Shown: positions 1-64,000 of the stretch, in pieces
Layout: every line of letters starts with the position of its first letter
Position numbering within the stretch: the stretch's first letter is position 1
Assembly: GCA_947589325.1 (NCBI GenBank)
Contig: CANQAM010000010.1
Location: 337-64,336 of the forward strand
Length of the DNA: 64,000 bases
Direction: 5' to 3'
Origin: an uncultured Bacteroidales bacterium
Lineage (GTDB): Bacteria; Bacteroidota; Bacteroidia; Bacteroidales; UBA11471
Position numbers and translations under genes: made by a program
The notes under the pieces: model-generated
Database searches by the model: none
What the model was told of the DNA's origin: nothing
Seen by the model: the letters and a program-made list of their open reading frames with translations, nothing else

Positions 1-671
1 CCCCTCCGTATAATTTGAAAAATTCTACGGGAAATGGAATGAAATGTGGAAAAGGAGGAAAATGGTCGAATGCGGCTCTTATCAATGGATATGCAACTTA
101 TGATGATTGTATGCCTTATGATGAATATTGTCAATGGCAGAAAGCCTGTCTTTCAGAGATGTTCCGTGTAATAAAAGATGATGGGGCAATATTCTATAAT
201 CATAAATGGAGAGTGCAGGCAGGGAGAATCCAAGATCGCCATGAAATTGTACAAGATTTCCCTATTCGTCAGATTATTATCTGGAAGCGCAAAGGGGGTA
301 TAAATTTCAATGCAGGATATTTTCTCCCCACATATGAGGTTATATACTTAATTGCAAAAAAAAATTTCAAACTGGCACCGAAAGCCAATTCTTATGGTGA
401 TGTATGGGAATTTGGGCAGGAACTTAATAATTCTCACCCTGCACCTTTTCCCGTATCTTTGATAGACAGAATCATAACTTCTACAACGGCGCAGATAATA
501 ATGGATCCTTTTATGGGGAGTGGAACGACGGCTGTCGTTGCACAGGGATTAAATAGACAATTTGTCGGATTTGAGATAAGTGAACAGTATTGTAAGATTG
601 CCAATGAGAGATTGGAACGGAACAAACTGTATCCGGAAATTGCAAAATTGCACCCGCTTAAATTGTTTTAA
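1..671 (+). CDS. Site-specific DNA amino-methyltransferase (N6_N4_Mtase, beta motif order), 5'-truncated by window edge; probably m4C
   Basis: The frame is open to the window edge: nt 3-14 read PPYN (motif IV). The preceding codon is xCC, which allows S but not D or N, implying SPPY. Motif I (DPFMGSGTT) is near the C-terminus. Adjacent to an endonuclease gene. Confidence 0.9.
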   Translation, partial: PPYNLKNSTGNGMKCGKGGKWSNAALINGYATYDDCMPYDEYCQWQKACLSEMFRVIKDDGAIFYNHKWRVQAGRIQDRHEIVQDFPIRQIIIWKRKGGINFNAGYFLPTYEVIYLIAKKNFKLAPKANSYGDVWEFGQELNNSHPAPFPVSLIDRIITSTTAQIIMDPFMGSGTTAVVAQGLNRQFVGFEISEQYCKIANERLERNKLYPEIAKLHPLKLF

Positions 672-673
672 TT

Positions 674-1468
674 ATGAATGCGACATTGAAATTGATAACA
701 AAAGAGGAACTCATAGCAGGATTTCGGAAAATAGAGAAAGCCGGCTGGATAGAAAATAAACGGGGACGTAATGACGGAGCGGTTGGAAATACGTTGGAAG
801 ATTTATTGGGTATCCCTGAAAATAACCTCCCTATTCCGAATGCTGCTGAATGGGAATTAAAAGCTCAACGATCGACTACAACTTCATTGCTGACGTTATT
901 CCATACAGAACCTTCTCCTCGTGCAGCAAAACTTGTTTCGGAGATGCTGTTGCCATTGTATGGCTGGCGCCACAAACAAGCGGGAATCAAATATGCGGAA
1001 AGTGAACGTTCTTTTCGACAAACTTTGAATGGCAAAACGTTTACCGATCGTGGATTCAAGGTTGAGGTAAATCATAAAGAACAACGGGTGGAGATCGTTT
1101 TCGATCGTACTAAATGCCAAGCTGTTCATTCGGAATGGTTGCGAGAGATAGAAGCAACTGCGGGGACGACATTGCCGGTTACTCCATATTGGGGATTCAA
1201 TGATTTATATACGAAAGCAGGTACGAAGTTGCTGAATTGTTTTTATGTACAAGCCGACGTCAAAAAAGAAAATGGCAAAGAATATTTTTATTATAATAAA
1301 GTTCTGATGCTTGCGAATCTTGATATAGATAAATTTATTGAAGCAATAGAACAAGGGAAAATATATGTTGATTTTGATGCGCGAACAGGACATAATCATG
1401 GTACTAAATTTAGAATACATTTTTCAGATATTCCGTTTGTGTATAAGTCTGTAACGCAGATATTGTAA
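674..1468 (+). CDS. Type II restriction endonuclease, MvaI/BcnI family
   Basis: GAVGNTLEDLLGIPENN...EWELKAQR...LLTLF PD-(D/E)xK pattern typical of the family; starts 2 nt after the MTase stop; AT-richer than the rest of the window. Confidence 0.85.
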   Translation: MNATLKLITKEELIAGFRKIEKAGWIENKRGRNDGAVGNTLEDLLGIPENNLPIPNAAEWELKAQRSTTTSLLTLFHTEPSPRAAKLVSEMLLPLYGWRHKQAGIKYAESERSFRQTLNGKTFTDRGFKVEVNHKEQRVEIVFDRTKCQAVHSEWLREIEATAGTTLPVTPYWGFNDLYTKAGTKLLNCFYVQADVKKENGKEYFYYNKVLMLANLDIDKFIEAIEQGKIYVDFDARTGHNHGTKFRIHFSDIPFVYKSVTQIL

Positions 1469-1483
1469 AGGATATAGATTGAT

Positions 1484-1523
1484 AAACCGATTTCCGACCG
1501 AATGGACGGGAATCGGTTTTTTT
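1484..1523 (+). terminator. Intrinsic terminator after the R-M genes
   Basis: AAACCGATTTCCG ... CGGGAATCGGTTT stem (one G:U) running into a T tract. Confidence 0.75.
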
Positions 1524-1567
1524 ATGAGAATATTATCAAAAAAATATCTTTTGATTGTATTATTTTC

Positions 1568-1575
1568 TATCTTTG
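1568..1575 (+). promoter_or_regulatory. Bacteroidetes -7 promoter element
   Basis: TATCTTTG matches TAnnTTTG, 33 nt upstream of ATG 1609. Confidence 0.6.
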
Positions 1576-1608
1576 CCAACAAATGTAAAACCTAAAAAAT
1601 TGGATTGT

Positions 1609-2409
1609 ATGAAAAAGCGTTTAGGATTATTGGTTTGGTTGTGCTGCATTGCGGCAGCCGTGCAGGCGCAGAATTATCAAGATGTCGTCTATCTGAAAAA
1701 CGGGAGCATCATACGGGGTGTGATTGTGGAGCAGCAGCCGAATGTTTTGCTGAAAGTAAAAACAGGCGACGGCAGCCTTTTCGTTTTTCAAATGGCAGAG
1801 GTCGAGAAAATGACGAAAGAGGAGATAGCGGGTCGTCGTTATCGAAACAGCGATGCTTTCCTGTACGATTCGCCGCGTCCATACAAAAAGAGAACGTATA
1901 CCGATGATATGCACGGCTATTGCGGTTTTGTCGAAGTCGGAACGATTGTCAATTTCCGGGCAAGCGGAATCATCATAGCCAGAGGCGGATTTTCCGTAAA
2001 TACTTCGCACGGCTACCGGTTCAATCCGCATCTGTTTTTGGGAGGCGGTTTGGCGCTCGATTATCATAGTGCCGGCGCCCGCCTTTTCATTCCCGTGTTT
2101 GTCGATTTCCGGACAGATTTTTTGGATAGGAACATTTCCCCTGTTTTTGACGTGAAAATCGGGTATGCCTTAGGTTCTAAAACGTCTGAAACGGTCAATC
2201 CCGGAGTCTATTTCAATCCTTCTTTCGGGGTGCGTTTTGGGCTCAATCATCGTGCTTCGCTGGTGGTTATGTTGGGGTATAATATGCAGCAGCAGGTTTA
2301 CGGAGAAGAATATTATGAATACTATTCCAATGAAAGCTATCATTATCATTATGGTAATTATTATTTGCTCCGGCATGGGCTTTCTTTGCGCATAGGCGTC
2401 GGATTCTAA
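1609..2409 (+). CDS. Outer-membrane beta-barrel protein with a small N-terminal domain
   Basis: Signal peptide MKKRLGLLVWLCCIAAAVQA; DVVYLKNGSIIRG domain; alternating beta strands; C-terminal LRIGVGF. Start moved from 1555 to ATG 1609. Confidence 0.75.
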   Translation: MKKRLGLLVWLCCIAAAVQAQNYQDVVYLKNGSIIRGVIVEQQPNVLLKVKTGDGSLFVFQMAEVEKMTKEEIAGRRYRNSDAFLYDSPRPYKKRTYTDDMHGYCGFVEVGTIVNFRASGIIIARGGFSVNTSHGYRFNPHLFLGGGLALDYHSAGARLFIPVFVDFRTDFLDRNISPVFDVKIGYALGSKTSETVNPGVYFNPSFGVRFGLNHRASLVVMLGYNMQQQVYGEEYYEYYSNESYHYHYGNYYLLRHGLSLRIGVGF

Positions 2410-2420
2410 GCCGGTGCCGT

Positions 2421-2463
2421 AAAATGCAGGGAGCCGCGACTCATCGCGGCTCCCTGCATTTTT
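2421..2463. terminator. Bidirectional intrinsic terminator
   Basis: Perfect 19 bp stem AAAATGCAGGGAGCCGCGA / TCGCGGCTCCCTGCATTTT with a 4 nt loop, between convergent genes. Confidence 0.9.
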
Positions 2464-2478
2464 TAGAGAAGCACTCCG

Positions 2479-3012
2479 CTATTTTTTATACACGAGCGGG
2501 CACGACGCGAGCGATTCGCGTATCAGCCGGTTGCACAGCGCCGTGTCGGCAACGGCTTCCGACAGAGGGAACGGCAGCTTCCGTACCTCGGTTACTGCCG
2601 CGTCGGGAATGATGCTTGCCCGCAGCCGGGCGGAGGCAGGCGCTTTTTCGAGTGCCGCATATTGTTCATAGGTGTAGGTGGTGAACGCCGAAGTCGGTGC
2701 GATGCCCCGCCGGTCGAGCAGATAGCCGTCGGCAAGGGGTATCGGTTTCATTTCCGGCGATATGTCGGTCGGGTCGGGGTACGACACGATGCCGGTGCGG
2801 GCGGCGTCAAGCGTTATGGGCACGTTGTCGCGATAGTCGCCCGACGTTTTATAGATGAGAGCCGGCGGCAGGGCGCCGACCGGATTTCCGACGACAGCCG
2901 GCGCTGCCTCCACAGGCACGGCACCGGCGGCGGGCGTCGTTTCACGCGCGGAGCGGCAGGCAAGCAGCGATGCCGACAGAGCAAGGACACCCGCTATTTT
3001 CATAAGCCTCAT
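2479..3012 (-). CDS. Conserved hypothetical lipoprotein
   Basis: Signal peptide II ending LLAC; YKT..DY...VP...IVSYP.P.D...GY.LD.RGI pattern recalled from Bacteroidetes hypotheticals; ATGA overlap with the upstream peptidase. Confidence 0.75.
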   Translation of the reverse strand: MRLMKIAGVLALSASLLACRSARETTPAAGAVPVEAAPAVVGNPVGALPPALIYKTSGDYRDNVPITLDAARTGIVSYPDPTDISPEMKPIPLADGYLLDRRGIAPTSAFTTYTYEQYAALEKAPASARLRASIIPDAAVTEVRKLPFPLSEAVADTALCNRLIRESLASCPLVYKK

Positions 3013-4796
3013 TGCACAATCAGTTTATCGGTTATCGTATTTTGTGCTGTCGCGGTGCGCACGAGGTAGTGCCCTGCCGGCAGCCGCGAGATATCCACCG
3101 TTTGCCGTGTGGTGCTGTTGCCGGCAACCGACAGCAGCACTCTGCCCGAGAGGTCGATGACCGTTATCCGCTCTATCGCGCCCGATGCAGAAACGGTTAC
3201 ATAGTCGGCGGCAGGATTGGGATAGACGGCTGCATTCTCCGCCTTTGTTTCGGAAATGCCGGCGGGATTCGGTGAGAACGTCAGTGAGGTAGGGGTTGCC
3301 GTGAGGGTCAGGCTTCCGATACTGTCGAGCGGAACCAATACATCGAAATACTTATCATATAGGTTTTTACCGTTCTCGTTGAGTACCATATAAGCAGGAG
3401 TAACGGTGTAGGTACCTTTCTCTGGAAATTCCGTTATATTGAAATGACAAGACGGATAGCCATACAACGGAGAAAGTCGATACCAGCTTCTTCCCGACAA
3501 ATAAAAAAACTCGCCGTCAGTACGGGTGAGTTTCAGCAACGGTTTGTAGTTAACCGTATCGATGGCGTAGGAAACTATAAATCCGTTTATGGTAACGACC
3601 TCTTCCGTCAGACGGTTGTAGGTCGATTGAGCGGTGGTAAGATTTTTTGTCAAAACAAGTTGTGGACGGATAGTCGAGCCTTCGACAGGCGGTTGTATTC
3701 CGGTAACTATGGATTGAATGAAATTGTATCCTCCGGTTGAGCCTCCGGCTCCCTGTGAATCGGGGTCGAGTGCCGTGAGCAGGAAATAGCCGTCGCTCAT
3801 TCCGCTCCAGCCCCAATTGATATGGAAATAGTCTTCGCCGTCGCGGTATTGGTAGCCGTCGCATACGAACTCATGTCCTCCTCCGTCTTCGGATACCCCG
3901 CCATACAAGACGGGACGTTGGGCGCACAATTCATTGTAAATGATGTTTTTCCATTCCGGCAGAGAATAATAGCCCCGTTCCAAATACATTATTCCTTTGT
4001 CGTAGTTGAAATAATGGATAAGGGCGGTTGCCGCATTAAAATCCACTGCCCCACTTCCATCAAGAGCATACTCCATATCTACCGACACCCCTGCATGATA
4101 CATCAGTGTGGCTACGGCTGTTCGCGACGCAGCGGGACTGTTTGCATTGTATTCGTCGAGCATCGCCTCCCAATTGTAGGTCGTGGCGCCGAAGTCGGCG
4201 GAGATAGTTTTTTTTATGTTTTCTTGTTTGTACGAATACGACCCCGTCCCATGCAGCGGGTAGTTATGGTATTTCATGATTTGCGCCATAGCGGTAGCCA
4301 TACAGCCGCTGGGACAGTGCTTGCCGTCGATTGTGGGACACAAATCGTTGTAGGGAGCAAGTTGGTTCCACTTGGTGTGAACGAGGGGCTCTATATCCGC
4401 CCGCGCTTCGGCGGCTGTGTATGCCGTCGTTTTTTCGATAGCTCCGGCGACAGCCTGCTCTATCTCGGCGCCGTAACAGTCGAACCAGTATTGCATGGCG
4501 GACGGCACGGCATCGGCATCGAAACTTCCCGTGTCGGAATAGCCGAGCAGCGGAGTGGCGGCATCGTCGGCGGAAACGACTAAGAATCCGCCGCCTTCGT
4601 TGTTGAAAACGTATAGCGTGTTGAGGACGCCGTGCACACCGGTGTATGCCAATTCCGGCGCGGCCTCTGCCGACCTTGTCGGTGCGGAATGATGCGTTTT
4701 CACTCTTGCGAGTGCTTCTGTCGGCGAAAGCTGTCGCGCAGACAGCGAACTTGCCAGCAGGCTGGCGGACAGGAGGAGAAACAAAAACTTTTTCAT
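3009..4796 (-). CDS. C10 family (streptopain-like) cysteine peptidase with propeptide and T9SS C-terminal sorting domain
   Basis: SGCMATAMAQ (catalytic Cys), GGHEFVCDGY (His), HINWGW; C-terminal VYPNPA...DLSGR...G.Y.V...KLIVQ. Start set at MKKFLFLLL. Confidence 0.92.
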   Translation of the reverse strand: MKKFLFLLLSASLLASSLSARQLSPTEALARVKTHHSAPTRSAEAAPELAYTGVHGVLNTLYVFNNEGGGFLVVSADDAATPLLGYSDTGSFDADAVPSAMQYWFDCYGAEIEQAVAGAIEKTTAYTAAEARADIEPLVHTKWNQLAPYNDLCPTIDGKHCPSGCMATAMAQIMKYHNYPLHGTGSYSYKQENIKKTISADFGATTYNWEAMLDEYNANSPAASRTAVATLMYHAGVSVDMEYALDGSGAVDFNAATALIHYFNYDKGIMYLERGYYSLPEWKNIIYNELCAQRPVLYGGVSEDGGGHEFVCDGYQYRDGEDYFHINWGWSGMSDGYFLLTALDPDSQGAGGSTGGYNFIQSIVTGIQPPVEGSTIRPQLVLTKNLTTAQSTYNRLTEEVVTINGFIVSYAIDTVNYKPLLKLTRTDGEFFYLSGRSWYRLSPLYGYPSCHFNITEFPEKGTYTVTPAYMVLNENGKNLYDKYFDVLVPLDSIGSLTLTATPTSLTFSPNPAGISETKAENAAVYPNPAADYVTVSASGAIERITVIDLSGRVLLSVAGNSTTRQTVDISRLPAGHYLVRTATAQNTITDKLIVQ

Positions 4797-4836
4797 ATCC
4801 CTGTAAACTGTAAAGCTGGTGGAATTGTTCAATCCG

Positions 4837-7461
<2,625 letters not shown>

Positions 7462-7490
7462 GTTTTTCGATTCTGAAAATTATTGACTTG

Positions 7491-7498
7491 CAAAAATA
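7491..7498 (-). promoter_or_regulatory. -7 element for valS
   Basis: TATTTTTG on the minus strand, about 30 nt upstream of the start codon. Confidence 0.55.
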
Positions 7499-7572
7499 CG
7501 AAAAAAAAGAAAACGCCCCGCTTTCGATGCCGATATTTCATCTCTCTTTTTCCCGAATTTGTGCCGTGCGTT

Positions 7573-7602
7573 TTTGCGCGTGAAGAATTTATGGTATATT
7601 TG
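7573..7602 (+). promoter_or_regulatory. Sigma-ABfr-type promoter for the GT4 gene
   Basis: TTTG (7573-7576), 18 nt spacer, TATATTTG (7595-7602). Confidence 0.65.
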
Positions 7603-7642
7603 TATATTCGTTCGTGTGGACGGAAAAAGAAACCGACGTTTT

Positions 7643-8854
7643 ATGAAACTGTTGCAAATCAATACGACCGTCAATTACGAGGCGACGGGACGCATCGCCG
7701 AAGAAATCGGGCAGACCGCCATGGCGCACGGTTGGGAGAGTCATATCGCTTACGGGCGCTTCTCCAACGGCAGCCGCTCCCACGTGTTCAAAATCGGGAC
7801 GCAGCGCGATGTCTATGTCCACAAGCTGTACTCTTTTCTGCTCGACCGGCACGGGCTTGCCTCGAAACGCGCCACACGGGAGCTTATCGCTTATATCGAA
7901 TCGGTGTCGCCCGACATCGTTCATCTGCACAACCTGCACGGCTTTTACCTGAATTACCCCATACTGTTCCGCTGCCTGTCGCAGCTCGATGTGCCGGTGG
8001 TGTGGACGTTGCACGACTGTTGGGCTTTTACGGGGCATTGCGCATATTACGACTATGCCCGCTGCGACCGGTGGAAGACCGGCTGCCACGACTGTCCGCA
8101 GAAAAACGCTTATCCGCCCTCGTGGTTTGCCGACCGTTCGGCACGGAATTTCCGCGATAAAAAAAGGTGGTTCACTTCCTTGAACGACACGACGATAGTA
8201 CCGGTGTCGGCGTGGCTGGCGGGCGAGGTGAAAAATTCGTTTTTGGGAAAATATCCGATACGGCAGATACATAACGGGATAGATACGGACGCCTTTTCGC
8301 CGCAGCCGGTAAACAAAAAGAATTTCGGTTTGGAAAACAAATTCGTCGTATTGGGCGTGTCGAACCTTTGGGTGTTCCGGAAAGGTCTCGATGATTTCGT
8401 GCGTCTGCGGACGCTGCTGCCGGAGGAGTTTGCCATCGTCTTGGTCGGACTCACACCGAAGCAGATAAGCGAGCTTCCCGAAGGCATCGTCGGCATTCCC
8501 CGCACGAGCAGCCTGCGGGAGTTGGCGGAGTATTATTCGCTGGCTGACGTTTTCGTGAATCCTACGTGGGAGGACAATTTCCCGACGACCAATTTGGAGG
8601 CGCTTGCTTGCGGTACGCCGGTCATCACGTATCGCACAGGCGGGAGCGTGGAGGCGGTAGACGACCGCACCGGATTTATTGTGGAGCAGGGCGATACTGC
8701 CTGTATAGCTGCTATCGTGGCAGACATGAAAGCGACCGGCAAGCAGCCTTACACCGAATTTTGCCGAAGCCGTGCATTGACGTGCTTCGACAAGCGAGAC
8801 CGCTATATGGAGTATCTCCGCCTGTACGACGACCTGCTCGCCACCCGAAAATAG
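7643..8854 (+). CDS. Glycosyltransferase family 4 (WcaC-like)
   Basis: DIVHLHNLHG, WTLHDCWAFTGHCAY, EDNFPTTNLEALACGTPV (EX7E motif). Start set at MKLLQINT. Confidence 0.9.
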   Translation: MKLLQINTTVNYEATGRIAEEIGQTAMAHGWESHIAYGRFSNGSRSHVFKIGTQRDVYVHKLYSFLLDRHGLASKRATRELIAYIESVSPDIVHLHNLHGFYLNYPILFRCLSQLDVPVVWTLHDCWAFTGHCAYYDYARCDRWKTGCHDCPQKNAYPPSWFADRSARNFRDKKRWFTSLNDTTIVPVSAWLAGEVKNSFLGKYPIRQIHNGIDTDAFSPQPVNKKNFGLENKFVVLGVSNLWVFRKGLDDFVRLRTLLPEEFAIVLVGLTPKQISELPEGIVGIPRTSSLRELAEYYSLADVFVNPTWEDNFPTTNLEALACGTPVITYRTGGSVEAVDDRTGFIVEQGDTACIAAIVADMKATGKQPYTEFCRSRALTCFDKRDRYMEYLRLYDDLLATRK

Positions 8855-8892
8855 CGCCGCTTTTATTCTTTATTTTCAACGCATTAAAAAAT

Positions 8893-8936
8893 TACGCAGT
8901 GCATCGTGTAAAAATACTCAATGCACTGCGTATTTT
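8893..8936. terminator. Probable bidirectional terminator
   Basis: TACGCAGTGCAT / ATGCACTGCGTA 12 bp stem with A and T flanks, between convergent genes. Confidence 0.7.
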
Positions 8937-8959
8937 GTAAAACAGGGTCGTAAAGTGCT

Positions 8960-11395
8960 CTATTCTTGAACTTTTCTCTTTCTCCGGCAGGTGATGACGG
9001 CGGCTCCTGCGACAATGACGGCGAACAGCCCCATACCACACCACGCTATCGTTTCGGTGATGCGTATCGAGGTCGGGCGGAACGCCATGACCACTTCGTG
9101 TTCGCCGGCGGGGATATACAGTGCGCGCAGCACGTAATCGGCGCGGGCGATAGGCGTTTTCTTGCCGTCGATGGTCGCTGTCCAGCCGTGCGGGTAGAAA
9201 ATTTCGGAGAACACGGCCACGCCTCCTCGCTGCGACGATACGGCGTAGTGCAGCTCTTCGGGGTGGTACGAGGTAAGTTTCAGGGTGGCAGTCGAGTCGG
9301 CGACGGCATTTACACCCTCGAATACCGAAGCGAAACGCTTGTCGATGACGGCGGTAGTCGTCGGGTCGAAGTCGGTCAAAGCCTCCATTTCTTCGTTGGC
9401 GCTGTTCACCCATTTTATTTCGTCTACGAACCAACCGTTGCCCAAAGCCCCGTCGTTGAGGTAGGCTTGCGGAGTGCCGTTTTCGTCGGGTTCGATAAAG
9501 TATTTCGTATTCAACATATTCAGCACCTGCATGTTGCCCTTGCTTATCTGATGCTCGATAAGCTCTTGATACCGACCCAATTTGGCGGCGTGATACCCGC
9601 CGATACATTTGTGGTAGAACGGTGTAGCCCCGTCGTTGAACGTGCTTGTCGCGCTGTTATACACCCGATAGTAGAGGTCTTTGTCTTGCAGTATCGTTTT
9701 GTCGGCCGGACTTTTCGGGTAGAACGAAGCGAAATCTTTGGTTTCCTGCCGTTCGATGAAATGCCCGCTGTTGAGGTAGCGTTTATCGACGAGCCACATA
9801 TCGCCGATGCAGAGCACTATCACGGCAATGACGAATACGCGGGCGTTGAATTTCTTGCGGGCGAAAAGGAACAGCAGCACGCCGCCGAGTGCGATGACGA
9901 AGAACGACCGCCACGCATCGCTGCGGAAAATGGCGACGCGCACATCTTCAAGCGCATCGATGACTGCCGCCACTTGGGCGTTTCGTGCGGCTTGCGGCAA
10001 AAATGCCTGTACTTCCTGCGCGCTCAAAAAGTCGAAAAAGAGTCGCGGCAGCAGGGCGAACAGCAGGGCGATGCCGCCCGTCAGGGCAAAAGAGATACAT
10101 ACCCCTTTTCGGTTCTTGCGGAGCGTATCGGGATTTTTCACGATTTCGGCAACCGCCAACGCCGCCAACAGCGGGATTATCAACTCCGCCACTACGAGAA
10201 TCGACGATACCGAGCGGAATTTGGAGTACATCGGGAAGTAGTCGGCAAACAGGTTGGTGAACCACATCATGTTGTGTCCCCACGACAGGAATACCGTGAT
10301 GACCGTTGCCCCTAACAGATACCATTTGAGCCGTCCGGGCAGAATGAAAAAGGCGAGGACGAAGAGCGTCATGAAGAAAGCCCCCGCATATACGGGACCG
10401 GAGGTGAAAGGCTGGTCGCCCCAGTAGCGGTTTTGTTGGGCGATGATTTGCCGGTATTGAGCCGGCACCGACGAAGCCTCTTTTCCGATAGCGCCTGTGG
10501 CTCCGCCCTTTACGTCGGGCACCAGCAAGCTCCATGTTTCGCCTATGCCGTAGCTCCATTGCGTCATGTAGTCGCGGTCGAGACCGTCGGTTTTCACTCC
10601 GGCATTGCCGAGAGTCAGTTCCGATTTTCCGCGCATACTTTCCTTGCTGTATTCCCATGTGTGGTACAGGTTCGAGATGTTCACCGACACCGCAAGCAGC
10701 AGGGCGGCAAATGCCACGCCCGTCGCTTTGGCGAAGTCCGGAAGTTTATGTTCCCGTATGCTTTCCACCAGCCGCCACAATACGTAAGCCCCTATGATGA
10801 AGAAGGAGTAGTAGGTCATTTGTATGTGGTTCGACATTATTTGGAAAGTAAAGAACAGGGCGGTCGTCAAACCGCCGGCGATGTATCTGCCCCGATAAAT
10901 AAGTATCAACCCCGCGATGGTAGGCGGAATGTAAGCGAGTGCCAAGACTTTCCAGATATGCCCCGCCATGATGATGATAAAGAAGTACGACGAGAAAGCA
11001 TATCCGATAGCGCCGAGTACGGCGATGTCGCTGCGGGCGCCCCATACGCACAGCAGTATGTAGAAACCTATCATCAGCAGATATACATACACCACCGGTA
11101 CGGGAAGGTACAGCGAATAGAGGTTGCATACTTTGTGCAGAAAGCGGCCTGTTGCATACGACGGCGCTATTTGGTAGGTGGGCATACCCGAGAATTGGGC
11201 GTTTGTCCAGCGGATAGGATTGCCGGAATCGGTACTGTATGCCTTGATTTCCTGCCCGAATCCTTGTCGGCTGTCGTGTCCGAGAACGGTTTTCCCTTCG
11301 AAAATTTCGGGAGAGAAGTAGGCGAACGAGATGACGACAAATGCGATTATCGCATAGAGGTGCGGCAGCAGGGGTTTCAAATAGGTGCGAAACAT
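8960..11395 (-). CDS. YfhO-family multi-pass membrane protein (putative GT-C glycosyltransferase)
   Basis: About 12 hydrophobic segments; WTNAQFSGMPTYQI, HIQMTYY, GYHAAKL; C-terminal SEIFYPHGW.ATIDG...RADYVLRAL.IPAGEH. Confidence 0.8.
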   Translation of the reverse strand: MFRTYLKPLLPHLYAIIAFVVISFAYFSPEIFEGKTVLGHDSRQGFGQEIKAYSTDSGNPIRWTNAQFSGMPTYQIAPSYATGRFLHKVCNLYSLYLPVPVVYVYLLMIGFYILLCVWGARSDIAVLGAIGYAFSSYFFIIIMAGHIWKVLALAYIPPTIAGLILIYRGRYIAGGLTTALFFTFQIMSNHIQMTYYSFFIIGAYVLWRLVESIREHKLPDFAKATGVAFAALLLAVSVNISNLYHTWEYSKESMRGKSELTLGNAGVKTDGLDRDYMTQWSYGIGETWSLLVPDVKGGATGAIGKEASSVPAQYRQIIAQQNRYWGDQPFTSGPVYAGAFFMTLFVLAFFILPGRLKWYLLGATVITVFLSWGHNMMWFTNLFADYFPMYSKFRSVSSILVVAELIIPLLAALAVAEIVKNPDTLRKNRKGVCISFALTGGIALLFALLPRLFFDFLSAQEVQAFLPQAARNAQVAAVIDALEDVRVAIFRSDAWRSFFVIALGGVLLFLFARKKFNARVFVIAVIVLCIGDMWLVDKRYLNSGHFIERQETKDFASFYPKSPADKTILQDKDLYYRVYNSATSTFNDGATPFYHKCIGGYHAAKLGRYQELIEHQISKGNMQVLNMLNTKYFIEPDENGTPQAYLNDGALGNGWFVDEIKWVNSANEEMEALTDFDPTTTAVIDKRFASVFEGVNAVADSTATLKLTSYHPEELHYAVSSQRGGVAVFSEIFYPHGWTATIDGKKTPIARADYVLRALYIPAGEHEVVMAFRPTSIRITETIAWCGMGLFAVIVAGAAVITCRRKRKVQE

Positions 11396-11420
11396 GGCTT
11401 TTACGATTGAAATTCGACCT

Positions 11421-11428
11421 CAAAGATA
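11421..11428 (-). promoter_or_regulatory. -7 element for the YfhO gene
   Basis: TATCTTTG on the minus strand, 25 nt upstream of the start codon. Confidence 0.55.
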
Positions 11429-11465
11429 CGATAATAAAATGATATGAAGGCAAAATCCCGAAATT

Positions 11466-13082
11466 TTATGCCGAAGGTCTGCGGAGCGTTTCGGCACGTT
11501 TCAGGGCGGCGTCCATGCGCAGGTTGTGTTTGATGTACCGCCGTATCGAGCGGTATGTCGGGTGCAGGGCATGGAAAGGTCGCGCGCTGTTTTCTTTCAA
11601 CAGGAATATCACGAGGCACAGAAGGCAAGCCCACAACAGCCACCCGTATATCTCTTTCAGACTGACAGCCAATGCTTGCCGCTGCACGGCTCCGTATATT
11701 TCGGAAAGAGGCAGCTCTCCGGCAAGCGGCTGCACGCCGTCGATGCCGGCACCCAGCAGCATACTGTTTTTCTGCATGACGACTTTCAGTATCCGTCCTA
11801 AAACCGCGCTGCCGAATGCTCCTCCGAGACATGCGCTGGCAAACGATTGCGCCGTAACCGACTGGAAAAAGATAGGAAACGGAATGCGGGAAAGCGCTGT
11901 CAGGAAAGTAATGACAATCATCACCAAACCGGCATTCCGAAGAAATACCGGCAGTATCAGCATCGTCTTATCGACGTTGTAGTCGATGTAGAAGTAAAAG
12001 AGCGCCAGATGGAGCGCTAAACACCCGAATGCAATGGCTGTCATGCGCCGGTATGCCCACTTCCGTCGGGCGAAAGTGAGGTACATGAACAGGCTCCCCA
12101 TGACGATGCCCGCTGTTCCCGCCCAGTTGAGCGAAATCACGTGTTCGGCGTCGTAGCCGAGAATACCCTCCATATAGGCGTGGTCGAATACATGACCGGT
12201 GGCAACGAATATTTCGATTACCGACAGCAGGGCGAGGGTCGTGTAAAGCGGGCGCTGCCGCCAGACATCGGGACTGATATAGGGGTGGCGCACAAACGTG
12301 GAGCGCCAGACGTTCAGTGCCGTAACGGCGATGCCGCCGACGGTGGCACAGCGTATTTCCGACCCGTTCCACCAGTCGTAGTGTTCGCCATATACGCAGA
12401 TGAAAATCGTGCAAAGCAGGCTCACGCCCCACATGATGCCGCCCAACCAGTCGATGCCGTAAAGCGGGAGTTTGCGCATGGTATGGAACGTACTGAAAAG
12501 AATTTGGTTGGCAATCAACACCGCCAGCAGCAGTCCGATAATCAGCCAGTGCACGTATTCCCACGTCGCCCATACAGTCGTGTAAACGGTCAGCAGTCCC
12601 GACAGTTGCAGGCTGCCCTGCACTAACAGGTGAATGTAACAGAAAAATACCGACAGGTCGCGTTTCGGCGTAATCCAAAGCTGTATGAGCGAGTTGCACT
12701 CGAAAGTCGCCCACATGCGGAAAAATCCGGTGAAGAAGCATACCGCCACCAACACGGGCACGCTGCGCGTGTACATACATATCAGGTTGCCGGCGATGAT
12801 GGCTGTCGTGCAGATTTGAAATGCCGTTTTGGTGCAGAAGCGGAATTTCAGCCGGAAAATGATGGCGAACGTCAGCGCCAGACCTGCCAGCGAGGCATAG
12901 CCCGCCATCATGATATCTTCCTGCATCAACGAGGTGGAACCGACCATTTGACTGACGGCTGCCAGATACACTCCGCCGGAAAATTGAAAGACGATGACGA
13001 ACGCGACCAAAATCCACGGACGGATTTTTTTCGGCACGAAATCGCGCAGCATCGGCAGCGAGAAGGGTGGTATTTCGTGCAT
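11466..13082 (-). CDS. MFS-type (EmrB-like) efflux inner-membrane protein
   Basis: About 14 hydrophobic segments; third gene of a TolC-HlyD-membrane operon. Confidence 0.75.
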   Translation of the reverse strand: MHEIPPFSLPMLRDFVPKKIRPWILVAFVIVFQFSGGVYLAAVSQMVGSTSLMQEDIMMAGYASLAGLALTFAIIFRLKFRFCTKTAFQICTTAIIAGNLICMYTRSVPVLVAVCFFTGFFRMWATFECNSLIQLWITPKRDLSVFFCYIHLLVQGSLQLSGLLTVYTTVWATWEYVHWLIIGLLLAVLIANQILFSTFHTMRKLPLYGIDWLGGIMWGVSLLCTIFICVYGEHYDWWNGSEIRCATVGGIAVTALNVWRSTFVRHPYISPDVWRQRPLYTTLALLSVIEIFVATGHVFDHAYMEGILGYDAEHVISLNWAGTAGIVMGSLFMYLTFARRKWAYRRMTAIAFGCLALHLALFYFYIDYNVDKTMLILPVFLRNAGLVMIVITFLTALSRIPFPIFFQSVTAQSFASACLGGAFGSAVLGRILKVVMQKNSMLLGAGIDGVQPLAGELPLSEIYGAVQRQALAVSLKEIYGWLLWACLLCLVIFLLKENSARPFHALHPTYRSIRRYIKHNLRMDAALKRAETLRRPSA

Positions 13083-13086
13083 GGAA

Positions 13087-14121
13087 TCAATATTTTACGG
13101 TACACTCCACGTTCATGCCGGCGCGCAGCCGCTTCATATCTTCCGCCCGATTGTTTTCGGTAAACTCGATGCGCACAGGAATGCGCTGTTCCACTTTCAC
13201 GAAATTGCCCGCCGAGTTGTCTTGCGGAAGCAGCGAGAAGCTGGCACCCGTCGCCTGCGAAATCGATTTTACCACTCCTTCATATACGCACTCGGGCACG
13301 GCATCGACGGTTATTTCGACGGGCAGTCCTTCGGCGATATGGGCGGTCTGCGTTTCCTTGTAGTTGGCGACGACCCACTTTTCCTGTTCATCGACCACTT
13401 CGACAAGCGTTTGTCCGGGCTGCACGAGCTGCCCTTCCTGCACCGTTTTGCGTCCGGTGATGCCGTCGCACGGTGCGAGGATTACCGTGTACGAGAGATT
13501 CAGTTTCGCCAGCTCTACGGCAGCTTCCGCCAACTTCACGACGGCTTCGGTCTGTTCCAGACGCTGCGACTGCTCCTGCTTCACGAGCGCGGTCGATTGC
13601 TTTTGGCGGGAGAGCAGCGCGTAACGGGCTTTGGAGCTTTCGTAAGCGGTCTTTACGGCGTCGTACTGCTGGCGGGTTACGGCTTCCTGCTCCAACAGCT
13701 TTTGATACCGGTGATATTCGCGCTCGTCGTTTTCGAGTCGGATTTTCGCTTCCAAAATTCCGGCGTCGGACACCGACAGGTTGTTTTCGGTCGTGTGTAT
13801 CGACGACGACACGACGGCTTTCCCCGAAAGGGCGTTTTGGTAGTCGGCTTCGGCTTGGGCGAGCCGGAAGCGAAACTCGGCATCTTCGATGACCGCCAGC
13901 GTATCGCCCTTGTGCACATGCCGGTATTCGGTGAAATAAATGTGCTTGATGAATCCCTGTATCTTGCTGTTTACCGGCACGATGTGCTGGCGCACCTGCG
14001 CGTTGTCTGTAAATTCCACTCTGCCCAGATGCACGAATTTGTCGCATACGTAGACGAGGGCGTATAGCAGCGCCGCAAGCACGGCGACGTTGAAAATTAT
14101 TTTTTTCGTTTGTCTTTTCAT
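13087..14121 (-). CDS. HlyD/EmrA family membrane fusion protein
   Basis: FTDNAQV, V..GQLVQPGQTL, ANYKETQ, DNSAGNFVKVEQRIPVRI, LRAGMNVE. Confidence 0.92.
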   Translation of the reverse strand: MKRQTKKIIFNVAVLAALLYALVYVCDKFVHLGRVEFTDNAQVRQHIVPVNSKIQGFIKHIYFTEYRHVHKGDTLAVIEDAEFRFRLAQAEADYQNALSGKAVVSSSIHTTENNLSVSDAGILEAKIRLENDEREYHRYQKLLEQEAVTRQQYDAVKTAYESSKARYALLSRQKQSTALVKQEQSQRLEQTEAVVKLAEAAVELAKLNLSYTVILAPCDGITGRKTVQEGQLVQPGQTLVEVVDEQEKWVVANYKETQTAHIAEGLPVEITVDAVPECVYEGVVKSISQATGASFSLLPQDNSAGNFVKVEQRIPVRIEFTENNRAEDMKRLRAGMNVECTVKY

Positions 14122-14131
14122 CGGAATGTTT

Positions 14132-15445
14132 TTAGAGAGTACCAGAAATATAAAGAAGTTTGTAATAACTGAAAATCACGTCGATGCGGGCATTCACCAA
14201 TTCCGCTTCCGCCGCGAGCTTGGCGTTGCTTGCGTCGAGCATATCGGTGATGAGCGCCATGTCGTTTTGGTAGCGATTGTGTACGACGGCGTAGTTGCGG
14301 TTGGCAAGTTCCGCGCTCTTTTCCTGCGTCTGCACCGTCAGGTAGCTTTCGAGGTATTTTACGTATTCGGCTTGGACGGACAGCACGGTTTCTTCGGCTG
14401 CGTGTTCGCGGGTCTGCTGCGCGCGCCGTATCGACAGGCGGCTGCGCGACAGCTCGCGCGGCGACTTGAACAGCGCATCGAAATTGTATTTGATGCCCAC
14501 GCCCACATACCAGTAGTTGAAATTTTTGTCGATTGCCGGCACTTCGATGAGTATCGGACCGTTGAGGTTGTTGCCCGCGAAAAGGGCGATTTTCGGAATC
14601 CGGGTCGAGCGAATGATTTTGTTTTGCTGCTGCTCCATTTTTATGGCGATGTCGCACTGTTTCAGGGCGGGCGACTGTTCGATGCCCGATTTCGTCCAGT
14701 ACGACTCGTCCCCGACGGGAATCTCTTGCGTCAGGAGGGCGGTATCGGGCACGATTGCCGTGCCGGCAGGCAGTCCGAGCAGCACGACCAAATGGTTGTT
14801 GAGTATCGTCCGGTTGTTTTCGATGCGGGTGCGTTGCAGTTCGAGGTTCGACAGTTGCAGTTCGTAGCGCGTGATGTCGTTGTGCAGCACGACGCCCTCG
14901 CGCTCTTTGGCGCGCAACTCGTCGAGCACCTGTCGGGTTTGGGCGATGTTGGCATCGTAGACGCCGCTGAGGTTCTGCTGCTTGAACAGGTCGAGATAAT
15001 ACCCTACCAGCCTCAGCCGCGTTTTGTCGCGGGTATCTTCGAGCGTCCATCGGGCGCTTTCGCTTTGCAGGCGGGCGAGGTCGATGCTGCTCCGTATCGC
15101 TCCGCCGGAGTAGATGACCTGCGACGCCTCTACGGCAAGATTGTTTCCGAAATGGGGCATATCGATATTCATTTTATCGGAAAAATCGCGCTCCCACATA
15201 CGACCGTCGCCGATGTAGTTTACCGATACTTCGGCGCTGATTTCGGGCAGACGTGCGTTCTTTGCCTCTTTTATGGCGCGCAGACTCTCTTCCACGCCGG
15301 TTTTGTCGGCGCGCAGCGACTTGCTGTTTTCTTCGGCTAACGCGAACATTTCGTCTATGGATAGCCTTTTTTGTACGGATTCTTGGGCGTATGCCCCGTT
15401 GTACAGTATGCACGTGCATACCGTGAGCAAAATATATTTGTTCAT
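14132..15445 (-). CDS. TolC family outer-membrane efflux protein
   Basis: Signal peptide and two OEP repeats (ARLPEIS..., RIPKIALF...); start set at MNKYILL. Confidence 0.9.
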   Translation of the reverse strand: MNKYILLTVCTCILYNGAYAQESVQKRLSIDEMFALAEENSKSLRADKTGVEESLRAIKEAKNARLPEISAEVSVNYIGDGRMWERDFSDKMNIDMPHFGNNLAVEASQVIYSGGAIRSSIDLARLQSESARWTLEDTRDKTRLRLVGYYLDLFKQQNLSGVYDANIAQTRQVLDELRAKEREGVVLHNDITRYELQLSNLELQRTRIENNRTILNNHLVVLLGLPAGTAIVPDTALLTQEIPVGDESYWTKSGIEQSPALKQCDIAIKMEQQQNKIIRSTRIPKIALFAGNNLNGPILIEVPAIDKNFNYWYVGVGIKYNFDALFKSPRELSRSRLSIRRAQQTREHAAEETVLSVQAEYVKYLESYLTVQTQEKSAELANRNYAVVHNRYQNDMALITDMLDASNAKLAAEAELVNARIDVIFSYYKLLYISGTL

Positions 15446-15626
15446 GTGTAGGTGATAAGATGTGAATAATGAAACAGGGGTGAAACGCGCTTTCCTAATC
15501 GGAATTTTCACGACCCCACCGGTGGAAGTCGGCTAAGCGAAAAAAGATTTTTTGAATAAGTGCGGTGTAAGCGAAAGTGCGATTTTTTCTCATTGTCCGG
15601 CGGGACTGTATATCCCGTTCAGGCGA

Positions 15627-15634
15627 CAAAGGTA
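15627..15634 (-). promoter_or_regulatory. -7 element, candidate promoter of the efflux operon
   Basis: TACCTTTG on the minus strand, about 180 nt upstream of the TolC start. Confidence 0.45.
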
Positions 15635-15720
15635 GGAAAAATAAAAACGTAGGCGGATTCTGTATTAACAAATATTATGATTTTAACGTGCTGCTGTTGC
15701 CGGCATGGAAGGAAGCAGGC

Positions 15721-15760
15721 AATAAAAAAGCAAGCCCTGTTTACACAAACAAGGCTTGCT
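15721..15760 (-). terminator. Intrinsic terminator of the gltB-gltD-asnB transcript
   Basis: Minus strand AGCAAGCCTTGTTT-GTGT-AAACAGGGCTTGCT then TTTTTATT; a second hairpin lies at 15763-15791. Confidence 0.85.
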
Positions 15761-15798
15761 CCGGATTTGCCGTATGGCGGCGGCAAAATCCTCTCTCT

Positions 15799-15815
15799 AT
15801 GCAACAGAGTAAAAA
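15799..15815 (+). repeat. Inverted third copy of the gltB-flanking element
   Basis: ATGCAACAGAGTAAAAA, 15/16 identical to ATGCAACAAAGTAAAA; lies 5-21 nt after the asnB stop in the opposite orientation. Confidence 0.7.
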
Positions 15816-15819
15816 AGCA

Positions 15820-17484
15820 TCAATAACTTTGTTTATGGACGTTCTTTACAGCGCGTCCCGACGGGTCGTTGAGTTTCTTGAACGACTCGTCCCATTCCAG
15901 TGCCGTGGCGGTGCTGCAAGCGACCGACCGTTCGGACGGCACGCTGCGTGCGGCGGCATCGGAGGGGAAGTGTTCGGCAAAGATGGAGCGGTAGTAATAC
16001 TCCTCTTTGTTCATCGGCGGATTGATGGGGAAGCGTTCGGCGGCGTGCGCCATTTCTTCGTCCGACACCCGCTCGGAGGTAATCTGTTTGAGTACGTCGA
16101 TCCAACTGTACCCCACACCGTCGGAGAACTGCTCTTTCTGACGCCATGCCACGCTCGCGGGCAAAATGTCCTCGAAGGCTTTGCGCAGTATCCATTTCTC
16201 CATTTTCCCGTCTTTCGCCATTTTGGCTTCGGGGTTGAGGCGCATGGCTGTGTCCATGAAAGTCTTGTCGAGAAACGGCACGCGCCCTTCGACGCCCCAT
16301 GCCGAGAGCGATTTGTTGGCACGCAGGCAGTCGTAGAGGTAGAGCTTGCTGATTTTGCGCACGCACTCTTCGTGAAACGCCCGCGCGTCGGGCGCTTTGT
16401 GGAAGTAGAGGTAGCCGCCGAATATCTCGTCGGCGCCTTCGCCCGAGAGTACCATTTTTATGCCCATCGACTTGATGACGCGCGCCAGCAGGTACATCGG
16501 CGTGGAGGCGCGCACCGTCGTTACATCGTAAGTCTCGATGTAGTAGATGACGTCGCGCAGGGCGTCGAGACCCTCCTCTATGGTGAAGTTGATTTCGTGA
16601 TGCACCGTACCGATGTGCGCGGCGACCTGACGGGCAGCTTCGAGGTCGGGCGCCCCTTTCAGCCCTACGGCAAAAGAGTGCAGCTGCGGCCACCAAGCGT
16701 CGGAGCGGCTGCCCGATTCGATACGCTTGGCGGCATACTGTTTGGCGACAGCCGACACGATAGACGAGTCCAGCCCGCCCGACAGCAGTACGCCGTAGGG
16801 TACGTCGCTCATCAGCTGGCGGCGCACCGCATCGCATAGTGCGGCACGCAGCGCCTCGCCGTCGGCGCCGTTGTCTTTTACGGCGTCGTACTGCTCCCAG
16901 TCGCGTTTGTACCAGCGCACCATTTTGCCGCTCCGGCTGTCGTAGTAGTGTCCGGGTAGGAAAGGTGCGTAGTCGGTACACCACCCTTCGAGCGCTTTCA
17001 ATTCCGATGCCACATAGGTGCGACCCTCGCTGTCGTGCCCCATGTAGAGGGGTATCACGCCTATGGAGTCGCGGGCGATGAGGTAGCGGTCGTTTTCTTC
17101 ATCGTACAGCGCGAAAGCGAAAATGCCGTTGAGGTCTTCGAAAAAGTCGATGCCCTTTTTCCGGTAAAGCGCCAAGATGACTTCGCAGTCGGAACCCGTC
17201 CGGAAAGAATAGTCCTTGCAGATGCCCTCGCGCAGGTCGCGGTGGTTGTATATTTCGCCGTTTACGGAGAGTATCAGTTTGCCGTCGGGGCTTTTCAGCG
17301 GCTGCCCGCCTGAGGCGGGATCGACGATAGAGAGACGCTCATGCGCCAGAATCGCTGATTTCCCCACGTATATGCCCGACCAGTCGGGCCCCCGATGACG
17401 GATTTTTTTTGACATTTCCAATGCCTGCGCACGCAGCTGCGCCGCATTCTCTTTTATATCGAATATGCCTACGATTCCGCACAT
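15820..17484 (-). CDS. asnB: Asparagine synthetase B (glutamine-hydrolysing)
   Basis: N-terminal MCGI (Ntn Cys), RHRGPDWSG, LLSGGLDSS, SGEGADE, EGRVPFLD. Confidence 0.97.
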   Translation of the reverse strand: MCGIVGIFDIKENAAQLRAQALEMSKKIRHRGPDWSGIYVGKSAILAHERLSIVDPASGGQPLKSPDGKLILSVNGEIYNHRDLREGICKDYSFRTGSDCEVILALYRKKGIDFFEDLNGIFAFALYDEENDRYLIARDSIGVIPLYMGHDSEGRTYVASELKALEGWCTDYAPFLPGHYYDSRSGKMVRWYKRDWEQYDAVKDNGADGEALRAALCDAVRRQLMSDVPYGVLLSGGLDSSIVSAVAKQYAAKRIESGSRSDAWWPQLHSFAVGLKGAPDLEAARQVAAHIGTVHHEINFTIEEGLDALRDVIYYIETYDVTTVRASTPMYLLARVIKSMGIKMVLSGEGADEIFGGYLYFHKAPDARAFHEECVRKISKLYLYDCLRANKSLSAWGVEGRVPFLDKTFMDTAMRLNPEAKMAKDGKMEKWILRKAFEDILPASVAWRQKEQFSDGVGYSWIDVLKQITSERVSDEEMAHAAERFPINPPMNKEEYYYRSIFAEHFPSDAAARSVPSERSVACSTATALEWDESFKKLNDPSGRAVKNVHKQSY

Positions 17485-17491
17485 GGCTTTC

Positions 17492-18922
17492 TTATTTTAA
17501 GGTCGATAAATAACGGTCGATAGCTGCGGCGGTTTTGCGCCCCGAAGCGATGGCGCGCACCACGAGACCCGCACCGTAGGAGGCATCGCCGGCGGCGAAT
17601 ACCTTTGCGACGGAACTTTTGTTGTCGCTATCGACTGCCACGTTTTTACGTCCGTCGAGCGTAACGCCGAGATTTTCGAGCAACCCTTCGTAAACGGGGT
17701 GTACGAATCCCATTGCCAAGAACACCATATCGACGTCGAGAATTTCGGTCTCGGCAGCCCGCTGCGGCGTCATGCGGCCGTTTTCGTCGGTCGTCCAAGT
17801 TACCGGAGCCACTTCGACCTGTTTCAATACGCCGTTTTCGCCGATGAAGCGCACGGTATCGAGGCTCCACCGCCGTTCGCAGCCCTCTTGGTGCGACGAC
17901 GATGTTTTGAGTATCTGCGGGTATTGCGGCCACGGCGTCGCCGGATTTTTATCGACCGGCGGTTTGGGCATGATTTCTATTTGCAGCACGCTTGCGGCGC
18001 CCTGTCGTATGGCGGTGCCCACGCAGTCCGAACCCGTGTCGCCGCCGCCGATTACCAGCACCCGTTTGCCTTTGGCGGAGATGCGTTCTTCCGGTGCGAC
18101 CTCTGTGCCGGCATTGACGCGGTTTTGCTGCTTCAGCAGTTCGAGCGCGAAGTAAACGCCTTTGAGGTCGCGCCCTTCGACGCGGAGGTCGCGCGGCTCG
18201 CCCGCCCCGATAGCCACGCATACGGCATCGTATTCGTCGAGCATTTTTTTCAATGCCTTCTTGTCAGCGCCTACCGGTGCGTTGCAGAAGAAAGAGATGC
18301 CCTCTGTTTCGAGCAGCGCCTGACGGCGGTCGATAACGTTTTTGTTGAGTTTGAAATCGGGTATGCCGAGCCGCAGCAGTCCGCCGATGCGTTCGTCTTT
18401 TTCAAAAACTTCGACGGTGTGCCCCTTGCGGTTGAGCTGGTTGGCGCAGGCGAGCCCTGCCGGTCCCGAGCCGATGACTGCCACCTTCTTGCCCGTGCGG
18501 GTGTGAGGCGGACACGCCACGACATACCCTTCGGAAAAGGCTTTTTCGATAATGGCGGCTTCGTTGTTGCGCACGGTTACCGGCGCATTTGCCGAGAGCC
18601 CCAGCACGCACCCTTTTTCACAGAGCGCCGGACAGACACGTCCCGTAAATTCGGGAAAGTCGTCGGTTTCCTGCAAGAGGCGGTAAGCCTCCCGCCAGTT
18701 TCCTTTATACACGGCGTCCTGCCATTCGGGCTGGCGGTTGCCCAGCGGGCAGTTCCAGTGGCAGAAGGGCACGCCGCAGTCCATGCAGCGCGAGGCTTGC
18801 GTGCGGCACTCTTCGTCGTGGAAGGTAAGCTCCACTTCGGCAAAATCGGTTTTTCGTTGTTGAACGGGACGGTATCCCGCTTCTTTTCTTCCTATGGTAA
18901 GAAATGCTTTCGGATTTCCCAT
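17492..18922 (-). CDS. gltD: Glutamate synthase small subunit
   Basis: RCMDCGVPFCHWNCP, GRVCPALCE, GSGPAG, IGGGDTGSDC, FAAGD. Confidence 0.96.
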   Translation of the reverse strand: MGNPKAFLTIGRKEAGYRPVQQRKTDFAEVELTFHDEECRTQASRCMDCGVPFCHWNCPLGNRQPEWQDAVYKGNWREAYRLLQETDDFPEFTGRVCPALCEKGCVLGLSANAPVTVRNNEAAIIEKAFSEGYVVACPPHTRTGKKVAVIGSGPAGLACANQLNRKGHTVEVFEKDERIGGLLRLGIPDFKLNKNVIDRRQALLETEGISFFCNAPVGADKKALKKMLDEYDAVCVAIGAGEPRDLRVEGRDLKGVYFALELLKQQNRVNAGTEVAPEERISAKGKRVLVIGGGDTGSDCVGTAIRQGAASVLQIEIMPKPPVDKNPATPWPQYPQILKTSSSHQEGCERRWSLDTVRFIGENGVLKQVEVAPVTWTTDENGRMTPQRAAETEILDVDMVFLAMGFVHPVYEGLLENLGVTLDGRKNVAVDSDNKSSVAKVFAAGDASYGAGLVVRAIASGRKTAAAIDRYLSTLK

Positions 18923-18929
18923 GATTCTT

Positions 18930-18950
18930 TTACTTTTTACTTTGTTGCAT
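18930..18950 (-). other. Candidate minigene MQQSKK* between gltB and gltD
   Basis: ATG CAA CAA AGT AAA AAG TAA; starts 2 nt after the gltB stop and ends 7 nt before the gltD ATG. Translation is unproven. Confidence 0.35.
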
Positions 18951-18953
18951 GAT
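18935..18953 (-). repeat. 19 bp direct repeat, copy at the gltB 3' end
   Basis: ATCATGCAACAAAGTAAAA, identical to 23452-23470. Confidence 0.9.
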
Positions 18954-21900
18954 TAATAGTCCCGTTCCACTTTCTCGATTTTCTGTTGCAGCGATTTTAT
19001 TTTCTCTTCTTGCAGCACTTTCTTGTACTCGATAGGCATCACTTTGATAAATTGCGATACGTATTCGTCCCAGTTTTCGAGCATACGTTTGGCGAGGGGA
19101 CTGTGCGTGTTCTCGTAGTGGTTGGCGATGAGGCCGTGCAGCTCTTTGTTGTCGGCGGCATCTTCGATGAGCGAAAGTTCCACCATCTCCATATTGCAGA
19201 AGAAGTCGAAATCGTCGTTCTTGTTCCACACGTAGGCGATACCGCCGCTCATGCCGGCGGCGAAGTTGCGACCCACTTTGCCGAGTACCACCGTGCGACC
19301 GCCCGTCATGTATTCGCAGCAGTGGTCGCCCACGCCTTCGACGACGGCTGTCGCGCCGCTGTTGCGCACGCAGAAACGTTCGCCCACGATGCCGTTGATA
19401 TAGACTTCGCCCGACGTGGCGCCATAGAGCAGCGTGTTGCCGGCGATGATGTTTTCTTCGGGTGCGAACGACGAGCCTTTCGGCGGAATGACGATGATTT
19501 TGCCGCCCGAGAGTCCTTTGCCCAAATAGTCGTTGGCTTCGCCCGAGAGGCAGAAGGTTACGCCGTGTGCGAGGAATGCGGCGAAGCTCTGACCTGCCGA
19601 GCCGATGAAGTTGCACCGTATCGTGTCGTCGGGCAGACCGGCGTTTCCGAACCGCGTGGCTATCTCGCCCGAAAGCATGGCGCCCGTCGAGCGGTCGGTG
19701 TTGCATATCGGCAGATGCAGCTCGATGGGCATCAGCGATTTAAGCGACGGAAGCGCTGCCTTTATCAGCCGCTGGTCTATCACGTCTTCGATTTGGTGCG
19801 CCTGCTCCTTGATTTTGCGGCAGGCATGTTTTTCAGCCTCTGCCGGACGGTAGAGTATGCGCGAAAGGTCGAGTTTGTCTATCGTGTGGTCGCCTACGGG
19901 AGGTTTCGGGAAAAGCAGGTCGGAGCGGCCGATGATGTCGTCCATTTTGGTGAAGCCCATTTCCGCCAGCCACTCCCGCACTTCCTGCGCGAGGAAGGTG
20001 AAGAAATTGACGAGGTATTCCGACCGTCCGAGGAAGCGTTTGCGCAGCTCTGCATTCTGCGTGGCGACGCCCACCGGACAGGTGTTCATGTGGCATTTGC
20101 GCATCATCACACAGCCCAAGACGATGAGTGCGCTGGTGGCAAATCCGAATTCTTCGGCGCCGAGCAGCGCTTGTATGATGATGTCGCGTCCGGTTTTCAG
20201 CTGTCCGTCCACTTGCAGCGTTACCTGCCCGCGCAAGTTGTTGAGTACGAGCGTCTGCTGCGTTTCGGAAAGACCTATTTCCGACGGCAGTCCGGCGTGC
20301 TTTATCGAGCTGGCGGGACTTGCTCCCGTGCCGCCTTCGCAGCCGCTGATGACAATCATGTCGGCTTTGGCTTTGGCTACGCCGGCGGCAATGGTGCCCA
20401 CGCCGCTCTCTGATACCAGCTTCACGCTGATGCGGGCGCGGGGATTCACGTTTTTCAAATCGAAAATGAGCTGTGCCAAGTCTTCGATAGAGTAAATGTC
20501 GTGGTGCGGGGGAGGCGAGATGAGCGAAATGCCCGGTATGGAGTGGCGGGTGCGCGCAATCACTTCATCGACTTTGAATCCGGGCAGCTGCCCGCCTTCT
20601 CCGGGTTTTGCGCCCTGCGCCACCTTGATTTGTATTTCGTCGGCATTCACCAAATATTCGGTCGTTACGCCGAAGCGTCCCGATGCTACCTGCTTGATGG
20701 CGCTGCGAGCCGACGTACCGTCTTCGCGCGGAACGAAGCGTTCGGCATCTTCGCCGCCTTCGCCCGTGTTGCTCTTGCCGCCCAGTTTGTTCATGGCGAT
20801 AGCCATAGCTTCGTGCGCCTCCTTGCTGATAGAACCGAACGACATGGCGCCCGTTACGAAACGGCGCGTTATGGCTTCGACAGGCTCTACCAGCGAAATA
20901 TCGATGGGGTTGCGTTTGAAGTCGAGGCGGTCGCGTAGGAATACCGGCTGCTCCTTGCCATCGACCATGGCGGTAAATTCTTTGAATTTCTTGTAGCTGC
21001 CCAGACGGGTCGCCAGTTGCAGGGTTGATATGGTTTCGGGATTCCATGCGTGGAATTCGCCGTTTTTGCGGAAGCTGTAAATGCCGTTGTGGTTGAGGTA
21101 CTGTTCTTTGTCGATGTAAGCCTCCGCATGGAATTTGACGATGTCGCGGTAAATCTCTTCGAGCGTTACGCCGCCTATTTTGGAAGTCGTGCCGCAGAAA
21201 TAACGGTCTATCAATTCCTGTGAAATGCCGACAGCCTCGAACAGCTGGGCGCCCCAATAGCTGCCTATCGTGGAGATGCCCATTTTGGAGATGACTTTCA
21301 ACAATCCTTTGTTCACCGCTTTCACGTAATTTTTTTCGGCGGTGTGGTAGTCGAGCTGTATCTGTTTGTCGTTTACCAACTGGTTGATGACGGCAAAAGC
21401 CATGTAGGGGTTTACCGCGCTGGCGCCATAGCCTATCAGCAGGGCGAAGTGCATTACTTCACGAACCTCGCCGGTCTCTACGACGATAGCTGTCTGCACA
21501 CGCATACGCTTGGCGATAAGGTGGTTGTGTACGGCGGAGACGGCGAGCAGCGACGGTATGGGCACCTGCGTTTCGTCAGCCTCCTTGTCGGAGAGTATGA
21601 TGTAGTTGAAGTCGGCTTTCACCGCCTGTTCGGCTTCGGCGCAGAGGCGGTCGATACCCTCTGCCAACCCTTGTGCGCCGGAATTGAGGTCGAACGTCAT
21701 CGACAGCGTTTTGGTGCGGAAGCCCTTGTAGCGCAGGTTGCGCAGAATATCGAGGTCGGCGTTGGTGATGACGGGCGATTTGATATTGACCATCTTGCAC
21801 AGCTCCGGCGACTGCACTAACAGATTTTTGTTGATGACGCCGATGTAGTTGCCGAGCGACATCACCAACTCTTCGCGAATGGGGTCGATAGGCGGGTTGG

Positions 21901-23467
21901 TTACCTGCGCGAACTGTTGCCGGAAGTAGTGGAACAGCAGCTGCGGCTTCTGCGAAAAGAGAGCCAGCGGCGTGTCGTTGCCCATAGAGGCGATAGGCTC
22001 TTTGCTTTCGGTGGTCATGGGTATGATGATGCGCTCCACATCTTCTTTGTGGTAACCGAATGTATGCAGGTGAGCCGCATAGTCGGGCACGTCGTAGCGC
22101 ACGGTGCGACCCGAACTGATGGTGTCGAGTTTCACGCGGTTTTTGGATAGCCACTCCCGATAGGGGTATGCCGAAGCCAGCTGCTCTTTCAACTCTTCGT
22201 CGCGATAGATTTTACCTTTCTCGGTGTCGATGAGAATCAGTTTGCCGGGTTGCAGACGTCCTTTTTCTTTGATGTCGGCGCCGTCGAACGGCAGAACGCC
22301 CGCCTCCGAAGCAATGACCATCATATCGTTTTGCGTGATGAGGTAGCGGGCGGGGCGCAGACCGTTGCGGTCGAGCATACCGCCGGCGTAGCGACCGTCG
22401 GAAAAGAGCAACGTGGCGGGACCGTCCCACGGCTCCATGAGAATACTGTGGTATTCGTAAAACGCTTTCAGATTCTCGGAAATGGGGTTTTTCTCGTTGA
22501 AACTTTCGGGAATCATCATGGAGAGTACATGGGGCAGGCTCATGCCCGACATCATGAAAAATTCGAGTACGTTGTCTAACGACGCGCTGTCGCTCATTTC
22601 GGGTTGCACGATAGGTTTCAGTGCGTCGATGCCTACGCCGAGCACGTCGGGCTGCAACACGCTTTCGCGCGCCTCCATCCATTTGCGGTTGCCCCGTATG
22701 GTATTTATTTCGCCGTTGTGCCCCAGCAGGCGGAACGGCTGCGCCAGACTCCACGTGGGGAACGTGTTGGTGCTGAAACGCGAGTGTACCAGCGCCATGC
22801 CGCTGGTGAAATAGGGATTTATCAGGTCGAGGTAGTAGTAGCGTAGTTGCAGCGACGTAAGCATACCTTTATATACAAGGTTCCGGTTCGAGAGCGAAAC
22901 GATGTAGAAATCTTTTTTCAAGGCGATATCCGAGTGCAACACTTTTGCCTCTATTTTTTTGCGCAGAACGTACAGGGCGCGGCTCAACGCCGTTTCGTCC
23001 ATTTCGTTCGGGGCGGTGATGAAAAGCTGCTTTATGGCGGGTTCGGTGGCTGCCGAGCCTTCGCCGAGTATTTCGCTGTTCACCGGCACGTCGCGTATGG
23101 TGAGCAGTTGCAGTCCGGCGCCGGAAATTTCGCTTTCGATGATAGCGATGAGGGCTTCTTGGTCGGCGGTCTCTTTGGGGAGAAAGACAAGCCCTGTACC
23201 GTAATGACCTTTTTCGGGTACGGGGATTCCTTGCAGGAGAATGAACTCGTGCGGAATCTGCACCATGATGCCCGCGCCGTCGCCCGTTTTGGGGTCGGCG
23301 CCTTCCGCCCCGCGGTGATTCATGTGTTCGAGCACCTGCAAAGCGTTTTCGACGATTTGATGCGACTTGCCGCCGTGAATGTTCACCAGCAGACCGACAC
23401 CGCAGGCGTCGTGTTCGTAATCGGGGCTGTACAGACCTTGTTCTTGTAATCTTTTACTTTGTTGCAT
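18953..23467 (-). CDS. gltB: Glutamate synthase large subunit
   Basis: EHDACGVG (Ntn Cys), HSRFSTNT, HNGEINT, GAMSFGS, KVAQGAKPGEGGQLPG, CVMMRKCHMNTCPVGVATQ. Start set at MQQSKR. Confidence 0.97.
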   Translation of the reverse strand: MQQSKRLQEQGLYSPDYEHDACGVGLLVNIHGGKSHQIVENALQVLEHMNHRGAEGADPKTGDGAGIMVQIPHEFILLQGIPVPEKGHYGTGLVFLPKETADQEALIAIIESEISGAGLQLLTIRDVPVNSEILGEGSAATEPAIKQLFITAPNEMDETALSRALYVLRKKIEAKVLHSDIALKKDFYIVSLSNRNLVYKGMLTSLQLRYYYLDLINPYFTSGMALVHSRFSTNTFPTWSLAQPFRLLGHNGEINTIRGNRKWMEARESVLQPDVLGVGIDALKPIVQPEMSDSASLDNVLEFFMMSGMSLPHVLSMMIPESFNEKNPISENLKAFYEYHSILMEPWDGPATLLFSDGRYAGGMLDRNGLRPARYLITQNDMMVIASEAGVLPFDGADIKEKGRLQPGKLILIDTEKGKIYRDEELKEQLASAYPYREWLSKNRVKLDTISSGRTVRYDVPDYAAHLHTFGYHKEDVERIIIPMTTESKEPIASMGNDTPLALFSQKPQLLFHYFRQQFAQVTNPPIDPIREELVMSLGNYIGVINKNLLVQSPELCKMVNIKSPVITNADLDILRNLRYKGFRTKTLSMTFDLNSGAQGLAEGIDRLCAEAEQAVKADFNYIILSDKEADETQVPIPSLLAVSAVHNHLIAKRMRVQTAIVVETGEVREVMHFALLIGYGASAVNPYMAFAVINQLVNDKQIQLDYHTAEKNYVKAVNKGLLKVISKMGISTIGSYWGAQLFEAVGISQELIDRYFCGTTSKIGGVTLEEIYRDIVKFHAEAYIDKEQYLNHNGIYSFRKNGEFHAWNPETISTLQLATRLGSYKKFKEFTAMVDGKEQPVFLRDRLDFKRNPIDISLVEPVEAITRRFVTGAMSFGSISKEAHEAMAIAMNKLGGKSNTGEGGEDAERFVPREDGTSARSAIKQVASGRFGVTTEYLVNADEIQIKVAQGAKPGEGGQLPGFKVDEVIARTRHSIPGISLISPPPHHDIYSIEDLAQLIFDLKNVNPRARISVKLVSESGVGTIAAGVAKAKADMIVISGCEGGTGASPASSIKHAGLPSEIGLSETQQTLVLNNLRGQVTLQVDGQLKTGRDIIIQALLGAEEFGFATSALIVLGCVMMRKCHMNTCPVGVATQNAELRKRFLGRSEYLVNFFTFLAQEVREWLAEMGFTKMDDIIGRSDLLFPKPPVGDHTIDKLDLSRILYRPAEAEKHACRKIKEQAHQIEDVIDQRLIKAALPSLKSLMPIELHLPICNTDRSTGAMLSGEIATRFGNAGLPDDTIRCNFIGSAGQSFAAFLAHGVTFCLSGEANDYLGKGLSGGKIIVIPPKGSSFAPEENIIAGNTLLYGATSGEVYINGIVGERFCVRNSGATAVVEGVGDHCCEYMTGGRTVVLGKVGRNFAAGMSGGIAYVWNKNDDFDFFCNMEMVELSLIEDAADNKELHGLIANHYENTHSPLAKRMLENWDEYVSQFIKVMPIEYKKVLQEEKIKSLQQKIEKVERDY

Positions 23468-23470
23468 GAT
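23452..23470 (-). repeat. 19 bp direct repeat, copy spanning the gltB start codon
   Basis: ATCATGCAACAAAGTAAAA, identical to 18935-18953. Confidence 0.9.
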
Positions 23471-23487
23471 GATATTGTTTTTTTGAA

Positions 23488-23560
23488 ACCTGCCCGACAA
23501 ACCGAATGAATGCCCAAAAAATTCGGTTTGCCGGAACAGGTCGTCTCCTTATGCAAGGAG
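23488..23560 (-). promoter_or_regulatory. Two stem-loops in the glnA-gltB spacer
   Basis: ACCTG..CAAACCGAAT / ATTCGGTTTG..CAGGT (23488-23541) and CTCCTT-ATGC-AAGGAG (23545-23560); no U tract on the coding strand. Confidence 0.55.
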
Positions 23561-23576
23561 TTGGTAAGAATTGAAT

Positions 23577-25763
23577 TTAACGAATGAATAACAGTTCTCT
23601 GTATTTGGGGAGAGGCCACATCTCGTTATCGACGATAAGTTCGAGTTTGTCGATGTGGTAGCGTATCTCGTCCATCAAGGGCACCACCGTGTCGTGGTAG
23701 GCAATGGCTTTTTCGCGTTCGTCGGTGATTTTGTTCGCCACTTTGCGGGCATCGACCAATGCATCGACTTTGGTGATTACCGTAGAAATATGTTTCGATA
23801 CCTTGCGCACCACCTTCGTATCTTCTTCCGAAAGCGTTTTGGCTTCATCGGCGGGGAAGAGGGCGTTGAATTTGGCGATGTTGTCGAGCAGTATCGACTG
23901 GTAGCGCGAGGCTACGGGCACGATGTGGTTCATTGCCAAATCGCCGAGTACGCGGGCTTCGATTTGTATCTTTTTGGTGTAGGTTTCCCATTTCACCTCG
24001 CAGCGCGACTGCAATTCCACTTCGCTCATCACCTTCGTGTCGGTGAAGATTTTTACATTCTTGGGACGCAGGTAGGCATCGAAATTCAGAGGTACGCTCG
24101 TTTCGCAGTCGAGACCGCGGCGGGCGGCTTCGGCTTTCCATTCCTCGCTGTAACCGTTGCCGTCGAAGCGTATGGCTTTACACTCTTTTATCAGTTTGCG
24201 TATCACGGTGAAGATAGCTTTTTCTTTCTGCGTACCCGCTGCGATGAGGCTTTCGACTTCGGCATAGAAGTCGTTGAGCTGGGCGGCTACGGCGGTGTTG
24301 AGCACAATCATGGCGGCGCCGCAGTTTGCCGACGAGCCGACAGCGCGGAATTCGAAGCGGTTGCCCGTGAAGGCGAAGGGCGACGTGCGGTTGCGGTCGG
24401 TGTTGTCGATGAATATTTCGGGAATATGGGCTACGCCGATTTTGATGCCGGCTTTCGGGTCCATCTTGATAGCTTCATCGGTCGTTGCCGATTCGAGTTT
24501 GTCGAGCACTTCCGAAATCTGTTTTCCGAGAAATACCGAAACGATGGCGGGAGGCGCCTCGTTCGCACCCAGACGGTGGGCGTTGGTAGCCGAGCAGATA
24601 GAGGCTTTCAGCAGGTCGTTGTGTTTGTAAACCGCCATGAGCACGTTTACGAGGAAGGTAACGAATTGCAGGTTTTCCATACCGTTCTTGCCCGGAGCGA
24701 GAAGGTTTACGCCGGTGTTGGTGCCCATCGACCAGTTGTTGTGTTTTCCCGAGCCGTTGATGCCCTTGAAAGGCTTTTCGTGCAGAAGCACGCGGAAGTT
24801 GTGGCGGCGGGCCACTTTCTTCATCAGCGACATGAGCAGGAGGTTATGGTCGTTTGCCAAGTTGGTTTCCTCGAAAATGGGAGCTACCTCGAACTGGTTG
24901 GGTGCCACTTCGTTGTGGCGGGTCTTCACGGGAATGCCGAGTTTCAGACACTCTCTTTCGAGGTCGGACATGAACGCGAGCACGCGGGTGGGAATGGAGC
25001 CGAAATAGTGGTCTTCGAGCTGCTGGTTTTTCGCGCTGTCGTGTCCCATGAGGGTACGACCGGTGAGCACGAGGTCGGGACGGGCGGCATACAGAGCCTC
25101 ATCGACCAAGAAGTATTCCTGTTCCCACCCGAGATAGGAGAATACTTTGGTTACGTTTTCGTCGAAGAAATGGCATACTTTCACGGCAGCTTCGCTCATG
25201 GCGGAGATAGCTTTCAGCAGCGGGGTTTTGTAGTCGAGCGCTTCGCCGGTGTAGGAGATGAACACGGTGGGAATACAGAGGGTGTCGCCTACCACGAATG
25301 CGGGCGACGAGGGGTCCCATGCCGAATATCCGCGAGCCTCGAACGTGTTGCGGATTCCGCCGCTCGGGAAGCTCGATGCGTCCGGTTCCTGTTGGATAAG
25401 AATTTTACCGGAAAATTCCTCGATGACGGCGCCTTTTTCAAACTCGATGAACGAGTCGTGTTTTTCGGCGGTGCCGCCCGTAAGAGGTTGGAACCAGTGG
25501 GTATAGTGGGTCGCGCCTTGTTCCATAGCCCATTGTTTCATGCCGGTAGCCACGCCGTCGGCATATTCGCGGCTCAGCGGCGTGCCGTTGTCGATAGCGT
25601 CGATGATGGCATTGTAAGTTCTTTTGGAAAGATACTTCGCCATGGCGGCGCGGTTGAAAACGTGTTCGCCGAAAAATTCCGACGGACGTTTTTCTTCCGG
25701 TTCGAGTACGACGGCTTTGCGTTTGAAAGCCTCGTCCAGCAATTTGAATCTAAGTGTACTCAT
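23577..25763 (-). CDS. glnA: Glutamine synthetase type III
   Basis: 728 aa; THWFQPLTG..AEKHDSF, EPDASSFPSGG, HNEVAPNQFE, GINGSGKHNNWS, RLGANEAPP, WPLPKYRELLF. Confidence 0.95.
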   Translation of the reverse strand: MSTLRFKLLDEAFKRKAVVLEPEEKRPSEFFGEHVFNRAAMAKYLSKRTYNAIIDAIDNGTPLSREYADGVATGMKQWAMEQGATHYTHWFQPLTGGTAEKHDSFIEFEKGAVIEEFSGKILIQQEPDASSFPSGGIRNTFEARGYSAWDPSSPAFVVGDTLCIPTVFISYTGEALDYKTPLLKAISAMSEAAVKVCHFFDENVTKVFSYLGWEQEYFLVDEALYAARPDLVLTGRTLMGHDSAKNQQLEDHYFGSIPTRVLAFMSDLERECLKLGIPVKTRHNEVAPNQFEVAPIFEETNLANDHNLLLMSLMKKVARRHNFRVLLHEKPFKGINGSGKHNNWSMGTNTGVNLLAPGKNGMENLQFVTFLVNVLMAVYKHNDLLKASICSATNAHRLGANEAPPAIVSVFLGKQISEVLDKLESATTDEAIKMDPKAGIKIGVAHIPEIFIDNTDRNRTSPFAFTGNRFEFRAVGSSANCGAAMIVLNTAVAAQLNDFYAEVESLIAAGTQKEKAIFTVIRKLIKECKAIRFDGNGYSEEWKAEAARRGLDCETSVPLNFDAYLRPKNVKIFTDTKVMSEVELQSRCEVKWETYTKKIQIEARVLGDLAMNHIVPVASRYQSILLDNIAKFNALFPADEAKTLSEEDTKVVRKVSKHISTVITKVDALVDARKVANKITDEREKAIAYHDTVVPLMDEIRYHIDKLELIVDNEMWPLPKYRELLFIR

Positions 25764-25806
25764 TTCTTTTTTACTTTATGTTTGAGAGTTGTTTATTTCA
25801 TATAAA

Positions 25807-25832
25807 GAGGGGAGAGGGTAGTACCCCTCCCC
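25807..25832 (-). terminator. GC-rich hairpin between amt and glnA (weak terminator or stabiliser)
   Basis: GGGGAG.GGGT..ACCC.CTCCCC stem followed by TCTTTAT on the minus strand. Confidence 0.45.
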
Positions 25833-25838
25833 GTAAAA

Positions 25839-27212
25839 TCAGTTGTAAGCCGATTCGCCGTGTTCGTAGATGTCGAGTCCCTCTTCTTCGATGCGTTTGG
25901 GAACGCGCAGACCGTGAATGAGGTCGAGAACCTTGAAAATGACGAATCCCATGCCGGCAGCCCAAGCTCCTACGACGACTGCACCGAATGTTTGGGCAAG
26001 AAAGAAATTCCAGCTTCCGCAGTAGAAAAGTCCGTTCGTCGTGCAGAAAAGACCGGTGAGAATCGTGCCGAGAAATCCGCATACGCCGTGTACCGACGAT
26101 GCGCCCACAGGGTCGTCGATTTTGAGTACGTGGTCGATGAAATCGACGGCGAGTATCATTACGACGCCGCAAATGATGCCGATGATTACGGCACCGCCCG
26201 GCGATACGAGGTCGCACCCAGCCGTGATGCCCACCAGTCCTGCCAAGATGCCGTTAAGCGTCAGCGACAGGGAGGGTTTGCCGTATTTTATCCAGCTGGT
26301 AACCAACGAGGCGAATCCGCCGGCACAGGCTGCCAGATTGGTTGTCAGGAATACGTGCGAAATGGCGGTATAGTTACCTTCGCCCGAAGCTGCCAGCTGC
26401 GAACCAGGGTTGAATCCGAACCACCCGAACCAGAGAATGAACACGCCGAGTGCGCCGAGCGTGAGGTTGTGTCCGGGTATGGCGTGCGACTTGCCCTCTT
26501 TGTATTTGCCGAGACGGGGCCCGAGAATGGCTGCCCCCACGAAAGCGATGGCGCCGCCTACCAAGTGTACGACGGTGGAACCGGCGAAGTCGTGAAACGT
26601 GATGCCGAAAGTGCGCATCATGAAGCTCCCTTCATCGCCGTTCATCAACCAGCCGCCGCCCCACGTCCAGTGTCCGGAAACGGGATAAATCAACACGCTG
26701 ATACATACGGTGTAAATCAAGTACATCGAAAATTTGGTGCGTTCTGCCATAGCTCCCGAAACAATCGTGGCGGAGGTGGCGCAGAACACGGTCTGGAAAA
26801 TGAGGAATCCCTCGATGGGCAGACCGTTGTCGATGATTTCCTCCATCTTCGCCAAGTCGAAGAAGTGAGGCATGCCCACGAAAGCTCCGATGCCGAACAT
26901 CAGGCTGAATCCGATAAGCCAGTAGAGCAGTGAACCGAGCATGAAATCTATAAAGTTTTTCATCAAAATGTTCGCCGTGTTTTTCGTGCGGGTGAAGCCG
27001 GCTTCCACCAAGGCGAATCCGGGTTGCATGAAAAACACCAGCATGGCGGCGAGCAGCATCCATACCACGTCGAGCGACGTTGCCAGCTCGGCAATCGACA
27101 GCGGAGCAGCCGCCGTTTCTTCCGCAGCGGCGACCGCCTCTTCTTGTGCGGCGGCTCCGGAAGTAAAGAGCGTAATCGTCATCAAAACGATGAACATACC
27201 TATTTTTTTCAT
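25839..27212 (-). CDS. amt: Ammonium transporter
   Basis: FFMQPGFAL, DFAGSTVVH, WFGWFGFNPGS, NGILAGLVGITA, DDPVGASSVHG, GLDIYEHGE. Confidence 0.97.
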   Translation of the reverse strand: MKKIGMFIVLMTITLFTSGAAAQEEAVAAAEETAAAPLSIAELATSLDVVWMLLAAMLVFFMQPGFALVEAGFTRTKNTANILMKNFIDFMLGSLLYWLIGFSLMFGIGAFVGMPHFFDLAKMEEIIDNGLPIEGFLIFQTVFCATSATIVSGAMAERTKFSMYLIYTVCISVLIYPVSGHWTWGGGWLMNGDEGSFMMRTFGITFHDFAGSTVVHLVGGAIAFVGAAILGPRLGKYKEGKSHAIPGHNLTLGALGVFILWFGWFGFNPGSQLAASGEGNYTAISHVFLTTNLAACAGGFASLVTSWIKYGKPSLSLTLNGILAGLVGITAGCDLVSPGGAVIIGIICGVVMILAVDFIDHVLKIDDPVGASSVHGVCGFLGTILTGLFCTTNGLFYCGSWNFFLAQTFGAVVVGAWAAGMGFVIFKVLDLIHGLRVPKRIEEEGLDIYEHGESAYN

Positions 27213-27251
27213 AACCTTTTTCTTCTTAAAAATAATACTTGAAAGTGATAC

Positions 27252-27608
27252 CTATTTCTCTTGTTCCGCGTTGTAGAGGGCGATGTCGCCTCGGTCGGCG
27301 GTGCGTATGCGCACGGCATCGTCGATAGGGACGATGAAGATGCGTCCGTCGCCTATCTCGCCTGTGTAGGCGGCTTTCATGATGGCTTGCACCGTCTTTT
27401 CCACGTTTTTGTCGCGCACCACGATGGAAATCATCGTGCGCTCGATATAGCTCGTGTCATAGACCACACCGCGGTAGATGCGCCCCTGACGGGCTTTGCC
27501 CACGCCCCGCACATCGTAGTACGAAAACCACTCGATGTCGGCTGCGAGCAGAGCATCTTTCACGTCTTCAAATTTTGTCTTGCGGATAATTGCTTCAATC
27601 TTTTTCAT
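27252..27608 (-). CDS. glnK: Nitrogen regulatory protein P-II (GlnK-type position next to amt)
   Basis: MKKIEAIIR, T-loop GRIYRG, TGEIGDGRIF, AVRIRT. Confidence 0.9.
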   Translation of the reverse strand: MKKIEAIIRKTKFEDVKDALLAADIEWFSYYDVRGVGKARQGRIYRGVVYDTSYIERTMISIVVRDKNVEKTVQAIMKAAYTGEIGDGRIFIVPIDDAVRIRTADRGDIALYNAEQEK

Positions 27609-27620
27609 TTTACCTTAAAT

Positions 27621-27632
27621 TTATTTCTGCAT
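27621..27632 (-). other. Candidate minigene MQK* between the porin and P-II genes
   Basis: ATG CAG AAA TAA; 4 nt after the upstream stop, 12 nt before the P-II ATG. Confidence 0.25.
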
Positions 27633-27636
27633 GATT

Positions 27637-28389
27637 TTAGAACGAAACTCCGAATACCAAGAATACATCGTCGTTGGCAGGGGAGAAGATGGCTTCGACC
27701 GACAGCGTCGTGCCGAAGTTTTTGAAAAGGGTGAACGTTTTCGCCACTTTCGCCGAAACGTCCATCACATTGAAACTGCTTGCATACATACCTTTCCACG
27801 GGGTGATGCCCAAGCCTACGCTGCAATCGACGACTCCCTTGATGTCGAAGCCGTAATCCAAGTCGATGTAGGTCGAGAAATGCTGTTTGCCGGAATCGTT
27901 TTTGTCGAACGGACAATATACCACCGTGTTCCACCCTATCGTCAGCGGGAACGAACAGCTCTCGCCGAAGTCGTAGCCGGCGGAGGCTTCGAGGTAGTGG
28001 CAGTTTCCGGTTTCGCCTTTCTCTTTTTTCCATGCGCTGAAATAGGCATTACCCTCGCCGGTCCACCAATAATCGGTAAGCCCTATCGAAAAGCCTTTTA
28101 TCGCATAGGAAACCGAGAGGTCGAACTCTTTGGGTGCATCGACCAGTCCGGCAAACGAGGTGCTGCCCCATACGCCTACCGAAAAGCCGGCGGCGTCGAA
28201 CGACAGATAGGGTTGAATGCTCGCTCCCGTCTGATAAGTGCCGCGCCATACGTAGGTACTTACGAGGTCGGCTCCTACCGACAGGGTAAAGCCTTTGTCC
28301 GCATTCAGGGTTATGTCTTCGGCTTTTGCGTTTGCCATACCGAGCAGCAGCGATGCCATAAGCGTTAATGAAATTGTTTTTGCTTTCAT
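27637..28389 (-). CDS. Putative outer-membrane porin (TorF/Gcw_chp-like)
   Basis: Signal peptide; DLVSTYVWRG..Q...SIQP, KEFDLSVSY; beta strands; terminal F; directly upstream of P-II and amt. Start set at MKAKTISL. Confidence 0.65.
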   Translation of the reverse strand: MKAKTISLTLMASLLLGMANAKAEDITLNADKGFTLSVGADLVSTYVWRGTYQTGASIQPYLSFDAAGFSVGVWGSTSFAGLVDAPKEFDLSVSYAIKGFSIGLTDYWWTGEGNAYFSAWKKEKGETGNCHYLEASAGYDFGESCSFPLTIGWNTVVYCPFDKNDSGKQHFSTYIDLDYGFDIKGVVDCSVGLGITPWKGMYASSFNVMDVSAKVAKTFTLFKNFGTTLSVEAIFSPANDDVFLVFGVSF

Positions 28390-28404
28390 GATTCTCTTTT
28401 TTGT

Positions 28405-28517
28405 GTATTTGAATATCCTGTTTGAAAACCTGTTTGTGATAAGGTGCCGGTGCGGCACCCGATTATCCGATAGTTCTCTCTGTTGTCCCCGCGAAGGGGC
28501 TCTGTGTATTCAAATAC
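28405..28517 (-). promoter_or_regulatory. Structured leader or twin operator upstream of the nitrogen cluster
   Basis: GTATTTGAATA (28405-28415) is the exact inverse of TATTCAAATAC (28507-28517); internal hairpins GGTGCCG/CGGCACC (28443-28459) and CCCC/GGGG (28487-28499). Confidence 0.5.
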
Positions 28518-28587
28518 TTAAAAAAGCAATCTTCTTTCGTTTTCATAACCAATCTTTTTTACCTAACCTTTTACCTTTTTACCTATA

Positions 28588-29820
28588 TTATATCTTCCAA
28601 TTTTTTATCCGTTCCACCGCTTCTTCGACTTCGCTGCGTTCGCCGAATGCCGTCAGTCGCAGATAGCCCTCTCCGCCCGGACCGAATCCTACGCCGGGCG
28701 TACCCACGACGTGGCATTCGTAAAGCAGCCTGTCAAAGAATTTCCACGAGTCGATGCCGCCGGGCGTCTTCAACCAGATGTAGGGGGCGTTGATGCCGCC
28801 ATACACTTCGAGCCCTGCTGAGGCAAGCCCTTCGCGTATGATGCGGGCGTTCTCCATGTAGTAGGCGATGTTGGCGCGTATCTCTTTCTGTCCCTGCGGG
28901 GTGTATATCGATTCTGCCGCCCGTTGTACGATATAGGCAGTGCCGTTGAATTTCGTGCTTTGCCGGCGGTTCCACAAGCGGTTGAGGTCGGCACGCTCGC
29001 CGTTGAGGCGGAATGCCCGCAGCTCTTTGGGTACGACCGTGTAGCCGCAGCGCAGTCCCGTGAATCCTGCCGTTTTCGAGAAGCTGCGAAATTCGATGGC
29101 AACCTGTTTGGCTCCCCGTATTTCGTATATGCTGTGCGGCACGTCGCTCTCGCTGATGAAGGCTTCGTAGGCGGCATCGAAAAGAATCAGTACATCGTTT
29201 TTCAAAGCGTAATCGACCCACTTTTTCAACTCTTTTTTGGTGAGAGTCGTTCCCGTCGGGTTGTTGGGGTAGCAGAGATAAATGATGTCGGGAGTTTCTT
29301 TCGGCAGCTCCGGAATGAACTTGTTTTCGGCGCAGCAAGGTATGTAGGCGATGTCGCTCCACCGTCCGTCGGGCAGCAGGTTGCCGGCGCGGCAGCCCAT
29401 CACGTTGGTATCGACGTAAACGGGATACACGGGGTCGGTTATCGCCACGCGGTTTTCTTTGCTCAATATGTCGCCGATGTTTCCCGTGTCGCTTTTGGCA
29501 CCGTCGCTGATGAACACTTCCGTCGGGTCGATGTGTACGCCGCGCGTTTCGAAGTCGTGTTTGATGATGGCGTCGATGAGAAACCGGTAGCCCTGTTCGG
29601 GACCGTATCCGTGAAAAGTGGCTGCATCGCCCATTTCATCGACGGCTTTGTGCAGGGCGGCGATGACGGTCGGCGGCAGCGGACGGGTTACATCGCCGAT
29701 TCCCAATCGTATGATGCGGGCTTCGGGGTGTATGATTTTATAAGCGTTCACTTTCCGTGCTATCTCCGTGAAAAGGTAGCTTTCGGTGAGCTTCAAAAAT
29801 TGTTCGTTTACTAATGCCAT
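28588..29820 (-). CDS. dapL: LL-diaminopimelate aminotransferase
   Basis: [46 protein letters not shown] (PLP Lys), TPGVGFG. Confidence 0.95.
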
Positions 29821-29827
29821 AATGCTT

Positions 29828-29845
29828 CTATCTTTTTCGTTGCAT
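29828..29845 (-). other. Candidate minigene MQRKR* between dapF and dapL
   Basis: ATG CAA CGA AAA AGA TAG; 6 nt after the dapF stop, 7 nt before the dapL ATG. Confidence 0.25.
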
Positions 29846-29851
29846 AAATTT

Positions 29852-30691
29852 TTATTGCCCCAAGAGCCATTCTCCTTCGAAAACCGTTTCGGCGCCGCCG
29901 CTCATATATACATGATTGTCGGCGGCGTTCCATTCGATGTCGAGGTCTCCGCCCAAGAGCCGTAAGACCGCCCGACGGGCGGTAAGTCCGTTGAGTACGG
30001 CAGCCACGAGGGTGGCACACGCACCCGTGCCGCAGGCGAGCGTCTCGCCGGCGCCGCGTTCCCACACCCTCATGCGTATTGCTTCAGGCGATACGATTTC
30101 GGCAAACTCGATGTTGCAGCGTTCGGGAAAAAGCTCGTGCCGTTCGGCAGCTGCGCCGACGGCGTGTATATCGATGTCGTCCAGACGGGGAACGAATATC
30201 ACGGCGTGCGGATTGCCCATCGATACGCACGTCATGCGATAGGTCGTCGTCCCGACGGTCAGAGGCACGTTTATCGCCCGCTCGCCCGACAGGGCTACCG
30301 GTATGCGGCGCGGTTCCAAAACGGGTTCGCCCATATCCACACGCACCGAAACGACTTTTCCCGCTTTCACCGTCAGCCGCAGCACTTTGATGCCCGCTGC
30401 CGTTTCGAGCGTTATCTCCTCTTTGTCTGTCAATCCGTTGTCATATACATATTTGCCGATGCAGCGCGAGGCATTGCCGCACATTTGCGCTTCGGAGCCG
30501 TCGGCGTTGAACATGCGCATACGGAAGTCCGCCCGTTCCGACGGCAGTATCAACACCAGTCCGTCCGAGCCTATTCCGAAATGCCGATCACTCATGCGCA
30601 CGGCGAGCTTCTCCGGTGCGGCAACTGCTTCTGCCATACCGTTTATATAAACGTAATCGTTTCCGGCTCCGTGCATCTTGGTGAATCTCAT
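29852..30691 (-). CDS. dapF: Diaminopimelate epimerase
   Basis: [41 protein letters not shown]. Confidence 0.97.
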
Positions 30692-30754
30692 AAGCAAATT
30701 TTCATTTTGAAATCGAAAGTTGTATTTATCTTTCGTTTTGCTAATTATTTTCGA

Positions 30755-30786
30755 CAAAAATATACATAATGTAAACACGAAGCAAA
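30755..30786 (-). promoter_or_regulatory. Canonical promoter for dapF-dapL
   Basis: Minus strand TTTG, 20 nt spacer, TATTTTTG. Confidence 0.7.
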
Positions 30787-30969
30787 ATTTGCAAGAAAAT
30801 ATTTTGAAATAGTTATCATACTTTCATATTGTAATATTAAAACTTGTAATGATAATAAATTGTAACCGTAAGTTGTTTTATGCTTTCATTTTGAATGTGA
30901 CGAAAAATAATCAAGTGTAATTTCGACAATAATTCTTTTCCGAACGAAACGTCATAATGAAAGTTTCGC

Positions 30970-30977
30970 TATCTTTG
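30970..30977 (+). promoter_or_regulatory. -7 element for the transporter gene
   Basis: TATCTTTG 25 nt upstream of ATG 31003. Confidence 0.55.
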
Positions 30978-31002
30978 CAGCCGATTTTTACGATTTTTTC
31001 CG

Positions 31003-31929
31003 ATGTTGCAAAAGTTGAAAGTGTATATGCTGCCGGTGGCGATGATACTCGGTGCGCTGCTCTACCGCCCTATCACGTACCTTAACGATATGTTTCCCTT
31101 CATTACGCAGCTGCTTATTTTCGCCATGTTGCTGATAACTTACTGCCGCCTGTCGCTGCGCCACCTGCATATCGAACGGCTGCACGGTTGGCTGCTGGCG
31201 ATACAGGTTGTCGGCGGGCTGGGCATCTATTTTTTGTTGTGCGGCATCGACCCATTGGTGGCGGAAGGCACGCTGATATGCGTATTTGCCCCGACGGCGA
31301 CGGCAGCAGCCGTCATCACGCAGATGCTGGGCGGCAGTCTTGCTTCATTGGCGACATACAGTTTGGTAAGCAATATGGCGGTAGCGGTTCTTTCGCCGAT
31401 TATCTTTTCGTTTATCGGCGTCCATACCGACATCGATTTTCTCACGTCGTTTCTTATCATTTGCCGGCAGGTGCTGCCGCTACTCATTCTGCCGTTCGTC
31501 GTTGCCATTCTCATGGGAAAATTCCTGCCGCGAGCGCACGAGGCGTTGAGTCGGAGCCAAAGTCTGTCGTTCTATTTGTGGGCGGTGTCGCTCACTTTCG
31601 TCATGGGACGCACCGCCTCGTTCATTATGGCACAAGGCGGCGACAACCTGCGCGAAGAGTTGCTGCTGGCATTGTTCTCGCTGATTGTCTGCGGCTTGCA
31701 ATTCATTTTAGGAAAAGTTATCGGACAGCGTTACGCCAACCGCATTGCCGGCGGGCAGGCGTTGGGGCAGAAAAACACCGTGCTGGCGATATGGATGGCG
31801 CTTACCTACGTACACCCGCTCGCCTCGATAGGTCCTGCCTCGTATGTCGTGTGGCAGAATATCGTGAACAGCACCCAGCTCTGGATAAAAAACAAACGGG
31901 AAAAAGCGGCGCATACATCTGCTGAATAG
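31003..31929 (+). CDS. Bile acid:sodium symporter-like membrane transporter
   Basis: About 10 TM segments; APTATAAAVITQMLGG and GQALGQKNTVLAIW motifs. Confidence 0.7.
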   Translation: MLQKLKVYMLPVAMILGALLYRPITYLNDMFPFITQLLIFAMLLITYCRLSLRHLHIERLHGWLLAIQVVGGLGIYFLLCGIDPLVAEGTLICVFAPTATAAAVITQMLGGSLASLATYSLVSNMAVAVLSPIIFSFIGVHTDIDFLTSFLIICRQVLPLLILPFVVAILMGKFLPRAHEALSRSQSLSFYLWAVSLTFVMGRTASFIMAQGGDNLREELLLALFSLIVCGLQFILGKVIGQRYANRIAGGQALGQKNTVLAIWMALTYVHPLASIGPASYVVWQNIVNSTQLWIKNKREKAAHTSAE

Positions 31930-31964
31930 TGCGCCGTAATGGAAAAAATGATTTATCGACCCGT

Positions 31965-32096
31965 TCACTCGTTCATGGCGAGGTCGGAGGGCGCATAGTC
32001 GGGCAGGGCGCAGCCGCAGCCGCGTCCGGCGGAGCAGGCGGAGAGGAGAAGCAACAGTGCTGCAGCAACGGCGCATTTATAGAGAATCCGTATCAT
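31965..32096 (-). CDS. Small (43 aa) Cys-rich lipoprotein, below the ORF-track cutoff
   Basis: MIRILYKCAVAAALLLLLSAC-SAGRGCGCALPDYAPSDLAMNE; basic n-region, hydrophobic h-region, lipobox LSAC; A-rich start context; fills an otherwise empty spacer. Confidence 0.6.
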   Translation of the reverse strand: MIRILYKCAVAAALLLLLSACSAGRGCGCALPDYAPSDLAMNE

Positions 32097-32202
32097 AATG
32101 TTCGTTTTTGAGCTTTCATTCATAAAACTCCGTTTTTTGCGAAATATTGTTTTCTCTCTTGAAAAAAAGGATTTAGTGCCCGTTTAGGATAACATACATC
32201 TT

Positions 32203-32234
32203 TTTGTAAAATCGGGAGGAATATATTATTTTTG
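32203..32234 (+). promoter_or_regulatory. Canonical promoter for wzx-GT2
   Basis: TTTG, 20 nt spacer, TATTTTTG. Confidence 0.7.
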
Positions 32235-32263
32235 TGTCGAATTTTGCTCACTTGATTACATCG

Positions 32264-33850
32264 ATGCAATCGGAAAAAGAACTTACCACTGCCGCGAAAA
32301 GCAAGCGTATCGTCAAAAATACGGCGATGCTCTATATCCGTATGCTGTTTGTCATGGCGGTATCGCTATACACTTCGCGTATCGTTCTTCATGCGTTGGG
32401 TGAAGAAAATTACGGCATTTACAACGTAGTGGGCGGTATCATCGTGATGTTGGGATTCTTTTCCGGTTCATTGGGCAGCGCTTGTTCCCGCTTTATTACA
32501 TTTGTACTCGGCAAAGGCGATGAAGCGGAGGTAAGAAAATATTTTTCCACAATCTGTTGTGTTCTTTGGCTGTTTGCAGCGATCGTGGTGGTGTTGGGCG
32601 AGACGGTCGGGTTGTGGTTCGTATGCCACAAGCTGGTTATTCCGCCGGAGCGTATGACGGCAGCTTTGTGGGTTTACCACTGTTCGGTGCTCACTGCGGT
32701 GATAGCCATTGTCAGTGTTCCTTACAATGCGTTGATTATAGCCCATGAACGTATGGCGGCATTTGCTTATGTTTCCATCGTTGAAGTGGTATTTAAGCTC
32801 CTTATTGCGTGGGCGCTGCTTTATACGTCGTATGACAAGTTGATTGTGTATGCCGTACTGATTATGCTTGTTCAGGTATTGATTCGCGTGCTATACGGCT
32901 GCTATTGTTCCCGTCATTTCCCGGAGAGCCGGACACCCTTGAAATGGGATAAGCCGATAGTACGGAAAATTGCCGCGTATGCAGGGTGGACGCTGAACGG
33001 CGATTTGGCGGTAGTCGGATATACGCAAGGCATCAATGTGCTTTTGAATCTGTTTTTCGGACCGGCGGTCAATGCGGCGCGTGGAATAGCCGTACAGGTG
33101 CAGACGGTAACGATGCAGTTCGTTCAGAATTTTCAAACCGCAGTCCGTCCGCAGATTATCAAATCCTATTCCGTCAGCGATTTTCCTTATATGCACACGT
33201 TGGTCATCGGAGCTTCGAAGTATGGCTTTTTCTTGATCATATTGCTTGTTTTTCCCCTTGTCTTGTGTGTGGAACCGATATTGCGGATTTGGCTCGGCGC
33301 CGTTCCCGAATACACGGCGGATTTTGTGCGCATCATGTTGTTCGTCGCTTTGATAGAACCTTTCCGTTTCTCCATGATTAATGCCATTCATGCGACAGGC
33401 GATATAAAGAAATTCCAACTTTACGAAGCGACCACCTTATTGACCATCGTGCCGATAGCCTATGTGTTGTTGAAAATATGGCACATATCGCCGGAGGCAG
33501 TGATGCTGGTCTATTTTTTTATTTATTTGTTGGCGCAGGGAATCCGCATTTGGATAGTCTTGCCCCAAATACGAATGCCTTATTCCGTTTATTTCCGAAG
33601 GATCATACTGAAAATCTTTTTGCCGCTTTTGTGCTTTGCCGTACCGTTGTATTTTTTTGATATTCCCGCCGCGATTTCGTGGGGGCGATTATTCCTCTAT
33701 GTGGCTGCAGCGGTGTGCTATATGGCGGTGTGTATCGGAATATTCGGATTCGAGCGTGCGGAACGAATTAAATTTTGGTCGATTTTGAAACACAGATTGC
33801 ATTATGGTACAAAAAAATCCGGCAATATCGGTAATCGTAGCCGTATATAA
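32264..33850 (+). CDS. Polysaccharide/oligosaccharide flippase (Wzx/MOP family)
   Basis: RIVKNTAMLYIRM, YGIYNVVGG, PYNALIIAHERM, FQTAVRPQIIKSY; 12-14 TM segments. Confidence 0.88.
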   Translation: MQSEKELTTAAKSKRIVKNTAMLYIRMLFVMAVSLYTSRIVLHALGEENYGIYNVVGGIIVMLGFFSGSLGSACSRFITFVLGKGDEAEVRKYFSTICCVLWLFAAIVVVLGETVGLWFVCHKLVIPPERMTAALWVYHCSVLTAVIAIVSVPYNALIIAHERMAAFAYVSIVEVVFKLLIAWALLYTSYDKLIVYAVLIMLVQVLIRVLYGCYCSRHFPESRTPLKWDKPIVRKIAAYAGWTLNGDLAVVGYTQGINVLLNLFFGPAVNAARGIAVQVQTVTMQFVQNFQTAVRPQIIKSYSVSDFPYMHTLVIGASKYGFFLIILLVFPLVLCVEPILRIWLGAVPEYTADFVRIMLFVALIEPFRFSMINAIHATGDIKKFQLYEATTLLTIVPIAYVLLKIWHISPEAVMLVYFFIYLLAQGIRIWIVLPQIRMPYSVYFRRIILKIFLPLLCFAVPLYFFDIPAAISWGRLFLYVAAAVCYMAVCIGIFGFERAERIKFWSILKHRLHYGTKKSGNIGNRSRI

Positions 33851-34778
33851 AGCCGAAAAATACCTGTCGCGTTTTTTCGATACACTTTTGTCGCAGACTT
33901 TTACGGATTTTGAGGTCTTGGCAATCGACGACGGCAGCCCCGACCGTTCGGGCGAGATGTGTGAAGAATATGCCCGAAGAGATGCCCGTATCAAAGTCTT
34001 TCACAAAGAAAACGGCGGCGTGGCTTCTGCTCGCCAGTACGGAATAGAACGGGCTTCCGGCGAATATACGATACATGCCGACCCCGATGACAGGGTGGAG
34101 CCGGATATGTTGAAACTTCTTTACGAAAAAGCCGTCGCCGATGATGCCGATATGGTAATCTGCGATTATTATGAAGAATCGGCGGAGGAAACAATACTTC
34201 GTCGGCAAGAGCCCTCTTCGCTTGATGCTCGGGAGGTATTATGGGATTTGTTTACCGGTAAATTGCATGGCGGATTGTGGTCTAAACTTATACGGCGCAG
34301 CGCATACGAAACGCAGAATATCCGTTTTTTCAAAGGATTGAATTTCGCGGAAGATTTGTTTTTTTGTACCCAATTGTTGAAGTGCGGAATAAAGGTGTCA
34401 TATTGCGGGGTTGCCCTGTATCATTACGATAAAAAAACGAACGAAAACTCTATTACGAAAAATTTGGCGTTCATTATAGAGCAAAATGACAGATACCTCG
34501 AGGCTGCAAGAACGTTTTTACAAGAACCGGAATATAGGAAAGAATATATAAATTCGATAGGTTCCCCTCTTTTCCGGATATTTGAAACCGATGCCCTTAC
34601 GAGTCGGGAATTTCGTCGGCGGTACGGAAAGTATCGGAAGTTGATTTGGAAAATGAAAACCCGGACCGTCAGAGTCCGGACGCTGCTTTATTTTTCCTGT
34701 CTCGGATTTTATCGTCCGGTGTATCGTCTGCTGTCGCTGAAACGGAAAATTGCCGGCAACCATTATTACGGAAAATAG
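33804..34778 (+). CDS. Glycosyltransferase family 2
   Basis: ISVIVAVY, IDDGSPD, ENGGVASARQYG, HADPDD (DxD), EDLFF. Confidence 0.9.
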   Translation: MVQKNPAISVIVAVYKAEKYLSRFFDTLLSQTFTDFEVLAIDDGSPDRSGEMCEEYARRDARIKVFHKENGGVASARQYGIERASGEYTIHADPDDRVEPDMLKLLYEKAVADDADMVICDYYEESAEETILRRQEPSSLDAREVLWDLFTGKLHGGLWSKLIRRSAYETQNIRFFKGLNFAEDLFFCTQLLKCGIKVSYCGVALYHYDKKTNENSITKNLAFIIEQNDRYLEAARTFLQEPEYRKEYINSIGSPLFRIFETDALTSREFRRRYGKYRKLIWKMKTRTVRVRTLLYFSCLGFYRPVYRLLSLKRKIAGNHYYGK

Positions 34779-34790
34779 GCATACACTTTA

Positions 34791-35447
34791 TTATCCCAAA
34801 ATTTCCCGCAGCAGATTTTTGTTTCCTACCGGCAAGTCGGATTCGGCAGCCGAGAAGAAATTTTCGATTTGTTTACGGGTTGCTTCGTCTTGCTCGGCGA
34901 GGCGGCGCAGGGCGTCGATGGCGACGGTGAGCGTCGGGCGATTACTCTCGGAGGCAAGCAGCTTTTGGCTTGCCGTCAATAGCGTGGCGATTTCGGTTTC
35001 CGACGGCTTGCAACCGGCAACGAGCAGCCTGTTCCACAAGCGAAAGCCGGTATATCGGGCGAGGTCGTCGGGGCGTTCGAGGCAGTATGCCGCCAGCTCG
35101 GCGGCATACGGGAGGCGTGAAAAAAGATTCAGGCAGCAGATGTCGGCAATTTCGGGGTAGGGTATTTCAGCCACCCAGCGGCAGGAGGTCGTCCTGTCCA
35201 TTTCGGCGGGAGGGTAGAGCCATGTCGCCAGCATCTTCGATTCCCGCACCGGCTCGCTCCACAGCCGTTCGGCGAGCATCTTGTCGGGTGGGTATGCGGC
35301 GGCGATGCGTTTCAGCAGCGGCAGCGTAAGTCCGAAATTCACACGGTAGTCCAGCCCTTTCTCCCGCATACTGGCAGCCACGATGCCGTTCATCGCCTTG
35401 CGGAACTGCCGTTTTATGGCGCGTATCTGTTCGTCGGTCGTATTCAT
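34791..35447 (-). CDS. DNA alkylation repair protein (AlkD-like HEAT repeat)
   Basis: MREKGLDYRVNFGLTLP, LW...RESKMLA, EIADICC patterns. Confidence 0.75.
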   Translation of the reverse strand: MNTTDEQIRAIKRQFRKAMNGIVAASMREKGLDYRVNFGLTLPLLKRIAAAYPPDKMLAERLWSEPVRESKMLATWLYPPAEMDRTTSCRWVAEIPYPEIADICCLNLFSRLPYAAELAAYCLERPDDLARYTGFRLWNRLLVAGCKPSETEIATLLTASQKLLASESNRPTLTVAIDALRRLAEQDEATRKQIENFFSAAESDLPVGNKNLLREILG

Positions 35448-35465
35448 GTGGGGCGGGTTGTCGGG

Positions 35466-36995
35466 TCAGAAGGGCACTTCGTTAGGCTGTTCGTCGGTAA
35501 ACCCTTCGTTAGGAGGAATATTCGTTATGTCATCGGCTTTTTTGGCAGCCCTTCTGTTTTGGTTGATTCGGGAGGGAATGGTGATTTCGTCGCGGTAATT
35601 CTGGAAGCGTGCCAATTCGCTGCGGAAGCGCAGGCGCACATCGCCTACGGCGCCGTTGCGGTGCTTGGCGATGATGATTTCGGCGACGCCCAGCAGCGAG
35701 TTGCCCTGTTTGTCTTCCGTCATTTTATAATATTCGGGACGGTGTATGAAGCACACCATGTCGGCATCTTGTTCGATGGCGCCCGATTCGCGGAGGTCGG
35801 CGAGCTGCGGACGTTTTCCCTCTTCACCGGTGCGCACTTCGACGCCGCGGTTGAGCTGCGACAGCGCGATGATGGGAATGTTCAACTCTTTGGCAAGCGC
35901 TTTGAGCGAGCGCGATATGGTGCTGACCTCTTGTTCGCGGCTGCCGAATTTCATGCCGCTGGCGTTCATCAGTTGCAGGTAGTCGATGATGATGATTTTG
36001 ATGCCGTGTTCGCGCACCAGCCGGCGGGCTTTGGTGCGCAGCTCGAAAATCGAGAGGCTCGGCGTGTCGTCGATGTAGATGGGCGCATCGTATAGGTCTT
36101 TGATTTTGGCGTTGAGCTGTTCCCACTCCGCCGTCGAGAGCCGTCCGCTTTTTATTTTGTCGCCTTCGATTTCGCAGGCGTTGATGATGAGCCGGTTCAC
36201 GAGCTGCACATTCGACATTTCGAGCGAGAATATCGCCACCGGCGTATTGTAGTTGAGCGCCATGTTTTTCGCCATGGAGAGTACGAAAGCGGTTTTCCCC
36301 ATTGCCGGACGGGCGGCGATGATGATGAGGTCGGAGTTTTGCCACCCCGAAGTGATTTTGTCGAGGTCGGTAAATCCCGATTGCAGTCCGCTCAATCCGT
36401 CCTTGCGGTTGGAGGCTATTTCGAGAATGTGCAGGGCTTCGTTGATGACGGGATTGATTTGCACCACATCTTTTTTGACGTTGTTTTGGGAAATCTCGAA
36501 CAGTTCGCCTTCGGCGTCCTGCATCAGGTCATCGACGTCGTAGGTCTCGTCGAAGGCTTTGGCTTGTATCTCGCCGCAGAAGCGTATCAACTCCCGTGCC
36601 AAATATTTCTGCGCCACGATGCGGGCATGGAACTCCACGTTGGCAGCCGACGACACGCGCCCCGTCAGGTCGGTAATCGTGTATTCGCCGCCCACTTCGT
36701 CGAGCGTGTTGTTGCGGCGCAGCTGTTCGCACACGGTAAGCATGTCTATCGGCTCCTGCTTCATGGCAAGGTCGACGATGGCTTTGTATATCAGCTGGTG
36801 TTTGTATTCGTAGAAACTCTCCGGTTTCAGAATGTCGCTTATTACGGGGTAAGCATCTTTTTCGAGCATCAGTGCTCCCAGTACGGCTTCTTCGAGGTCG
36901 CGGGCTTGCGGTTGCAGTTTTCCCATATCGATAAGCGGAGTCGAGCCGCTTTTCTTGCTGCGCTGATTTTGCTGTCTGCCCGAAATGATTTCCAT
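35466..36995 (-). CDS. dnaB: Replicative DNA helicase
   Basis: LEEAVLGALM, IIAARPAMGKT (Walker A), IIIDYLQLM, LSQLNR, LRESGAIEQDAD, IIAKHRNG. Confidence 0.97.
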   Translation of the reverse strand: MEIISGRQQNQRSKKSGSTPLIDMGKLQPQARDLEEAVLGALMLEKDAYPVISDILKPESFYEYKHQLIYKAIVDLAMKQEPIDMLTVCEQLRRNNTLDEVGGEYTITDLTGRVSSAANVEFHARIVAQKYLARELIRFCGEIQAKAFDETYDVDDLMQDAEGELFEISQNNVKKDVVQINPVINEALHILEIASNRKDGLSGLQSGFTDLDKITSGWQNSDLIIIAARPAMGKTAFVLSMAKNMALNYNTPVAIFSLEMSNVQLVNRLIINACEIEGDKIKSGRLSTAEWEQLNAKIKDLYDAPIYIDDTPSLSIFELRTKARRLVREHGIKIIIIDYLQLMNASGMKFGSREQEVSTISRSLKALAKELNIPIIALSQLNRGVEVRTGEEGKRPQLADLRESGAIEQDADMVCFIHRPEYYKMTEDKQGNSLLGVAEIIIAKHRNGAVGDVRLRFRSELARFQNYRDEITIPSRINQNRRAAKKADDITNIPPNEGFTDEQPNEVPF

Positions 36996-37106
36996 AAAAT
37001 TCGTTTGTAAAGGTGAATAACTTTTTCGCAGACAAAAATATAAAAGAATGCGGGTACACCGAAACAGAAGTCGAAAATTTTTTCAACTCATTTTGAACAA
37101 AGTTAT

Positions 37107-37137
37107 TTTGCAATTCCATAAAAACTCTTTACCTTTG
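37107..37137 (+). promoter_or_regulatory. Canonical promoter for psd-pssA
   Basis: TTTG, 19 nt spacer, TACCTTTG; a divergent dnaB -7 element TATTTTTG lies at 37033-37040 (minus). Confidence 0.7.
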
Positions 37138-37171
37138 CAAAATATTCCGCTACGATAATTTCGGCAAAGAA

Positions 37172-37840
37172 ATGAGAGTGAAGATACATAGAGAAGGGCG
37201 GCACATTCTGATAGCATTGTTTTTGCTTCTGGGCATCATCGACGGGGCACTTTTTTACTTTTGTCCCGTTCAGTGGCTCAATATTCTTCTCCTTGTAGCT
37301 TCCGTAGTATTCTTCTCCTTGATTCTTAATTTCTTTCGCTCGCCGCGCCGTCATTTCGCTGGTGAACGGGAAAATATGGTCGTGGCTCCGGCAGACGGTA
37401 CGGTGGTGGTCAAAGAAGAGGTTTTGGAACCCGAATACTTCCACGACAAACGCTTGCAGGTGTCGATATTCATGAATCTTTTCAATGTCCATGCCAATTG
37501 GACGCCGGTAAACGGATTCATCACGCGGGTCGAGCATCAGAACGGTCGTTATCAGGCGGCTTGGCTTCCGAAGTCGAGTACCGAAAACGAACGCTCCACC
37601 ATTGTCATCAAAGCCGAGAACGGACAAGAGATACTTATGCGGCAGGTCGCCGGTGCCATGGCACGGCGCATCGTTACCTATGCCGAAGCCAACGAACCGT
37701 GCCATATCGACGAACATATCGGATTCATAAAATTCGGTTCGCGCGTCGATCTCTATTTGCCGCTCGATGCCGAAATTTTGGTAAAGCTCGATGATAAGAC
37801 GACGGGCAATATTACCCCGCTCGCCCGATTGAAATCTTGA
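37172..37840 (+). CDS. psd: Phosphatidylserine decarboxylase proenzyme
   Basis: FFRSPRR, APADG, IFMNLFNVHAN, FIKFGSRVD (pyruvoyl cleavage site); next to pssA. Confidence 0.93.
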   Translation: MRVKIHREGRHILIALFLLLGIIDGALFYFCPVQWLNILLLVASVVFFSLILNFFRSPRRHFAGERENMVVAPADGTVVVKEEVLEPEYFHDKRLQVSIFMNLFNVHANWTPVNGFITRVEHQNGRYQAAWLPKSSTENERSTIVIKAENGQEILMRQVAGAMARRIVTYAEANEPCHIDEHIGFIKFGSRVDLYLPLDAEILVKLDDKTTGNITPLARLKS

Positions 37841-37880
37841 ATGCACGGGTGCAGACGCCCGCTGCCTATCCGAAAAAATC

Positions 37881-38564
37881 ATGAAACGCATCACCGCTTA
37901 CATACCCGACGCCATTACCTGCTGCAACCTGCTGGCAGGCTGCGTGGCTTCGATATTTGCCTTGCAGGACAATTTCGAGGTCGCGGCGGCAGCTATCATC
38001 GTCGCTGCCGTGTGCGACTTTCTCGACGGTCTGGCAGCCCGCGTGCTCGACGCCTATTCGCCGTTGGGCAAAGAGTTGGATTCGCTGTCGGATTTGGTAA
38101 GTTTCGGTTTGGCGCCAGCGCTGATGATGTATGCCCTGCTGGCGCACTTTTTGCTCCTGCCTTACGGCGGGTACGAATATGTGGCGTATGTCGCTCTGCT
38201 GATTCCCGTTGCCGGAGCGTTGCGGTTGGCGCGCTTCAATGTCGATGACCGTCAGAAAACTTCGTTTATCGGCTTGCCCATTCCCGCCAACGCCCTGTTC
38301 TGGATAGGCATCGCATTTGCCGGCACGCAGAATTGGCACCCGCTGATTTTGCCGGCATTGATAGTCGTCGTTTCTTATCTGATGGTTTCGCCGCTGCCCA
38401 TGTTCTCTTTGAAAGTTACCACCCTTTCGTGGCGGGAAAACAAGCTGCGCTACCTCCTGATAGCCGCTTCGGTGGGATTGTTGGTGTGGCTGGGGTTGGT
38501 AGGCTTGTCGGCGGCGATAGCCGTCTATGTGCTGCTCTCGCTGGTCGCCCTGTTGGAAAAATGA
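37881..38564 (+). CDS. pssA: CDP-diacylglycerol--serine O-phosphatidyltransferase
   Basis: DFLDG..AR......LGKELDSLSDLVSFG CDP-alcohol phosphotransferase motif; RLARFN; GLPIP. Confidence 0.93.
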   Translation: MKRITAYIPDAITCCNLLAGCVASIFALQDNFEVAAAAIIVAAVCDFLDGLAARVLDAYSPLGKELDSLSDLVSFGLAPALMMYALLAHFLLLPYGGYEYVAYVALLIPVAGALRLARFNVDDRQKTSFIGLPIPANALFWIGIAFAGTQNWHPLILPALIVVVSYLMVSPLPMFSLKVTTLSWRENKLRYLLIAASVGLLVWLGLVGLSAAIAVYVLLSLVALLEK

Positions 38565-38647
38565 TTTTTCCGGCAGACGGCAAACCGAATCATCGGGCGG
38601 ACGTTATCGTTTAACACCCTTTCGGGGCAAATAAAAATCAAAAAAGT

Positions 38648-38890
38648 ATGTTCTTCTTTCAGTTGATAATTTTCATAGGATTCATTATACTGCTGGCGGT
38701 ACTCGGTTTCGTGTTCCGCGTATTGAGCATTTTCGGCGGACGCCGTCCGGCTGCACCTTTCGGCTCTGCCGGCAGCCGTGAAGACGACCGGCCGTCCGAA
38801 CCCGAAGAACCCGCCCGCCGACGCAAAAAAGTGTTCGACCGCACCGACGGCGAATATGTGGATTTCGAGGAGATAAAGGATAAAAAGTAA
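38648..38890 (+). CDS. Small membrane protein, DUF4834-like
   Basis: N-terminal TM helix and C-terminal KKVFD..DGEYVDFEEIK; position after pssA. Confidence 0.65.
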   Translation: MFFFQLIIFIGFIILLAVLGFVFRVLSIFGGRRPAAPFGSAGSREDDRPSEPEEPARRRKKVFDRTDGEYVDFEEIKDKK

Positions 38891-38913
38891 AATCGGAAAC
38901 GACGCCGCGTCGC

Positions 38914-39522
38914 TTATTCTTCTTTGCGGTGTATGGTATCTTTCACGTCGTTTATATCGACGAATTTATTGACAATGGCGTAAATCGTCAGACCGGCGGC
39001 GCTGTGTATCTGCAACTTTTGCGAAATGTTGCGGCGGTGCGTTATCACGGTGTGGGTCGATAGACAGAGCTGTTCCGCCATTTGTTTGTTGGTCAGTCCT
39101 TTCACTACGCCGACGATGATTTCTTTTTCGCGTTCGGTCAGCGGTTCCCGCAGATTTTGCTCGTTGTCGGGCGCGCATGTCTTTTCTATTTTCCGCTGTA
39201 TTTCGTCGGCGGAGTCATATACCGATACGATTTCGTCGTACCCTTTGAGCGTGGCGGTGTCGGCCAGCGTGTTTTGCAGGGCGATGCACTTCAATCCCTC
39301 GACCTCTTTCCGTATCTGCTGCAAAGGGAAGAAGCCGAGCACGGAGGGATTGACGATGAGTATATCGGGCGAGTGTCGCGACAGGGCCGTCTGCAATTGC
39401 GACAGCTCGGCGATTTCGATGATTTCGATGTGCAATGTCGATAGGCGGCGCAGCACAGCCACCATGCCGCAGCGGAGTATGAGCGACGGTTCGGCGACTG
39501 CGATTTTCAACAGCGTTTTCAT
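38914..39522 (-). CDS. LuxR-family transcriptional regulator with an atypical receiver domain
   Basis: LTEREKEII...GLTNKQMAEQLCLSTHTVITHRRNI HTH; the receiver reads DILIVNP, with Asn at the usual phospho-Asp position. Confidence 0.85.
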   Translation of the reverse strand: MKTLLKIAVAEPSLILRCGMVAVLRRLSTLHIEIIEIAELSQLQTALSRHSPDILIVNPSVLGFFPLQQIRKEVEGLKCIALQNTLADTATLKGYDEIVSVYDSADEIQRKIEKTCAPDNEQNLREPLTEREKEIIVGVVKGLTNKQMAEQLCLSTHTVITHRRNISQKLQIHSAAGLTIYAIVNKFVDINDVKDTIHRKEE

Positions 39523-40214
39523 TGGGCTTTGCGCGTTTTCTCGATTTCTCTGATGGCGGGAACGAACAGGCGGTCTTCGATGGAATTGTGCGATGCCAAA
39601 TCTTTTTCGCAGTTGAAAATGTCGAACAGTACGGCATTCAGTTCATTGCTGCCGGCTGCCGGATAATATTTGATAAGAATGTTTTTCAATTCCACGAGTT
39701 TGGCTTCGACGGCATCGTGCTGCCGGCTGAATACTTCGATGTTGTAGTTTTTCGGTACGGTTTTTCCTGCCAGCAGCGCACGGACGTAAGGGAATACCGT
39801 CTGTTCCTCGTACAGCATGTGTTTCTGCACCTCGGCCACATATTCGTCGAAGAAACAGAGTATGGCGAACGATACGTCTTTTTGCCGGCAGTCTATGGCG
39901 TTGAGCAGGCTGCGCCGTATGGCGGGCAGACGGAAGTTGAGAAAATAGTCGTGCGACTTGTGCAGGTATTGCACCAGCGACTCTATGGAAAACGGCGTGT
40001 CGGTCGCTTCCACCTCGTCGGCATCGAGCAGCAGGTTGATGACCGCCAGAAAAGTATCGACATCGACGCCGCTGTCGTAGCATACTTCTTCTATCGTCTT
40101 GTCGCCGAATCCCAATGCTATACCGAAGCGGCTCATTACCAGCAGTACGGAATAGTTTTCGCACACCAGCACGCTCATCGGGTCGCTCTTTTTGTATTTT
40201 CCGAGTTTGTACAT
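39519..40214 (-). CDS. Hemerythrin-domain protein (Ric/YtfE-like)
   Basis: His/Glu ligand motifs HKSHDYF, KHMLYEE, QHDAVE, SHNSIED; ATGA overlap with the LuxR gene; -7 element TACATTTG at 40236-40243 (minus). Confidence 0.8.
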   Translation of the reverse strand: MYKLGKYKKSDPMSVLVCENYSVLLVMSRFGIALGFGDKTIEEVCYDSGVDVDTFLAVINLLLDADEVEATDTPFSIESLVQYLHKSHDYFLNFRLPAIRRSLLNAIDCRQKDVSFAILCFFDEYVAEVQKHMLYEEQTVFPYVRALLAGKTVPKNYNIEVFSRQHDAVEAKLVELKNILIKYYPAAGSNELNAVLFDIFNCEKDLASHNSIEDRLFVPAIREIEKTRKAQ

Positions 40215-40371
40215 CGTCGTGTGTTTTATCCGATACAAATGTAGGAAAAAAAACGAAATGTTGAAAGGTCGGATTTTTTAACCAAGAGCGTAAAATCTTG
40301 AAAGTGTATCGAATAATTTTTTATATTTGCGAAAAATCCTTGCGATGAGTACTTTGTAATTTTATAGAGAT

Positions 40372-42813
40372 ATGAAAAAGTTTATCATGTTTCCGCTGTT
40401 GTGTGTTGCCGTGCTGGCTGTGGCGCAGCCCCGTCAGGAGATTCTCTTGGAAAAGGGGTGGCGGTTTATGCGGGGCGATGTGCCCGAAGCTGCCAATCCG
40501 TCGTTCGACGATTCCGGCTGGCAAAACGTAAAAGTGCCGCACGACTGGGCGATATACGGCCCGTTCGACAAGGATATCGACCGACAGGTCGTCGCTATCG
40601 AGCAAAACGGTGAAACGGTACCCGCCGAGAAAACCGGTCGCACGGGGGCGCTGCCCTATATCGGCGTGGGGTGGTATCGCACCTCGTTTGAAGTGCCGGC
40701 AGGAAAGCGGGCGACACTGCTGTTCGACGGCGCGATGAGCCGTCCGCACGTTTTTCTCAACGGCAGAGAGGTCGGACATTGGGCATACGGATATACCCCG
40801 TTTTATATCGACATCACGCCCTATCTCACGGAAGGGCGCAACACGCTTGCCGTGCGGCTTGAAAATTTTGGGGAAAGCTCCCGCTGGTACCCGGGTGCAG
40901 GACTTTACCGCCCTGTACATCTGATACTTACAGAAGACGTTGCCGTGCGTATGTGGGGCACGCGGGTTACGACGCCCGTCGTTACTGTCGAAAACGCCTT
41001 GGTGCAGGTCGATGCCGAAATAGAAGGGGGCGAGGGTAAACAGCTCGATATTTCGACCGAAGTGTTCGATGCCGACGGCGTTTCGGTCGCTGTCGTCCGC
41101 TCGCAGGAACTGCTGTTCGACGGTACGACGACGGCGCGGCTTACGCTGAAAAATCCCCGCTTGTGGTCGCCGGAGTCGCCGGCGCTTTATACCGCCGTCG
41201 TCTCTATCCGTGAAAACGGCGTGTTGAAAGACGAATATGCCACCCGTTTCGGGGTGCGCAGCATCGCCGTTACGCCCGAATACGGTTTTCTGTTGAACGG
41301 CGTTCCCCGTAAATTCAAAGGTGTGTGTCTGCATCACGATTTGGGCCCCTTGGGAGCAGCGGTGAACAAAGCGGCATTGCGCCGTCAGCTGGCGATACTC
41401 AAAGAAATGGGTTGCGATGCCATACGCACGTCGCACAATATGCCTTCGTCGTGGCAAATGGAACTTTGCGATGAAATGGGACTGATGGTCATGGCGGAGT
41501 CGTTCGACGAGTGGCGGCGTCCCAAATGCAAAAACGGATACCACCTCTTTTTCGATGAATGGGCGGACAAGGATTTGACCAACCTGATATGCTGCCACCG
41601 CAACCACCCGTCGATTGTGATGTGGAGTATCGGCAACGAAGTGGGCGAGCAGGGACGCATCGACGGCGGAAAAGTGGCCAAATATTTGCAGGATATTTGT
41701 CATAGGGAAGACCCCACCCGCCCGGTAACGGCAGGCATGGATCAACCCGACAACGCGATGAAAAACCAGTTCGCCGCCGTGTTCGACGTACCCGGACTGA
41801 ATTATCGTCTGCCCCGTTACGTGGAGAGTTACAGGCGTATGCCGCAGCGGGTTATTCTCGGTTCGGAAACCGCATCGACCGTCAGTTCGAGAGGAGTATA
41901 CAAATTTCCGGTAGAGCTGACGAAAAGTAAGGAGTATGATGATGCGCAGTGTTCGTCGTATGATTTGGGCGCTTGCTGGTGGTCGAATCTGCCCGACGAC
42001 GATTGGGCTTTCCAAGACGACTCGGCGTGGGTCATCGGCGAATTTGTCTGGACAGGATTCGACTACCTCGGCGAGCCGACCCCTTACGATGAAGTATGGC
42101 CTTCGCGCAGTTCTTACTTCGGTATTTGCGATTTGGCTGGCTTGCCGAAAGACCGCTACTACCTCTACCGCAGCCACTGGAACACAGCCGAGCCTACTTT
42201 GCATATCCTGCCCCATTGGAATTGGGAGGGGCGGGAAGGCGAGATAACTCCCGTCTATTGCTACACCGACTGTCCGTCGGCTGAATTGTTCGTAAACGGC
42301 GTGTCGCAAGGGCGCCGTTACAAAGAACCTTCGCAGCCTTACGACCGCTACCGCATTCGCTGGAACGATGTCGTCTACGCACCGGGTGCGATAAAGGTCG
42401 TTGCCTACGATGCCGACGGTCGCGCCGTCGCCGAGAAAGAGGTGCGTACCGCCGGACGTCCGCATCATTTGGCCTTGACGCCCGACCGCAAGGTCTTGAC
42501 AGCCGACGGCAGCGATATGGCTTTCGTTACCGTGCAGGCGGTCGATAAGGAGGGGAATCCCTGTCCGTTGGCCGACAACGAACTCCGTTTCGCCGTGAAA
42601 GGCGCCGGCACGTATCGCGCTGCCTGCAACGGCGATGCCACCTCTGTCGAGATATTCCACCGGCCGGTCATGCACCTGTTCAACGGGCAGCTGGTCGTAC
42701 TCGTGCAGGCGGGCGAAGAAGCCGGCGAAATAACCCTTTCCGTTTCGGGAAAGGGATTGAAGACGGCACGGCTTACCCTCGAAACGAAATCGGATAATCT
42801 TTCTCAAAAATAA
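40372..42813 (+). CDS. Glycoside hydrolase family 2 (beta-galactosidase-like)
   Basis: VPHDWAI, FDGAMS, KGVCLHHDLGPLG, IRTSHN, WSIGNE (acid/base), GSET, WTGFDYLGEP; -7 element TATATTTG at 40322-40329. Confidence 0.93.
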   Translation: MKKFIMFPLLCVAVLAVAQPRQEILLEKGWRFMRGDVPEAANPSFDDSGWQNVKVPHDWAIYGPFDKDIDRQVVAIEQNGETVPAEKTGRTGALPYIGVGWYRTSFEVPAGKRATLLFDGAMSRPHVFLNGREVGHWAYGYTPFYIDITPYLTEGRNTLAVRLENFGESSRWYPGAGLYRPVHLILTEDVAVRMWGTRVTTPVVTVENALVQVDAEIEGGEGKQLDISTEVFDADGVSVAVVRSQELLFDGTTTARLTLKNPRLWSPESPALYTAVVSIRENGVLKDEYATRFGVRSIAVTPEYGFLLNGVPRKFKGVCLHHDLGPLGAAVNKAALRRQLAILKEMGCDAIRTSHNMPSSWQMELCDEMGLMVMAESFDEWRRPKCKNGYHLFFDEWADKDLTNLICCHRNHPSIVMWSIGNEVGEQGRIDGGKVAKYLQDICHREDPTRPVTAGMDQPDNAMKNQFAAVFDVPGLNYRLPRYVESYRRMPQRVILGSETASTVSSRGVYKFPVELTKSKEYDDAQCSSYDLGACWWSNLPDDDWAFQDDSAWVIGEFVWTGFDYLGEPTPYDEVWPSRSSYFGICDLAGLPKDRYYLYRSHWNTAEPTLHILPHWNWEGREGEITPVYCYTDCPSAELFVNGVSQGRRYKEPSQPYDRYRIRWNDVVYAPGAIKVVAYDADGRAVAEKEVRTAGRPHHLALTPDRKVLTADGSDMAFVTVQAVDKEGNPCPLADNELRFAVKGAGTYRAACNGDATSVEIFHRPVMHLFNGQLVVLVQAGEEAGEITLSVSGKGLKTARLTLETKSDNLSQK

Positions 42814-42816
42814 ATC

Positions 42817-43578
42817 ATGAAAAAACTCTTGTTCCTTTTTATCGCCTTCGTTGCGGCGGGTCGCCTTTCCGCGCAAGACTTGCATATCGTGTTCATCGGC
42901 AACAGCATTACGCAGGGCGCCCAGCTTGCCGACGTGGGGACAGAGGCGCCGCCTGCGCGGGCGGCAGCATATCTGGCGGAACATCTGCGGGGAAAGGTCG
43001 ATTTCCGGAACTGCGGATTCAGCGGGCGCACGACACTCAATTTCCTGCCGGTGAACAATACCGAGTTTCGGAAAGTGCTGGCGGCTGCCGATGCGCTTTC
43101 TACCGAAAAAGGCGTGCTGCTCTTTTCGATTATGCTGGGTACGAACGACAGCGCCGAGCGCGGTCCGCTCGGTGCGCCGGTGCACCCGTCGGTCTATTAT
43201 ACCAATCTGCAAGCTATCATCGATGCCCTGCTCGAAAAATATCCGAAAAGCATCGTCGTGCTGCACCGTCCGATATGGTATAGCCCCAATACCTACAACA
43301 CGGCGACCTATCTGGCGGGTGGCTTGAAGCGGCTGCAATCGTATGCGCCCATGCTCGACAAGTTGGTCGTCCGCTATGCCGAGCGCTGTCCCGACCGCGT
43401 TTTTGCGGGCGATACGACGGCTTTCGGCTATTTTCGGGAGAATTATTCCCGCTTCAAACCCGAGCAGGGACAGGCGGGCACGTTCTATCTTCACCCCAAC
43501 AAAGCGGGTGCCGACGATTTGGGCCGCTTCTGGGCGGAGGCTGTTTTGCGCGTGCTTCCGCAGAAAATGAAAAAATAA
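42817..43578 (+). CDS. SGNH/GDSL-family esterase (probable carbohydrate deacetylase)
   Basis: FIGNSIT (block I), CGFSG, MLGTND, YLHPN; signal peptide. Confidence 0.8.
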   Translation: MKKLLFLFIAFVAAGRLSAQDLHIVFIGNSITQGAQLADVGTEAPPARAAAYLAEHLRGKVDFRNCGFSGRTTLNFLPVNNTEFRKVLAAADALSTEKGVLLFSIMLGTNDSAERGPLGAPVHPSVYYTNLQAIIDALLEKYPKSIVVLHRPIWYSPNTYNTATYLAGGLKRLQSYAPMLDKLVVRYAERCPDRVFAGDTTAFGYFRENYSRFKPEQGQAGTFYLHPNKAGADDLGRFWAEAVLRVLPQKMKK

Positions 43579-43610
43579 TTTGGATAATCGGTTATAAGTC
43601 CGTATATTTG
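43579..43610 (+). promoter_or_regulatory. Canonical promoter for GH43-GH51-GH51
   Basis: TTTG, 20 nt spacer, TATATTTG. Confidence 0.7.
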
Positions 43611-43645
43611 GCTTCACAAGTGTAAAAATTACACTTAATGGTGCC

Positions 43646-44635
43646 ATGAAAAAATTTCTTTGTTCTCTGTTTTGTATCGTCTTGTGGAGTATTTCGGCTC
43701 TTTGTGCCGGCAGCGAACCCGACAGCCTATATCTGTTTTCGTACTTCACCAACCGCGATGCCAACACGCACGGTATGCACTATGCGTGGAGCCGCGACGG
43801 GTACGAATGGCACACAGTGGGCGCGCCGCTCGGATTTTTGCGCCCCGACCCCGAAAGCGATGCGCCGCGTCTGCGCGACCCGTTCATCATGCAGGGCAAA
43901 GACGGTACGTGGCACTGCGTGTGGACTACCGGCTGGGAAACGCCCCATATCGGATATGCCGCCTCGCCCGACCTGCTGCATTGGAGCGCGCCGCGTTTTC
44001 TGCGGGTGATGGAGAGCGCGGGCTATGAGCCGCGTAACTGTTGGGCGCCGGAGATGCTCTACGACGAGGCGAACGATTCATACCTGATTTTCTGGGCAAG
44101 CACGATAAAGGTCGGCGGCGAATGGCGCGTCGAAAAAGGAAAGAAATACGACAACCGCATCTATTATACGACCACGCGCGACTTCGAGCATTTTACGCCT
44201 GCCCGCCTGCTGTTCGATTACGGCTACAACGTCATTGACGCGACCGTGCGTCGCATCGGCGACACCTATTATATGATATATAAAGATGAACGCGAACTGC
44301 CCGAGCCGCACAAATACCTGTTGGTGGCAACAGCGCCGGCGGCGACGGGACCCTACCTGCCTCTTACCGGCGAGCCTTTTACGCCGGCGTGGGTCGAAGG
44401 TCCGTCGTTCATACAGCTGCCCGACAGCAGTTACATCTGCTATATGGACAATTATCGCAGGCACGTTTACAGCGCGATGACCACGCGCGACTTCATACAC
44501 TGGCGCGAAGCCCCGTGCAAACTTTCCATGCCGTCGGGCGCCGCGCACGGTGCCGTGCAGCGGGTGGCTGCGACGGCGGTCGATTCGCTGCTGCGCTATG
44601 CTGCCGAGACAACTCCTCTCAAAATAAACGAATAA
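43646..44635 (+). CDS. Glycoside hydrolase family 43
   Basis: RLRDPFI, NCWAPE, NVIDAT, WVEGPS five-bladed propeller catalytic motifs. Confidence 0.85.
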   Translation: MKKFLCSLFCIVLWSISALCAGSEPDSLYLFSYFTNRDANTHGMHYAWSRDGYEWHTVGAPLGFLRPDPESDAPRLRDPFIMQGKDGTWHCVWTTGWETPHIGYAASPDLLHWSAPRFLRVMESAGYEPRNCWAPEMLYDEANDSYLIFWASTIKVGGEWRVEKGKKYDNRIYYTTTRDFEHFTPARLLFDYGYNVIDATVRRIGDTYYMIYKDERELPEPHKYLLVATAPAATGPYLPLTGEPFTPAWVEGPSFIQLPDSSYICYMDNYRRHVYSAMTTRDFIHWREAPCKLSMPSGAAHGAVQRVAATAVDSLLRYAAETTPLKINE

Positions 44636-44646
44636 AAAGACAGAAT

Positions 44647-46599
44647 ATGAAATCGAAAGTTTTAATCCTCGCTCTTGCTCTTGCCGCGACGACACTCGGT
44701 GCGTCGGCACAGCGCGTACTCGACATTTCGATGAAGCCGCGTGCGGAAATCAATCCCGAAATGTACGGCATCTTTTTTGAAGACATCAATTTCGGCGCCG
44801 ATGGAGGCTTGTATGCCGAGTTGGTGAAAAACCGCTCTTTCGAGTTCGACTACCCGCTGATGGGGTGGACGCCTTTCGGTCGGGTGTCGGTCGAAACCGA
44901 GCATCCGGCATTTGAGCGCAATCCGCATTACGTACGTCTTACCGGAGGCGACGGCTATAAAAAGTCGGGCTTGCAGAACGACGGATTCGTCGATGGCATG
45001 GGCGTGAAATCCGGTGCGGAGTATCGCCTCTCTTTCTATGCCCGTGTGCAAAGCGGAGCACCGGTGAAGCTGCGTTTCGAGTTGATTACGAATGACAATA
45101 ATATTATGACGGCGAAAGAAATCGAAGTTTCTTCGCCTGAATGGGAAAAGCAGACTTTGCTGCTGAAAGCCCGCAAGGACGATGCCCATGCCCGTCTGCG
45201 CATGACCCTGCTTTCGTCGGGTACGGTCGATGTCGAGCATATATCGCTCTTTCCTGTCGATACGTGGAAGGGGCGCGAAAACGGGTTGCGGAAAGATTTG
45301 GCGCAAGCCCTCTGCGACCTGCACCCGGGCGTGCTGCGCTTCCCGGGCGGCTGCATTGTCGAGGGAACGACCATTGCAAACCGCTACCAATGGAAAAATA
45401 CGGTGGGCGCGGTCGAGAACCGTCCCTGCAACGACAACCGTTGGCATTATTCGTTTCGGGATCGTCTCTATCCCGATTATTTTCAAAGCTGCGGGCTCGG
45501 CTTCTATGAATATATGCTCTTGTGCGAGGACATCGGCGCACAGCCGCTGCCCGTACTCAATTGCGGCATGGCGTGCCAGTACCAGTCGTGCGAGTTAGTG
45601 CCGCTCGATTCGCTGCAACCTTATATTCAAGATGCTATCGACCTCGTGGAGTTTGCCAACGGCGACACCTCCACCGTGTGGGGCAGGCTGCGCGCCGACA
45701 TGGGGCACCCTGCGCCTTTCGGTCTGAAATACATTGCTGTGGGCAACGAACAGTGGGGCGAAGAGTTTGTGAAACGTGAAGCCCTTTTTGTCGAGGCCTT
45801 GCGCCGTCGTTGTCCCGAAATTCTCGTGGTCGGTTCGGCGGGCCCTCTTTCCGACGGCGAGCAGTTCGATTACCTGTGGCAGGAAATGAAGCGCCTTCGC
45901 GTCGATTTGGTCGATGAGCATTATTACCGTCCGCCCGAGTGGTTCTTCGCCAATGCCGACCGTTACGACGCCTACGACCGCAAAGCTCCGAAAGTCTATG
46001 CCGGCGAGTATGCCTCGCACCATAAGACACGTGCCAACAATTTCGAGGCGGCGCTCTCCGAAGCGGCTTTCCTCACGGGCGTGGAGCGCAACGCCGACGT
46101 GGTGCGGCTGGCTACGTATGCGCCGCTTTTCGCCCACGCGGAGGCATGGCAGTGGCGCCCCGACCTGATATGGTTCGACAACACGCGGGTGCTGCTCACC
46201 CCGAATTACTACGTGCAGCAACTCTATTCGCTGAACAAGGGCACGCACACGCTCGCACTTACCGAAAACGGCGTGCCGCCGACGGGACAGGAGGGGCTGT
46301 ATGCCTCTGCGGTGCTCGACAAGGAACGCAGCTGCGTGGTGGTGAAAGCGGTCAATGCTTCCGACCGCGAGATGCCGCTCGTCGTGCGCCTTAACGGCTT
46401 GAGCCGCAAGCAGGCGCCGGCTGCCGAAGGCACGGTGGTATATATGCAGAGCGATGACGGGTCGGCAGTCAATACGTTCGACAATCCGGCGGCAGTCGTT
46501 CCGCATACGGAAGCGATAGCTCTCTCCGCCGACGGCTGTACGTTCACCGCGATGCCGTACTCCTTTCAAATCGTTACGATACCTCTTATACGCAAATAA
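44647..46599 (+). CDS. Alpha-L-arabinofuranosidase, GH51 (long form with a CBM-like insert)
   Basis: YGIFFEDIN..ADGGLYAELVKNRSFE, LRFPGGCIVEG, IAVGNEQWG, DEHYY, GEYA. Start set at MKSKVLIL. Confidence 0.92.
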   Translation: MKSKVLILALALAATTLGASAQRVLDISMKPRAEINPEMYGIFFEDINFGADGGLYAELVKNRSFEFDYPLMGWTPFGRVSVETEHPAFERNPHYVRLTGGDGYKKSGLQNDGFVDGMGVKSGAEYRLSFYARVQSGAPVKLRFELITNDNNIMTAKEIEVSSPEWEKQTLLLKARKDDAHARLRMTLLSSGTVDVEHISLFPVDTWKGRENGLRKDLAQALCDLHPGVLRFPGGCIVEGTTIANRYQWKNTVGAVENRPCNDNRWHYSFRDRLYPDYFQSCGLGFYEYMLLCEDIGAQPLPVLNCGMACQYQSCELVPLDSLQPYIQDAIDLVEFANGDTSTVWGRLRADMGHPAPFGLKYIAVGNEQWGEEFVKREALFVEALRRRCPEILVVGSAGPLSDGEQFDYLWQEMKRLRVDLVDEHYYRPPEWFFANADRYDAYDRKAPKVYAGEYASHHKTRANNFEAALSEAAFLTGVERNADVVRLATYAPLFAHAEAWQWRPDLIWFDNTRVLLTPNYYVQQLYSLNKGTHTLALTENGVPPTGQEGLYASAVLDKERSCVVVKAVNASDREMPLVVRLNGLSRKQAPAAEGTVVYMQSDDGSAVNTFDNPAAVVPHTEAIALSADGCTFTAMPYSFQIVTIPLIRK

Positions 46600-46614
46600 T
46601 CTAATATCCGTTAT

Positions 46615-48144
46615 ATGAAAAAACATCTGTTTCTGTTTTCATTCCTCGTTTGCGCTGTCGCTGCGGGCGCGCAAACCGTGAACATCGCCGTGCACCCCTC
46701 GCAGGGCACGCAGAAAATCAGCCGCCATATCTACGGGCAGTTTGCCGAACATCTGGGCACCTGCATCTATGGCGGCTTGTGGGTCGGTGAAGATTCGGAA
46801 ATTCCGAATACGCAAGGCTATCGCACCGATGTGCTCGAGGCGCTCAAACGCCTCCGCATTCCCAACCTCCGCTGGCCCGGCGGCTGCTTTGCCGACGAAT
46901 ACCACTGGATGGACGGTATCGGACCCCGCGAAAACCGTCCGAAGATGAGCAACAACAATTGGGGCGGACTGATAGAAGACAACAGCTTCGGCACGCACGA
47001 ATTTCTCAACCTCTGCGAAATTCTCGGCTGCGAGCCTTACGTCAGCGCCAATGTGGGCAGCGGCACGGTCGAGGAACTGGCGAAGTGGGTCGAGTACATG
47101 ACCTCCGACGGCGACACCCCGATGGCTAACCTGCGCCGCCAAAACGGCCGCGACAAGGCTTGGAAAGTGCATTTCATCGGCGTGGGCAACGAGAGCTGGG
47201 GCTGCGGGGGCAACATGCGTCCCGAATATTATGCCGACCTCTACCGCCGCTATTCCACCTATTGCCGCAACTACGATGGAAACCGCCTGTTCAAAATCGC
47301 CAGCGGTGCCGGCGACTACGACCTCCATTGGACGGAGACCCTGATGCAGCAGGTCGGCACCCGCATGAACGGCATTTCGCTGCACTACTACACCGTAACC
47401 GGCTGGCACGGCCCCAAAGGTTCAGCCACCGACTTCGATGCCGAAGATTTCTATTGGACGATAGGCAAGTGCCTCGACATCGAAAACGTCATTCGCCAAC
47501 ACATTGCCGTCATGGACAAGTACGACAAGGCGAAGCGCGTGGGGTTGATGGTCGATGAATGGGGCACGTGGTGGGAACCGGAGCCGGGTACGCAGCTTTT
47601 CCAGCAGAACACTCTGCGCGACGCTTTCGTGGCAGCCCTTTCGTTGAATGTTTTTCACAAATACACCGACCGCATACGCATGGCGAATATCGCGCAAATC
47701 GTCAATGTGTTGCAATCGATGATTCTCACGCGCGGCGACAAAATGGTGCTGACGCCCACCTATTACGTTTTTGAAATGTACCGTCCGCATCAGGACGCCA
47801 CGTTCCTGCCGCTCGACATCGATACGCCTACCCGCACCGTGCGCGACGACCGCGTGGTGCCGGTGGTCGACGCCACCGCCTCGCGCGATGCCGACGGGCG
47901 CATACACCTTTCGCTCGTGAATATCGACGTCGATAAGGCGCAACGAGTGCGCATATCGCTCGATGAGGTGAAGCCCGTCCGCATATCGGGCACGATACTG
48001 ACGTCGAAGAAAATCACTGACCTCAATACTTTTGAAAAGCCCAATCGCGTAAAACCCGAACCGTTCAAAGGCGCGAAACTCGCCGGCGGTGTCGTAGAGG
48101 TAACCCTTCCCGCCCACGCTATCGTGGCGCTGGAAGTGGAATAG
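46615..48144 (+). CDS. Alpha-L-arabinofuranosidase, GH51 (short form)
   Basis: [62 protein letters not shown]. Confidence 0.93.
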
Positions 48145-48178
48145 TTGCAGGCACGTAGCTTGCTGCGCTGCGAAAACA

Positions 48179-48216
48179 AAAGACCTTGCACGGTCGATCC
48201 GTGCAAGGTCTTTGTG
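48179..48216. terminator. Bidirectional intrinsic terminator
   Basis: Perfect 15 bp stem AAAGACCTTGCACGG / CCGTGCAAGGTCTTT, between convergent genes. Confidence 0.88.
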
Positions 48217-48251
48217 TATTCATGCGATTTCGATTGTTTTTGCTCGATAGA

Positions 48252-49064
48252 TTATAAATATTTATCTACGCCGTCGGTGCAGCGCACGATTTTCCGTTCG
48301 CTCTGCATTCTCATGTGCTGCATATTCTTATCTTTATTATACATGAACTTGTCTTCGTGCCAAAGATGATAAACAATACCGGCGAATTTTAAGTATCGTT
48401 TTGACAGCCCGCTGTTTTGCAAACGTTCGCCTAAATCGATGTCTTCACCGCCCCAACCTTCATAAAATTCATCGTAACCGTTTATTTTGATGAAATCATC
48501 ACGAAAGAAAGACATATTGCAGCCCAATGCGCTCGAACGTTTCTTTCGGTATCTTGGAGCCAAAAAGCGCGCCACCCAGATGCAATGTATAGCATTCTCG
48601 GGTTTGCTTTCGATGCCCTTTGTCCAAAAATGTATCGGACGCGCCGAACCTGCCTTGCAAATTTTTTCCGTCAGTTCTTTGCCCAAATTCACTCTTCCGC
48701 CTTTTACATAAATGCCATGACCGGCTTCCCGAATATGGTCTGCTATGAACTTTGGGTGCAGGAATACATCGCCGTCTATCTCGATGATATAGTTTCCCGT
48801 ACTCCGCGCTACACACTTGTTGCGCATCATCGCCAATCGAAACCCTTTATCTTCATGCCATATATGGATAATCGGAAACGGCGCCTGTTTTTGCAACTTT
48901 GTTATTAACAAAGCGGTTTCTTCCGTCGAGCCGTCGTCTCCTACGATAACTTCATCGGGCAGGATTGTTTGTTTGAACAAACTGGTTAAGCAGACTTGCA
49001 GCGCATCGCAACGGTTGTACGTGGAAACTATTACGGAAATCCTTCCCAAATTCTTGCTATCCAT
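48252..49064 (-). CDS. Glycosyltransferase family 2, stand-alone and AT-richer
   Basis: ISVIVSTYN, VGDDGS, IEIDGD, GCNMSF, NGYDEFYEGWGGED. Confidence 0.88.
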   Translation of the reverse strand: MDSKNLGRISVIVSTYNRCDALQVCLTSLFKQTILPDEVIVGDDGSTEETALLITKLQKQAPFPIIHIWHEDKGFRLAMMRNKCVARSTGNYIIEIDGDVFLHPKFIADHIREAGHGIYVKGGRVNLGKELTEKICKAGSARPIHFWTKGIESKPENAIHCIWVARFLAPRYRKKRSSALGCNMSFFRDDFIKINGYDEFYEGWGGEDIDLGERLQNSGLSKRYLKFAGIVYHLWHEDKFMYNKDKNMQHMRMQSERKIVRCTDGVDKYL

Positions 49065-49253
49065 TTATTGCCAAATTTTAAGTCAATCGACAGATTTTCT
49101 CGATACATGCTTACTTTTTTATTTCGAGAATATTCTGTAATTTATTATTTACCCGCTCGCAAAATTATAAAATATTTAATCTGGCAATAACAAATTCATA
49201 AAAAATTTTTCAAAATACAGTAGCAGGGCAGAGTCTGGTAGGGGTGGGAGCCG

Positions 49254-50147
49254 TCAGCGGCGGGTGCGGTATTCTTTGGGGCTTTCGCCCGTGTATTTTT
49301 TGAACAGACGGCTCAGGTGGTGCGGGTATTTGAATCCGAGTGCATACGCCACTTCGCTCACCGACTTGTCGTGTGCCACGAGCATCTCTTTCGCTTTTTC
49401 GATGATGACGTTCTGTATGTGCTCCTGCGCCGATATGCCCGTCTCCTTTTTTATCAGGTCGCCGAAATAGTTGGGAGAGAGGTTCAGTTGATTGGCGCAC
49501 CATGCGACCGACGGCAGTCCCTGCTGTCGGGTTTCTTCTGCGAAATAGCTGCGTAGCAGCCCTTCGAAGCGGGTGAGTATGTCGCGGTTGAGCACTTTGC
49601 GGTTGTCGAATTGCCGGTCGTAGAAGCGCAGGCAGTGGTTCAGCAGCACTTCGATATTGGCGATGACGATTTTTCGGGAGTGGCGGTCAGCCGGCTGTTT
49701 CAGTTCGTCGCGGATACTCACCAGCAGGTTCCGGACAATCGTTCGTTCCTCTTCCGACACGTGCAGCGCCTCGTTCGATTCGTAGGAGAAGAAAGAGTAG
49801 TCGGCAATCTGCCGTGCGAGTGAAGTGCCCCGCAGCAGGTCGGGGTGAAACATCAGAATCCAGCCCTGCGGGTGGCGCGATACGCCGCCGTCGTCGATGC
49901 CTGCCACCTGTCCGGGTGCTATGAACACGAGCGTCCCCGCTTCGTAGTCGTAGCGGTTGCGCCCGTAGAGCAGCGTGCCGCATTCCAACTGTTTGAGGTA
50001 GATGCAGTAAAAGCCGAAATTTTTCAAACCGTGGCTTATCTCTGCGAGCTGCGACATATCGACGACGTTCACGAGCGGGTGCAGCGTTTCCACGCCGAGA
50101 AAGTCGTTATAATCCTTTACCGTATTCAGTTTCACGATTTCACCCAT
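49254..50147 (-). CDS. AraC-family transcriptional regulator
   Basis: CG.LLYGRNRYDYEAGTL sensor domain; LNLSPNYFGDLIKKETG and VAYALGFKYPHHLSRLFKK HTHs; -7 element TATTTTTG at 50168-50175 (minus). Confidence 0.93.
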   Translation of the reverse strand: MGEIVKLNTVKDYNDFLGVETLHPLVNVVDMSQLAEISHGLKNFGFYCIYLKQLECGTLLYGRNRYDYEAGTLVFIAPGQVAGIDDGGVSRHPQGWILMFHPDLLRGTSLARQIADYSFFSYESNEALHVSEEERTIVRNLLVSIRDELKQPADRHSRKIVIANIEVLLNHCLRFYDRQFDNRKVLNRDILTRFEGLLRSYFAEETRQQGLPSVAWCANQLNLSPNYFGDLIKKETGISAQEHIQNVIIEKAKEMLVAHDKSVSEVAYALGFKYPHHLSRLFKKYTGESPKEYRTRR

Positions 50148-50209
50148 GACAATCCTCCTTGTACAGACAAAAATAATGTTTTTTTGTCGAAAGACGGATA
50201 TTTCCGGCT

Positions 50210-50248
50210 GAGAATCTGTAATTTTGGTGCCGAATCAGTAATCGGGGT
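50210..50248 (+). promoter_or_regulatory. Tandem AATC.GTAAT boxes, copy A (candidate AraC site)
   Basis: GAGAATCTGTAATTTTGGTGCCGAATCAGTAATCGGGGT; GTAAT repeats 20 bp apart; closely similar to 57173-57212. Confidence 0.6.
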
Positions 50249-50291
50249 ATTTTCGCCGGAAAAAGTTTTTACAAGATTTTAACACAAAAAA

Positions 50292-50340
50292 TTTGCACGC
50301 GAATATTTTTGCTCTTACTTTTGTCTTAACAAAATTGTTA
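50292..50340 (+). promoter_or_regulatory. tetR operon promoter with a palindromic operator
   Basis: TTTG, 20 nt spacer, TACTTTTG (50316-50323), then TAACAA-AA-TTGTTA (50327-50340) over the expected start site. Confidence 0.7.
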
Positions 50341-50369
50341 GATAAATTTGTTTATAACGATAAAACGCT

Positions 50370-51143
50370 ATGAAACAAACAATTGATGCAAAGAACGACA
50401 AAAGCGAAAGGAAAGACGACCGCCCGATGCCGGACTATGCCGGTGCGCGGACGATGGCGATGGCCGAAGCGGCGGGCGTAACGCACGCCATGCTGCACGA
50501 CTGGCAGATGTCCGATGATAAACGGGAGCCGACGAAAGAGCAGTTGATTTTGGAGGCTGCCGAGCGGGAGTTTCTGCTCAAAGGCTATGACGGCGCACGG
50601 ACGATGGCGATAGCCGAAGCGGCAGGCGTAACGCACGCCATGCTGCACTACTATTTCCGCACGAAAGAGCGGCTGTTCAATTGCATCGTCGATTCCAAGA
50701 TGCAGACGATGGGCAAAATGCTGCTGGCGGCTTTCGGCGACGAGCGGCTGCCGCTGCTCGACCGCATACGCAACGGTGTGGAGCGACATTTCGATTTCGT
50801 TGTCGCCAATCCCGATTTGCCCCGCTTTTTCATCAACGAAATTTACGTTCGCCCCGACCGGTTGAATCTCTTCCGGCACAATATCGAGAAGATAGCCGCG
50901 CCGCTGTTCGCCAAATTGCAGCGGCAGCTCGACGAGTCGGCGGAGCGGGGCGAAACCGAGCGCATCGACGTGCGTATGTTGGTGCTCGACCTTATGTCGG
51001 TGAATATTTTTGTATTCATCGCCTATCCGCTTGTCGAGTCGGTGTTCGGCGATTTTGCCGCCGACCGCGCCCGCTTCCTTGCCCTGCGCAAGGCGGAGAG
51101 TGTGGAGATTATTTTACGAAGGATCAAAAAACATACGATATGA
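50370..51143 (+). CDS. TetR/AcrR-family regulator with a duplicated N-terminal HTH fragment
   Basis: ILEAAEREF..KGYDGART..IAEAAGVTHAMLHYYFRTKE; an alternative start at ATG 50508 would give a normal-length TetR. Confidence 0.9.
   Translation: MKQTIDAKNDKSERKDDRPMPDYAGARTMAMAEAAGVTHAMLHDWQMSDDKREPTKEQLILEAAEREFLLKGYDGARTMAIAEAAGVTHAMLHYYFRTKERLFNCIVDSKMQTMGKMLLAAFGDERLPLLDRIRNGVERHFDFVVANPDLPRFFINEIYVRPDRLNLFRHNIEKIAAPLFAKLQRQLDESAERGETERIDVRMLVLDLMSVNIFVFIAYPLVESVFGDFAADRARFLALRKAESVEIILRRIKKHTI
50435..50648 (+). repeat. 64 bp intragenic direct repeat (50435-50498 and 50585-50648)
   Basis: Both copies encode Y.GARTMA.AEAAGVTHAMLH; 5 mismatches, 3 of them synonymous. Confidence 0.9.
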
Positions 51144-52420
51144 AACGTATATTGGTTTATGGAATAGGCTGGCTCGTGTCGGCAGCGGCGTTTGCGCAGC
51201 CGACGCTCGACGAATGCCGCCGCATGGCGCGGGAGCACTATCCGGAGATACGGCAGTACGACGTGGTAGCCCTCACGGAGGGGTACGACCTGTCGAATGC
51301 TGCTCGCGCGTGGATTCCGCAGGTGTCGCTCTCGGCGCAGGCGACGTGGCAGAACGCCACGGCGAAATTTCCCGACGCCTTGACGGAGATATGGCGGCAA
51401 TCCGGACTGTCGATTCAGGGTGTTGCCAAGACGCAGTACAATGTCGGCATCGAGGTGTCGCAGAACATTTGGGACGGCGGCAAGAGCCGCGCCGACCACC
51501 GCATCGCCAAAACCGATGCCGATGAACAGCGGCGGGCTGCCGATGTCGAACTCTATGCTGTCGAGGGCAGAGTCGATGACCTCTATTTCGGCATTCTGCT
51601 GCTCGACGGCCGGCGGGCGTGCATACGCCTCACCTGCGATTTGCTGCGCAGCAATTTGGAGAAGATGCGCTCGCTCGTGCGCAACGGCGTGGCGATGGCG
51701 TCCGATGCCGATGCCCTCGAAGCGGAGCTGCTCACGGTCGGACAGCAGCTCGCCCAGACGGAAATGGCACGCCAGAGCTATCGGCAGATGCTGGAACTCT
51801 TTATCGGCGAACCGTTGGGCGAGGGCGACCTGCCGCTGCCCGAGGCTGCCGAGCCGCTCGCACGCGACTCGGAACGTCCCGAGCTGGCGATGTTTGCCGC
51901 CCGTTCGTCGGGACTTTCGGCGCGCGAACGGACGATAAAGTCGGCGGCGATGCCGCAGTTCAAACTCTTTGCCGCAGGCTCTTTCGGCTATCCGGGCTAC
52001 GACCTGTTCAAGAGCATGACGTCGCGCGACGGACAGTGGAATTTCATGGCGGGCGTGCGTATGTCGTGGAACTTCGGCGCATTCTATACGCAGAAAAACA
52101 ATCTCGAAAAGTTGCAGGCGGCACGGCAGGCGGTGGATATACAGCGCGATATATTCCTCTTTAACAACGAATTGCAATTGACGCGCGAGCAGGGCGAGAT
52201 AACCCGCTTGCGCAGAATCATTGCCGACGACGGTCGGATAGTCGCCTTGCGCCGCTCGGTGCGCGAGGCGGCGGAGTCGAAATTGCGCAACGGCGTCATC
52301 GACACCGATGAACTGCTGCAAAAAATTACCGACGAAACCACTGCCGCCATTTCGCGCACCACGCACGAAATAGAACTGTTGAAAACGATTTGTGAACTGA
52401 AACATACGATAAACAGATAG
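51140..52420 (+). CDS. TolC family outer-membrane protein
   Basis: Signal peptide MKRILVYG...AFA; AWIPQVSLSAQATWQ; OEP repeats; ATGA overlap with tetR. Confidence 0.88.
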   Translation: MKRILVYGIGWLVSAAAFAQPTLDECRRMAREHYPEIRQYDVVALTEGYDLSNAARAWIPQVSLSAQATWQNATAKFPDALTEIWRQSGLSIQGVAKTQYNVGIEVSQNIWDGGKSRADHRIAKTDADEQRRAADVELYAVEGRVDDLYFGILLLDGRRACIRLTCDLLRSNLEKMRSLVRNGVAMASDADALEAELLTVGQQLAQTEMARQSYRQMLELFIGEPLGEGDLPLPEAAEPLARDSERPELAMFAARSSGLSARERTIKSAAMPQFKLFAAGSFGYPGYDLFKSMTSRDGQWNFMAGVRMSWNFGAFYTQKNNLEKLQAARQAVDIQRDIFLFNNELQLTREQGEITRLRRIIADDGRIVALRRSVREAAESKLRNGVIDTDELLQKITDETTAAISRTTHEIELLKTICELKHTINR

Positions 52421-52423
52421 ACG

Positions 52424-53311
52424 ATGAAAAAGATGACGATTTACAGCGCACTCTTGCTGGTGGCAGCGGGGTGCGGCAGCCGCGACGATTTCGATGCGGC
52501 GGGCACCTTCGAGGCTACGGAGGTGGTCGTGTCGGCAGAAGCCGCCGGACGCATACTCTCGTTCGGCATCGAGGAGGGCGACAACGTGTCGGCCGGCGTA
52601 CAGGTGGGCGCTATCGACAGCGTGCAGCTCTATTTGCAGAAATTGCAGCTGGAGCGGCAGGAGGCGTCGGTGCGCAGCAGCCGTCCCGACATAACGAAAC
52701 AGATTGCCTCGCTGCGCGAACAGATTGCCAAACAGCAAACCGAACTCCGCCGTGTGGAAAACCTGCTGAAAGACGGCGCGGCGACGACCAAACAGCGCGA
52801 CGACACCGAAGCGCAGCTGAAAATTCTCGACGGACAGCTGGAAGCCCTGCTTTCGACCCTGCACAACAATACGGCGGCTATCGACGAAAATTCTTCCGCC
52901 ATACAGTTGCAGATAGCCCAAGTCGAAGACCGGCTGGCAAAATGCCGCATCGCCTCGCCCGTTTCGGGTACCGTGCTGGCGAAATATGCCGAAGCGGGAG
53001 AACTGGCGTCGGTGGGTCGTCCGCTGATGAAGGTCGCCGACATGGAGCATATTTTCCTGCGGGCGTATTTTACCTCCGACCAACTCGCTGCGCTGCGGCT
53101 CGGACAGCCGGTAACGGTTACCGCCGACTTCGGCGGCGGGGAGCGTTTCGATTACGAGGGGCGCATCGTGTGGATAGCCTCCGAGAGCGAATTTACTCCC
53201 AAGACCATACAGACGCGCGACTCGCGGGCGAATCTGGTGTATGCCGTGAAAATTGCCGTCGAAAACGACGGCCGGTTGAAAATCGGCTTGTACGGCGAAG
53301 TGAAATTGTAA
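52424..53311 (+). CDS. HlyD family efflux adaptor (lipoprotein)
   Basis: Lipobox AAGC; GTFEATEV.VSAE, SPVSGTVL, SESEFTPKTIQT, LKIGLYGEV. Confidence 0.9.
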   Translation: MKKMTIYSALLLVAAGCGSRDDFDAAGTFEATEVVVSAEAAGRILSFGIEEGDNVSAGVQVGAIDSVQLYLQKLQLERQEASVRSSRPDITKQIASLREQIAKQQTELRRVENLLKDGAATTKQRDDTEAQLKILDGQLEALLSTLHNNTAAIDENSSAIQLQIAQVEDRLAKCRIASPVSGTVLAKYAEAGELASVGRPLMKVADMEHIFLRAYFTSDQLAALRLGQPVTVTADFGGGERFDYEGRIVWIASESEFTPKTIQTRDSRANLVYAVKIAVENDGRLKIGLYGEVKL

Positions 53312-53315
53312 CGCG

Positions 53316-54233
53316 ATGAACGCACGGTATGCCATAGAAATCGACGGATTGACAAAGCGTTACGGCAGCATGACGGCGCTCGACCGCGTATCGTTTCGGG
53401 TGGAGCGCGGCGAACTGTTCGGACTGATAGGTCCCGACGGCGCCGGCAAGACGACGCTTTTCCGCTTGCTGACGACGCTGATGAATCCCGACGAGGGTAC
53501 GGCGGCGGTGGACGGACTCGATTGCGTCGCCTCCTATCGACAGATACGCAGCCGCGTCGGTTATATGCCCGGACGCTTTTCGCTCTATGCCGACCTGTCG
53601 GTGGAGGAGAACCTCGCTTTCTTTGCCGCCCTGTTCGGCGTGCGGGTTGCCGACAACTACGACCTGATAGCGCCGATTTACAGGCAGATAGAGCCTTTCC
53701 GCACCCGTCGGGCGGGCAAACTCTCGGGTGGCATGAAACAGAAACTCGCCTTGTGCTGCGCCTTGATACACCGCCCCTCCGTCCTCTTTTTGGACGAACC
53801 GACAACGGGCGTTGATGCCGTGTCGCGCAGCGAGTTTTGGGATATGCTTGCCGAGCTGAAAGCCAAAGAGATTTCAATTTTGGTTTCCACGCCCTATATG
53901 GACGAAGCCGACCGCTGCGACCGCATCGCCCTGATAAACGAAGGGCATTTGCTTGCCGTCGATTCGCCGCGCGGCATCGTGTCGGCTTACGGAGAACGGA
54001 TTTACACCCTGTCGGGCGGCGATATGTACGCCCTGCTGCTGGCGGCGCGCCGGCTGCCCCATGTACGGCGGTGCTGTCCTTTCGGCGCGGCGCACCACCT
54101 TTCAGTCGATGCGGATTTCGACGCAGCTGCCTGCCGTCGGCAGCTGATGGACGAGGGGTTCGCCGATGTTGCATTGCAACCGGCGGAGAGCGGCATCGAA
54201 GATGTTTTCATAAAACTGATGAACCATGAATGA
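53316..54233 (+). CDS. ABC transporter ATP-binding protein
   Basis: GPDGAGKT, LSGGMKQK, LDEPTTG. Confidence 0.93.
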   Translation: MNARYAIEIDGLTKRYGSMTALDRVSFRVERGELFGLIGPDGAGKTTLFRLLTTLMNPDEGTAAVDGLDCVASYRQIRSRVGYMPGRFSLYADLSVEENLAFFAALFGVRVADNYDLIAPIYRQIEPFRTRRAGKLSGGMKQKLALCCALIHRPSVLFLDEPTTGVDAVSRSEFWDMLAELKAKEISILVSTPYMDEADRCDRIALINEGHLLAVDSPRGIVSAYGERIYTLSGGDMYALLLAARRLPHVRRCCPFGAAHHLSVDADFDAAACRRQLMDEGFADVALQPAESGIEDVFIKLMNHE

Positions 54234-54966
54234 AACGGTTATATCGGTACGGAATTTGACCAAATGCTTCGGCAACTTTCGGGCGGTGGACGGCATCACT
54301 TTCGATGTCGGACGCGGCGAGATATTCGGCTTTTTGGGCGCGAACGGCGCAGGGAAAACCACCGCCATGCGCATGTTGTGCGGATTGAGCTGTCCGACCT
54401 CCGGCAGCGGCACGGTGGCAGGCTTCGACGTGCTGCGGGAAGGCGAGCGCATCAAACGGCATATCGGCTATATGAGCCAGCGCTTTTCGCTTTACGACGA
54501 CTTGACGGTGTTGGAGAATATCCGCCTCTATGCCGGAATTTACGGATTGTCGCACCGGCAGACCCTACGCCGCACGGCAGAGCTGTTTGCGCGGCTCGAC
54601 TTCCGGAAGGAGCGCAGCCAGTTGGTGGGAGCGCTGCCGCTCGGATACAAACAAAAGCTCGCTTTTTCGGTGGCGACGCTGCACAGCCCCGAAATCGTTT
54701 TTCTCGACGAACCTACCGGCGGTGTCGATCCGCTGACGCGCCGGCAGTTTTGGGAGTTGATTTACGAAACGGCGGCTGCGGGTACGACCGTATTCGTTAC
54801 CACGCACTATATGGACGAGGCGGAGTATTGTTCGCGTGTCTCCGTCATGGTGGACGGACAGATACGCGCCCTCGACACGCCTGCCGCCCTCAAACGCCGC
54901 TTCTGCGCGGAATCGATGGACGAAGTGTTCCGCCTCTTGGCGCGCGAGGCAAAACGGGGAGATTGA
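54226..54966 (+). CDS. ABC transporter ATP-binding protein
   Basis: GANGAGKT, LPLGYKQK, LDEPTGG, TTHYMDEAE. Confidence 0.93.
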   Translation: MNETVISVRNLTKCFGNFRAVDGITFDVGRGEIFGFLGANGAGKTTAMRMLCGLSCPTSGSGTVAGFDVLREGERIKRHIGYMSQRFSLYDDLTVLENIRLYAGIYGLSHRQTLRRTAELFARLDFRKERSQLVGALPLGYKQKLAFSVATLHSPEIVFLDEPTGGVDPLTRRQFWELIYETAAAGTTVFVTTHYMDEAEYCSRVSVMVDGQIRALDTPAALKRRFCAESMDEVFRLLAREAKRGD

Positions 54967-54970
54967 AAAA

Positions 54971-56053
54971 ATGGGAAATTTCGGTTCATTTATAGAAAAG
55001 GAAACGCTGCATATTTTGCGCGACAGACGCACGATGCTGGTCGTGCTGCTGATTCCCGTCGTGTTGATGACGCTGTTCGGATTCGCCATTTCCACCGAAA
55101 TCAACAACATCGATGTGGCTGTCGTGGCGCCGCACCGCACCGAAAGCGTGCGGCAGGCGGTGGAGCGTATGGCTTCCAATCCGTATTGTACGTTCAAAGG
55201 CTACATACCCTCCGACGAAATCGATAGGGTGCTGCGCAGGGGCGAAGCGGCGGCTGTTGCCGTGTTTGCTGCCGACTATGACCGTATCGCCGCTATGCCG
55301 GCGCCTGCCGAGCCGGCGGTGCAGTTGATTTTCGATGCTTCGAATACCAACACGGCGATGTCGGGCGCCGCTTATCTGCAAAGCATCTTGACCGGCGCTT
55401 CGACGCAGGCGTCGCCCGTCGAAATGCGTCTGCTTTACAATCCGCAGATGCGGAGCGCCTATAATTTCGTGCCGGGTATCATGGGCATGATATTCATTTT
55501 GATTTGCGCTTTGATGACTTCCGTTTCCATTGTCCGCGAAAAAGAGAACGGCACGATGGAGGTGCTACTCGTTTCGCCCGTGCGCCCCATGCGCATCGTC
55601 CTTGCCAAACTCGTTCCCTATTTCATGCTTTCGTGCATCAATCTGGCGACCATACTCCTGCTTGCCGCTTACGCTTTGGACGTGCCGCTGTCGGGCAGTG
55701 CGGGAGCCATCATTGCCGTTTCGCTGCTTTATTTGGTGCTTGCGCTGGCGCTCGGGCTGCTTATTTCCACCATTGCCGAGAAGCAGATTGTCGCTCTTAT
55801 CATTTCGGCGATGCTGCTGATGATGCCCATCGTGATGCTGTCGGGCATGCTCTTTCCGGTGGAGAATATGCCTGCCGTGCTGCAAGCCATTTCCTGCATC
55901 GTTCCCGCACGGTGGTATATTGAAGCCATACGGAAGTTGATGATCGAGGGACTGCCTTTCGCTGCCGTGTGGCGCGAAGTGCTTATCCTGCTGGCGATGA
56001 CCGTCGTGTTCATCGTCGTTTCCGTCAAGAAGTTTAACGATAAACTCGAATAG
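54971..56053 (+). CDS. ABC-2 type permease (YbhS-like)
   Basis: KETLHILRD, YNPQM.SAYNFVPG, VREKENGTME, LSGMLFP. Start set at MGNFGSF. Confidence 0.9.
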   Translation: MGNFGSFIEKETLHILRDRRTMLVVLLIPVVLMTLFGFAISTEINNIDVAVVAPHRTESVRQAVERMASNPYCTFKGYIPSDEIDRVLRRGEAAAVAVFAADYDRIAAMPAPAEPAVQLIFDASNTNTAMSGAAYLQSILTGASTQASPVEMRLLYNPQMRSAYNFVPGIMGMIFILICALMTSVSIVREKENGTMEVLLVSPVRPMRIVLAKLVPYFMLSCINLATILLLAAYALDVPLSGSAGAIIAVSLLYLVLALALGLLISTIAEKQIVALIISAMLLMMPIVMLSGMLFPVENMPAVLQAISCIVPARWYIEAIRKLMIEGLPFAAVWREVLILLAMTVVFIVVSVKKFNDKLE

Positions 56054-56055
56054 CG

Positions 56056-57159
56056 ATGCGCACCCTTTCCGTTCTTCTGCAAAAAGAGTTTCGCCAGCTG
56101 TCGCGAAACAAGTTCGTACCGAAAGTCATCGTACTCTTTCCGATTATGGTGATGTTGGTCATTCCGTGGGTAACGACGATGGACGTGCGGAATGTCGGCG
56201 TTACGGTGGTGGACGACGACCGCTCGACGCTCTCGCGGCGCCTTGTCGATAACATCGATGCTTCGGAATACTTGTCGGTGATAGCCGTGTGCGACGATTA
56301 TGCGGCGGCGCTTGCCCTCCTCGAAGCCGGTGAAACAGATGCCATTCTCGAAATTCCGGACGATTGCGAAAGCTCTCTTTTAGAAGGGCGTTTGAAGAAA
56401 ATGAACATTTCAGCCAACGGCGTAAACGCCATGAAAGGCTCGCTGGGCAGCCGCTATCTCATGGGCGCCATTGCCCAGACGCTGGCGGAGGTGCAGGCGG
56501 AAAAAGGTCTGCCGGCATCGGTCGAGCCGACGGTGGTGCGCAACTTCTACAACCCGACACTCGAATACCGCAACTACATGGTGCCCGCGTTGATGATTAT
56601 GCTGCTGGTTATGATTTGCGGATTCCTGCCCGCACTCAATTTAGTCGGCGAAAAAGAAACGGGTACTATCGAGCAGATAAATGTTACGCCGGTAGGCAGA
56701 TTCACGTTCACGCTGGCGAAGCTGATACCGTTTTGGCTCGTGGGGCTGGTGGTGCTGTCGATAGCCATGCTGTTGGCGTGGGGCGTTTATGCGCTGTCGC
56801 CGGCGGGTTCGGTTGCCGGCATATACGCGGCAGCCCTGCTGTTCGTTTTCACGATGTCGGGGCTGGGCGTGGCGATAGCCAACAAGTCCGACACGATGCA
56901 GCAGGCGATGTTCGTCATGTTTTTCATCGTGATAATCTTTATTTTGATGAGCGGACTGCTGACGCCGATAGATTCGATGCCCGCATGGGCGCAGAAGATA
57001 ACCCTCTTTTTGCCGCCCCGTTATTTCATCGAAATCATGCGGTCGATATACCTGAAAGGCGCGACCTTCGGCGACCTGTGGCACGATTTTGCCGCACTGG
57101 GAGTCTTTGCCGTCGTTTTCGACCTGATTGCCGTCGCCGCCTACAAAAAGCGGTCGTGA
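56056..57159 (+). CDS. ABC-2 type permease (YbhR-like)
   Basis: KEFRQL, YNPTLEY.NYMVP, EKETGTIEQINVTP, SGLLTPI.SMP.WAQ. Confidence 0.9.
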   Translation: MRTLSVLLQKEFRQLSRNKFVPKVIVLFPIMVMLVIPWVTTMDVRNVGVTVVDDDRSTLSRRLVDNIDASEYLSVIAVCDDYAAALALLEAGETDAILEIPDDCESSLLEGRLKKMNISANGVNAMKGSLGSRYLMGAIAQTLAEVQAEKGLPASVEPTVVRNFYNPTLEYRNYMVPALMIMLLVMICGFLPALNLVGEKETGTIEQINVTPVGRFTFTLAKLIPFWLVGLVVLSIAMLLAWGVYALSPAGSVAGIYAAALLFVFTMSGLGVAIANKSDTMQQAMFVMFFIVIIFILMSGLLTPIDSMPAWAQKITLFLPPRYFIEIMRSIYLKGATFGDLWHDFAALGVFAVVFDLIAVAAYKKRS

Positions 57160-57172
57160 GATTTTGGAAAGC

Positions 57173-57245
57173 GAGAATCCGTAATTCGGGTATGCAATTC
57201 GGTAATCGGGGTGCTTTTCGGAACAGAGATTTTTCACTATCTTTG
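57173..57245 (+). promoter_or_regulatory. Tandem AATC.GTAAT boxes, copy B, upstream of a -7 element
   Basis: GAGAATCCGTAATTCGGGTATGCAATTCGGTAATCGGGGT (57173-57212); TATCTTTG at 57238-57245; no canonical -33 element, which fits an activated promoter. Confidence 0.65.
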
Positions 57246-57265
57246 GGGATTCAAAAAAAGAGGAC

Positions 57266-57808
57266 ATGAGCAAAAAAGTATTGATACTCTCATCGAGTCC
57301 GCGTAAGGGCGGAAACTCGGACACCTTGTGCGATGAATTTTTGCGCGGTGCCGCAGAGGCGGGAAACGAAGTCGAAAAAATCTTTTTGGGCGACAAGACC
57401 GTGCATTATTGCACGGGGTGCAGCACGTGCAGCTATCTGCAAAAGCCCTGTCCGCAAAAAGACGATGCCGCCGAAATCATCGAAAAAATGGTGGCAGCCG
57501 ACGTCATCGTCATGGCGACGCCGGTCTATTTCTATACCATGAGTGCGCAGATGAAGACGCTCATCGACCGCTGCTGCGGCCGCTATACGGAGATGAACGG
57601 CAAGGAGTTTTATTTCATCGTAACGGCTGCCGAAACCGAAAAGAATTTGATGTTGCGCACCATCGATACCTTTCAAGGCTTCCTCGACTGTTTGGAAAAT
57701 CCCGTTGTCAAAGGCACCGTATTCGGCTTGGGCGTATGGCACAAAGGCGAAATACAGGGCAATCCCGCCATGCGCGAAGCCTATGAAATGGGCTTGCAGG
57801 TGCGTTGA
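57266..57808 (+). CDS. Flavodoxin-like iron-sulfur flavoprotein (NADPH-dependent FMN reductase family)
   Basis: SSPRKGGNS, CTGCSTC.....CPQKDD, ATPVYFY...AQMKTLIDR. Confidence 0.85.
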   Translation: MSKKVLILSSSPRKGGNSDTLCDEFLRGAAEAGNEVEKIFLGDKTVHYCTGCSTCSYLQKPCPQKDDAAEIIEKMVAADVIVMATPVYFYTMSAQMKTLIDRCCGRYTEMNGKEFYFIVTAAETEKNLMLRTIDTFQGFLDCLENPVVKGTVFGLGVWHKGEIQGNPAMREAYEMGLQVR

Positions 57809-57844
57809 TGCGCCCGATAGAAAACGGTAAAAAACAAAAAAAAA

Positions 57845-58909
57845 ATGAAAAGCATAAAAATTTTTCTTCCGGCAATGGTTGCGGGTTTGCTGCTCGCGGC
57901 TTGCACGCCGAAAGAATCGTCTAATCAATCGAATACGAATATGGAAAAGCTGTATCTGACACAGAAATGGGACAAGACGTTTCCGCAGAGCGATAAGGTG
58001 AATCACAGTAAAGTAACCTTCAAAAACCGTTACGGCATCACGCTTGCTGCCGACCTCTACGTGCCGAAAAATGCCGCCGGAAAACTCTCGGCAATCGCCG
58101 TGTGCGGACCTTTCGGCGCGGTGAAAGAACAGGCGTCGGGCTTGTATGCGCAGACCATGGCGGAGCGCGGATTTTTGACTATCGCTTTCGACCCCTCCTA
58201 TACGGGCGAGAGCAGCGGCACCCCGCGTTACGTCGCTTCGCCCGACATCAATACCGAAGACTTCTGCGCCGCTGTCGATTACCTCTCGACGCGCGACGAC
58301 GTCGATGCCGAACGGATAGGCATCATCGGCATTTGCGGCTGGGGAGGTATGGCGCTCAATGCCGCCGCCATCGACACCCGCATCAAGGCGGCGGTGGCTT
58401 CGACCATGTACGATATGAGCCGCGTAAGTGCCAACGGCTATTTCGACGCCATGGACGCCGACCAGCGCTACGAACTTCGCAAGCAGCTCAACGCCCAGCG
58501 CACCGCCGACGCCAAGAGCGGCACGTATGCGCTTGCCGGTGGAGTGGTAGACCCGCTCCCCGACGATGCCCCGCAGTTTGTCAAAGATTATTATGCCTAC
58601 TATAAAACGCCGCGCGGCTACCACGAGCGTTCGCTCAACTCCAACAACGGTTGGAACAAGACGTCGGCGCTCTCCTTTATCAATATGCCGATACTGGCGT
58701 ACAGCAACGAGATACGCAGCGCCGTGCTGGTGATTCACGGCGAGAAAGCCCATTCCCGCTATTTCAGCGAAGATGCCTTCAAGAAATTGCAGGGCGACAA
58801 CAAGGAACTGATGATTATTCCGGGCGCAAGCCACACCGACCTCTACGACCGCACCGACATCATTCCTTTCGACAAGATTACCGCTTTCTTCACCGAGTAT
58901 CTGAAATAG
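57845..58909 (+). CDS. Alpha/beta hydrolase (YcjY-like), lipoprotein
   Basis: Lipobox LAAC; GPFGAVKEQ, GICGWGG (Cys nucleophile elbow), ASHTDLYD. Confidence 0.85.
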   Translation: MKSIKIFLPAMVAGLLLAACTPKESSNQSNTNMEKLYLTQKWDKTFPQSDKVNHSKVTFKNRYGITLAADLYVPKNAAGKLSAIAVCGPFGAVKEQASGLYAQTMAERGFLTIAFDPSYTGESSGTPRYVASPDINTEDFCAAVDYLSTRDDVDAERIGIIGICGWGGMALNAAAIDTRIKAAVASTMYDMSRVSANGYFDAMDADQRYELRKQLNAQRTADAKSGTYALAGGVVDPLPDDAPQFVKDYYAYYKTPRGYHERSLNSNNGWNKTSALSFINMPILAYSNEIRSAVLVIHGEKAHSRYFSEDAFKKLQGDNKELMIIPGASHTDLYDRTDIIPFDKITAFFTEYLK

Positions 58910-58931
58910 CGGTTCGGCAGCCGGTTACGCA

Positions 58932-58970
58932 GCAGCCCGCAAACGTACACCGTTTGCGGGCTGCCTGTTT
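58932..58970. terminator. Intrinsic terminator between convergent genes
   Basis: 14 bp stem GCAGCCCGCAAACG / CGTTTGCGGGCTGC. Confidence 0.8.
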
Positions 58971-58989
58971 TGCGAAAATTGCGGTAAAT

Positions 58990-60024
58990 TTATAGGAGTT
59001 GTATGCCGTGTCGGGCGCACTCGGCTATTTGCGCTTCGGGCCAGATGCTTGCCTGCACTTCGCCGATGTGGGCTTTTTGCAGCAGGTACATACAGAGTCG
59101 CGACTGCCCTATACCGCCGCCGATAGAGAGCGGCAGCTCCCCGTTTACGAGCATTTTGTGAAAATCGAGATTGAGTCGGTCGGTGCAGCCGCATATTTCC
59201 AACTGTTTCAACAGCGCGCTTTTATCGACGCGGATACCCATCGACGAAATTTCAAACGAACATTCCAGTACGGGGTTCCATAAAATGATGTCGCCATTGA
59301 GCCCTTGATACCCGTCGGAGTTCCGAGTTGTCCAGTCGTCGTAGTCGGGAGCGCGGCCGTCGTGCGGTTCGCCGTCGGAGAGTTTCCCGCCGATGCCTAT
59401 GATGAACAGCGCCCCGTATTTGCGGGCGGCTTCATATTCCCGCGCTTTGGGCGGAAGTCCCGGATACATCTGCAACAGCTCTTCGGCGTGAATGAAGGCG
59501 ATGTCGTCGGGCAGGGTAGGGGTGATATGCGGGTGTATCGCATACAGGTCGGCTTCCGTATCTTTCAGCGCGCGGTATATTTTGCGCACGGTGTCTTTCA
59601 GGTAGTCGAGCGTGCGGTCGTCGGCGGTGATGGTTTTTTCCCAGTCCCACTGATCGACGTAGAGCGAATGCAGGTTGTCCAATTCCTCGTCGGGGCGTAT
59701 GGCGTTCATGTCGGTGTACAGTCCGTAACCCGGAGCGATGCGGTAGGCGCCGAGCTTCATGCGTTTCCATTTGGCGAGGGAGTGCACCACTTCGGCTTGC
59801 CGGTCGCCCATGCTTTTGATAGGAAATTTCACGGGTCGCTCCACGCCGTTGAGGTCGTCGTTGATGCCCGTGCCCGAGAGTACGAACAGCGGCGCCGTAA
59901 CCCGCCGCAGGTTGAGGTTCTGTGCCAGTGCCCGCTGGAATCCGTCTTTTAACTTTTTGATGGCCTGCTCGGTCGTTTCGGGCAGGAGCTTGGGCGTATA
60001 ATGTTTGGGAATGATCAGCGCCAT
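58990..60024 (-). CDS. asnA: Aspartate--ammonia ligase
   Basis: NDDLNGVERPV, EVVHSLAKWKR, HSLYVDQWDWE, RAPDYDDW, SIGGGIGQSR. Start set at MALIIPK. Confidence 0.96.
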   Translation of the reverse strand: MALIIPKHYTPKLLPETTEQAIKKLKDGFQRALAQNLNLRRVTAPLFVLSGTGINDDLNGVERPVKFPIKSMGDRQAEVVHSLAKWKRMKLGAYRIAPGYGLYTDMNAIRPDEELDNLHSLYVDQWDWEKTITADDRTLDYLKDTVRKIYRALKDTEADLYAIHPHITPTLPDDIAFIHAEELLQMYPGLPPKAREYEAARKYGALFIIGIGGKLSDGEPHDGRAPDYDDWTTRNSDGYQGLNGDIILWNPVLECSFEISSMGIRVDKSALLKQLEICGCTDRLNLDFHKMLVNGELPLSIGGGIGQSRLCMYLLQKAHIGEVQASIWPEAQIAECARHGIQLL

Positions 60025-60208
60025 ACCGGAGTGCCTGTTTGTTTTCGTTTCAAAATATTTCGTTGCAAATGAAAAGTATAATTCGTTTTGTCGCGATATA
60101 TCTGTTTCATTTCGGTTGCAAATATAATCATTTTGCCAGACAAAACAACGCTTTTCGGGAATTTTGTTCATTTTCTTATGCGAATCGTTTTTCGCACGGA
60201 AAGAAAAA

Positions 60209-60240
60209 TTTGTCCTTCCGTATTTTTTCCATTACCTTTG
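60209..60240 (+). promoter_or_regulatory. Canonical promoter for metA-U32
   Basis: TTTG, 20 nt spacer, TACCTTTG; a divergent asnA -7 element TATATTTG lies at 60119-60126 (minus). Confidence 0.7.
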
Positions 60241-60262
60241 TGCGGATAAAAGAACGTTTGCC

Positions 60263-61186
60263 ATGCCATTGACCATTCCGGCGGAACTGCCTGCCGTAGG
60301 GATTTTGAAATCCGAAAACATATTCGTGATGGATTCGCGGCGCGCCTCGTCGCAGGACATACGCCCGCTGCGCATCATCATTCTCAACCTTATGCCGTTG
60401 AAAATCACGACGGAAACCGACCTGTTGCGCCTGCTCTCGAACACGCCGCTGCAAATCGAAATCGACTTTCTGAAAATCACGGGACACGTTTCCAAGAACA
60501 CGCCGGTGGAGCACATGATGGCTTTTTACAAAGACTTCGCTGCGATATGCGACAACCGTTACGACGGCATGATTATCACCGGTGCGCCGGTCGAGCAGAT
60601 GTCGTTCGAAGAGGTGTCGTACTGGGACGAGGTAGTCCGCATATTCGACTGGTCGCGCACGCATGTTACCTCCACCATGTATATCTGCTGGGCGGCGCAG
60701 GCCGGACTTTACCACCACTACGGCATACCCAAATACCCGTTGGAACGGAAGCTCTTCGGGGTCTTTCGCCACACGATTCGCGAGGAGTGCCGCAAGGCGC
60801 CGCTTTTTCGCGGATTCGACGACGAATTTTACATTCCCCACAGCCGCCACACGGCTGTCGATGCCGACAGCGTGCGCCGCTGTCCCGACATCACGCTCAT
60901 GGCAGAGGGCGAGCAGTCGGGCGTTGCCGTGATGATTGCCCGCAACGGGCGCGAAGTCTACCTGACGGGACACTCCGAGTATGCCCCCGACACCCTCGCC
61001 AACGAATATTACCGCGACTTGGGCAAAGGGCTGCCCATCGATATGCCGCAGAATTATTTTCGCAACGACGACCCCGCCGCCGGTGTCGTGGTGCGCTGGC
61101 GCTCCCATGCCAACTTGCTCTTTTCCAACTGGCTCAATTACTACGTTTATCAGGAAACCCCTTACGACATCGACGCCATACGATGA
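60263..61186 (+). CDS. metA: Homoserine O-acyltransferase MetA family, predicted acetyl-CoA specific
   Basis: ILNLMP.K..TE, ITGAPVE (Glu at the specificity position, Gly in succinyltransferases), ICWAAQA, GHSEY, NWLNYYVYQ.TPY. Confidence 0.95.
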   Translation: MPLTIPAELPAVGILKSENIFVMDSRRASSQDIRPLRIIILNLMPLKITTETDLLRLLSNTPLQIEIDFLKITGHVSKNTPVEHMMAFYKDFAAICDNRYDGMIITGAPVEQMSFEEVSYWDEVVRIFDWSRTHVTSTMYICWAAQAGLYHHYGIPKYPLERKLFGVFRHTIREECRKAPLFRGFDDEFYIPHSRHTAVDADSVRRCPDITLMAEGEQSGVAVMIARNGREVYLTGHSEYAPDTLANEYYRDLGKGLPIDMPQNYFRNDDPAAGVVVRWRSHANLLFSNWLNYYVYQETPYDIDAIR

Positions 61187-63078
61187 CCGCACCCCGCCGC
61201 ATCGAACTCTTGGCACCTGCCAAAACTGCCGATATAGGGCGGGAGGCGATCGTGCACGGAGCCGATGCCGTGTATATCGGCGGACCGGCTTTCGGTGCGC
61301 GGGCGGCTGCGGGCAACAGCATCGCCGACATCGCGCGGCTTGCCGATTTTGCCCACACCTATCACGCACGGGTCTATGCCGCCGTCAATACGATACTCTA
61401 CGATAACGAACTTCGGCAGGCCGAACGGCTGATTACCGACCTGTGCCGCGCCGGTGTCGATGCGCTCATCGTGCAGGATATGGGCATTTTGCGCCTCGAC
61501 ATTCCGCCGGTGGCGCTGCACGCGAGTACGCAGTGCGACAACCGCACCGTCGAGAAAGTGCGCTTCCTATACGAAGCGGGTTTTTCGCGCGTCGTTCTGG
61601 CGCGGGAGCTTTCGGCGTCCGAAATCCGCGAAATCGCCGCAGCCGTGCCGGTCGATTTGGAAGTGTTCGTGCACGGCGCTCTCTGCGTGAGTTACAGCGG
61701 GCAGTGTTACCTGAGCCGCTGCCTGTCGGGACGCAGCGCCAATCGGGGCGAGTGCGCCCAGTACTGCCGCCTTCCCTACACTTTGCTCGATGCCGACGGT
61801 ACGCCCCTGCTGCGTGAAAAACACTTGCTTTCGCTCAAAGACATGAACCGCTCCGACCGGTTGGAAACCCTGCTCGATGCCGGCGTTACCTCGCTTAAAA
61901 TCGAGGGACGCCTCAAAGAACTCTCTTATGTAAAAAATATCACGGCGTGGTACCGCCGCCGGCTCGACGAGATTTTTGCCCGCCGACCGGAGTATTGCGC
62001 CGCCTCGTCGGGTAGGGTGGAATATACTTTCGAACCCGACCCCTTCAAAAGTTTCAATCGCGGGTTTACGCACTATTTTCTCGATGGTGTCGATGCCGAG
62101 CCCATCGGGTCGCCCCACACGCCGAAGTCGCTCGGCGAACCGGTGGCGCACGCGCTGCGGCGGCAGGGAGCGGCATGGATTATCGACCGCGCCGGCGCGG
62201 TGGGCAATGGCGACGGTCTTTGCTTTTTCGACGGCGACCGCCGTTTCGAGGGCTTTCGGGTCAATCGGGCGGAAGGCTGCCGCATCTATCCTGCCGAAAT
62301 GCCGCATATACCTGCCGGCGCGCTACTCTACCGCAACAGCGACTGCCGTTTCGAGCAGCTCTTGCAGCACCGGAGCGCGCAGCGCCGCATACCGCTCGAC
62401 CTTACGCTTTACGAAATCCCGCAGGGCTACGCCCTGAAACTTCTCGATGCCGACGGCTGCATGGCGATTGCCGCCCTTGCCGCCGACAAGGTGCCGGCAC
62501 GCACGCCGCAGTCCGACGGACAGCGCGCCATGCTCTCCCGTCTGGGCGACACCTGTTTTGCCGCCCGCACCGTAACCCTTGCGCTTTCCGGCGAACGCTT
62601 CATTCCCGTTTCGCAGCTCGCGGCGCTGCGGCGCGATGCCGTTGCCGCACTCGACCGTTCGCGCCGGCTCGCCTGCCGTCCGCCCCGCCGGCGGGAGGAG
62701 CAGCCGACCCCTTTCCCCGCCGCCGAACTCGCTTACACGGAAAATGTCGCCAACGAAGCCGCGCGCCGCTTCTATCGGGAGCATGGCGTCTCCGTTGTCG
62801 CCCCTGCCTACGAATGTGCCCCGCCCGCCGACGTGCCCTTGATGTACACCCGTTTCTGCCTCAGACGGCAGTGGGGTTGCTGCCTCAAAGAAAAGTCCGC
62901 CGCCCGAAAGTGGAAAGCCCCGCTTTACCTGCAATACCGCGATGCGCGCCTGCGCCTCGAATTCGACTGCGCCTGCTGCGAAATGCGCATCTATGCCGAC
63001 TCCCGCCCCGCAACCTCCGATGCAGCGCACTCCCGCTGCGGTTCGTCTGTTTCCGACAAAAGTTTCAATATCGAATAG
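61183..63078 (+). CDS. Peptidase U32 family protein, long form (RlhA-like rRNA hydroxylation protein)
   Basis: IELLAPA, GADAVYIG, HASTQ, VHGALCVSYSGQC, NRGECAQYCR, SLKIEGRLK; ATGA overlap with metA. Confidence 0.88.
   Translation: MTAPRRIELLAPAKTADIGREAIVHGADAVYIGGPAFGARAAAGNSIADIARLADFAHTYHARVYAAVNTILYDNELRQAERLITDLCRAGVDALIVQDMGILRLDIPPVALHASTQCDNRTVEKVRFLYEAGFSRVVLARELSASEIREIAAAVPVDLEVFVHGALCVSYSGQCYLSRCLSGRSANRGECAQYCRLPYTLLDADGTPLLREKHLLSLKDMNRSDRLETLLDAGVTSLKIEGRLKELSYVKNITAWYRRRLDEIFARRPEYCAASSGRVEYTFEPDPFKSFNRGFTHYFLDGVDAEPIGSPHTPKSLGEPVAHALRRQGAAWIIDRAGAVGNGDGLCFFDGDRRFEGFRVNRAEGCRIYPAEMPHIPAGALLYRNSDCRFEQLLQHRSAQRRIPLDLTLYEIPQGYALKLLDADGCMAIAALAADKVPARTPQSDGQRAMLSRLGDTCFAARTVTLALSGERFIPVSQLAALRRDAVAALDRSRRLACRPPRRREEQPTPFPAAELAYTENVANEAARRFYREHGVSVVAPAYECAPPADVPLMYTRFCLRRQWGCCLKEKSAARKWKAPLYLQYRDARLRLEFDCACCEMRIYADSRPATSDAAHSRCGSSVSDKSFNIE
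62935..62962 (+). repeat. 28 bp direct repeat, copy 1 (inside the U32 3' end)
   Basis: TACCGCGATGCGCGCCTGCGCCTCGAAT, identical to 63743-63770. Confidence 0.92.
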
Positions 63079-63079
63079 T

Positions 63080-63730
63080 ATGTGGAGAACGTTTGGCAGA
63101 CCGCTCATGGTCATATCGATTGCTGTATCGGTGGCGCTGCTTCTTGCGGTGCTGTGCATCATAAGAGGTGCGCGTACACCCGATACGCTTGAATCGAAAG
63201 CCGCAGAACTGTATGCGTATTGTAAAAAGAAAGGTTACAATACCGATGTTGCCATATTGGTCGATTACGGCAGGCACTCCGGTCGTGTCCGGTTTTTCGT
63301 TTGGGATTTCAACGAAAGCCGTCCGTTATTGAAAAGTATATGCGCTCAGGGTTGCGGAAAAGGCGATATGGAAGGAAAAAATGTGTTCAGCAATGAGATA
63401 GGCTCTTTGTGCACCTCATTGGGACATTATAAAATAGGACGGGAGCGAACCATATCGAGATTGGGAGGACGACCGGCATTTACGCTGGTCGGACTGGACG
63501 CGACGAACAGCAATGCCGTCGTTCGGGGAATATTGCTGCACCCTGTGCGCCTGCCCTCATTTGCCATATATCCTTTCCCTATACCCTCGAAAGTCCTGCG
63601 TATATCGGGACGGGCGGTTGTACGACCGTACAGCGAAGGCTGCATTACGGTTCCGTCCGATAAATACCGTGAAACGGCAGACATTCTCCACCACGCCCGA
63701 AAACCGGTGATCATGTGGGTATATAAATAA
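63080..63730 (+). CDS. Murein L,D-transpeptidase catalytic-domain family protein (YkuD_2-like)
   Basis: N-terminal TM anchor; ILVDYGRHSG..RFFVWD, SLGHYKIG, GLDATNSNA..RGILLH, SEGC; lower GC than its flanks. Confidence 0.75.
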   Translation: MWRTFGRPLMVISIAVSVALLLAVLCIIRGARTPDTLESKAAELYAYCKKKGYNTDVAILVDYGRHSGRVRFFVWDFNESRPLLKSICAQGCGKGDMEGKNVFSNEIGSLCTSLGHYKIGRERTISRLGGRPAFTLVGLDATNSNAVVRGILLHPVRLPSFAIYPFPIPSKVLRISGRAVVRPYSEGCITVPSDKYRETADILHHARKPVIMWVYK

Positions 63731-63742
63731 ATTATCTATTAG

Positions 63743-63770
63743 TACCGCGATGCGCGCCTGCGCCTCGAAT
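63743..63770 (+). repeat. 28 bp direct repeat, copy 2 (intergenic)
   Basis: Identical to 62935-62962 and followed by a further GCCTGCTGC match. Confidence 0.92.
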
Positions 63771-63841
63771 CTGCCTGCTGCCTTACGGGAAAAGCAGGAG
63801 AGTTTTTCCGCGAATAAAGCCAAAAATTTTTAGCGGAAAGT

Positions 63842-63872
63842 TTTGTAAATTTGTATTTTAAGATTACATTTG
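63842..63872 (+). promoter_or_regulatory. Canonical promoter for the last gene
   Basis: TTTG, 19 nt spacer, TACATTTG. Confidence 0.7.
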
Positions 63873-63906
63873 TAGCGTATTTATTAACCCATTAAATTAC
63901 GACAAA

Positions 63907-64000
63907 ATGAAACGCACGCTGTTTTTTATGTTGTTGTCCGCATGGCTGTTCTCCCCCGCAGCATGGGCAGATGAAGGCGAATACGATATTTCGTTAATGA
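63907..64000 (+). CDS. Secreted protein, 3'-truncated by window edge
   Basis: MKRTLFFMLLSAWLFSPAAWA-DEGEYDISLM...: signal peptide downstream of a canonical promoter. Confidence 0.7.
   Translation, partial: MKRTLFFMLLSAWLFSPAAWADEGEYDISLM

Follow-up and report, generated by a model that had tools for sequence, protein, structure and literature searches.

A conserved asnB 3'UTR as a candidate antisense regulator of glutamate synthase in an uncultured Bacteroidales genus

In an uncultured gut Bacteroidales genus, the gltB-gltD-asnB operon ends with asnB, whose 3'UTR is probably an RNA feedback switch on nitrogen assimilation, since it contains a 31-nt invariant stretch that is antisense to the start regions of glutamate synthase. 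Based on the comparisons described below, we suggest with reasonable confidence that this 3'UTR acts as an antisense seed that would occlude these start regions, either in cis or after processing into a small RNA.

Three copies of one element in the gltB-gltD-asnB operon

The window, which is the whole 64 kb stretch of DNA that was analysed, is part of a genome of 2.35 Mb. The host genus is known solely from metagenome-assembled genomes. Profile matches assigned the three genes of the operon as follows:

18953..23467, minus strand: gltB, glutamate synthase large subunit (NF008730, 1782 bits)
17492..18922, minus strand: gltD, glutamate synthase small subunit (TIGR01317, 558 bits)
15820..17484, minus strand: asnB, glutamine-hydrolysing asparagine synthase B (NF006949, 923 bits)

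The operon spans about 7.8 kb with spacers of 30 nt (gltB-gltD) and 7 nt, and the asnB CDS is 1665 nt long with its TGA at 15820-15822. When the regions 15500-16000 and 23380-23700 were scanned, one terminator-like site was found on the coding strand, 3' of asnB. Three copies of one element are located in the operon:

23450..23470, minus strand: sense copy 1, over the gltB start codon, pairing at +1 to +18 (exact 19-mer)
18933..18953, minus strand: sense copy 2, in the spacer of 30 nt between gltB and gltD, at -28 to -11 relative to the gltD ATG (exact 19-mer)
15799..15814, minus strand: inverted 16-mer 3' of asnB, which as RNA reads UUUUACUCUGUUGCAU and is the core of the seed (sequence match)

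The sequence ATCATGCAACAAAGTAAAA occurs exactly at 18935-18953 and 23452-23470, on the minus strand in both cases, and ATGCAACAGAGTAAAA, a 15/16 match, lies at 15799-15814 on the plus strand. Copy 1 spans the gltB ATG, copy 2 begins on the final base of the gltB stop codon and its end lies 12 nt upstream of the gltD ATG, and the inverted copy is located 5 nt past the asnB TGA. These coordinates agree with an earlier note on this DNA, which had named the three genes and had described an identical 19-mer at the start and stop of gltB, a 15/16 copy in the opposite orientation just after the asnB stop, and the placement of all three copies on gene boundaries. Apart from one mismatch at the centre, the RNA of the inverted 16-mer is complementary to AUGCAACA(A)AGUAAAA.

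When we searched the window with ATCATGCAACAAAGTAAAA at up to 3 mismatches, no further match was found, and two matches were obtained in 0 of 100 shuffles. In the genome-wide search that the same note had proposed, the 16-mer at up to 1 mismatch was found at three places only, which are the three operon sites. By our own estimates, tens of pairs of chance 15/16 matches are expected between any two points of 64 kb, and a chance match of this quality to a pre-chosen element has a probability of about 1e-3.

Structure of the asnB 3'UTR

The candidate regulatory RNA, a 3'UTR-derived sRNA or a cis-acting element, extends from the base after the asnB TGA through the U-tract of the terminator and is composed of the following parts:

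15721..15819, minus strand: asnB 3'UTR, about 99 nt (stop-to-U-tract span)
15785..15815, minus strand: 31-nt invariant block UUUUUACUCUGUUGCAUAGAGAGAGGAUUUU, containing the seed, SL1 and the base of SL2 (identical in five lineages)
15795..15809, minus strand: SL1, small hairpin CUCUGU-UGC-AUAGAG, which partly sequesters the seed (MFE folds)
15763..15791, minus strand: SL2 hairpin (folds and lineage comparison)
15721..15762, minus strand: intrinsic terminator, 16-bp stem and U-tract (terminator scan)

The antisense seed, GCUUUUUUACUCUGUUGCAUAG, is U-rich and is positioned at the 5' end of the 3'UTR. Its predicted mean unpaired probability is 0.35, and it is predicted to be partly sequestered by SL1 and by a local helix with the last asnB codons. 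SL1 appears in the MFE folds of five of the seven species, while the corresponding stretch in G003 and G010 pairs instead with downstream sequence, and none of its 6 pairs ever varies. In SL2, the lower 6 pairs are invariant and the upper stem shows changes across lineages that are compensatory as judged by eye, with no formal count (GCCG/CGGC, CCG/CGG and CUC/GAG). The terminator stem runs from 15762 to 15727 and is followed by the U-tract; its 14 modelled pairs were counted as 100% paired, 2 of them with compensatory changes. The covariance models of Rfam 15 gave no match up to E=5 on either strand of 15000-26500, and a sigma-70 scan revealed no promoter. No TAnnTTTG motif was seen in a look by eye, which is not a test.

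Conservation within the genus

The 31-nt block is identical in five lineages of the genus, though it is non-coding. In the same lineages the third-codon identity of asnB is 42-59% with 15.5% of third positions invariant, and the longest invariant run in the asnB CDS is 14 nt compared with 31 nt in the 3'UTR. The covariance model R1 matches the asnB 3'UTR in all operon-bearing species of the genus with 107-122 bits, and in 400 further genomes from the order it revealed no homologue adjoining any of the three genes asnB, gltB and gltD.

Six of the seven operon-bearing genomes contain the bipartite motif TGCAACN{1,2}AGTARRARR at exactly three sites, namely at the start of gltB, within the spacer between gltB and gltD and, inverted, 3' of asnB; the fragmented genome G004 contains a fourth copy in the dapL leader. 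Four species of the genus without the operon have zero to one match, and a reversed-motif control gave one match in 11 genomes. The conservation in relatives that the earlier note had called for is therefore seen as a motif triad in all seven operon-bearing species, and it settles, at the level of sequence, whether the inverted copy is due to chance. Between lineages, the arms of the sense copies differ only by A/G swaps opposite U, so that pairing is kept; the A/G changes within gltB are weak evidence for pairing, since they are also conservative Lys/Arg changes. The central linker is variable (AA, AC, C and A) with an indel, and no duplex in any lineage is matched at its centre.

Predicted pairing with the start regions

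Two weaker sense copies are present in addition to the two exact ones:

25766..25788, minus strand: copy 3, leader of glnN (type III glutamine synthetase), CTCTCAAACATAAAGTAAAAAAG
29828..29848, minus strand: copy 4, leader of dapL (LL-DAP aminotransferase), TTTATGCAACGAAAAAGATAG

In G004, the dapL leader has the full motif, ATGCAACAAAGTAAAAAATAG, at the same place as copy 4. The predicted energy of the duplex with the seed is -20.1 kcal/mol for the gltB start, -19.1 to -20.5 kcal/mol for the gltD leader, -17.5 to -20.8 kcal/mol for the dapL leader, and -15.4 kcal/mol for the glnN leader here with -17.5 to -18.7 kcal/mol in other lineages; predicted duplex energies of -18 to -25 kcal/mol are found in every lineage. 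Over all lineages the start regions of dapL, glnN, gltB and gltD give predicted values of -15.4 to -23.3 kcal/mol, and those of the other five cluster genes (dapF, porin, glnK, amtB and asnB) give -7 to -11 kcal/mol. As a background we used about 1620 approximate start regions of the window's genome, of which 7.8% reach -15 kcal/mol or lower, 2.6% reach -17.5 and 0.8% reach -20. Taken one by one, the copies of glnN and dapL are weak in this genome (p about 0.07 and 0.025, respectively). The predicted mean unpaired probabilities of the target sites are 0.69 for gltB and 0.73 for gltD, compared with 0.54-0.58 for the surroundings. The distance of the motif from the start codons varies (+1, -28, about -22 and about -28), which fits an antisense target, since the position of a fixed operator or enhancer should not vary.

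To our knowledge, Bacteroidota have neither Shine-Dalgarno sequences nor Hfq, and their initiation depends on an unstructured A-rich leader. In the mechanism that we propose, the asnB 3'UTR would present a 5' antisense seed followed by two hairpins, the second of which is the operon terminator. Through two arms around an internal loop of 1-2 nt, the seed would pair with the gltB start region (+1 to +18) and with positions -28 to -11 of the gltD leader, and its pairing with the glnN and dapL leaders would be less perfect. Since the target sites lie within the region that the 30S subunit must occupy on Bacteroidota mRNA, seed pairing should block the initiation of glutamate synthase, and initiation of glutamine synthetase and LL-DAP aminotransferase would probably be blocked likewise. 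As an outcome, the 3' end of the operon message would feed back on the enzymes of glutamine and glutamate. We infer that the seed pairs with these sites in cells and represses rather than activates them, and it may act either in cis, as part of the long mRNA, or in trans, after processing into a small RNA.

Similar pairs in other Bacteroidales genera

A similar match between the asnB 3'UTR and the 5' region of gltB, with different sequences, was found in two other Bacteroidales genera, g140 and g63. In g140, UUUUUUGUAUAGCAG after asnB faces CUGCUAUGCAAA at the gltB start (seven species read at both sites); this motif is missing in six species for which the search of about 7.5 kb upstream of asnB revealed neither gltB nor gltD, and also in one species whose contig ends upstream of asnB. 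In g63, CUCUUUCAAUAUU follows the asnB stop and again the gltB stop, and faces gltB codons 8-13. The helix score reached at least 27 in 4 of 29 lineages versus 0.98% of cross-lineage pairs, and it was 36 in the window's genus with a null maximum of 31, where this cross-family statistic was picked after the data had been seen. Most Bacteroidales with the same operon, Bacteroides, Phocaeicola and Prevotellaceae among them, show no such complementarity, and the three positive genera may not be independent, since their AsnB proteins are the most alike.

We tentatively put forward, as a possibility rather than an expectation, that these elements form a self-contained RNA feedback circuit for Bacteroidales nitrogen assimilation, in which the seed co-evolves with the GOGAT (gltB and gltD) starts, and in this genus with the glnN (type III glutamine synthetase) and dapL (LL-DAP aminotransferase) starts as well, and which recurs with different sequences in at least three genera. 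If this is true, the 3'UTR at the end of an operon can feed back on the starts of its own first cistrons and on neighbouring pathway genes, and with the same logic found in three genera or more, the circuit would be a general way of tuning GS-GOGAT in Bacteroidota that has not been described so far. One seed with two to four targets and clear compensatory mutations makes a compact testable set, which would help to study antisense block of initiation on mRNAs without a Shine-Dalgarno sequence.

Alternative explanations

The asnB 3'UTR block could have a different role, for example in the stability of the mRNA 3' end, in efficient termination or in protein binding, with an incidental complementarity to the start regions and with sense copies that are variants of a favoured A-rich initiation module or descendants of a small duplication. 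The invariant block reaches past the complementary stretch, SL1 shows no variation, starts in the cluster commonly have the context 'ATCATG', A-rich leaders are general in Bacteroidota (PMC7366714), and with wobble-tolerant scoring about two dozen other genomic sites equal the two main targets. However, in all seven species the bipartite motif is confined to the operon, apart from the dapL leader copy of G004, and two to four start regions of the same pathway match the 3'UTR in every lineage whereas the other five cluster genes do not. Furthermore, analogous pairs with different sequences are present in two other genera, and an exact repeat of 19 nt shared by two short, specified regions goes far beyond what chance would give, so we consider this explanation unlikely.

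Another reading is that a single nitrogen-responsive protein binds all copies. It could be a DNA-binding regulator able to read the site in either orientation, or a translational regulator that binds the sense copies as RNA. Such a protein would suit the two conserved half-sites of the motif, TGCAAC and AGTAAAA, and its confinement to nitrogen-assimilation genes, but the half-sites differ in spacing by 1 nt, with larger differences in the dapL and glnN copies, their position relative to the start codon ranges from +1 to -28, and the motif is not palindromic. An RNA-binding protein would not recognise the complementary 3'UTR copy, which is the most conserved of all and lies within a structured RNA carrying the terminator. 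We regard a shared protein site as quite improbable.

The spacer copy may also be read as a translated relay minigene of six codons (MQQSKK) that couples gltD translation to gltB termination and copies the gltB start as a good initiator:

18930..18950, minus strand: mini-ORF ATG CAA CAA AGT AAA AAG TAA within copy 2 (read from sequence)

In most lineages its ATG lies 2-8 nt past the gltB stop and its TAA 7-8 nt before the gltD ATG, and similar Met-Gln minigenes are found upstream of dapL and glnK in the window's genome, although these dapL and glnK minigenes are missing in G003 and G006. Clade 2 has GTG and a different peptide, and the frame in the metagenome contig L211 enters gltD out of frame; since the six codons are kept in most lineages and not in L211, the peptide is probably not a selected feature. 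This reading, which leaves the inverted invariant 3'UTR copy unexplained, is highly doubtful, and it is not exclusive of the antisense explanation.

Finally, direct and inverted copies on gene boundaries could be recombination sites that excise gltB or invert gltD-asnB or the whole operon and make nitrogen assimilation phase-variable, but this is very unlikely and scarcely credible: all 11 assemblies or contigs (seven genomes and four metagenome contigs of the genus) share gene order and orientation, the site centres differ between partners (AA vs AG in the window's genome; C, AC and AG with an indel in clade 2), which counts against recombination since crossover regions must match, and inversion would have no evident regulatory logic. 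Profile searches (PF00589 and PF00239) found no recombinase on the operon's contig, in line with the absence of an invertase from the window that the earlier note had reported; the genome has three tyrosine recombinase genes (PF00589; contigs C14, C53 and C60) and no match for a serine recombinase (PF00239). In these assemblies and contigs, none of the marks of an invertible element (an alternative form, an identical core or a nearby recombinase) was found.

Among the three models in the earlier note, the antisense one is favoured by the invariant seed, the operon-exclusive triad, the substitutions that keep pairing, the further targets and the parallels in other genera, while recombination is not supported and a protein-binding site or assembly scar fits poorly with the variable half-site spacing and position.

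Comparison with known systems

Post-transcriptional control in Bacteroidota is poorly known, and no RNA regulator of the GS-GOGAT node of this phylum is described in the searched literature. The claim of novelty in the earlier note therefore holds for the locus and the phylum, for which nothing was found in that literature, but not for the kind of mechanism, which is already known. In the invertible segments of Bacteroidales, short inverted repeats flank a piece of DNA and site-specific recombinases bring about phase variation. Short inverted repeats likewise surround a segment at gltB-gltD-asnB, but no recombinase lies next to it, every assembly shows the same orientation, the centres are mismatched, and the enclosed DNA is a housekeeping operon rather than a promoter.

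In B. thetaiotaomicron, GibS pairs across start codons with an unstructured 5' seed that is followed by hairpins and an intrinsic terminator, and it is an intergenic sRNA with its own promoter that regulates glycan-related genes (PMC7366714). The asnB element shares the phylum, the 5' seed, the hairpins and the intrinsic terminator, but lies within the 3'UTR of a coding gene. The same study mapped 21 UTR-derived sRNA candidates and makes no mention of an asnB 3'UTR RNA or a GOGAT-targeting RNA (PMC7366714).

GlnZ is an sRNA released from the glnA 3'UTR of Enterobacteriaceae, and is Hfq-dependent with sucA, glnP and others as targets, not the start regions of its own pathway (PMC9731577; bioRxiv 10.1101/2022.04.01.486790). 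Both are candidate or known RNAs in the 3'UTR of a nitrogen-assimilation mRNA that share the terminator of the gene and act, or would act, on metabolic genes by base pairing; as in 3'UTR-derived sRNAs, the seed of the asnB element is conserved beyond the neutral expectation (31-nt block vs 14-nt CDS run), and complementarity is conserved at translation-relevant sites (gltB and gltD, weaker for glnN and dapL). However, GlnZ and the asnB element have no sequence or structural homology (the Rfam scan was negative), and the latter derives from asnB and has GOGAT, GS and DapL themselves as its predicted targets.

In S. aureus, a 3'UTR motif of icaR pairs with the Shine-Dalgarno region of its own mRNA and controls translation and decay (PMC3868564), and a 5'/3'-UTR interaction of like kind is known for B. 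subtilis hbs (PMC5737220). As in these mRNAs, the asnB motif is complementary to an initiation region of what is presumably its own transcript. The icaR and hbs messages are monocistronic and their 3'UTRs face the Shine-Dalgarno sequence, whereas the 3'UTR of the last cistron of an operon here faces the starts of the first two cistrons and possibly two upstream genes too, and its pairing would extend over the start codon or the A-rich leader, as the phylum does not use Shine-Dalgarno sequences. If the proposed mechanism is true, the icaR-type and GlnZ-type mechanisms would be combined in one system.

Repeated element at gene boundaries of the nitrogen cluster

The nitrogen cluster of the window is encoded entirely on the - strand in the order dapF, dapL, a TorF-like porin gene, glnK, amtB, glnN, gltB, gltD and asnB, and its relevant features are as follows.

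In the nitrogen cluster, - strand: dapL, LL-DAP aminotransferase
23577-25763, - strand: glnN, type III glutamine synthetase
18953-23467, - strand: gltB
17492-18922, - strand: gltD
15820-17484, - strand: asnB
23452-23470, - strand: copy 1, exact 19-mer ATCATGCAACAAAGTAAAA
18935-18953, - strand: copy 2, the same exact 19-mer
15799-15814, + strand: copy 3, 15/16 copy ATGCAACAGAGTAAAA

The earlier note had described an element that is repeated directly around gltB and recurs inverted after asnB, and all three copies were located exactly as it had described. Copy 1 starts 3 nt ahead of the gltB ATG, copy 2 opens with the final base of the gltB TAA and closes 12 nt ahead of the gltD ATG, and 5 nt separate the asnB TGA from the end of copy 3. 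When the whole 2.35 Mb assembly (51% G+C) was searched with the 16-mer allowing at most one mismatch, these three operon sites were the only matches, and none was found at unrelated loci. The 109-nt glnN-gltB spacer contains a strong hairpin at about 23494-23540 (- strand), CCGGCAAACCGAAU...AUUCGGUUUGUCGGG, which is extended by flanking pairs and has no U-tract after it. Relatives carry a hairpin of other sequence at this position, followed by conserved GGCAGGTTTC. Possible roles of the hairpin are RNA processing, stabilisation or leaky termination.

Distribution in the genus

The window's genus is an uncultured Bacteroidales lineage with 11 species representatives. The gltB-gltD-asnB operon is found in seven of them and is absent altogether from the remaining four, and both the triad of copies and the asnB 3'UTR element are kept in all seven operon-bearing species, which is the conservation in relatives that had been looked for. 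Six of these seven genomes contain the pattern TGCAACN{1,2}AGTARRARR at exactly three sites (gltB start, gltB-gltD spacer, and inverted after asnB), and the fragmented assembly of genome G004 has a fourth copy, located in the dapL leader. The four operon-less species contain 0-1 matches each, and the reversed pattern, used as a control, matched once in the 11 genomes.

Conserved structure and sequence of the asnB 3'UTR

The asnB 3'UTR is roughly 100 nt long and consists of four parts, namely a U-rich single strand, the small hairpin SL1 (CUCUGU-UGC-AUAGAG), a second hairpin SL2 and a 16-bp intrinsic terminator. The U-rich 5' part, here called the seed, is antisense to copies 1 and 2, and its arms are GUUGCAU and UUUUUUACU. 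When five lineages were compared, the fifth being represented by metagenome contig L211, a 31-nt block UUUUUACUCUGUUGCAUAGAGAGAGGAUUUU (window 15815 to 15785) was invariant. Across the same lineages asnB has a third-codon identity of 42-59% with 15.5% of third positions invariant, and no invariant run in its 1665-nt CDS is longer than 14 nt. The terminator contains two compensatory pairs with all modelled cells paired, and the upper SL2 stem shows compensatory differences between lineages, as judged by eye without a formal count. The hairpins are thus kept as structure and the 5' part is kept as sequence, a pattern typical of a seed or of a specific binding site. The predicted unpaired probability of the seed is 0.35, which makes it partly sequestered. 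An Rfam scan of 15000-26500 gave no match, and a search of 400 other genomes of the order with R1, a covariance model built on the asnB 3'UTR, gave weak terminator-like matches only, none of them adjoining asnB, gltD or gltB. A 21-mer pattern with 3 mismatches allowed gave chance matches only in 300 genomes, and the best of these, locus L034, was rejected because it sits in an unrelated AT-rich spacer.

Predicted pairing between the seed and the gltB and gltD start regions

The sites at the gltB start read TGCAAC-AA-AGTAAAAGA, -AC-AGTAAAAGA, -AC-AGTAGAAAA or -AC-AGTAGGAAA, and those in the gltB-gltD spacer read -AA-AGTAAAAAG, -AA-AGTAAAAAA, -C-AGTAAAAAA or -A-AGTAAAAAA. The seed's complement is constant, TGCAAC-AG-AGTAAAAAA, with one U fewer in G004. 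All changes in the target arms are A/G exchanges opposite U, so that pairing is kept through G-U, and the central linker, which is never complementary, is the sole place of transversions and indels. Judged by these substitutions the triad appears to evolve like a helix, with the caveat that the A/G changes in gltB are Lys/Arg exchanges too. The predicted seed-target duplexes have energies of -18 to -25 kcal/mol in all lineages, and in the fold predictions both target sites are mostly single-stranded (unpaired 0.69 and 0.73). The best wobble-tolerant seed match genome-wide outside the seed locus is ATTTTTATGTAACAGAGGGAAAAGAA on contig C4 of genome G000 (64962-64987, - strand; score 39), outside the window, and by its sequence this site could be a further target.

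Candidate targets in the dapL and glnN leaders

The dapL leader of G004 carries the full motif ATGCAACAAAGTAAAAAATAG, the homologous place in the window has a degenerate copy TTTATGCAACGAAAAAGATAG (29828-29848), and genomes G003 and G006 have other partial complements in this leader. The glnN leader copy is CTCTCAAACATAAAGTAAAAAAG in the window (25766-25788) and CTATCTCTAAACAATATAGTAAAAAA in clade 2. In all lineages, seed duplex energies were -15.4 to -23.3 kcal/mol for the start regions of dapL, glnN, gltB and gltD, and -7 to -11 kcal/mol for those of dapF, the porin gene, glnK, amtB and asnB. Among about 1620 approximate start regions of the genome, 7.8% reached <=-15, 2.6% <=-17.5 and 0.8% <=-20. 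By a rough binomial estimate, the chance that four of nine cluster genes pass -15 is about 3e-3 in this genome, and it is lower for G003 (all four <=-18.5), provided that this null holds there too. Like AsnB, each of the four putative targets makes or uses glutamate or glutamine. After the dapL stop, at about 28555-28590 (- strand), comes a series of GTAAAA-type repeats, ATAGGTAAAAAGGTAAAAGGTTAGGTAAAAAAGATT, similar to one half of the target motif, AGTAAAAAG.

The four candidate targets have the motif at different distances from their start codons, namely at +1, -28, about -22 and about -28. Such a variable position suits an antisense target, and an operator or fixed enhancer should not vary so. 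A protein-binding site at the copies fits poorly, since spacing and position vary and the structured, invariant antisense copy is left unexplained.

Coding readings of the copies were also considered. Copy 2 contains a six-codon mini-ORF (ATG CAA CAA AGT AAA AAG TAA), and its reading as a relay minigene was rejected, as it is lost in L211. Met-Gln minigenes are also seen before dapL (ATGCAACGAAAAAGATAG, 29828-29845, - strand) and before glnK (ATGCAGAAATAA, 27621-27632, - strand). A cluster-wide set of them, present in the window, was rejected because they are absent before both genes in G003 and G006, and the dapL minigene is better explained, from its sequence, as a degenerate form of the target motif, which is full in G004. 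The antisense ORF opened by copy 3 (+ strand, ATG CAA CAG AGT AAA AAA, 346 aa) is only 8-170 aa long in other lineages and is thus a shadow ORF. Two very long antisense ORFs, 23655-25805 (+ strand) against glnN (716 aa) and 15577-16839 (+ strand) against asnB (420 aa), also look like shadow ORFs able to mislead gene callers, since the one against asnB is unconserved in relatives. Finally, the previously proposed phase variation by recombination at the copies is very unlikely, since all 11 assemblies of the genus (seven genomes and four metagenome contigs) are collinear, the centres of the partner sites differ, and there is no recombinase on the contig and no serine recombinase in the genome.

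Complementarity in other genera

We compared 39 complete gltB-gltD-asnB operons from 29 lineages across families. Since the RNAduplex ranking was noisy because of long internal loops, we instead scored, for each operon, the strongest ungapped helix that the gltB 5' region could form with the 48 nt counted from the asnB stop, and took all cross-lineage pairings as the null (99th percentile 26, maximum 31). The score was 36 for the window's genus, 30 for genus g63 (p 0.002) and 27 for genus g140 and Leyella (p 0.01), and 4 of 29 lineages reached at least 27 versus a null frequency of 0.98%. Most other Bacteroidales in the operon set scored, including Bacteroides, Phocaeicola, Parabacteroides and Prevotellaceae, showed no comparable complementarity. 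The statistic was chosen post hoc with the data already seen, and the three positive genera are those with the most similar AsnB proteins, so that the cross-genus result is supportive, not decisive.

In g140, a U-run followed by UGUAUAGCAG stands after asnB in all nine species whose asnB belongs to the operon or whose contig is cut upstream, and its counterpart at the gltB start is CUGCUAUGCAAA in 7/7 of these species readable at both sites. The motif is absent in six species where about 7.5 kb upstream of asnB yielded neither gltB nor gltD, and also in one species whose contig ends upstream of asnB. In g63, CUCUUUCAAUAUU stands after the stop codons of gltB and asnB alike and is complementary to gltB codons 8-13; the differences between two species are again wobble-compatible, including three A-to-G changes. 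By sequence, the g63 layout looks like a mirror of the window's, with two antisense copies and one sense target. In loci L108 (G312) and L206 (G431) of g63, an identical stretch of 12-13 nt (CTCTTTCAATAT or CTCTTTCGGTGT) comes immediately after the gltB stop and again after the asnB stop. An apparent compensatory change in G432 (g63) requires shifting the register by 2 nt and has a background-level score, and it was left out of the count. Several other genera have gltB-gltD spacers of 160-210 nt with long palindromes or tandem repeats (L103 in G369, L105 in G267, L109 in G139 and L111 in G361; for example ...cataattcataatgcataattcataatt...aattatgaattatgcattatgaattatgaatt in G369), which may be structured intercistronic elements.

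Proposed mechanism and comparison with known systems

With moderate confidence, we suggest as the best-supported reading that the asnB 3'UTR seed forms RNA-RNA duplexes with the start regions of gltB and gltD and, probably, with those of glnN and dapL. It has been reported that Bacteroidota do not use Shine-Dalgarno sequences and need A-rich, unstructured leaders (PMC7366714). A seed duplex over the gltB start codon, or over the A-rich stretch from -28 to -11 of gltD, should therefore block 30S binding. The seed may work in cis on a polycistronic mRNA or in trans after processing, and trans action, or else a very long transcript, is favoured by the candidate targets that lie in the leaders of glnN and dapL. 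The antisense model of the earlier note is favoured by the complementarity to the gltB and gltD start regions, which is conserved with pairing-preserving changes. We infer that the effect would be repression, possibly as feedback balancing the glutamine-consuming enzymes.

Literature searches found no asnB 3'UTR RNA or RNA targeting GOGAT (glutamate synthase) in Bacteroides, in line with the earlier note, which knew of no description. The closest known systems are the 5'-3' UTR interactions of icaR and hbs (PMC3868564, PMC5737220), GlnZ, an sRNA from the glnA 3'UTR (PMC9731577), and seed-type sRNAs of Bacteroides such as GibS (PMC7366714). The present case differs from these in that the last 3'UTR of the operon faces the starts of the first cistrons of that operon and of pathway genes nearby, and in that the predicted pairing lies on start codons and A-rich leaders, not on a Shine-Dalgarno sequence. 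We also list as differences the parent gene, which is asnB, and the phylum, which is Bacteroidota.

Follow-up and report, generated by a model that had tools for sequence, protein, structure and literature searches.

GlnZ, an Hfq-dependent sRNA of enterobacteria, is derived from the 3′UTR of glnA. OppZ and CarZ of Vibrio cholerae are autoregulatory sRNAs that likewise come from 3′UTRs (Hoyos et al. 2020, PMC7398697). In Bacteroides thetaiotaomicron, the sRNA GibS pairs with start-codon regions through a conserved, unstructured 5′ seed and does so without Hfq, and the study that described it names 21 candidates derived from UTRs as well (Ryan et al. 2020, PMC7366714).

How nitrogen assimilation is controlled after transcription is essentially unexplored in the Bacteroidales, a dominant gut order without Hfq, ProQ or Shine-Dalgarno-based initiation. 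Here we describe a candidate regulatory RNA in the 3′UTR of asnB, the final gene of a gltB-gltD-asnB unit, in a 64,000-nt stretch of DNA from an uncultured Bacteroidales bacterium (the window, to which all coordinates refer). The asnB element resembles OppZ and CarZ in its position behind the last gene of an operon, in its use of the mRNA's own intrinsic terminator, and in a seed predicted to pair with translation initiation regions of its own operon, that of an internal cistron among them (oppB there, gltD here). Negative feedback is the predicted outcome, and CarZ also comes from a glutamine-using pathway. OppZ and CarZ, however, are Hfq-dependent and are demonstrably excised by RNase E, whereas the asnB element is a candidate whose host has no Hfq. 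Further differences are that it has three predicted sites, of which the dapL site belongs to a second operon, and that its predicted pairing of 17-20 bp is longer than in OppZ and CarZ, like that of other Bacteroides sRNAs; the sequences are unrelated. With GibS the element shares the phylum, the absence of Hfq and ProQ, a conserved, unstructured 5′ seed, an intrinsic terminator and, by prediction, extended pairing over the start-codon regions of metabolic mRNAs. GibS is intergenic, independently transcribed and N-acetylglucosamine-responsive, whereas the asnB element lies in a 3′UTR, is confined to one uncultured genus and would target its own operon. The resemblance to GlnZ is that the 3′UTR of a nitrogen-assimilation mRNA would yield a base-pairing regulator; it is a resemblance only, as parent gene, targets and phylum are all different.

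Results

Met-Gln mini-ORFs are concentrated in the nitrogen cluster

The genes of the cluster all lie on the minus strand. A sequence-only reading of the window had pointed to mini-ORFs in their spacers, and these were all confirmed on the minus strand at the positions and spacings it had given:

18950-18930, minus strand: mini-ORF before gltD, ATG CAA CAA AGT AAA AAG TAA (MQQSKK-stop), starting 2 nt past the gltB TAA and ending 7 nt ahead of the gltD ATG
27632-27621, minus strand: mini-ORF in the porin-P-II spacer, ATG CAG AAA TAA (MQK-stop), starting 4 nt past the porin stop and ending 12 nt ahead of the P-II ATG
29845-29828, minus strand: mini-ORF before dapL, ATG CAA CGA AAA AGA TAG (MQRKR-stop), starting 6 nt past the dapF stop and ending 7 nt ahead of the dapL ATG
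25801-25793, minus strand: start-stop mini-ORF before glnA, ATG AAA TAA (MK-stop)

The N-terminus of GltB is likewise MQQSKRLQEQ, as claimed. From these features a glutamine-sensing relay had been proposed, in which the mini-ORFs are translated and pass terminating ribosomes to the following start codon at a pace governed by Gln-tRNA supply. Their geometry fits such a relay, each Met-Gln frame starting 2-6 nt past the upstream stop and ending 7-12 nt before the next ATG, and the ribosomes of Bacteroidia, which have no Shine-Dalgarno requirement, could use an exposed AUG (PMC6847099).

We asked how common such frames are in the genome, using 1622 genes whose positions and start sites came from our own crude caller. 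In 290 co-directional spacers of 15-60 nt, a complete ATG mini-ORF was present 21 times, compared with 24.7 ± 4.4 in shuffled spacers; mini-ORFs in general are thus not enriched in short spacers. ATG triplets are in fact depleted there (63 versus 98 ± 9 in shuffles), and ATG avoidance has likewise been reported in Flavobacterium (PMC6847099). Mini-ORFs beginning Met-Gln behave differently. This count, which the sequence-only reading had named as the null for its idea, showed them to be rare, with 4 in the 290 spacers against 0.87 expected (P about 0.01), and concentrated: three of the four short spacers of the nitrogen cluster hold one, as against 1 of 286 elsewhere (hypergeometric about 4e-6, by our own arithmetic and post hoc). 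This concentration speaks for a relay. The general avoidance of spacer ATGs, with mini-ORFs at or below chance genome-wide, argues against it, as do the start contexts of the mini-ORF ATGs, which score at the 8th-17th percentile of real starts and the 84th-94th of internal ATGs, although re-initiation may need no good context.

Each frame, moreover, holds just one or two Gln codons. Attenuators of the trpL and hisL type resemble the mini-ORFs in being short ORFs ahead of biosynthetic genes, but they carry runs of the sensed codon in conserved frames and have alternative terminator or antiterminator hairpins. Judged as leader peptides, the mini-ORFs showed no cluster of Gln codons, and their 28-31 nt spacers are too small for alternative hairpins.

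Start codons and frames drift among sister species

If the mini-ORFs were translated for their peptide or for re-initiation, one would expect start and frame to persist among relatives. Among sister species of the same genus they do not. At the gltD site, sister species have GTG in place of ATG. At the dapL site, G003 has a GTG start and a frame that lacks a stop and is fused in frame to dapL, while G006 has AGG and hence no start codon at all. The P-II and glnA mini-ORFs are absent from the sister species. The Gln richness of GltB is not kept either, its N-terminus in G003 being MQHSRKPEEQ. What does persist in every lineage, once GTG is accepted as a start, is a six-codon frame with Gln second at the gltD site. 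In G004 the frame MQQSKK-stop recurs at both the gltD and the dapL sites with its stop retained (TAA or TAG). In other families, the gltB-gltD junction holds no mini-ORF, and a pattern scan of this junction in metagenomes returned just the spacer of the G003 type and unrelated junctions without mini-ORFs. The persistent gltD frame is what a relay would predict, but with starts and frames this unstable, so few Gln codons, weak start contexts and avoided spacer ATGs, we consider a glutamine-sensing relay very improbable.

An invariant stretch behind asnB is complementary to the kept motif

What is kept is a nucleotide motif, RTGCAAC with an A-rich tail, found upstream of gltD and dapL and on the start codon of gltB. 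The site upstream of gltD is a repeat of the gltB start over 19 nt (ATCATGCAACAAAGTAAAA), and an inverted copy of this repeat lies 3 nt past the asnB stop. The motif is the reverse complement of a stretch three bases behind the asnB stop, with 17 of 18 possible pairs at the gltD site. Allowing up to 2 mismatches, the complement of the 18-nt core of this stretch occurs at three places in the 2.35 Mb genome, namely the element itself, the gltB start and the gltD spacer, compared with 0.35 matches for shuffled cores under the same search. The stretch forms the 5′ part of a longer element:

15719..15819, minus strand: asnB 3′UTR element of about 100 nt, candidate regulatory RNA (unpaired conserved stretch, hairpin 1, intrinsic terminator)
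15797..15818, minus strand: seed GCUUUUUUACUCUGUUGCAUAG, effectively single-stranded, 3′ of the asnB stop

The element begins 1 nt past the asnB TGA (15822-15820), and its terminator stem (15762-15727) is followed by a T run. Its predicted fold is stable (−39.9 kcal/mol, z = −4.4), whereas the mini-hairpin that the seed can form by itself is weak (−4.2 kcal/mol, z = −0.5). Three lineages have different inner stems in hairpin 1, all of which fold, and the terminator stem shows 2 compensatory pairs among lineages; with only about four independent lineages, all from one uncultured genus, covariation statistics are thin. The MAGs of this genus derive from rabbit gut and from other animal samples. 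This order of seed, hairpin and intrinsic terminator is the usual build of a 3′UTR-derived small RNA, and the element may well be one.

A 34-nt block comprising the seed and its flank (GCTTTTTTACTCTGTTGCATAGAGAGAGGATTTT) is identical in G000, G008, G009, G003, G010 and G006, although the coding DNA next to it shares only about 81% identity. Of the seven genomes with the cluster, the seed thus varies in G004 alone, by one base change and one U fewer. A glutamine-sensing relay leaves this invariant complementary stretch unexplained.

The cluster occurs in only part of the genus. Four of its genomes lack gltB, dapL and asnB; in none of the four was the full element found, and G007 retains just the terminator hairpin. 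A covariance model of the element did not find it in any other genus: among 301 Bacteroidales genomes the outside matches scored 24-35 bits, too weak to call, and in the one such match that we examined, in G007 of the same genus, the terminator hairpin alone matches. A search of positions 15000-31500 on both strands with the Rfam 15 covariance models, glutamine riboswitches included, gave no match at E up to 1.

A 3.1-kb stretch is bordered here by inverted 18-mers that differ at 2 positions and could in principle serve as recombination sites that invert the gltD-asnB segment. All seven assemblies show one and the same orientation, however, an inversion would break the operon, and the adjacent RNA features would be left unexplained. 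We regard inversion as extremely improbable.

The seed is predicted to pair with three initiation regions

The seed has potential pairing partners of the form AUGCAAC(A/C)A(A)AGUAAAAA in three places: on the gltB start codon itself, 28 nt ahead of that of gltD and 25 nt ahead of that of dapL. The predicted target sites are:

23450..23468, minus strand: site 1, gltB start codon and first 5-6 codons (CAUGCAACAAAGUAAAAGA)
18930..18951, minus strand: site 2, gltB-gltD spacer holding MQQSKK-stop, 17 of 18 pairs with the seed
29823..29846, minus strand: site 3, dapF-dapL spacer holding MQRKR-stop

We ranked the initiation regions of 1615 genes by their duplex energy with the seed in 24-nt sliding windows, which replaced RNAduplex on 66-nt windows and its loop-rich artefacts. 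Against a genome-wide mean of −8.9 (sd 2.8), the gltB, gltD and dapL sites reach −18.0, −19.5 and −15.7 kcal/mol (ranks 10, 5 and 27). Judged only by hybridisation energy, the three sites fall in the top 0.3-1.7% of the genome and are not unique. In G003, G010, G006 and G004 the three sites stay between −16.7 and −21.9 kcal/mol throughout, compared with −5.7 to −11.5 for the cluster's six other initiation regions: gltB gives −19.1 to −21.6 and gltD −18.1 to −21.5, and dapL is stronger than here in G003 (−21.1), G010 (−21.9) and G004 (−19.9), reaching −16.7 in G006, where the site lacks a start codon. As a negative control, the best hits outside the cluster, ilvB (−21.3) and serC (−20.7), which rank first and third here, drop to between −6.6 and −13.3 in the sister species; we therefore rejected both as additional targets. 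In six other families, comparison of the region downstream of gltD with each genome's own gltB start gave no significant analogous circuit (z −2.3 to +0.7).

At gltB, the paired codons fall within the 21-residue propeptide before Cys22 and are in that sense free codons. The gltD site spans positions −29 to −8 of gltD, including the A-rich positions −11 to −14, and its change from ATG to GTG retains pairing as a G.U pair. In G004 the gltD and dapL sites have come to be nearly identical (ATGCAACAAAGTAAAAAATA[GA]).

These observations bear on two further explanations. The 18-bp motif, with its three or four copies in one or the other orientation, could be a DNA site for a nitrogen regulator; that so many copies, one inverted, lie within one nitrogen locus would suit a regulator, and the nitrogen regulators of Bacteroidales are poorly known. 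Yet the motif is non-palindromic, and every copy lies in a transcribed region (a start codon, 30-nt intercistronic spacers, the sequence behind a stop). The inverted copy sits in a 34-nt invariant block next to a variable yet folding hairpin and a terminator, which are features of RNA, and an A-to-G change that retains G.U pairing fits RNA and not DNA. A DNA site is accordingly unlikely. As far as can be seen, the partner of the motif is an RNA, the conserved asnB 3′UTR, and not a protein. The second explanation is that the repeats are functionless relics of duplication or recombination around gltB and the mini-ORFs chance products of AT-rich spacers. The direct repeat does bracket gltB exactly, not every member of the genus has the cluster, and the frames at P-II and glnA behave as chance. 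Neutral copies, however, should decay like the neighbouring spacers, whereas the seed is invariant and the three sites stay complementary to it across lineages whose other intergenic DNA hardly aligns. We give relics a low probability.

The sequence-only reading had offered, as its own alternative, that ATGCAR serves as an untranslated binding motif. This idea fares well for gltB, gltD and dapL, where RTGCAAC and the A-rich tail are shared. The P-II frame is probably a chance occurrence outside the system, its spacer pairing with the seed at only −9.1 kcal/mol (rank 699 of 1615) and its sequence not being kept in G003, G010 and G006. The frame before glnA is probably also chance; it lies directly behind a terminator-like hairpin (25832-25809) that follows amtB, and G003, G010 and G006 do not have this frame.

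Discussion

With a probability of roughly 60%, we favor the reading that the mini-ORFs before gltD and dapL, together with the first codons of gltB, are target sites for the antisense stretch in the asnB 3′UTR, and that this 3′UTR gives an autoregulatory RNA that is OppZ/CarZ-like and Hfq-independent. The asnB tail would act within the full mRNA, or as an RNA of about 100 nt after endonucleolytic release. It would anneal to the initiation regions of gltB, gltD and dapL and block ribosome loading, at gltB by covering the start codon and at gltD and dapL by covering the A-rich positions −11 to −14 that Bacteroidia ribosomes use instead of a Shine-Dalgarno sequence; for gltD and dapL we infer this direction of regulation. 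Glutamate synthase would thereby come under negative feedback, and the DapL step, which consumes glutamate, would be regulated along with it. Because dapL is in a separate transcription unit, with the terminator after amtB in between, at least the contact with dapL would have to be made in trans. By eye we saw no promoter-like element before the seed, so release of the RNA would need processing, and an RNase E/G homologue, a prerequisite for such release, is encoded in the genome. No Hfq domain was found in the 91%-complete genome by a search whose controls matched; the RNA could thus work like OppZ and CarZ, yet would not be an sRNA of the Hfq class.

An asnB 3′UTR regulator would also account for the Met-Gln frames. 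An AUG or GUG followed by a Gln codon is the complement of the seed's UUGCAU end, and the perfect complement of the seed, AUG CAA CAG AGU AAA AAA, reads MQQSKK, so that the mini-ORFs would have arisen as a by-product of sites that mimic the gltB start. Even so, they may be translated by accident. It could also be that they are translated as plain stepping stones of translational coupling, without sensing, and that the 3′UTR RNA, if active, gates their starts. The same geometry and the partial conservation of the frame, including the two G004 frames with their stops retained, would fit this. On the other hand, the dapL site lacks a start in G006 and a stop in G003, such frames are not in general use across the genome, and nucleotide identity between sites is too high to separate selection on a peptide from selection on pairing. 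Plain stepping stones therefore seem improbable to us, although a peptide or re-initiation role at the gltD site is conceivable. An improbable combination is that the Hfq-independent RNA behind the glutamate synthase-asparagine synthase operon would act on three initiation regions, spread over two operons, by pairing with copies of the gltB start region, the copied starts serving as decoy or stepping-stone mini-ORFs, so that the RNA would switch the hand-over of ribosomes between cistrons on and off. If true, this switching would take place in a phylum without Shine-Dalgarno pairing.

If the favored reading of an autoregulatory asnB 3′UTR is right, the locus would be a clear sequence-level example, outside the Proteobacteria, of a 3′UTR RNA that autoregulates its operon, and would illustrate how a circuit can grow by the copying of a start-codon region into other spacers. 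For annotation, the lesson is that conserved-looking intercistronic mini-ORFs can mirror an RNA seed that contains CAU.

Two minor observations concern the motif. We considered a genome-wide RTGCAAC regulon and rejected it, the other occurrences near starts being without the A-rich tail and without a common theme. The inverted copy also opens a plus-strand ORF of 346 aa at 15799; its length ranges from 8 to 346 codons among relatives, which marks it as a shadow ORF of asnB.

Mini-ORFs in the nitrogen gene cluster

Nitrogen genes follow one another on the minus strand of the window: dapF, dapL (LL-diaminopimelate aminotransferase), a TorF-like porin gene, the P-II gene, amtB, a glutamine synthetase gene (glnA; 728 aa), gltB, gltD and asnB. 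A sequence-only reading had described four small frames in its spacers, and we found them exactly where it placed them, at the distances it gave to the neighbouring stop and start codons.

Small frames before genes of the cluster
18950-18930, minus strand: MQQSKK*, before gltD
27632-27621, minus strand: MQK*, before the P-II gene
29845-29828, minus strand: MQRKR*, before dapL
25801-25793, minus strand: MK* start-stop, before glnA

GltB also begins MQQSKRLQEQ, as claimed; because its catalytic cysteine is residue 22, these codons lie within the propeptide. The MK* start-stop sits within the U-rich tail of a terminator-like, GC-rich hairpin directly 3' of amtB (25809-25832, minus strand), and glnA therefore probably has its own transcript start.

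The frames had been proposed to form a glutamine-sensing re-initiation relay. Across the whole genome (2.35 Mb, 51% GC, 61 contigs), a simple caller based on codon usage and start context identified 1622 genes. Their starts have the Bacteroidia kind of context, which lacks an SD, is rich in A from -11 to -14 and has A at both -3 and -6, in agreement with Baez et al. 2019 (PMC6847099). Across 290 co-directional spacers of 15-60 nt, ATG triplets numbered 63 against 98 +/- 9 in shuffles, and 21 spacers held a complete ATG mini-ORF against 24.7 +/- 4.4, so relay frames are not in general use in this genome. What did stand was the local enrichment: there were four MQ mini-ORFs where shuffles gave 0.87 (P about 0.01), and three of the four belong to this cluster, which makes the observation real and non-random. 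The ATGs of the mini-ORFs have poor start contexts, at the 8th-17th percentile of real starts.

Conservation among relatives

The family contains a single genus, represented by 11 species-level genomes; each is a MAG of an uncultured Bacteroidales bacterium, and seven have the cluster. Two of these (G008 and G009) share ~99% protein identity with the window and add nothing to the comparison; the informative relatives are G003, G010 and G006 (~88%) and G004, so that few independent lineages are available.

Sites upstream of gltD and dapL in the informative relatives
gltD, G003, G010 and G006: GTG CAA CCA GTA AAA AAG TAA
gltD, G004: ATG CAA CAA AGT AAA AAA TAA
dapL, G003: GTG CAA CAG AAA AAG CAA AAG ATT, fused in frame to dapL
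dapL, G010: ATG CAA CAG AAA AAA GAG TAA
dapL, G006: AGG CAA TAG, without a start
dapL, G004: ATG CAA CAA AGT AAA AAA TAG

The P-II spacer and the glnA leader showed no conservation at all, and the gltB-gltD junction in other families holds no mini-ORF. With these changes of start codon and frame we regard the glutamine-sensing relay as very improbable. That the frames are translated as plain stepping stones is somewhat less improbable, but still unlikely: the gltD frame is formally retained if GTG serves as a start, and MQQSKK* recurs at two sites in G004. Because starts and frames change, the conserved unit is a nucleotide motif, RTGCAAC plus an A-rich tail, and not a start codon or frame. 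The gltB start carries the same motif (ATGCAACAAAGTAAAAG in the window, ATGCAACACAGTAGAAAA in G003).

In the G004 assembly a contig break falls at the gltB-gltD junction (C85 and C213, whose ends overlap by ~117 nt), possibly owing to the repeated motif or to low coverage. Elsewhere in the cluster, when this species group is compared with G003, G006 and G010 (L026-L028), identity is only ~34% for amtB (25839-27212) and ~47-50% for the porin (27637-28389), against 87-95% for the neighbouring P-II, glnA, gltB and dapL; this points to a transporter and porin cassette swapped inside an otherwise syntenic cluster. The 198-nt gap between dapL and the porin (28390-28587) had no Rfam match.

An inverted copy in the asnB 3'UTR

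A genome search allowing mismatches revealed a third copy of the motif, inverted, 3 nt after the asnB stop; as mRNA this copy reads GCUUUUUUACUCUGUUGCAUAG. Of its 18 positions, 17 pair with the site upstream of gltD, and the match to the gltB start is comparable. When up to two mismatches are allowed, the genome contains the 18-mer nowhere but at these three sites; shuffled cores yield 0.35. Inverted copies might mark an inversion site, a reading we find scarcely credible.

Downstream of the antisense stretch lie a hairpin and then a 16-bp intrinsic terminator with a U run, and the asnB 3'UTR has a fold z-score of -4.4. Of the seven genomes with the cluster, six share an identical stretch of 34 nt, GCTTTTTTACTCTGTTGCATAGAGAGAGGATTTT; G004 has one base change and one U fewer. 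Three lineages have different inner stems in the first hairpin (GCCG/CGGC, CCG/CGG or CUC/GAG), all of which fold, and the terminator shows two compensatory pairs; the small hairpin of the antisense stretch (the seed) itself is insignificant. That the repeated motif is instead bound as DNA is doubtful beside this RNA-type architecture.

The element had no Rfam match. It was found in no other genus among 301 Bacteroidales genomes and the GTDB species representatives, and six other families showed no analogous complementarity between the operon 3' end and the gltB start. The genes gltB, dapL and asnB are missing from G001, G002, G005 and G007, four members of the genus of which two are 99% complete, and a covariance model found no full element in these genomes. 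G007 keeps only a near-identical terminator hairpin, beside a flavodoxin gene (L101 1255-1300), at the position that the complete element occupies in G006; the cluster has therefore been gained or lost within the genus.

A plus-strand ORF antisense to asnB (15577-16839; 420 aa when read from GTG, 346 aa when read from the ATG in the inverted motif) was rejected as a shadow frame, its length ranging from 8 to 346 codons in relatives.

Predicted pairing with gltB, gltD and dapL

We computed duplex energies between the seed and initiation regions in 24-nt sliding windows and ranked 1615 of them (genome mean -8.9, sd 2.8 kcal/mol).

Predicted duplexes with the seed
gltD site: -19.5 kcal/mol, rank 5 of 1615
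gltB site: -18.0 kcal/mol, rank 10 of 1615
dapL site: -15.7 kcal/mol, rank 27 of 1615
P-II site: -9.1 kcal/mol, rank 699 of 1615

In G003, G010, G006 and G004 the gltB, gltD and dapL sites retain -16.7 to -21.9 kcal/mol. The cluster's six initiation regions apart from these three stayed at -5.7 to -11.5 kcal/mol. The change from ATG to GTG preserves the terminal pair as G.U, and the gltB leader of G003 and G010 lengthens the helix to CUAUGCAACA:UGUUGCAUAG. With the retention of pairing at the three sites, it is unlikely that the repeats are functionless relics. The perfect complement of the seed, AUG CAA CAG AGU AAA AAA, encodes MQQSKK, so the Met-Gln look follows directly from the seed.

The top matches outside the cluster were two amino-acid biosynthesis genes, ilvB (C24:9343, -21.3 kcal/mol) and serC (C14:25326, -20.7 kcal/mol). 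As conserved targets they were rejected, the sites being absent in sister species (-6.6 to -13.3 kcal/mol); they are either targets peculiar to this species or chance matches. Their absence elsewhere gives the conservation test a negative control.

A proposed base-pairing model

The region behind asnB combines complementarity, rarity, conservation and RNA-type architecture. We favour, at a probability of roughly 0.6, a model in which the asnB 3'UTR RNA acts by base pairing on the gltB, gltD and dapL initiation regions. Whether set free or still forming the end of the operon mRNA, the 3'UTR would anneal to the start codon of gltB and to the leaders of gltD and dapL, in the latter two covering -29 to -8, including the A-rich positions upstream of the start on which Bacteroidia ribosomes rely (PMC6847099). 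Annealing would reduce initiation, and the outcome would be feedback on glutamate synthase, coupled to the glutamate-consuming step of diaminopimelate synthesis. Since dapL belongs to another unit, and there is a terminator downstream of amtB, the dapL contact would have to be made in trans. The genome has an RNase E/G homologue and no Hfq was found in it, which fits known Bacteroides sRNAs such as GibS (PMC7366714); in function, OppZ and CarZ (PMC7398697) are the nearest precedents. The frames may still be translated, or pairing and re-initiation may interact.

The gltB leader also contains a hairpin of 13-14 bp (23494-23534, minus strand). Its loop, GGGCAUU, does not vary, and the CAGGUU that flanks the hairpin on its 3' side is conserved. 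It has no U run and no Rfam match. Across just four lineages, 6 of 14 pairs show compensatory changes, and the hairpin may have a regulatory or stabilising role as an RNA element in its own right.
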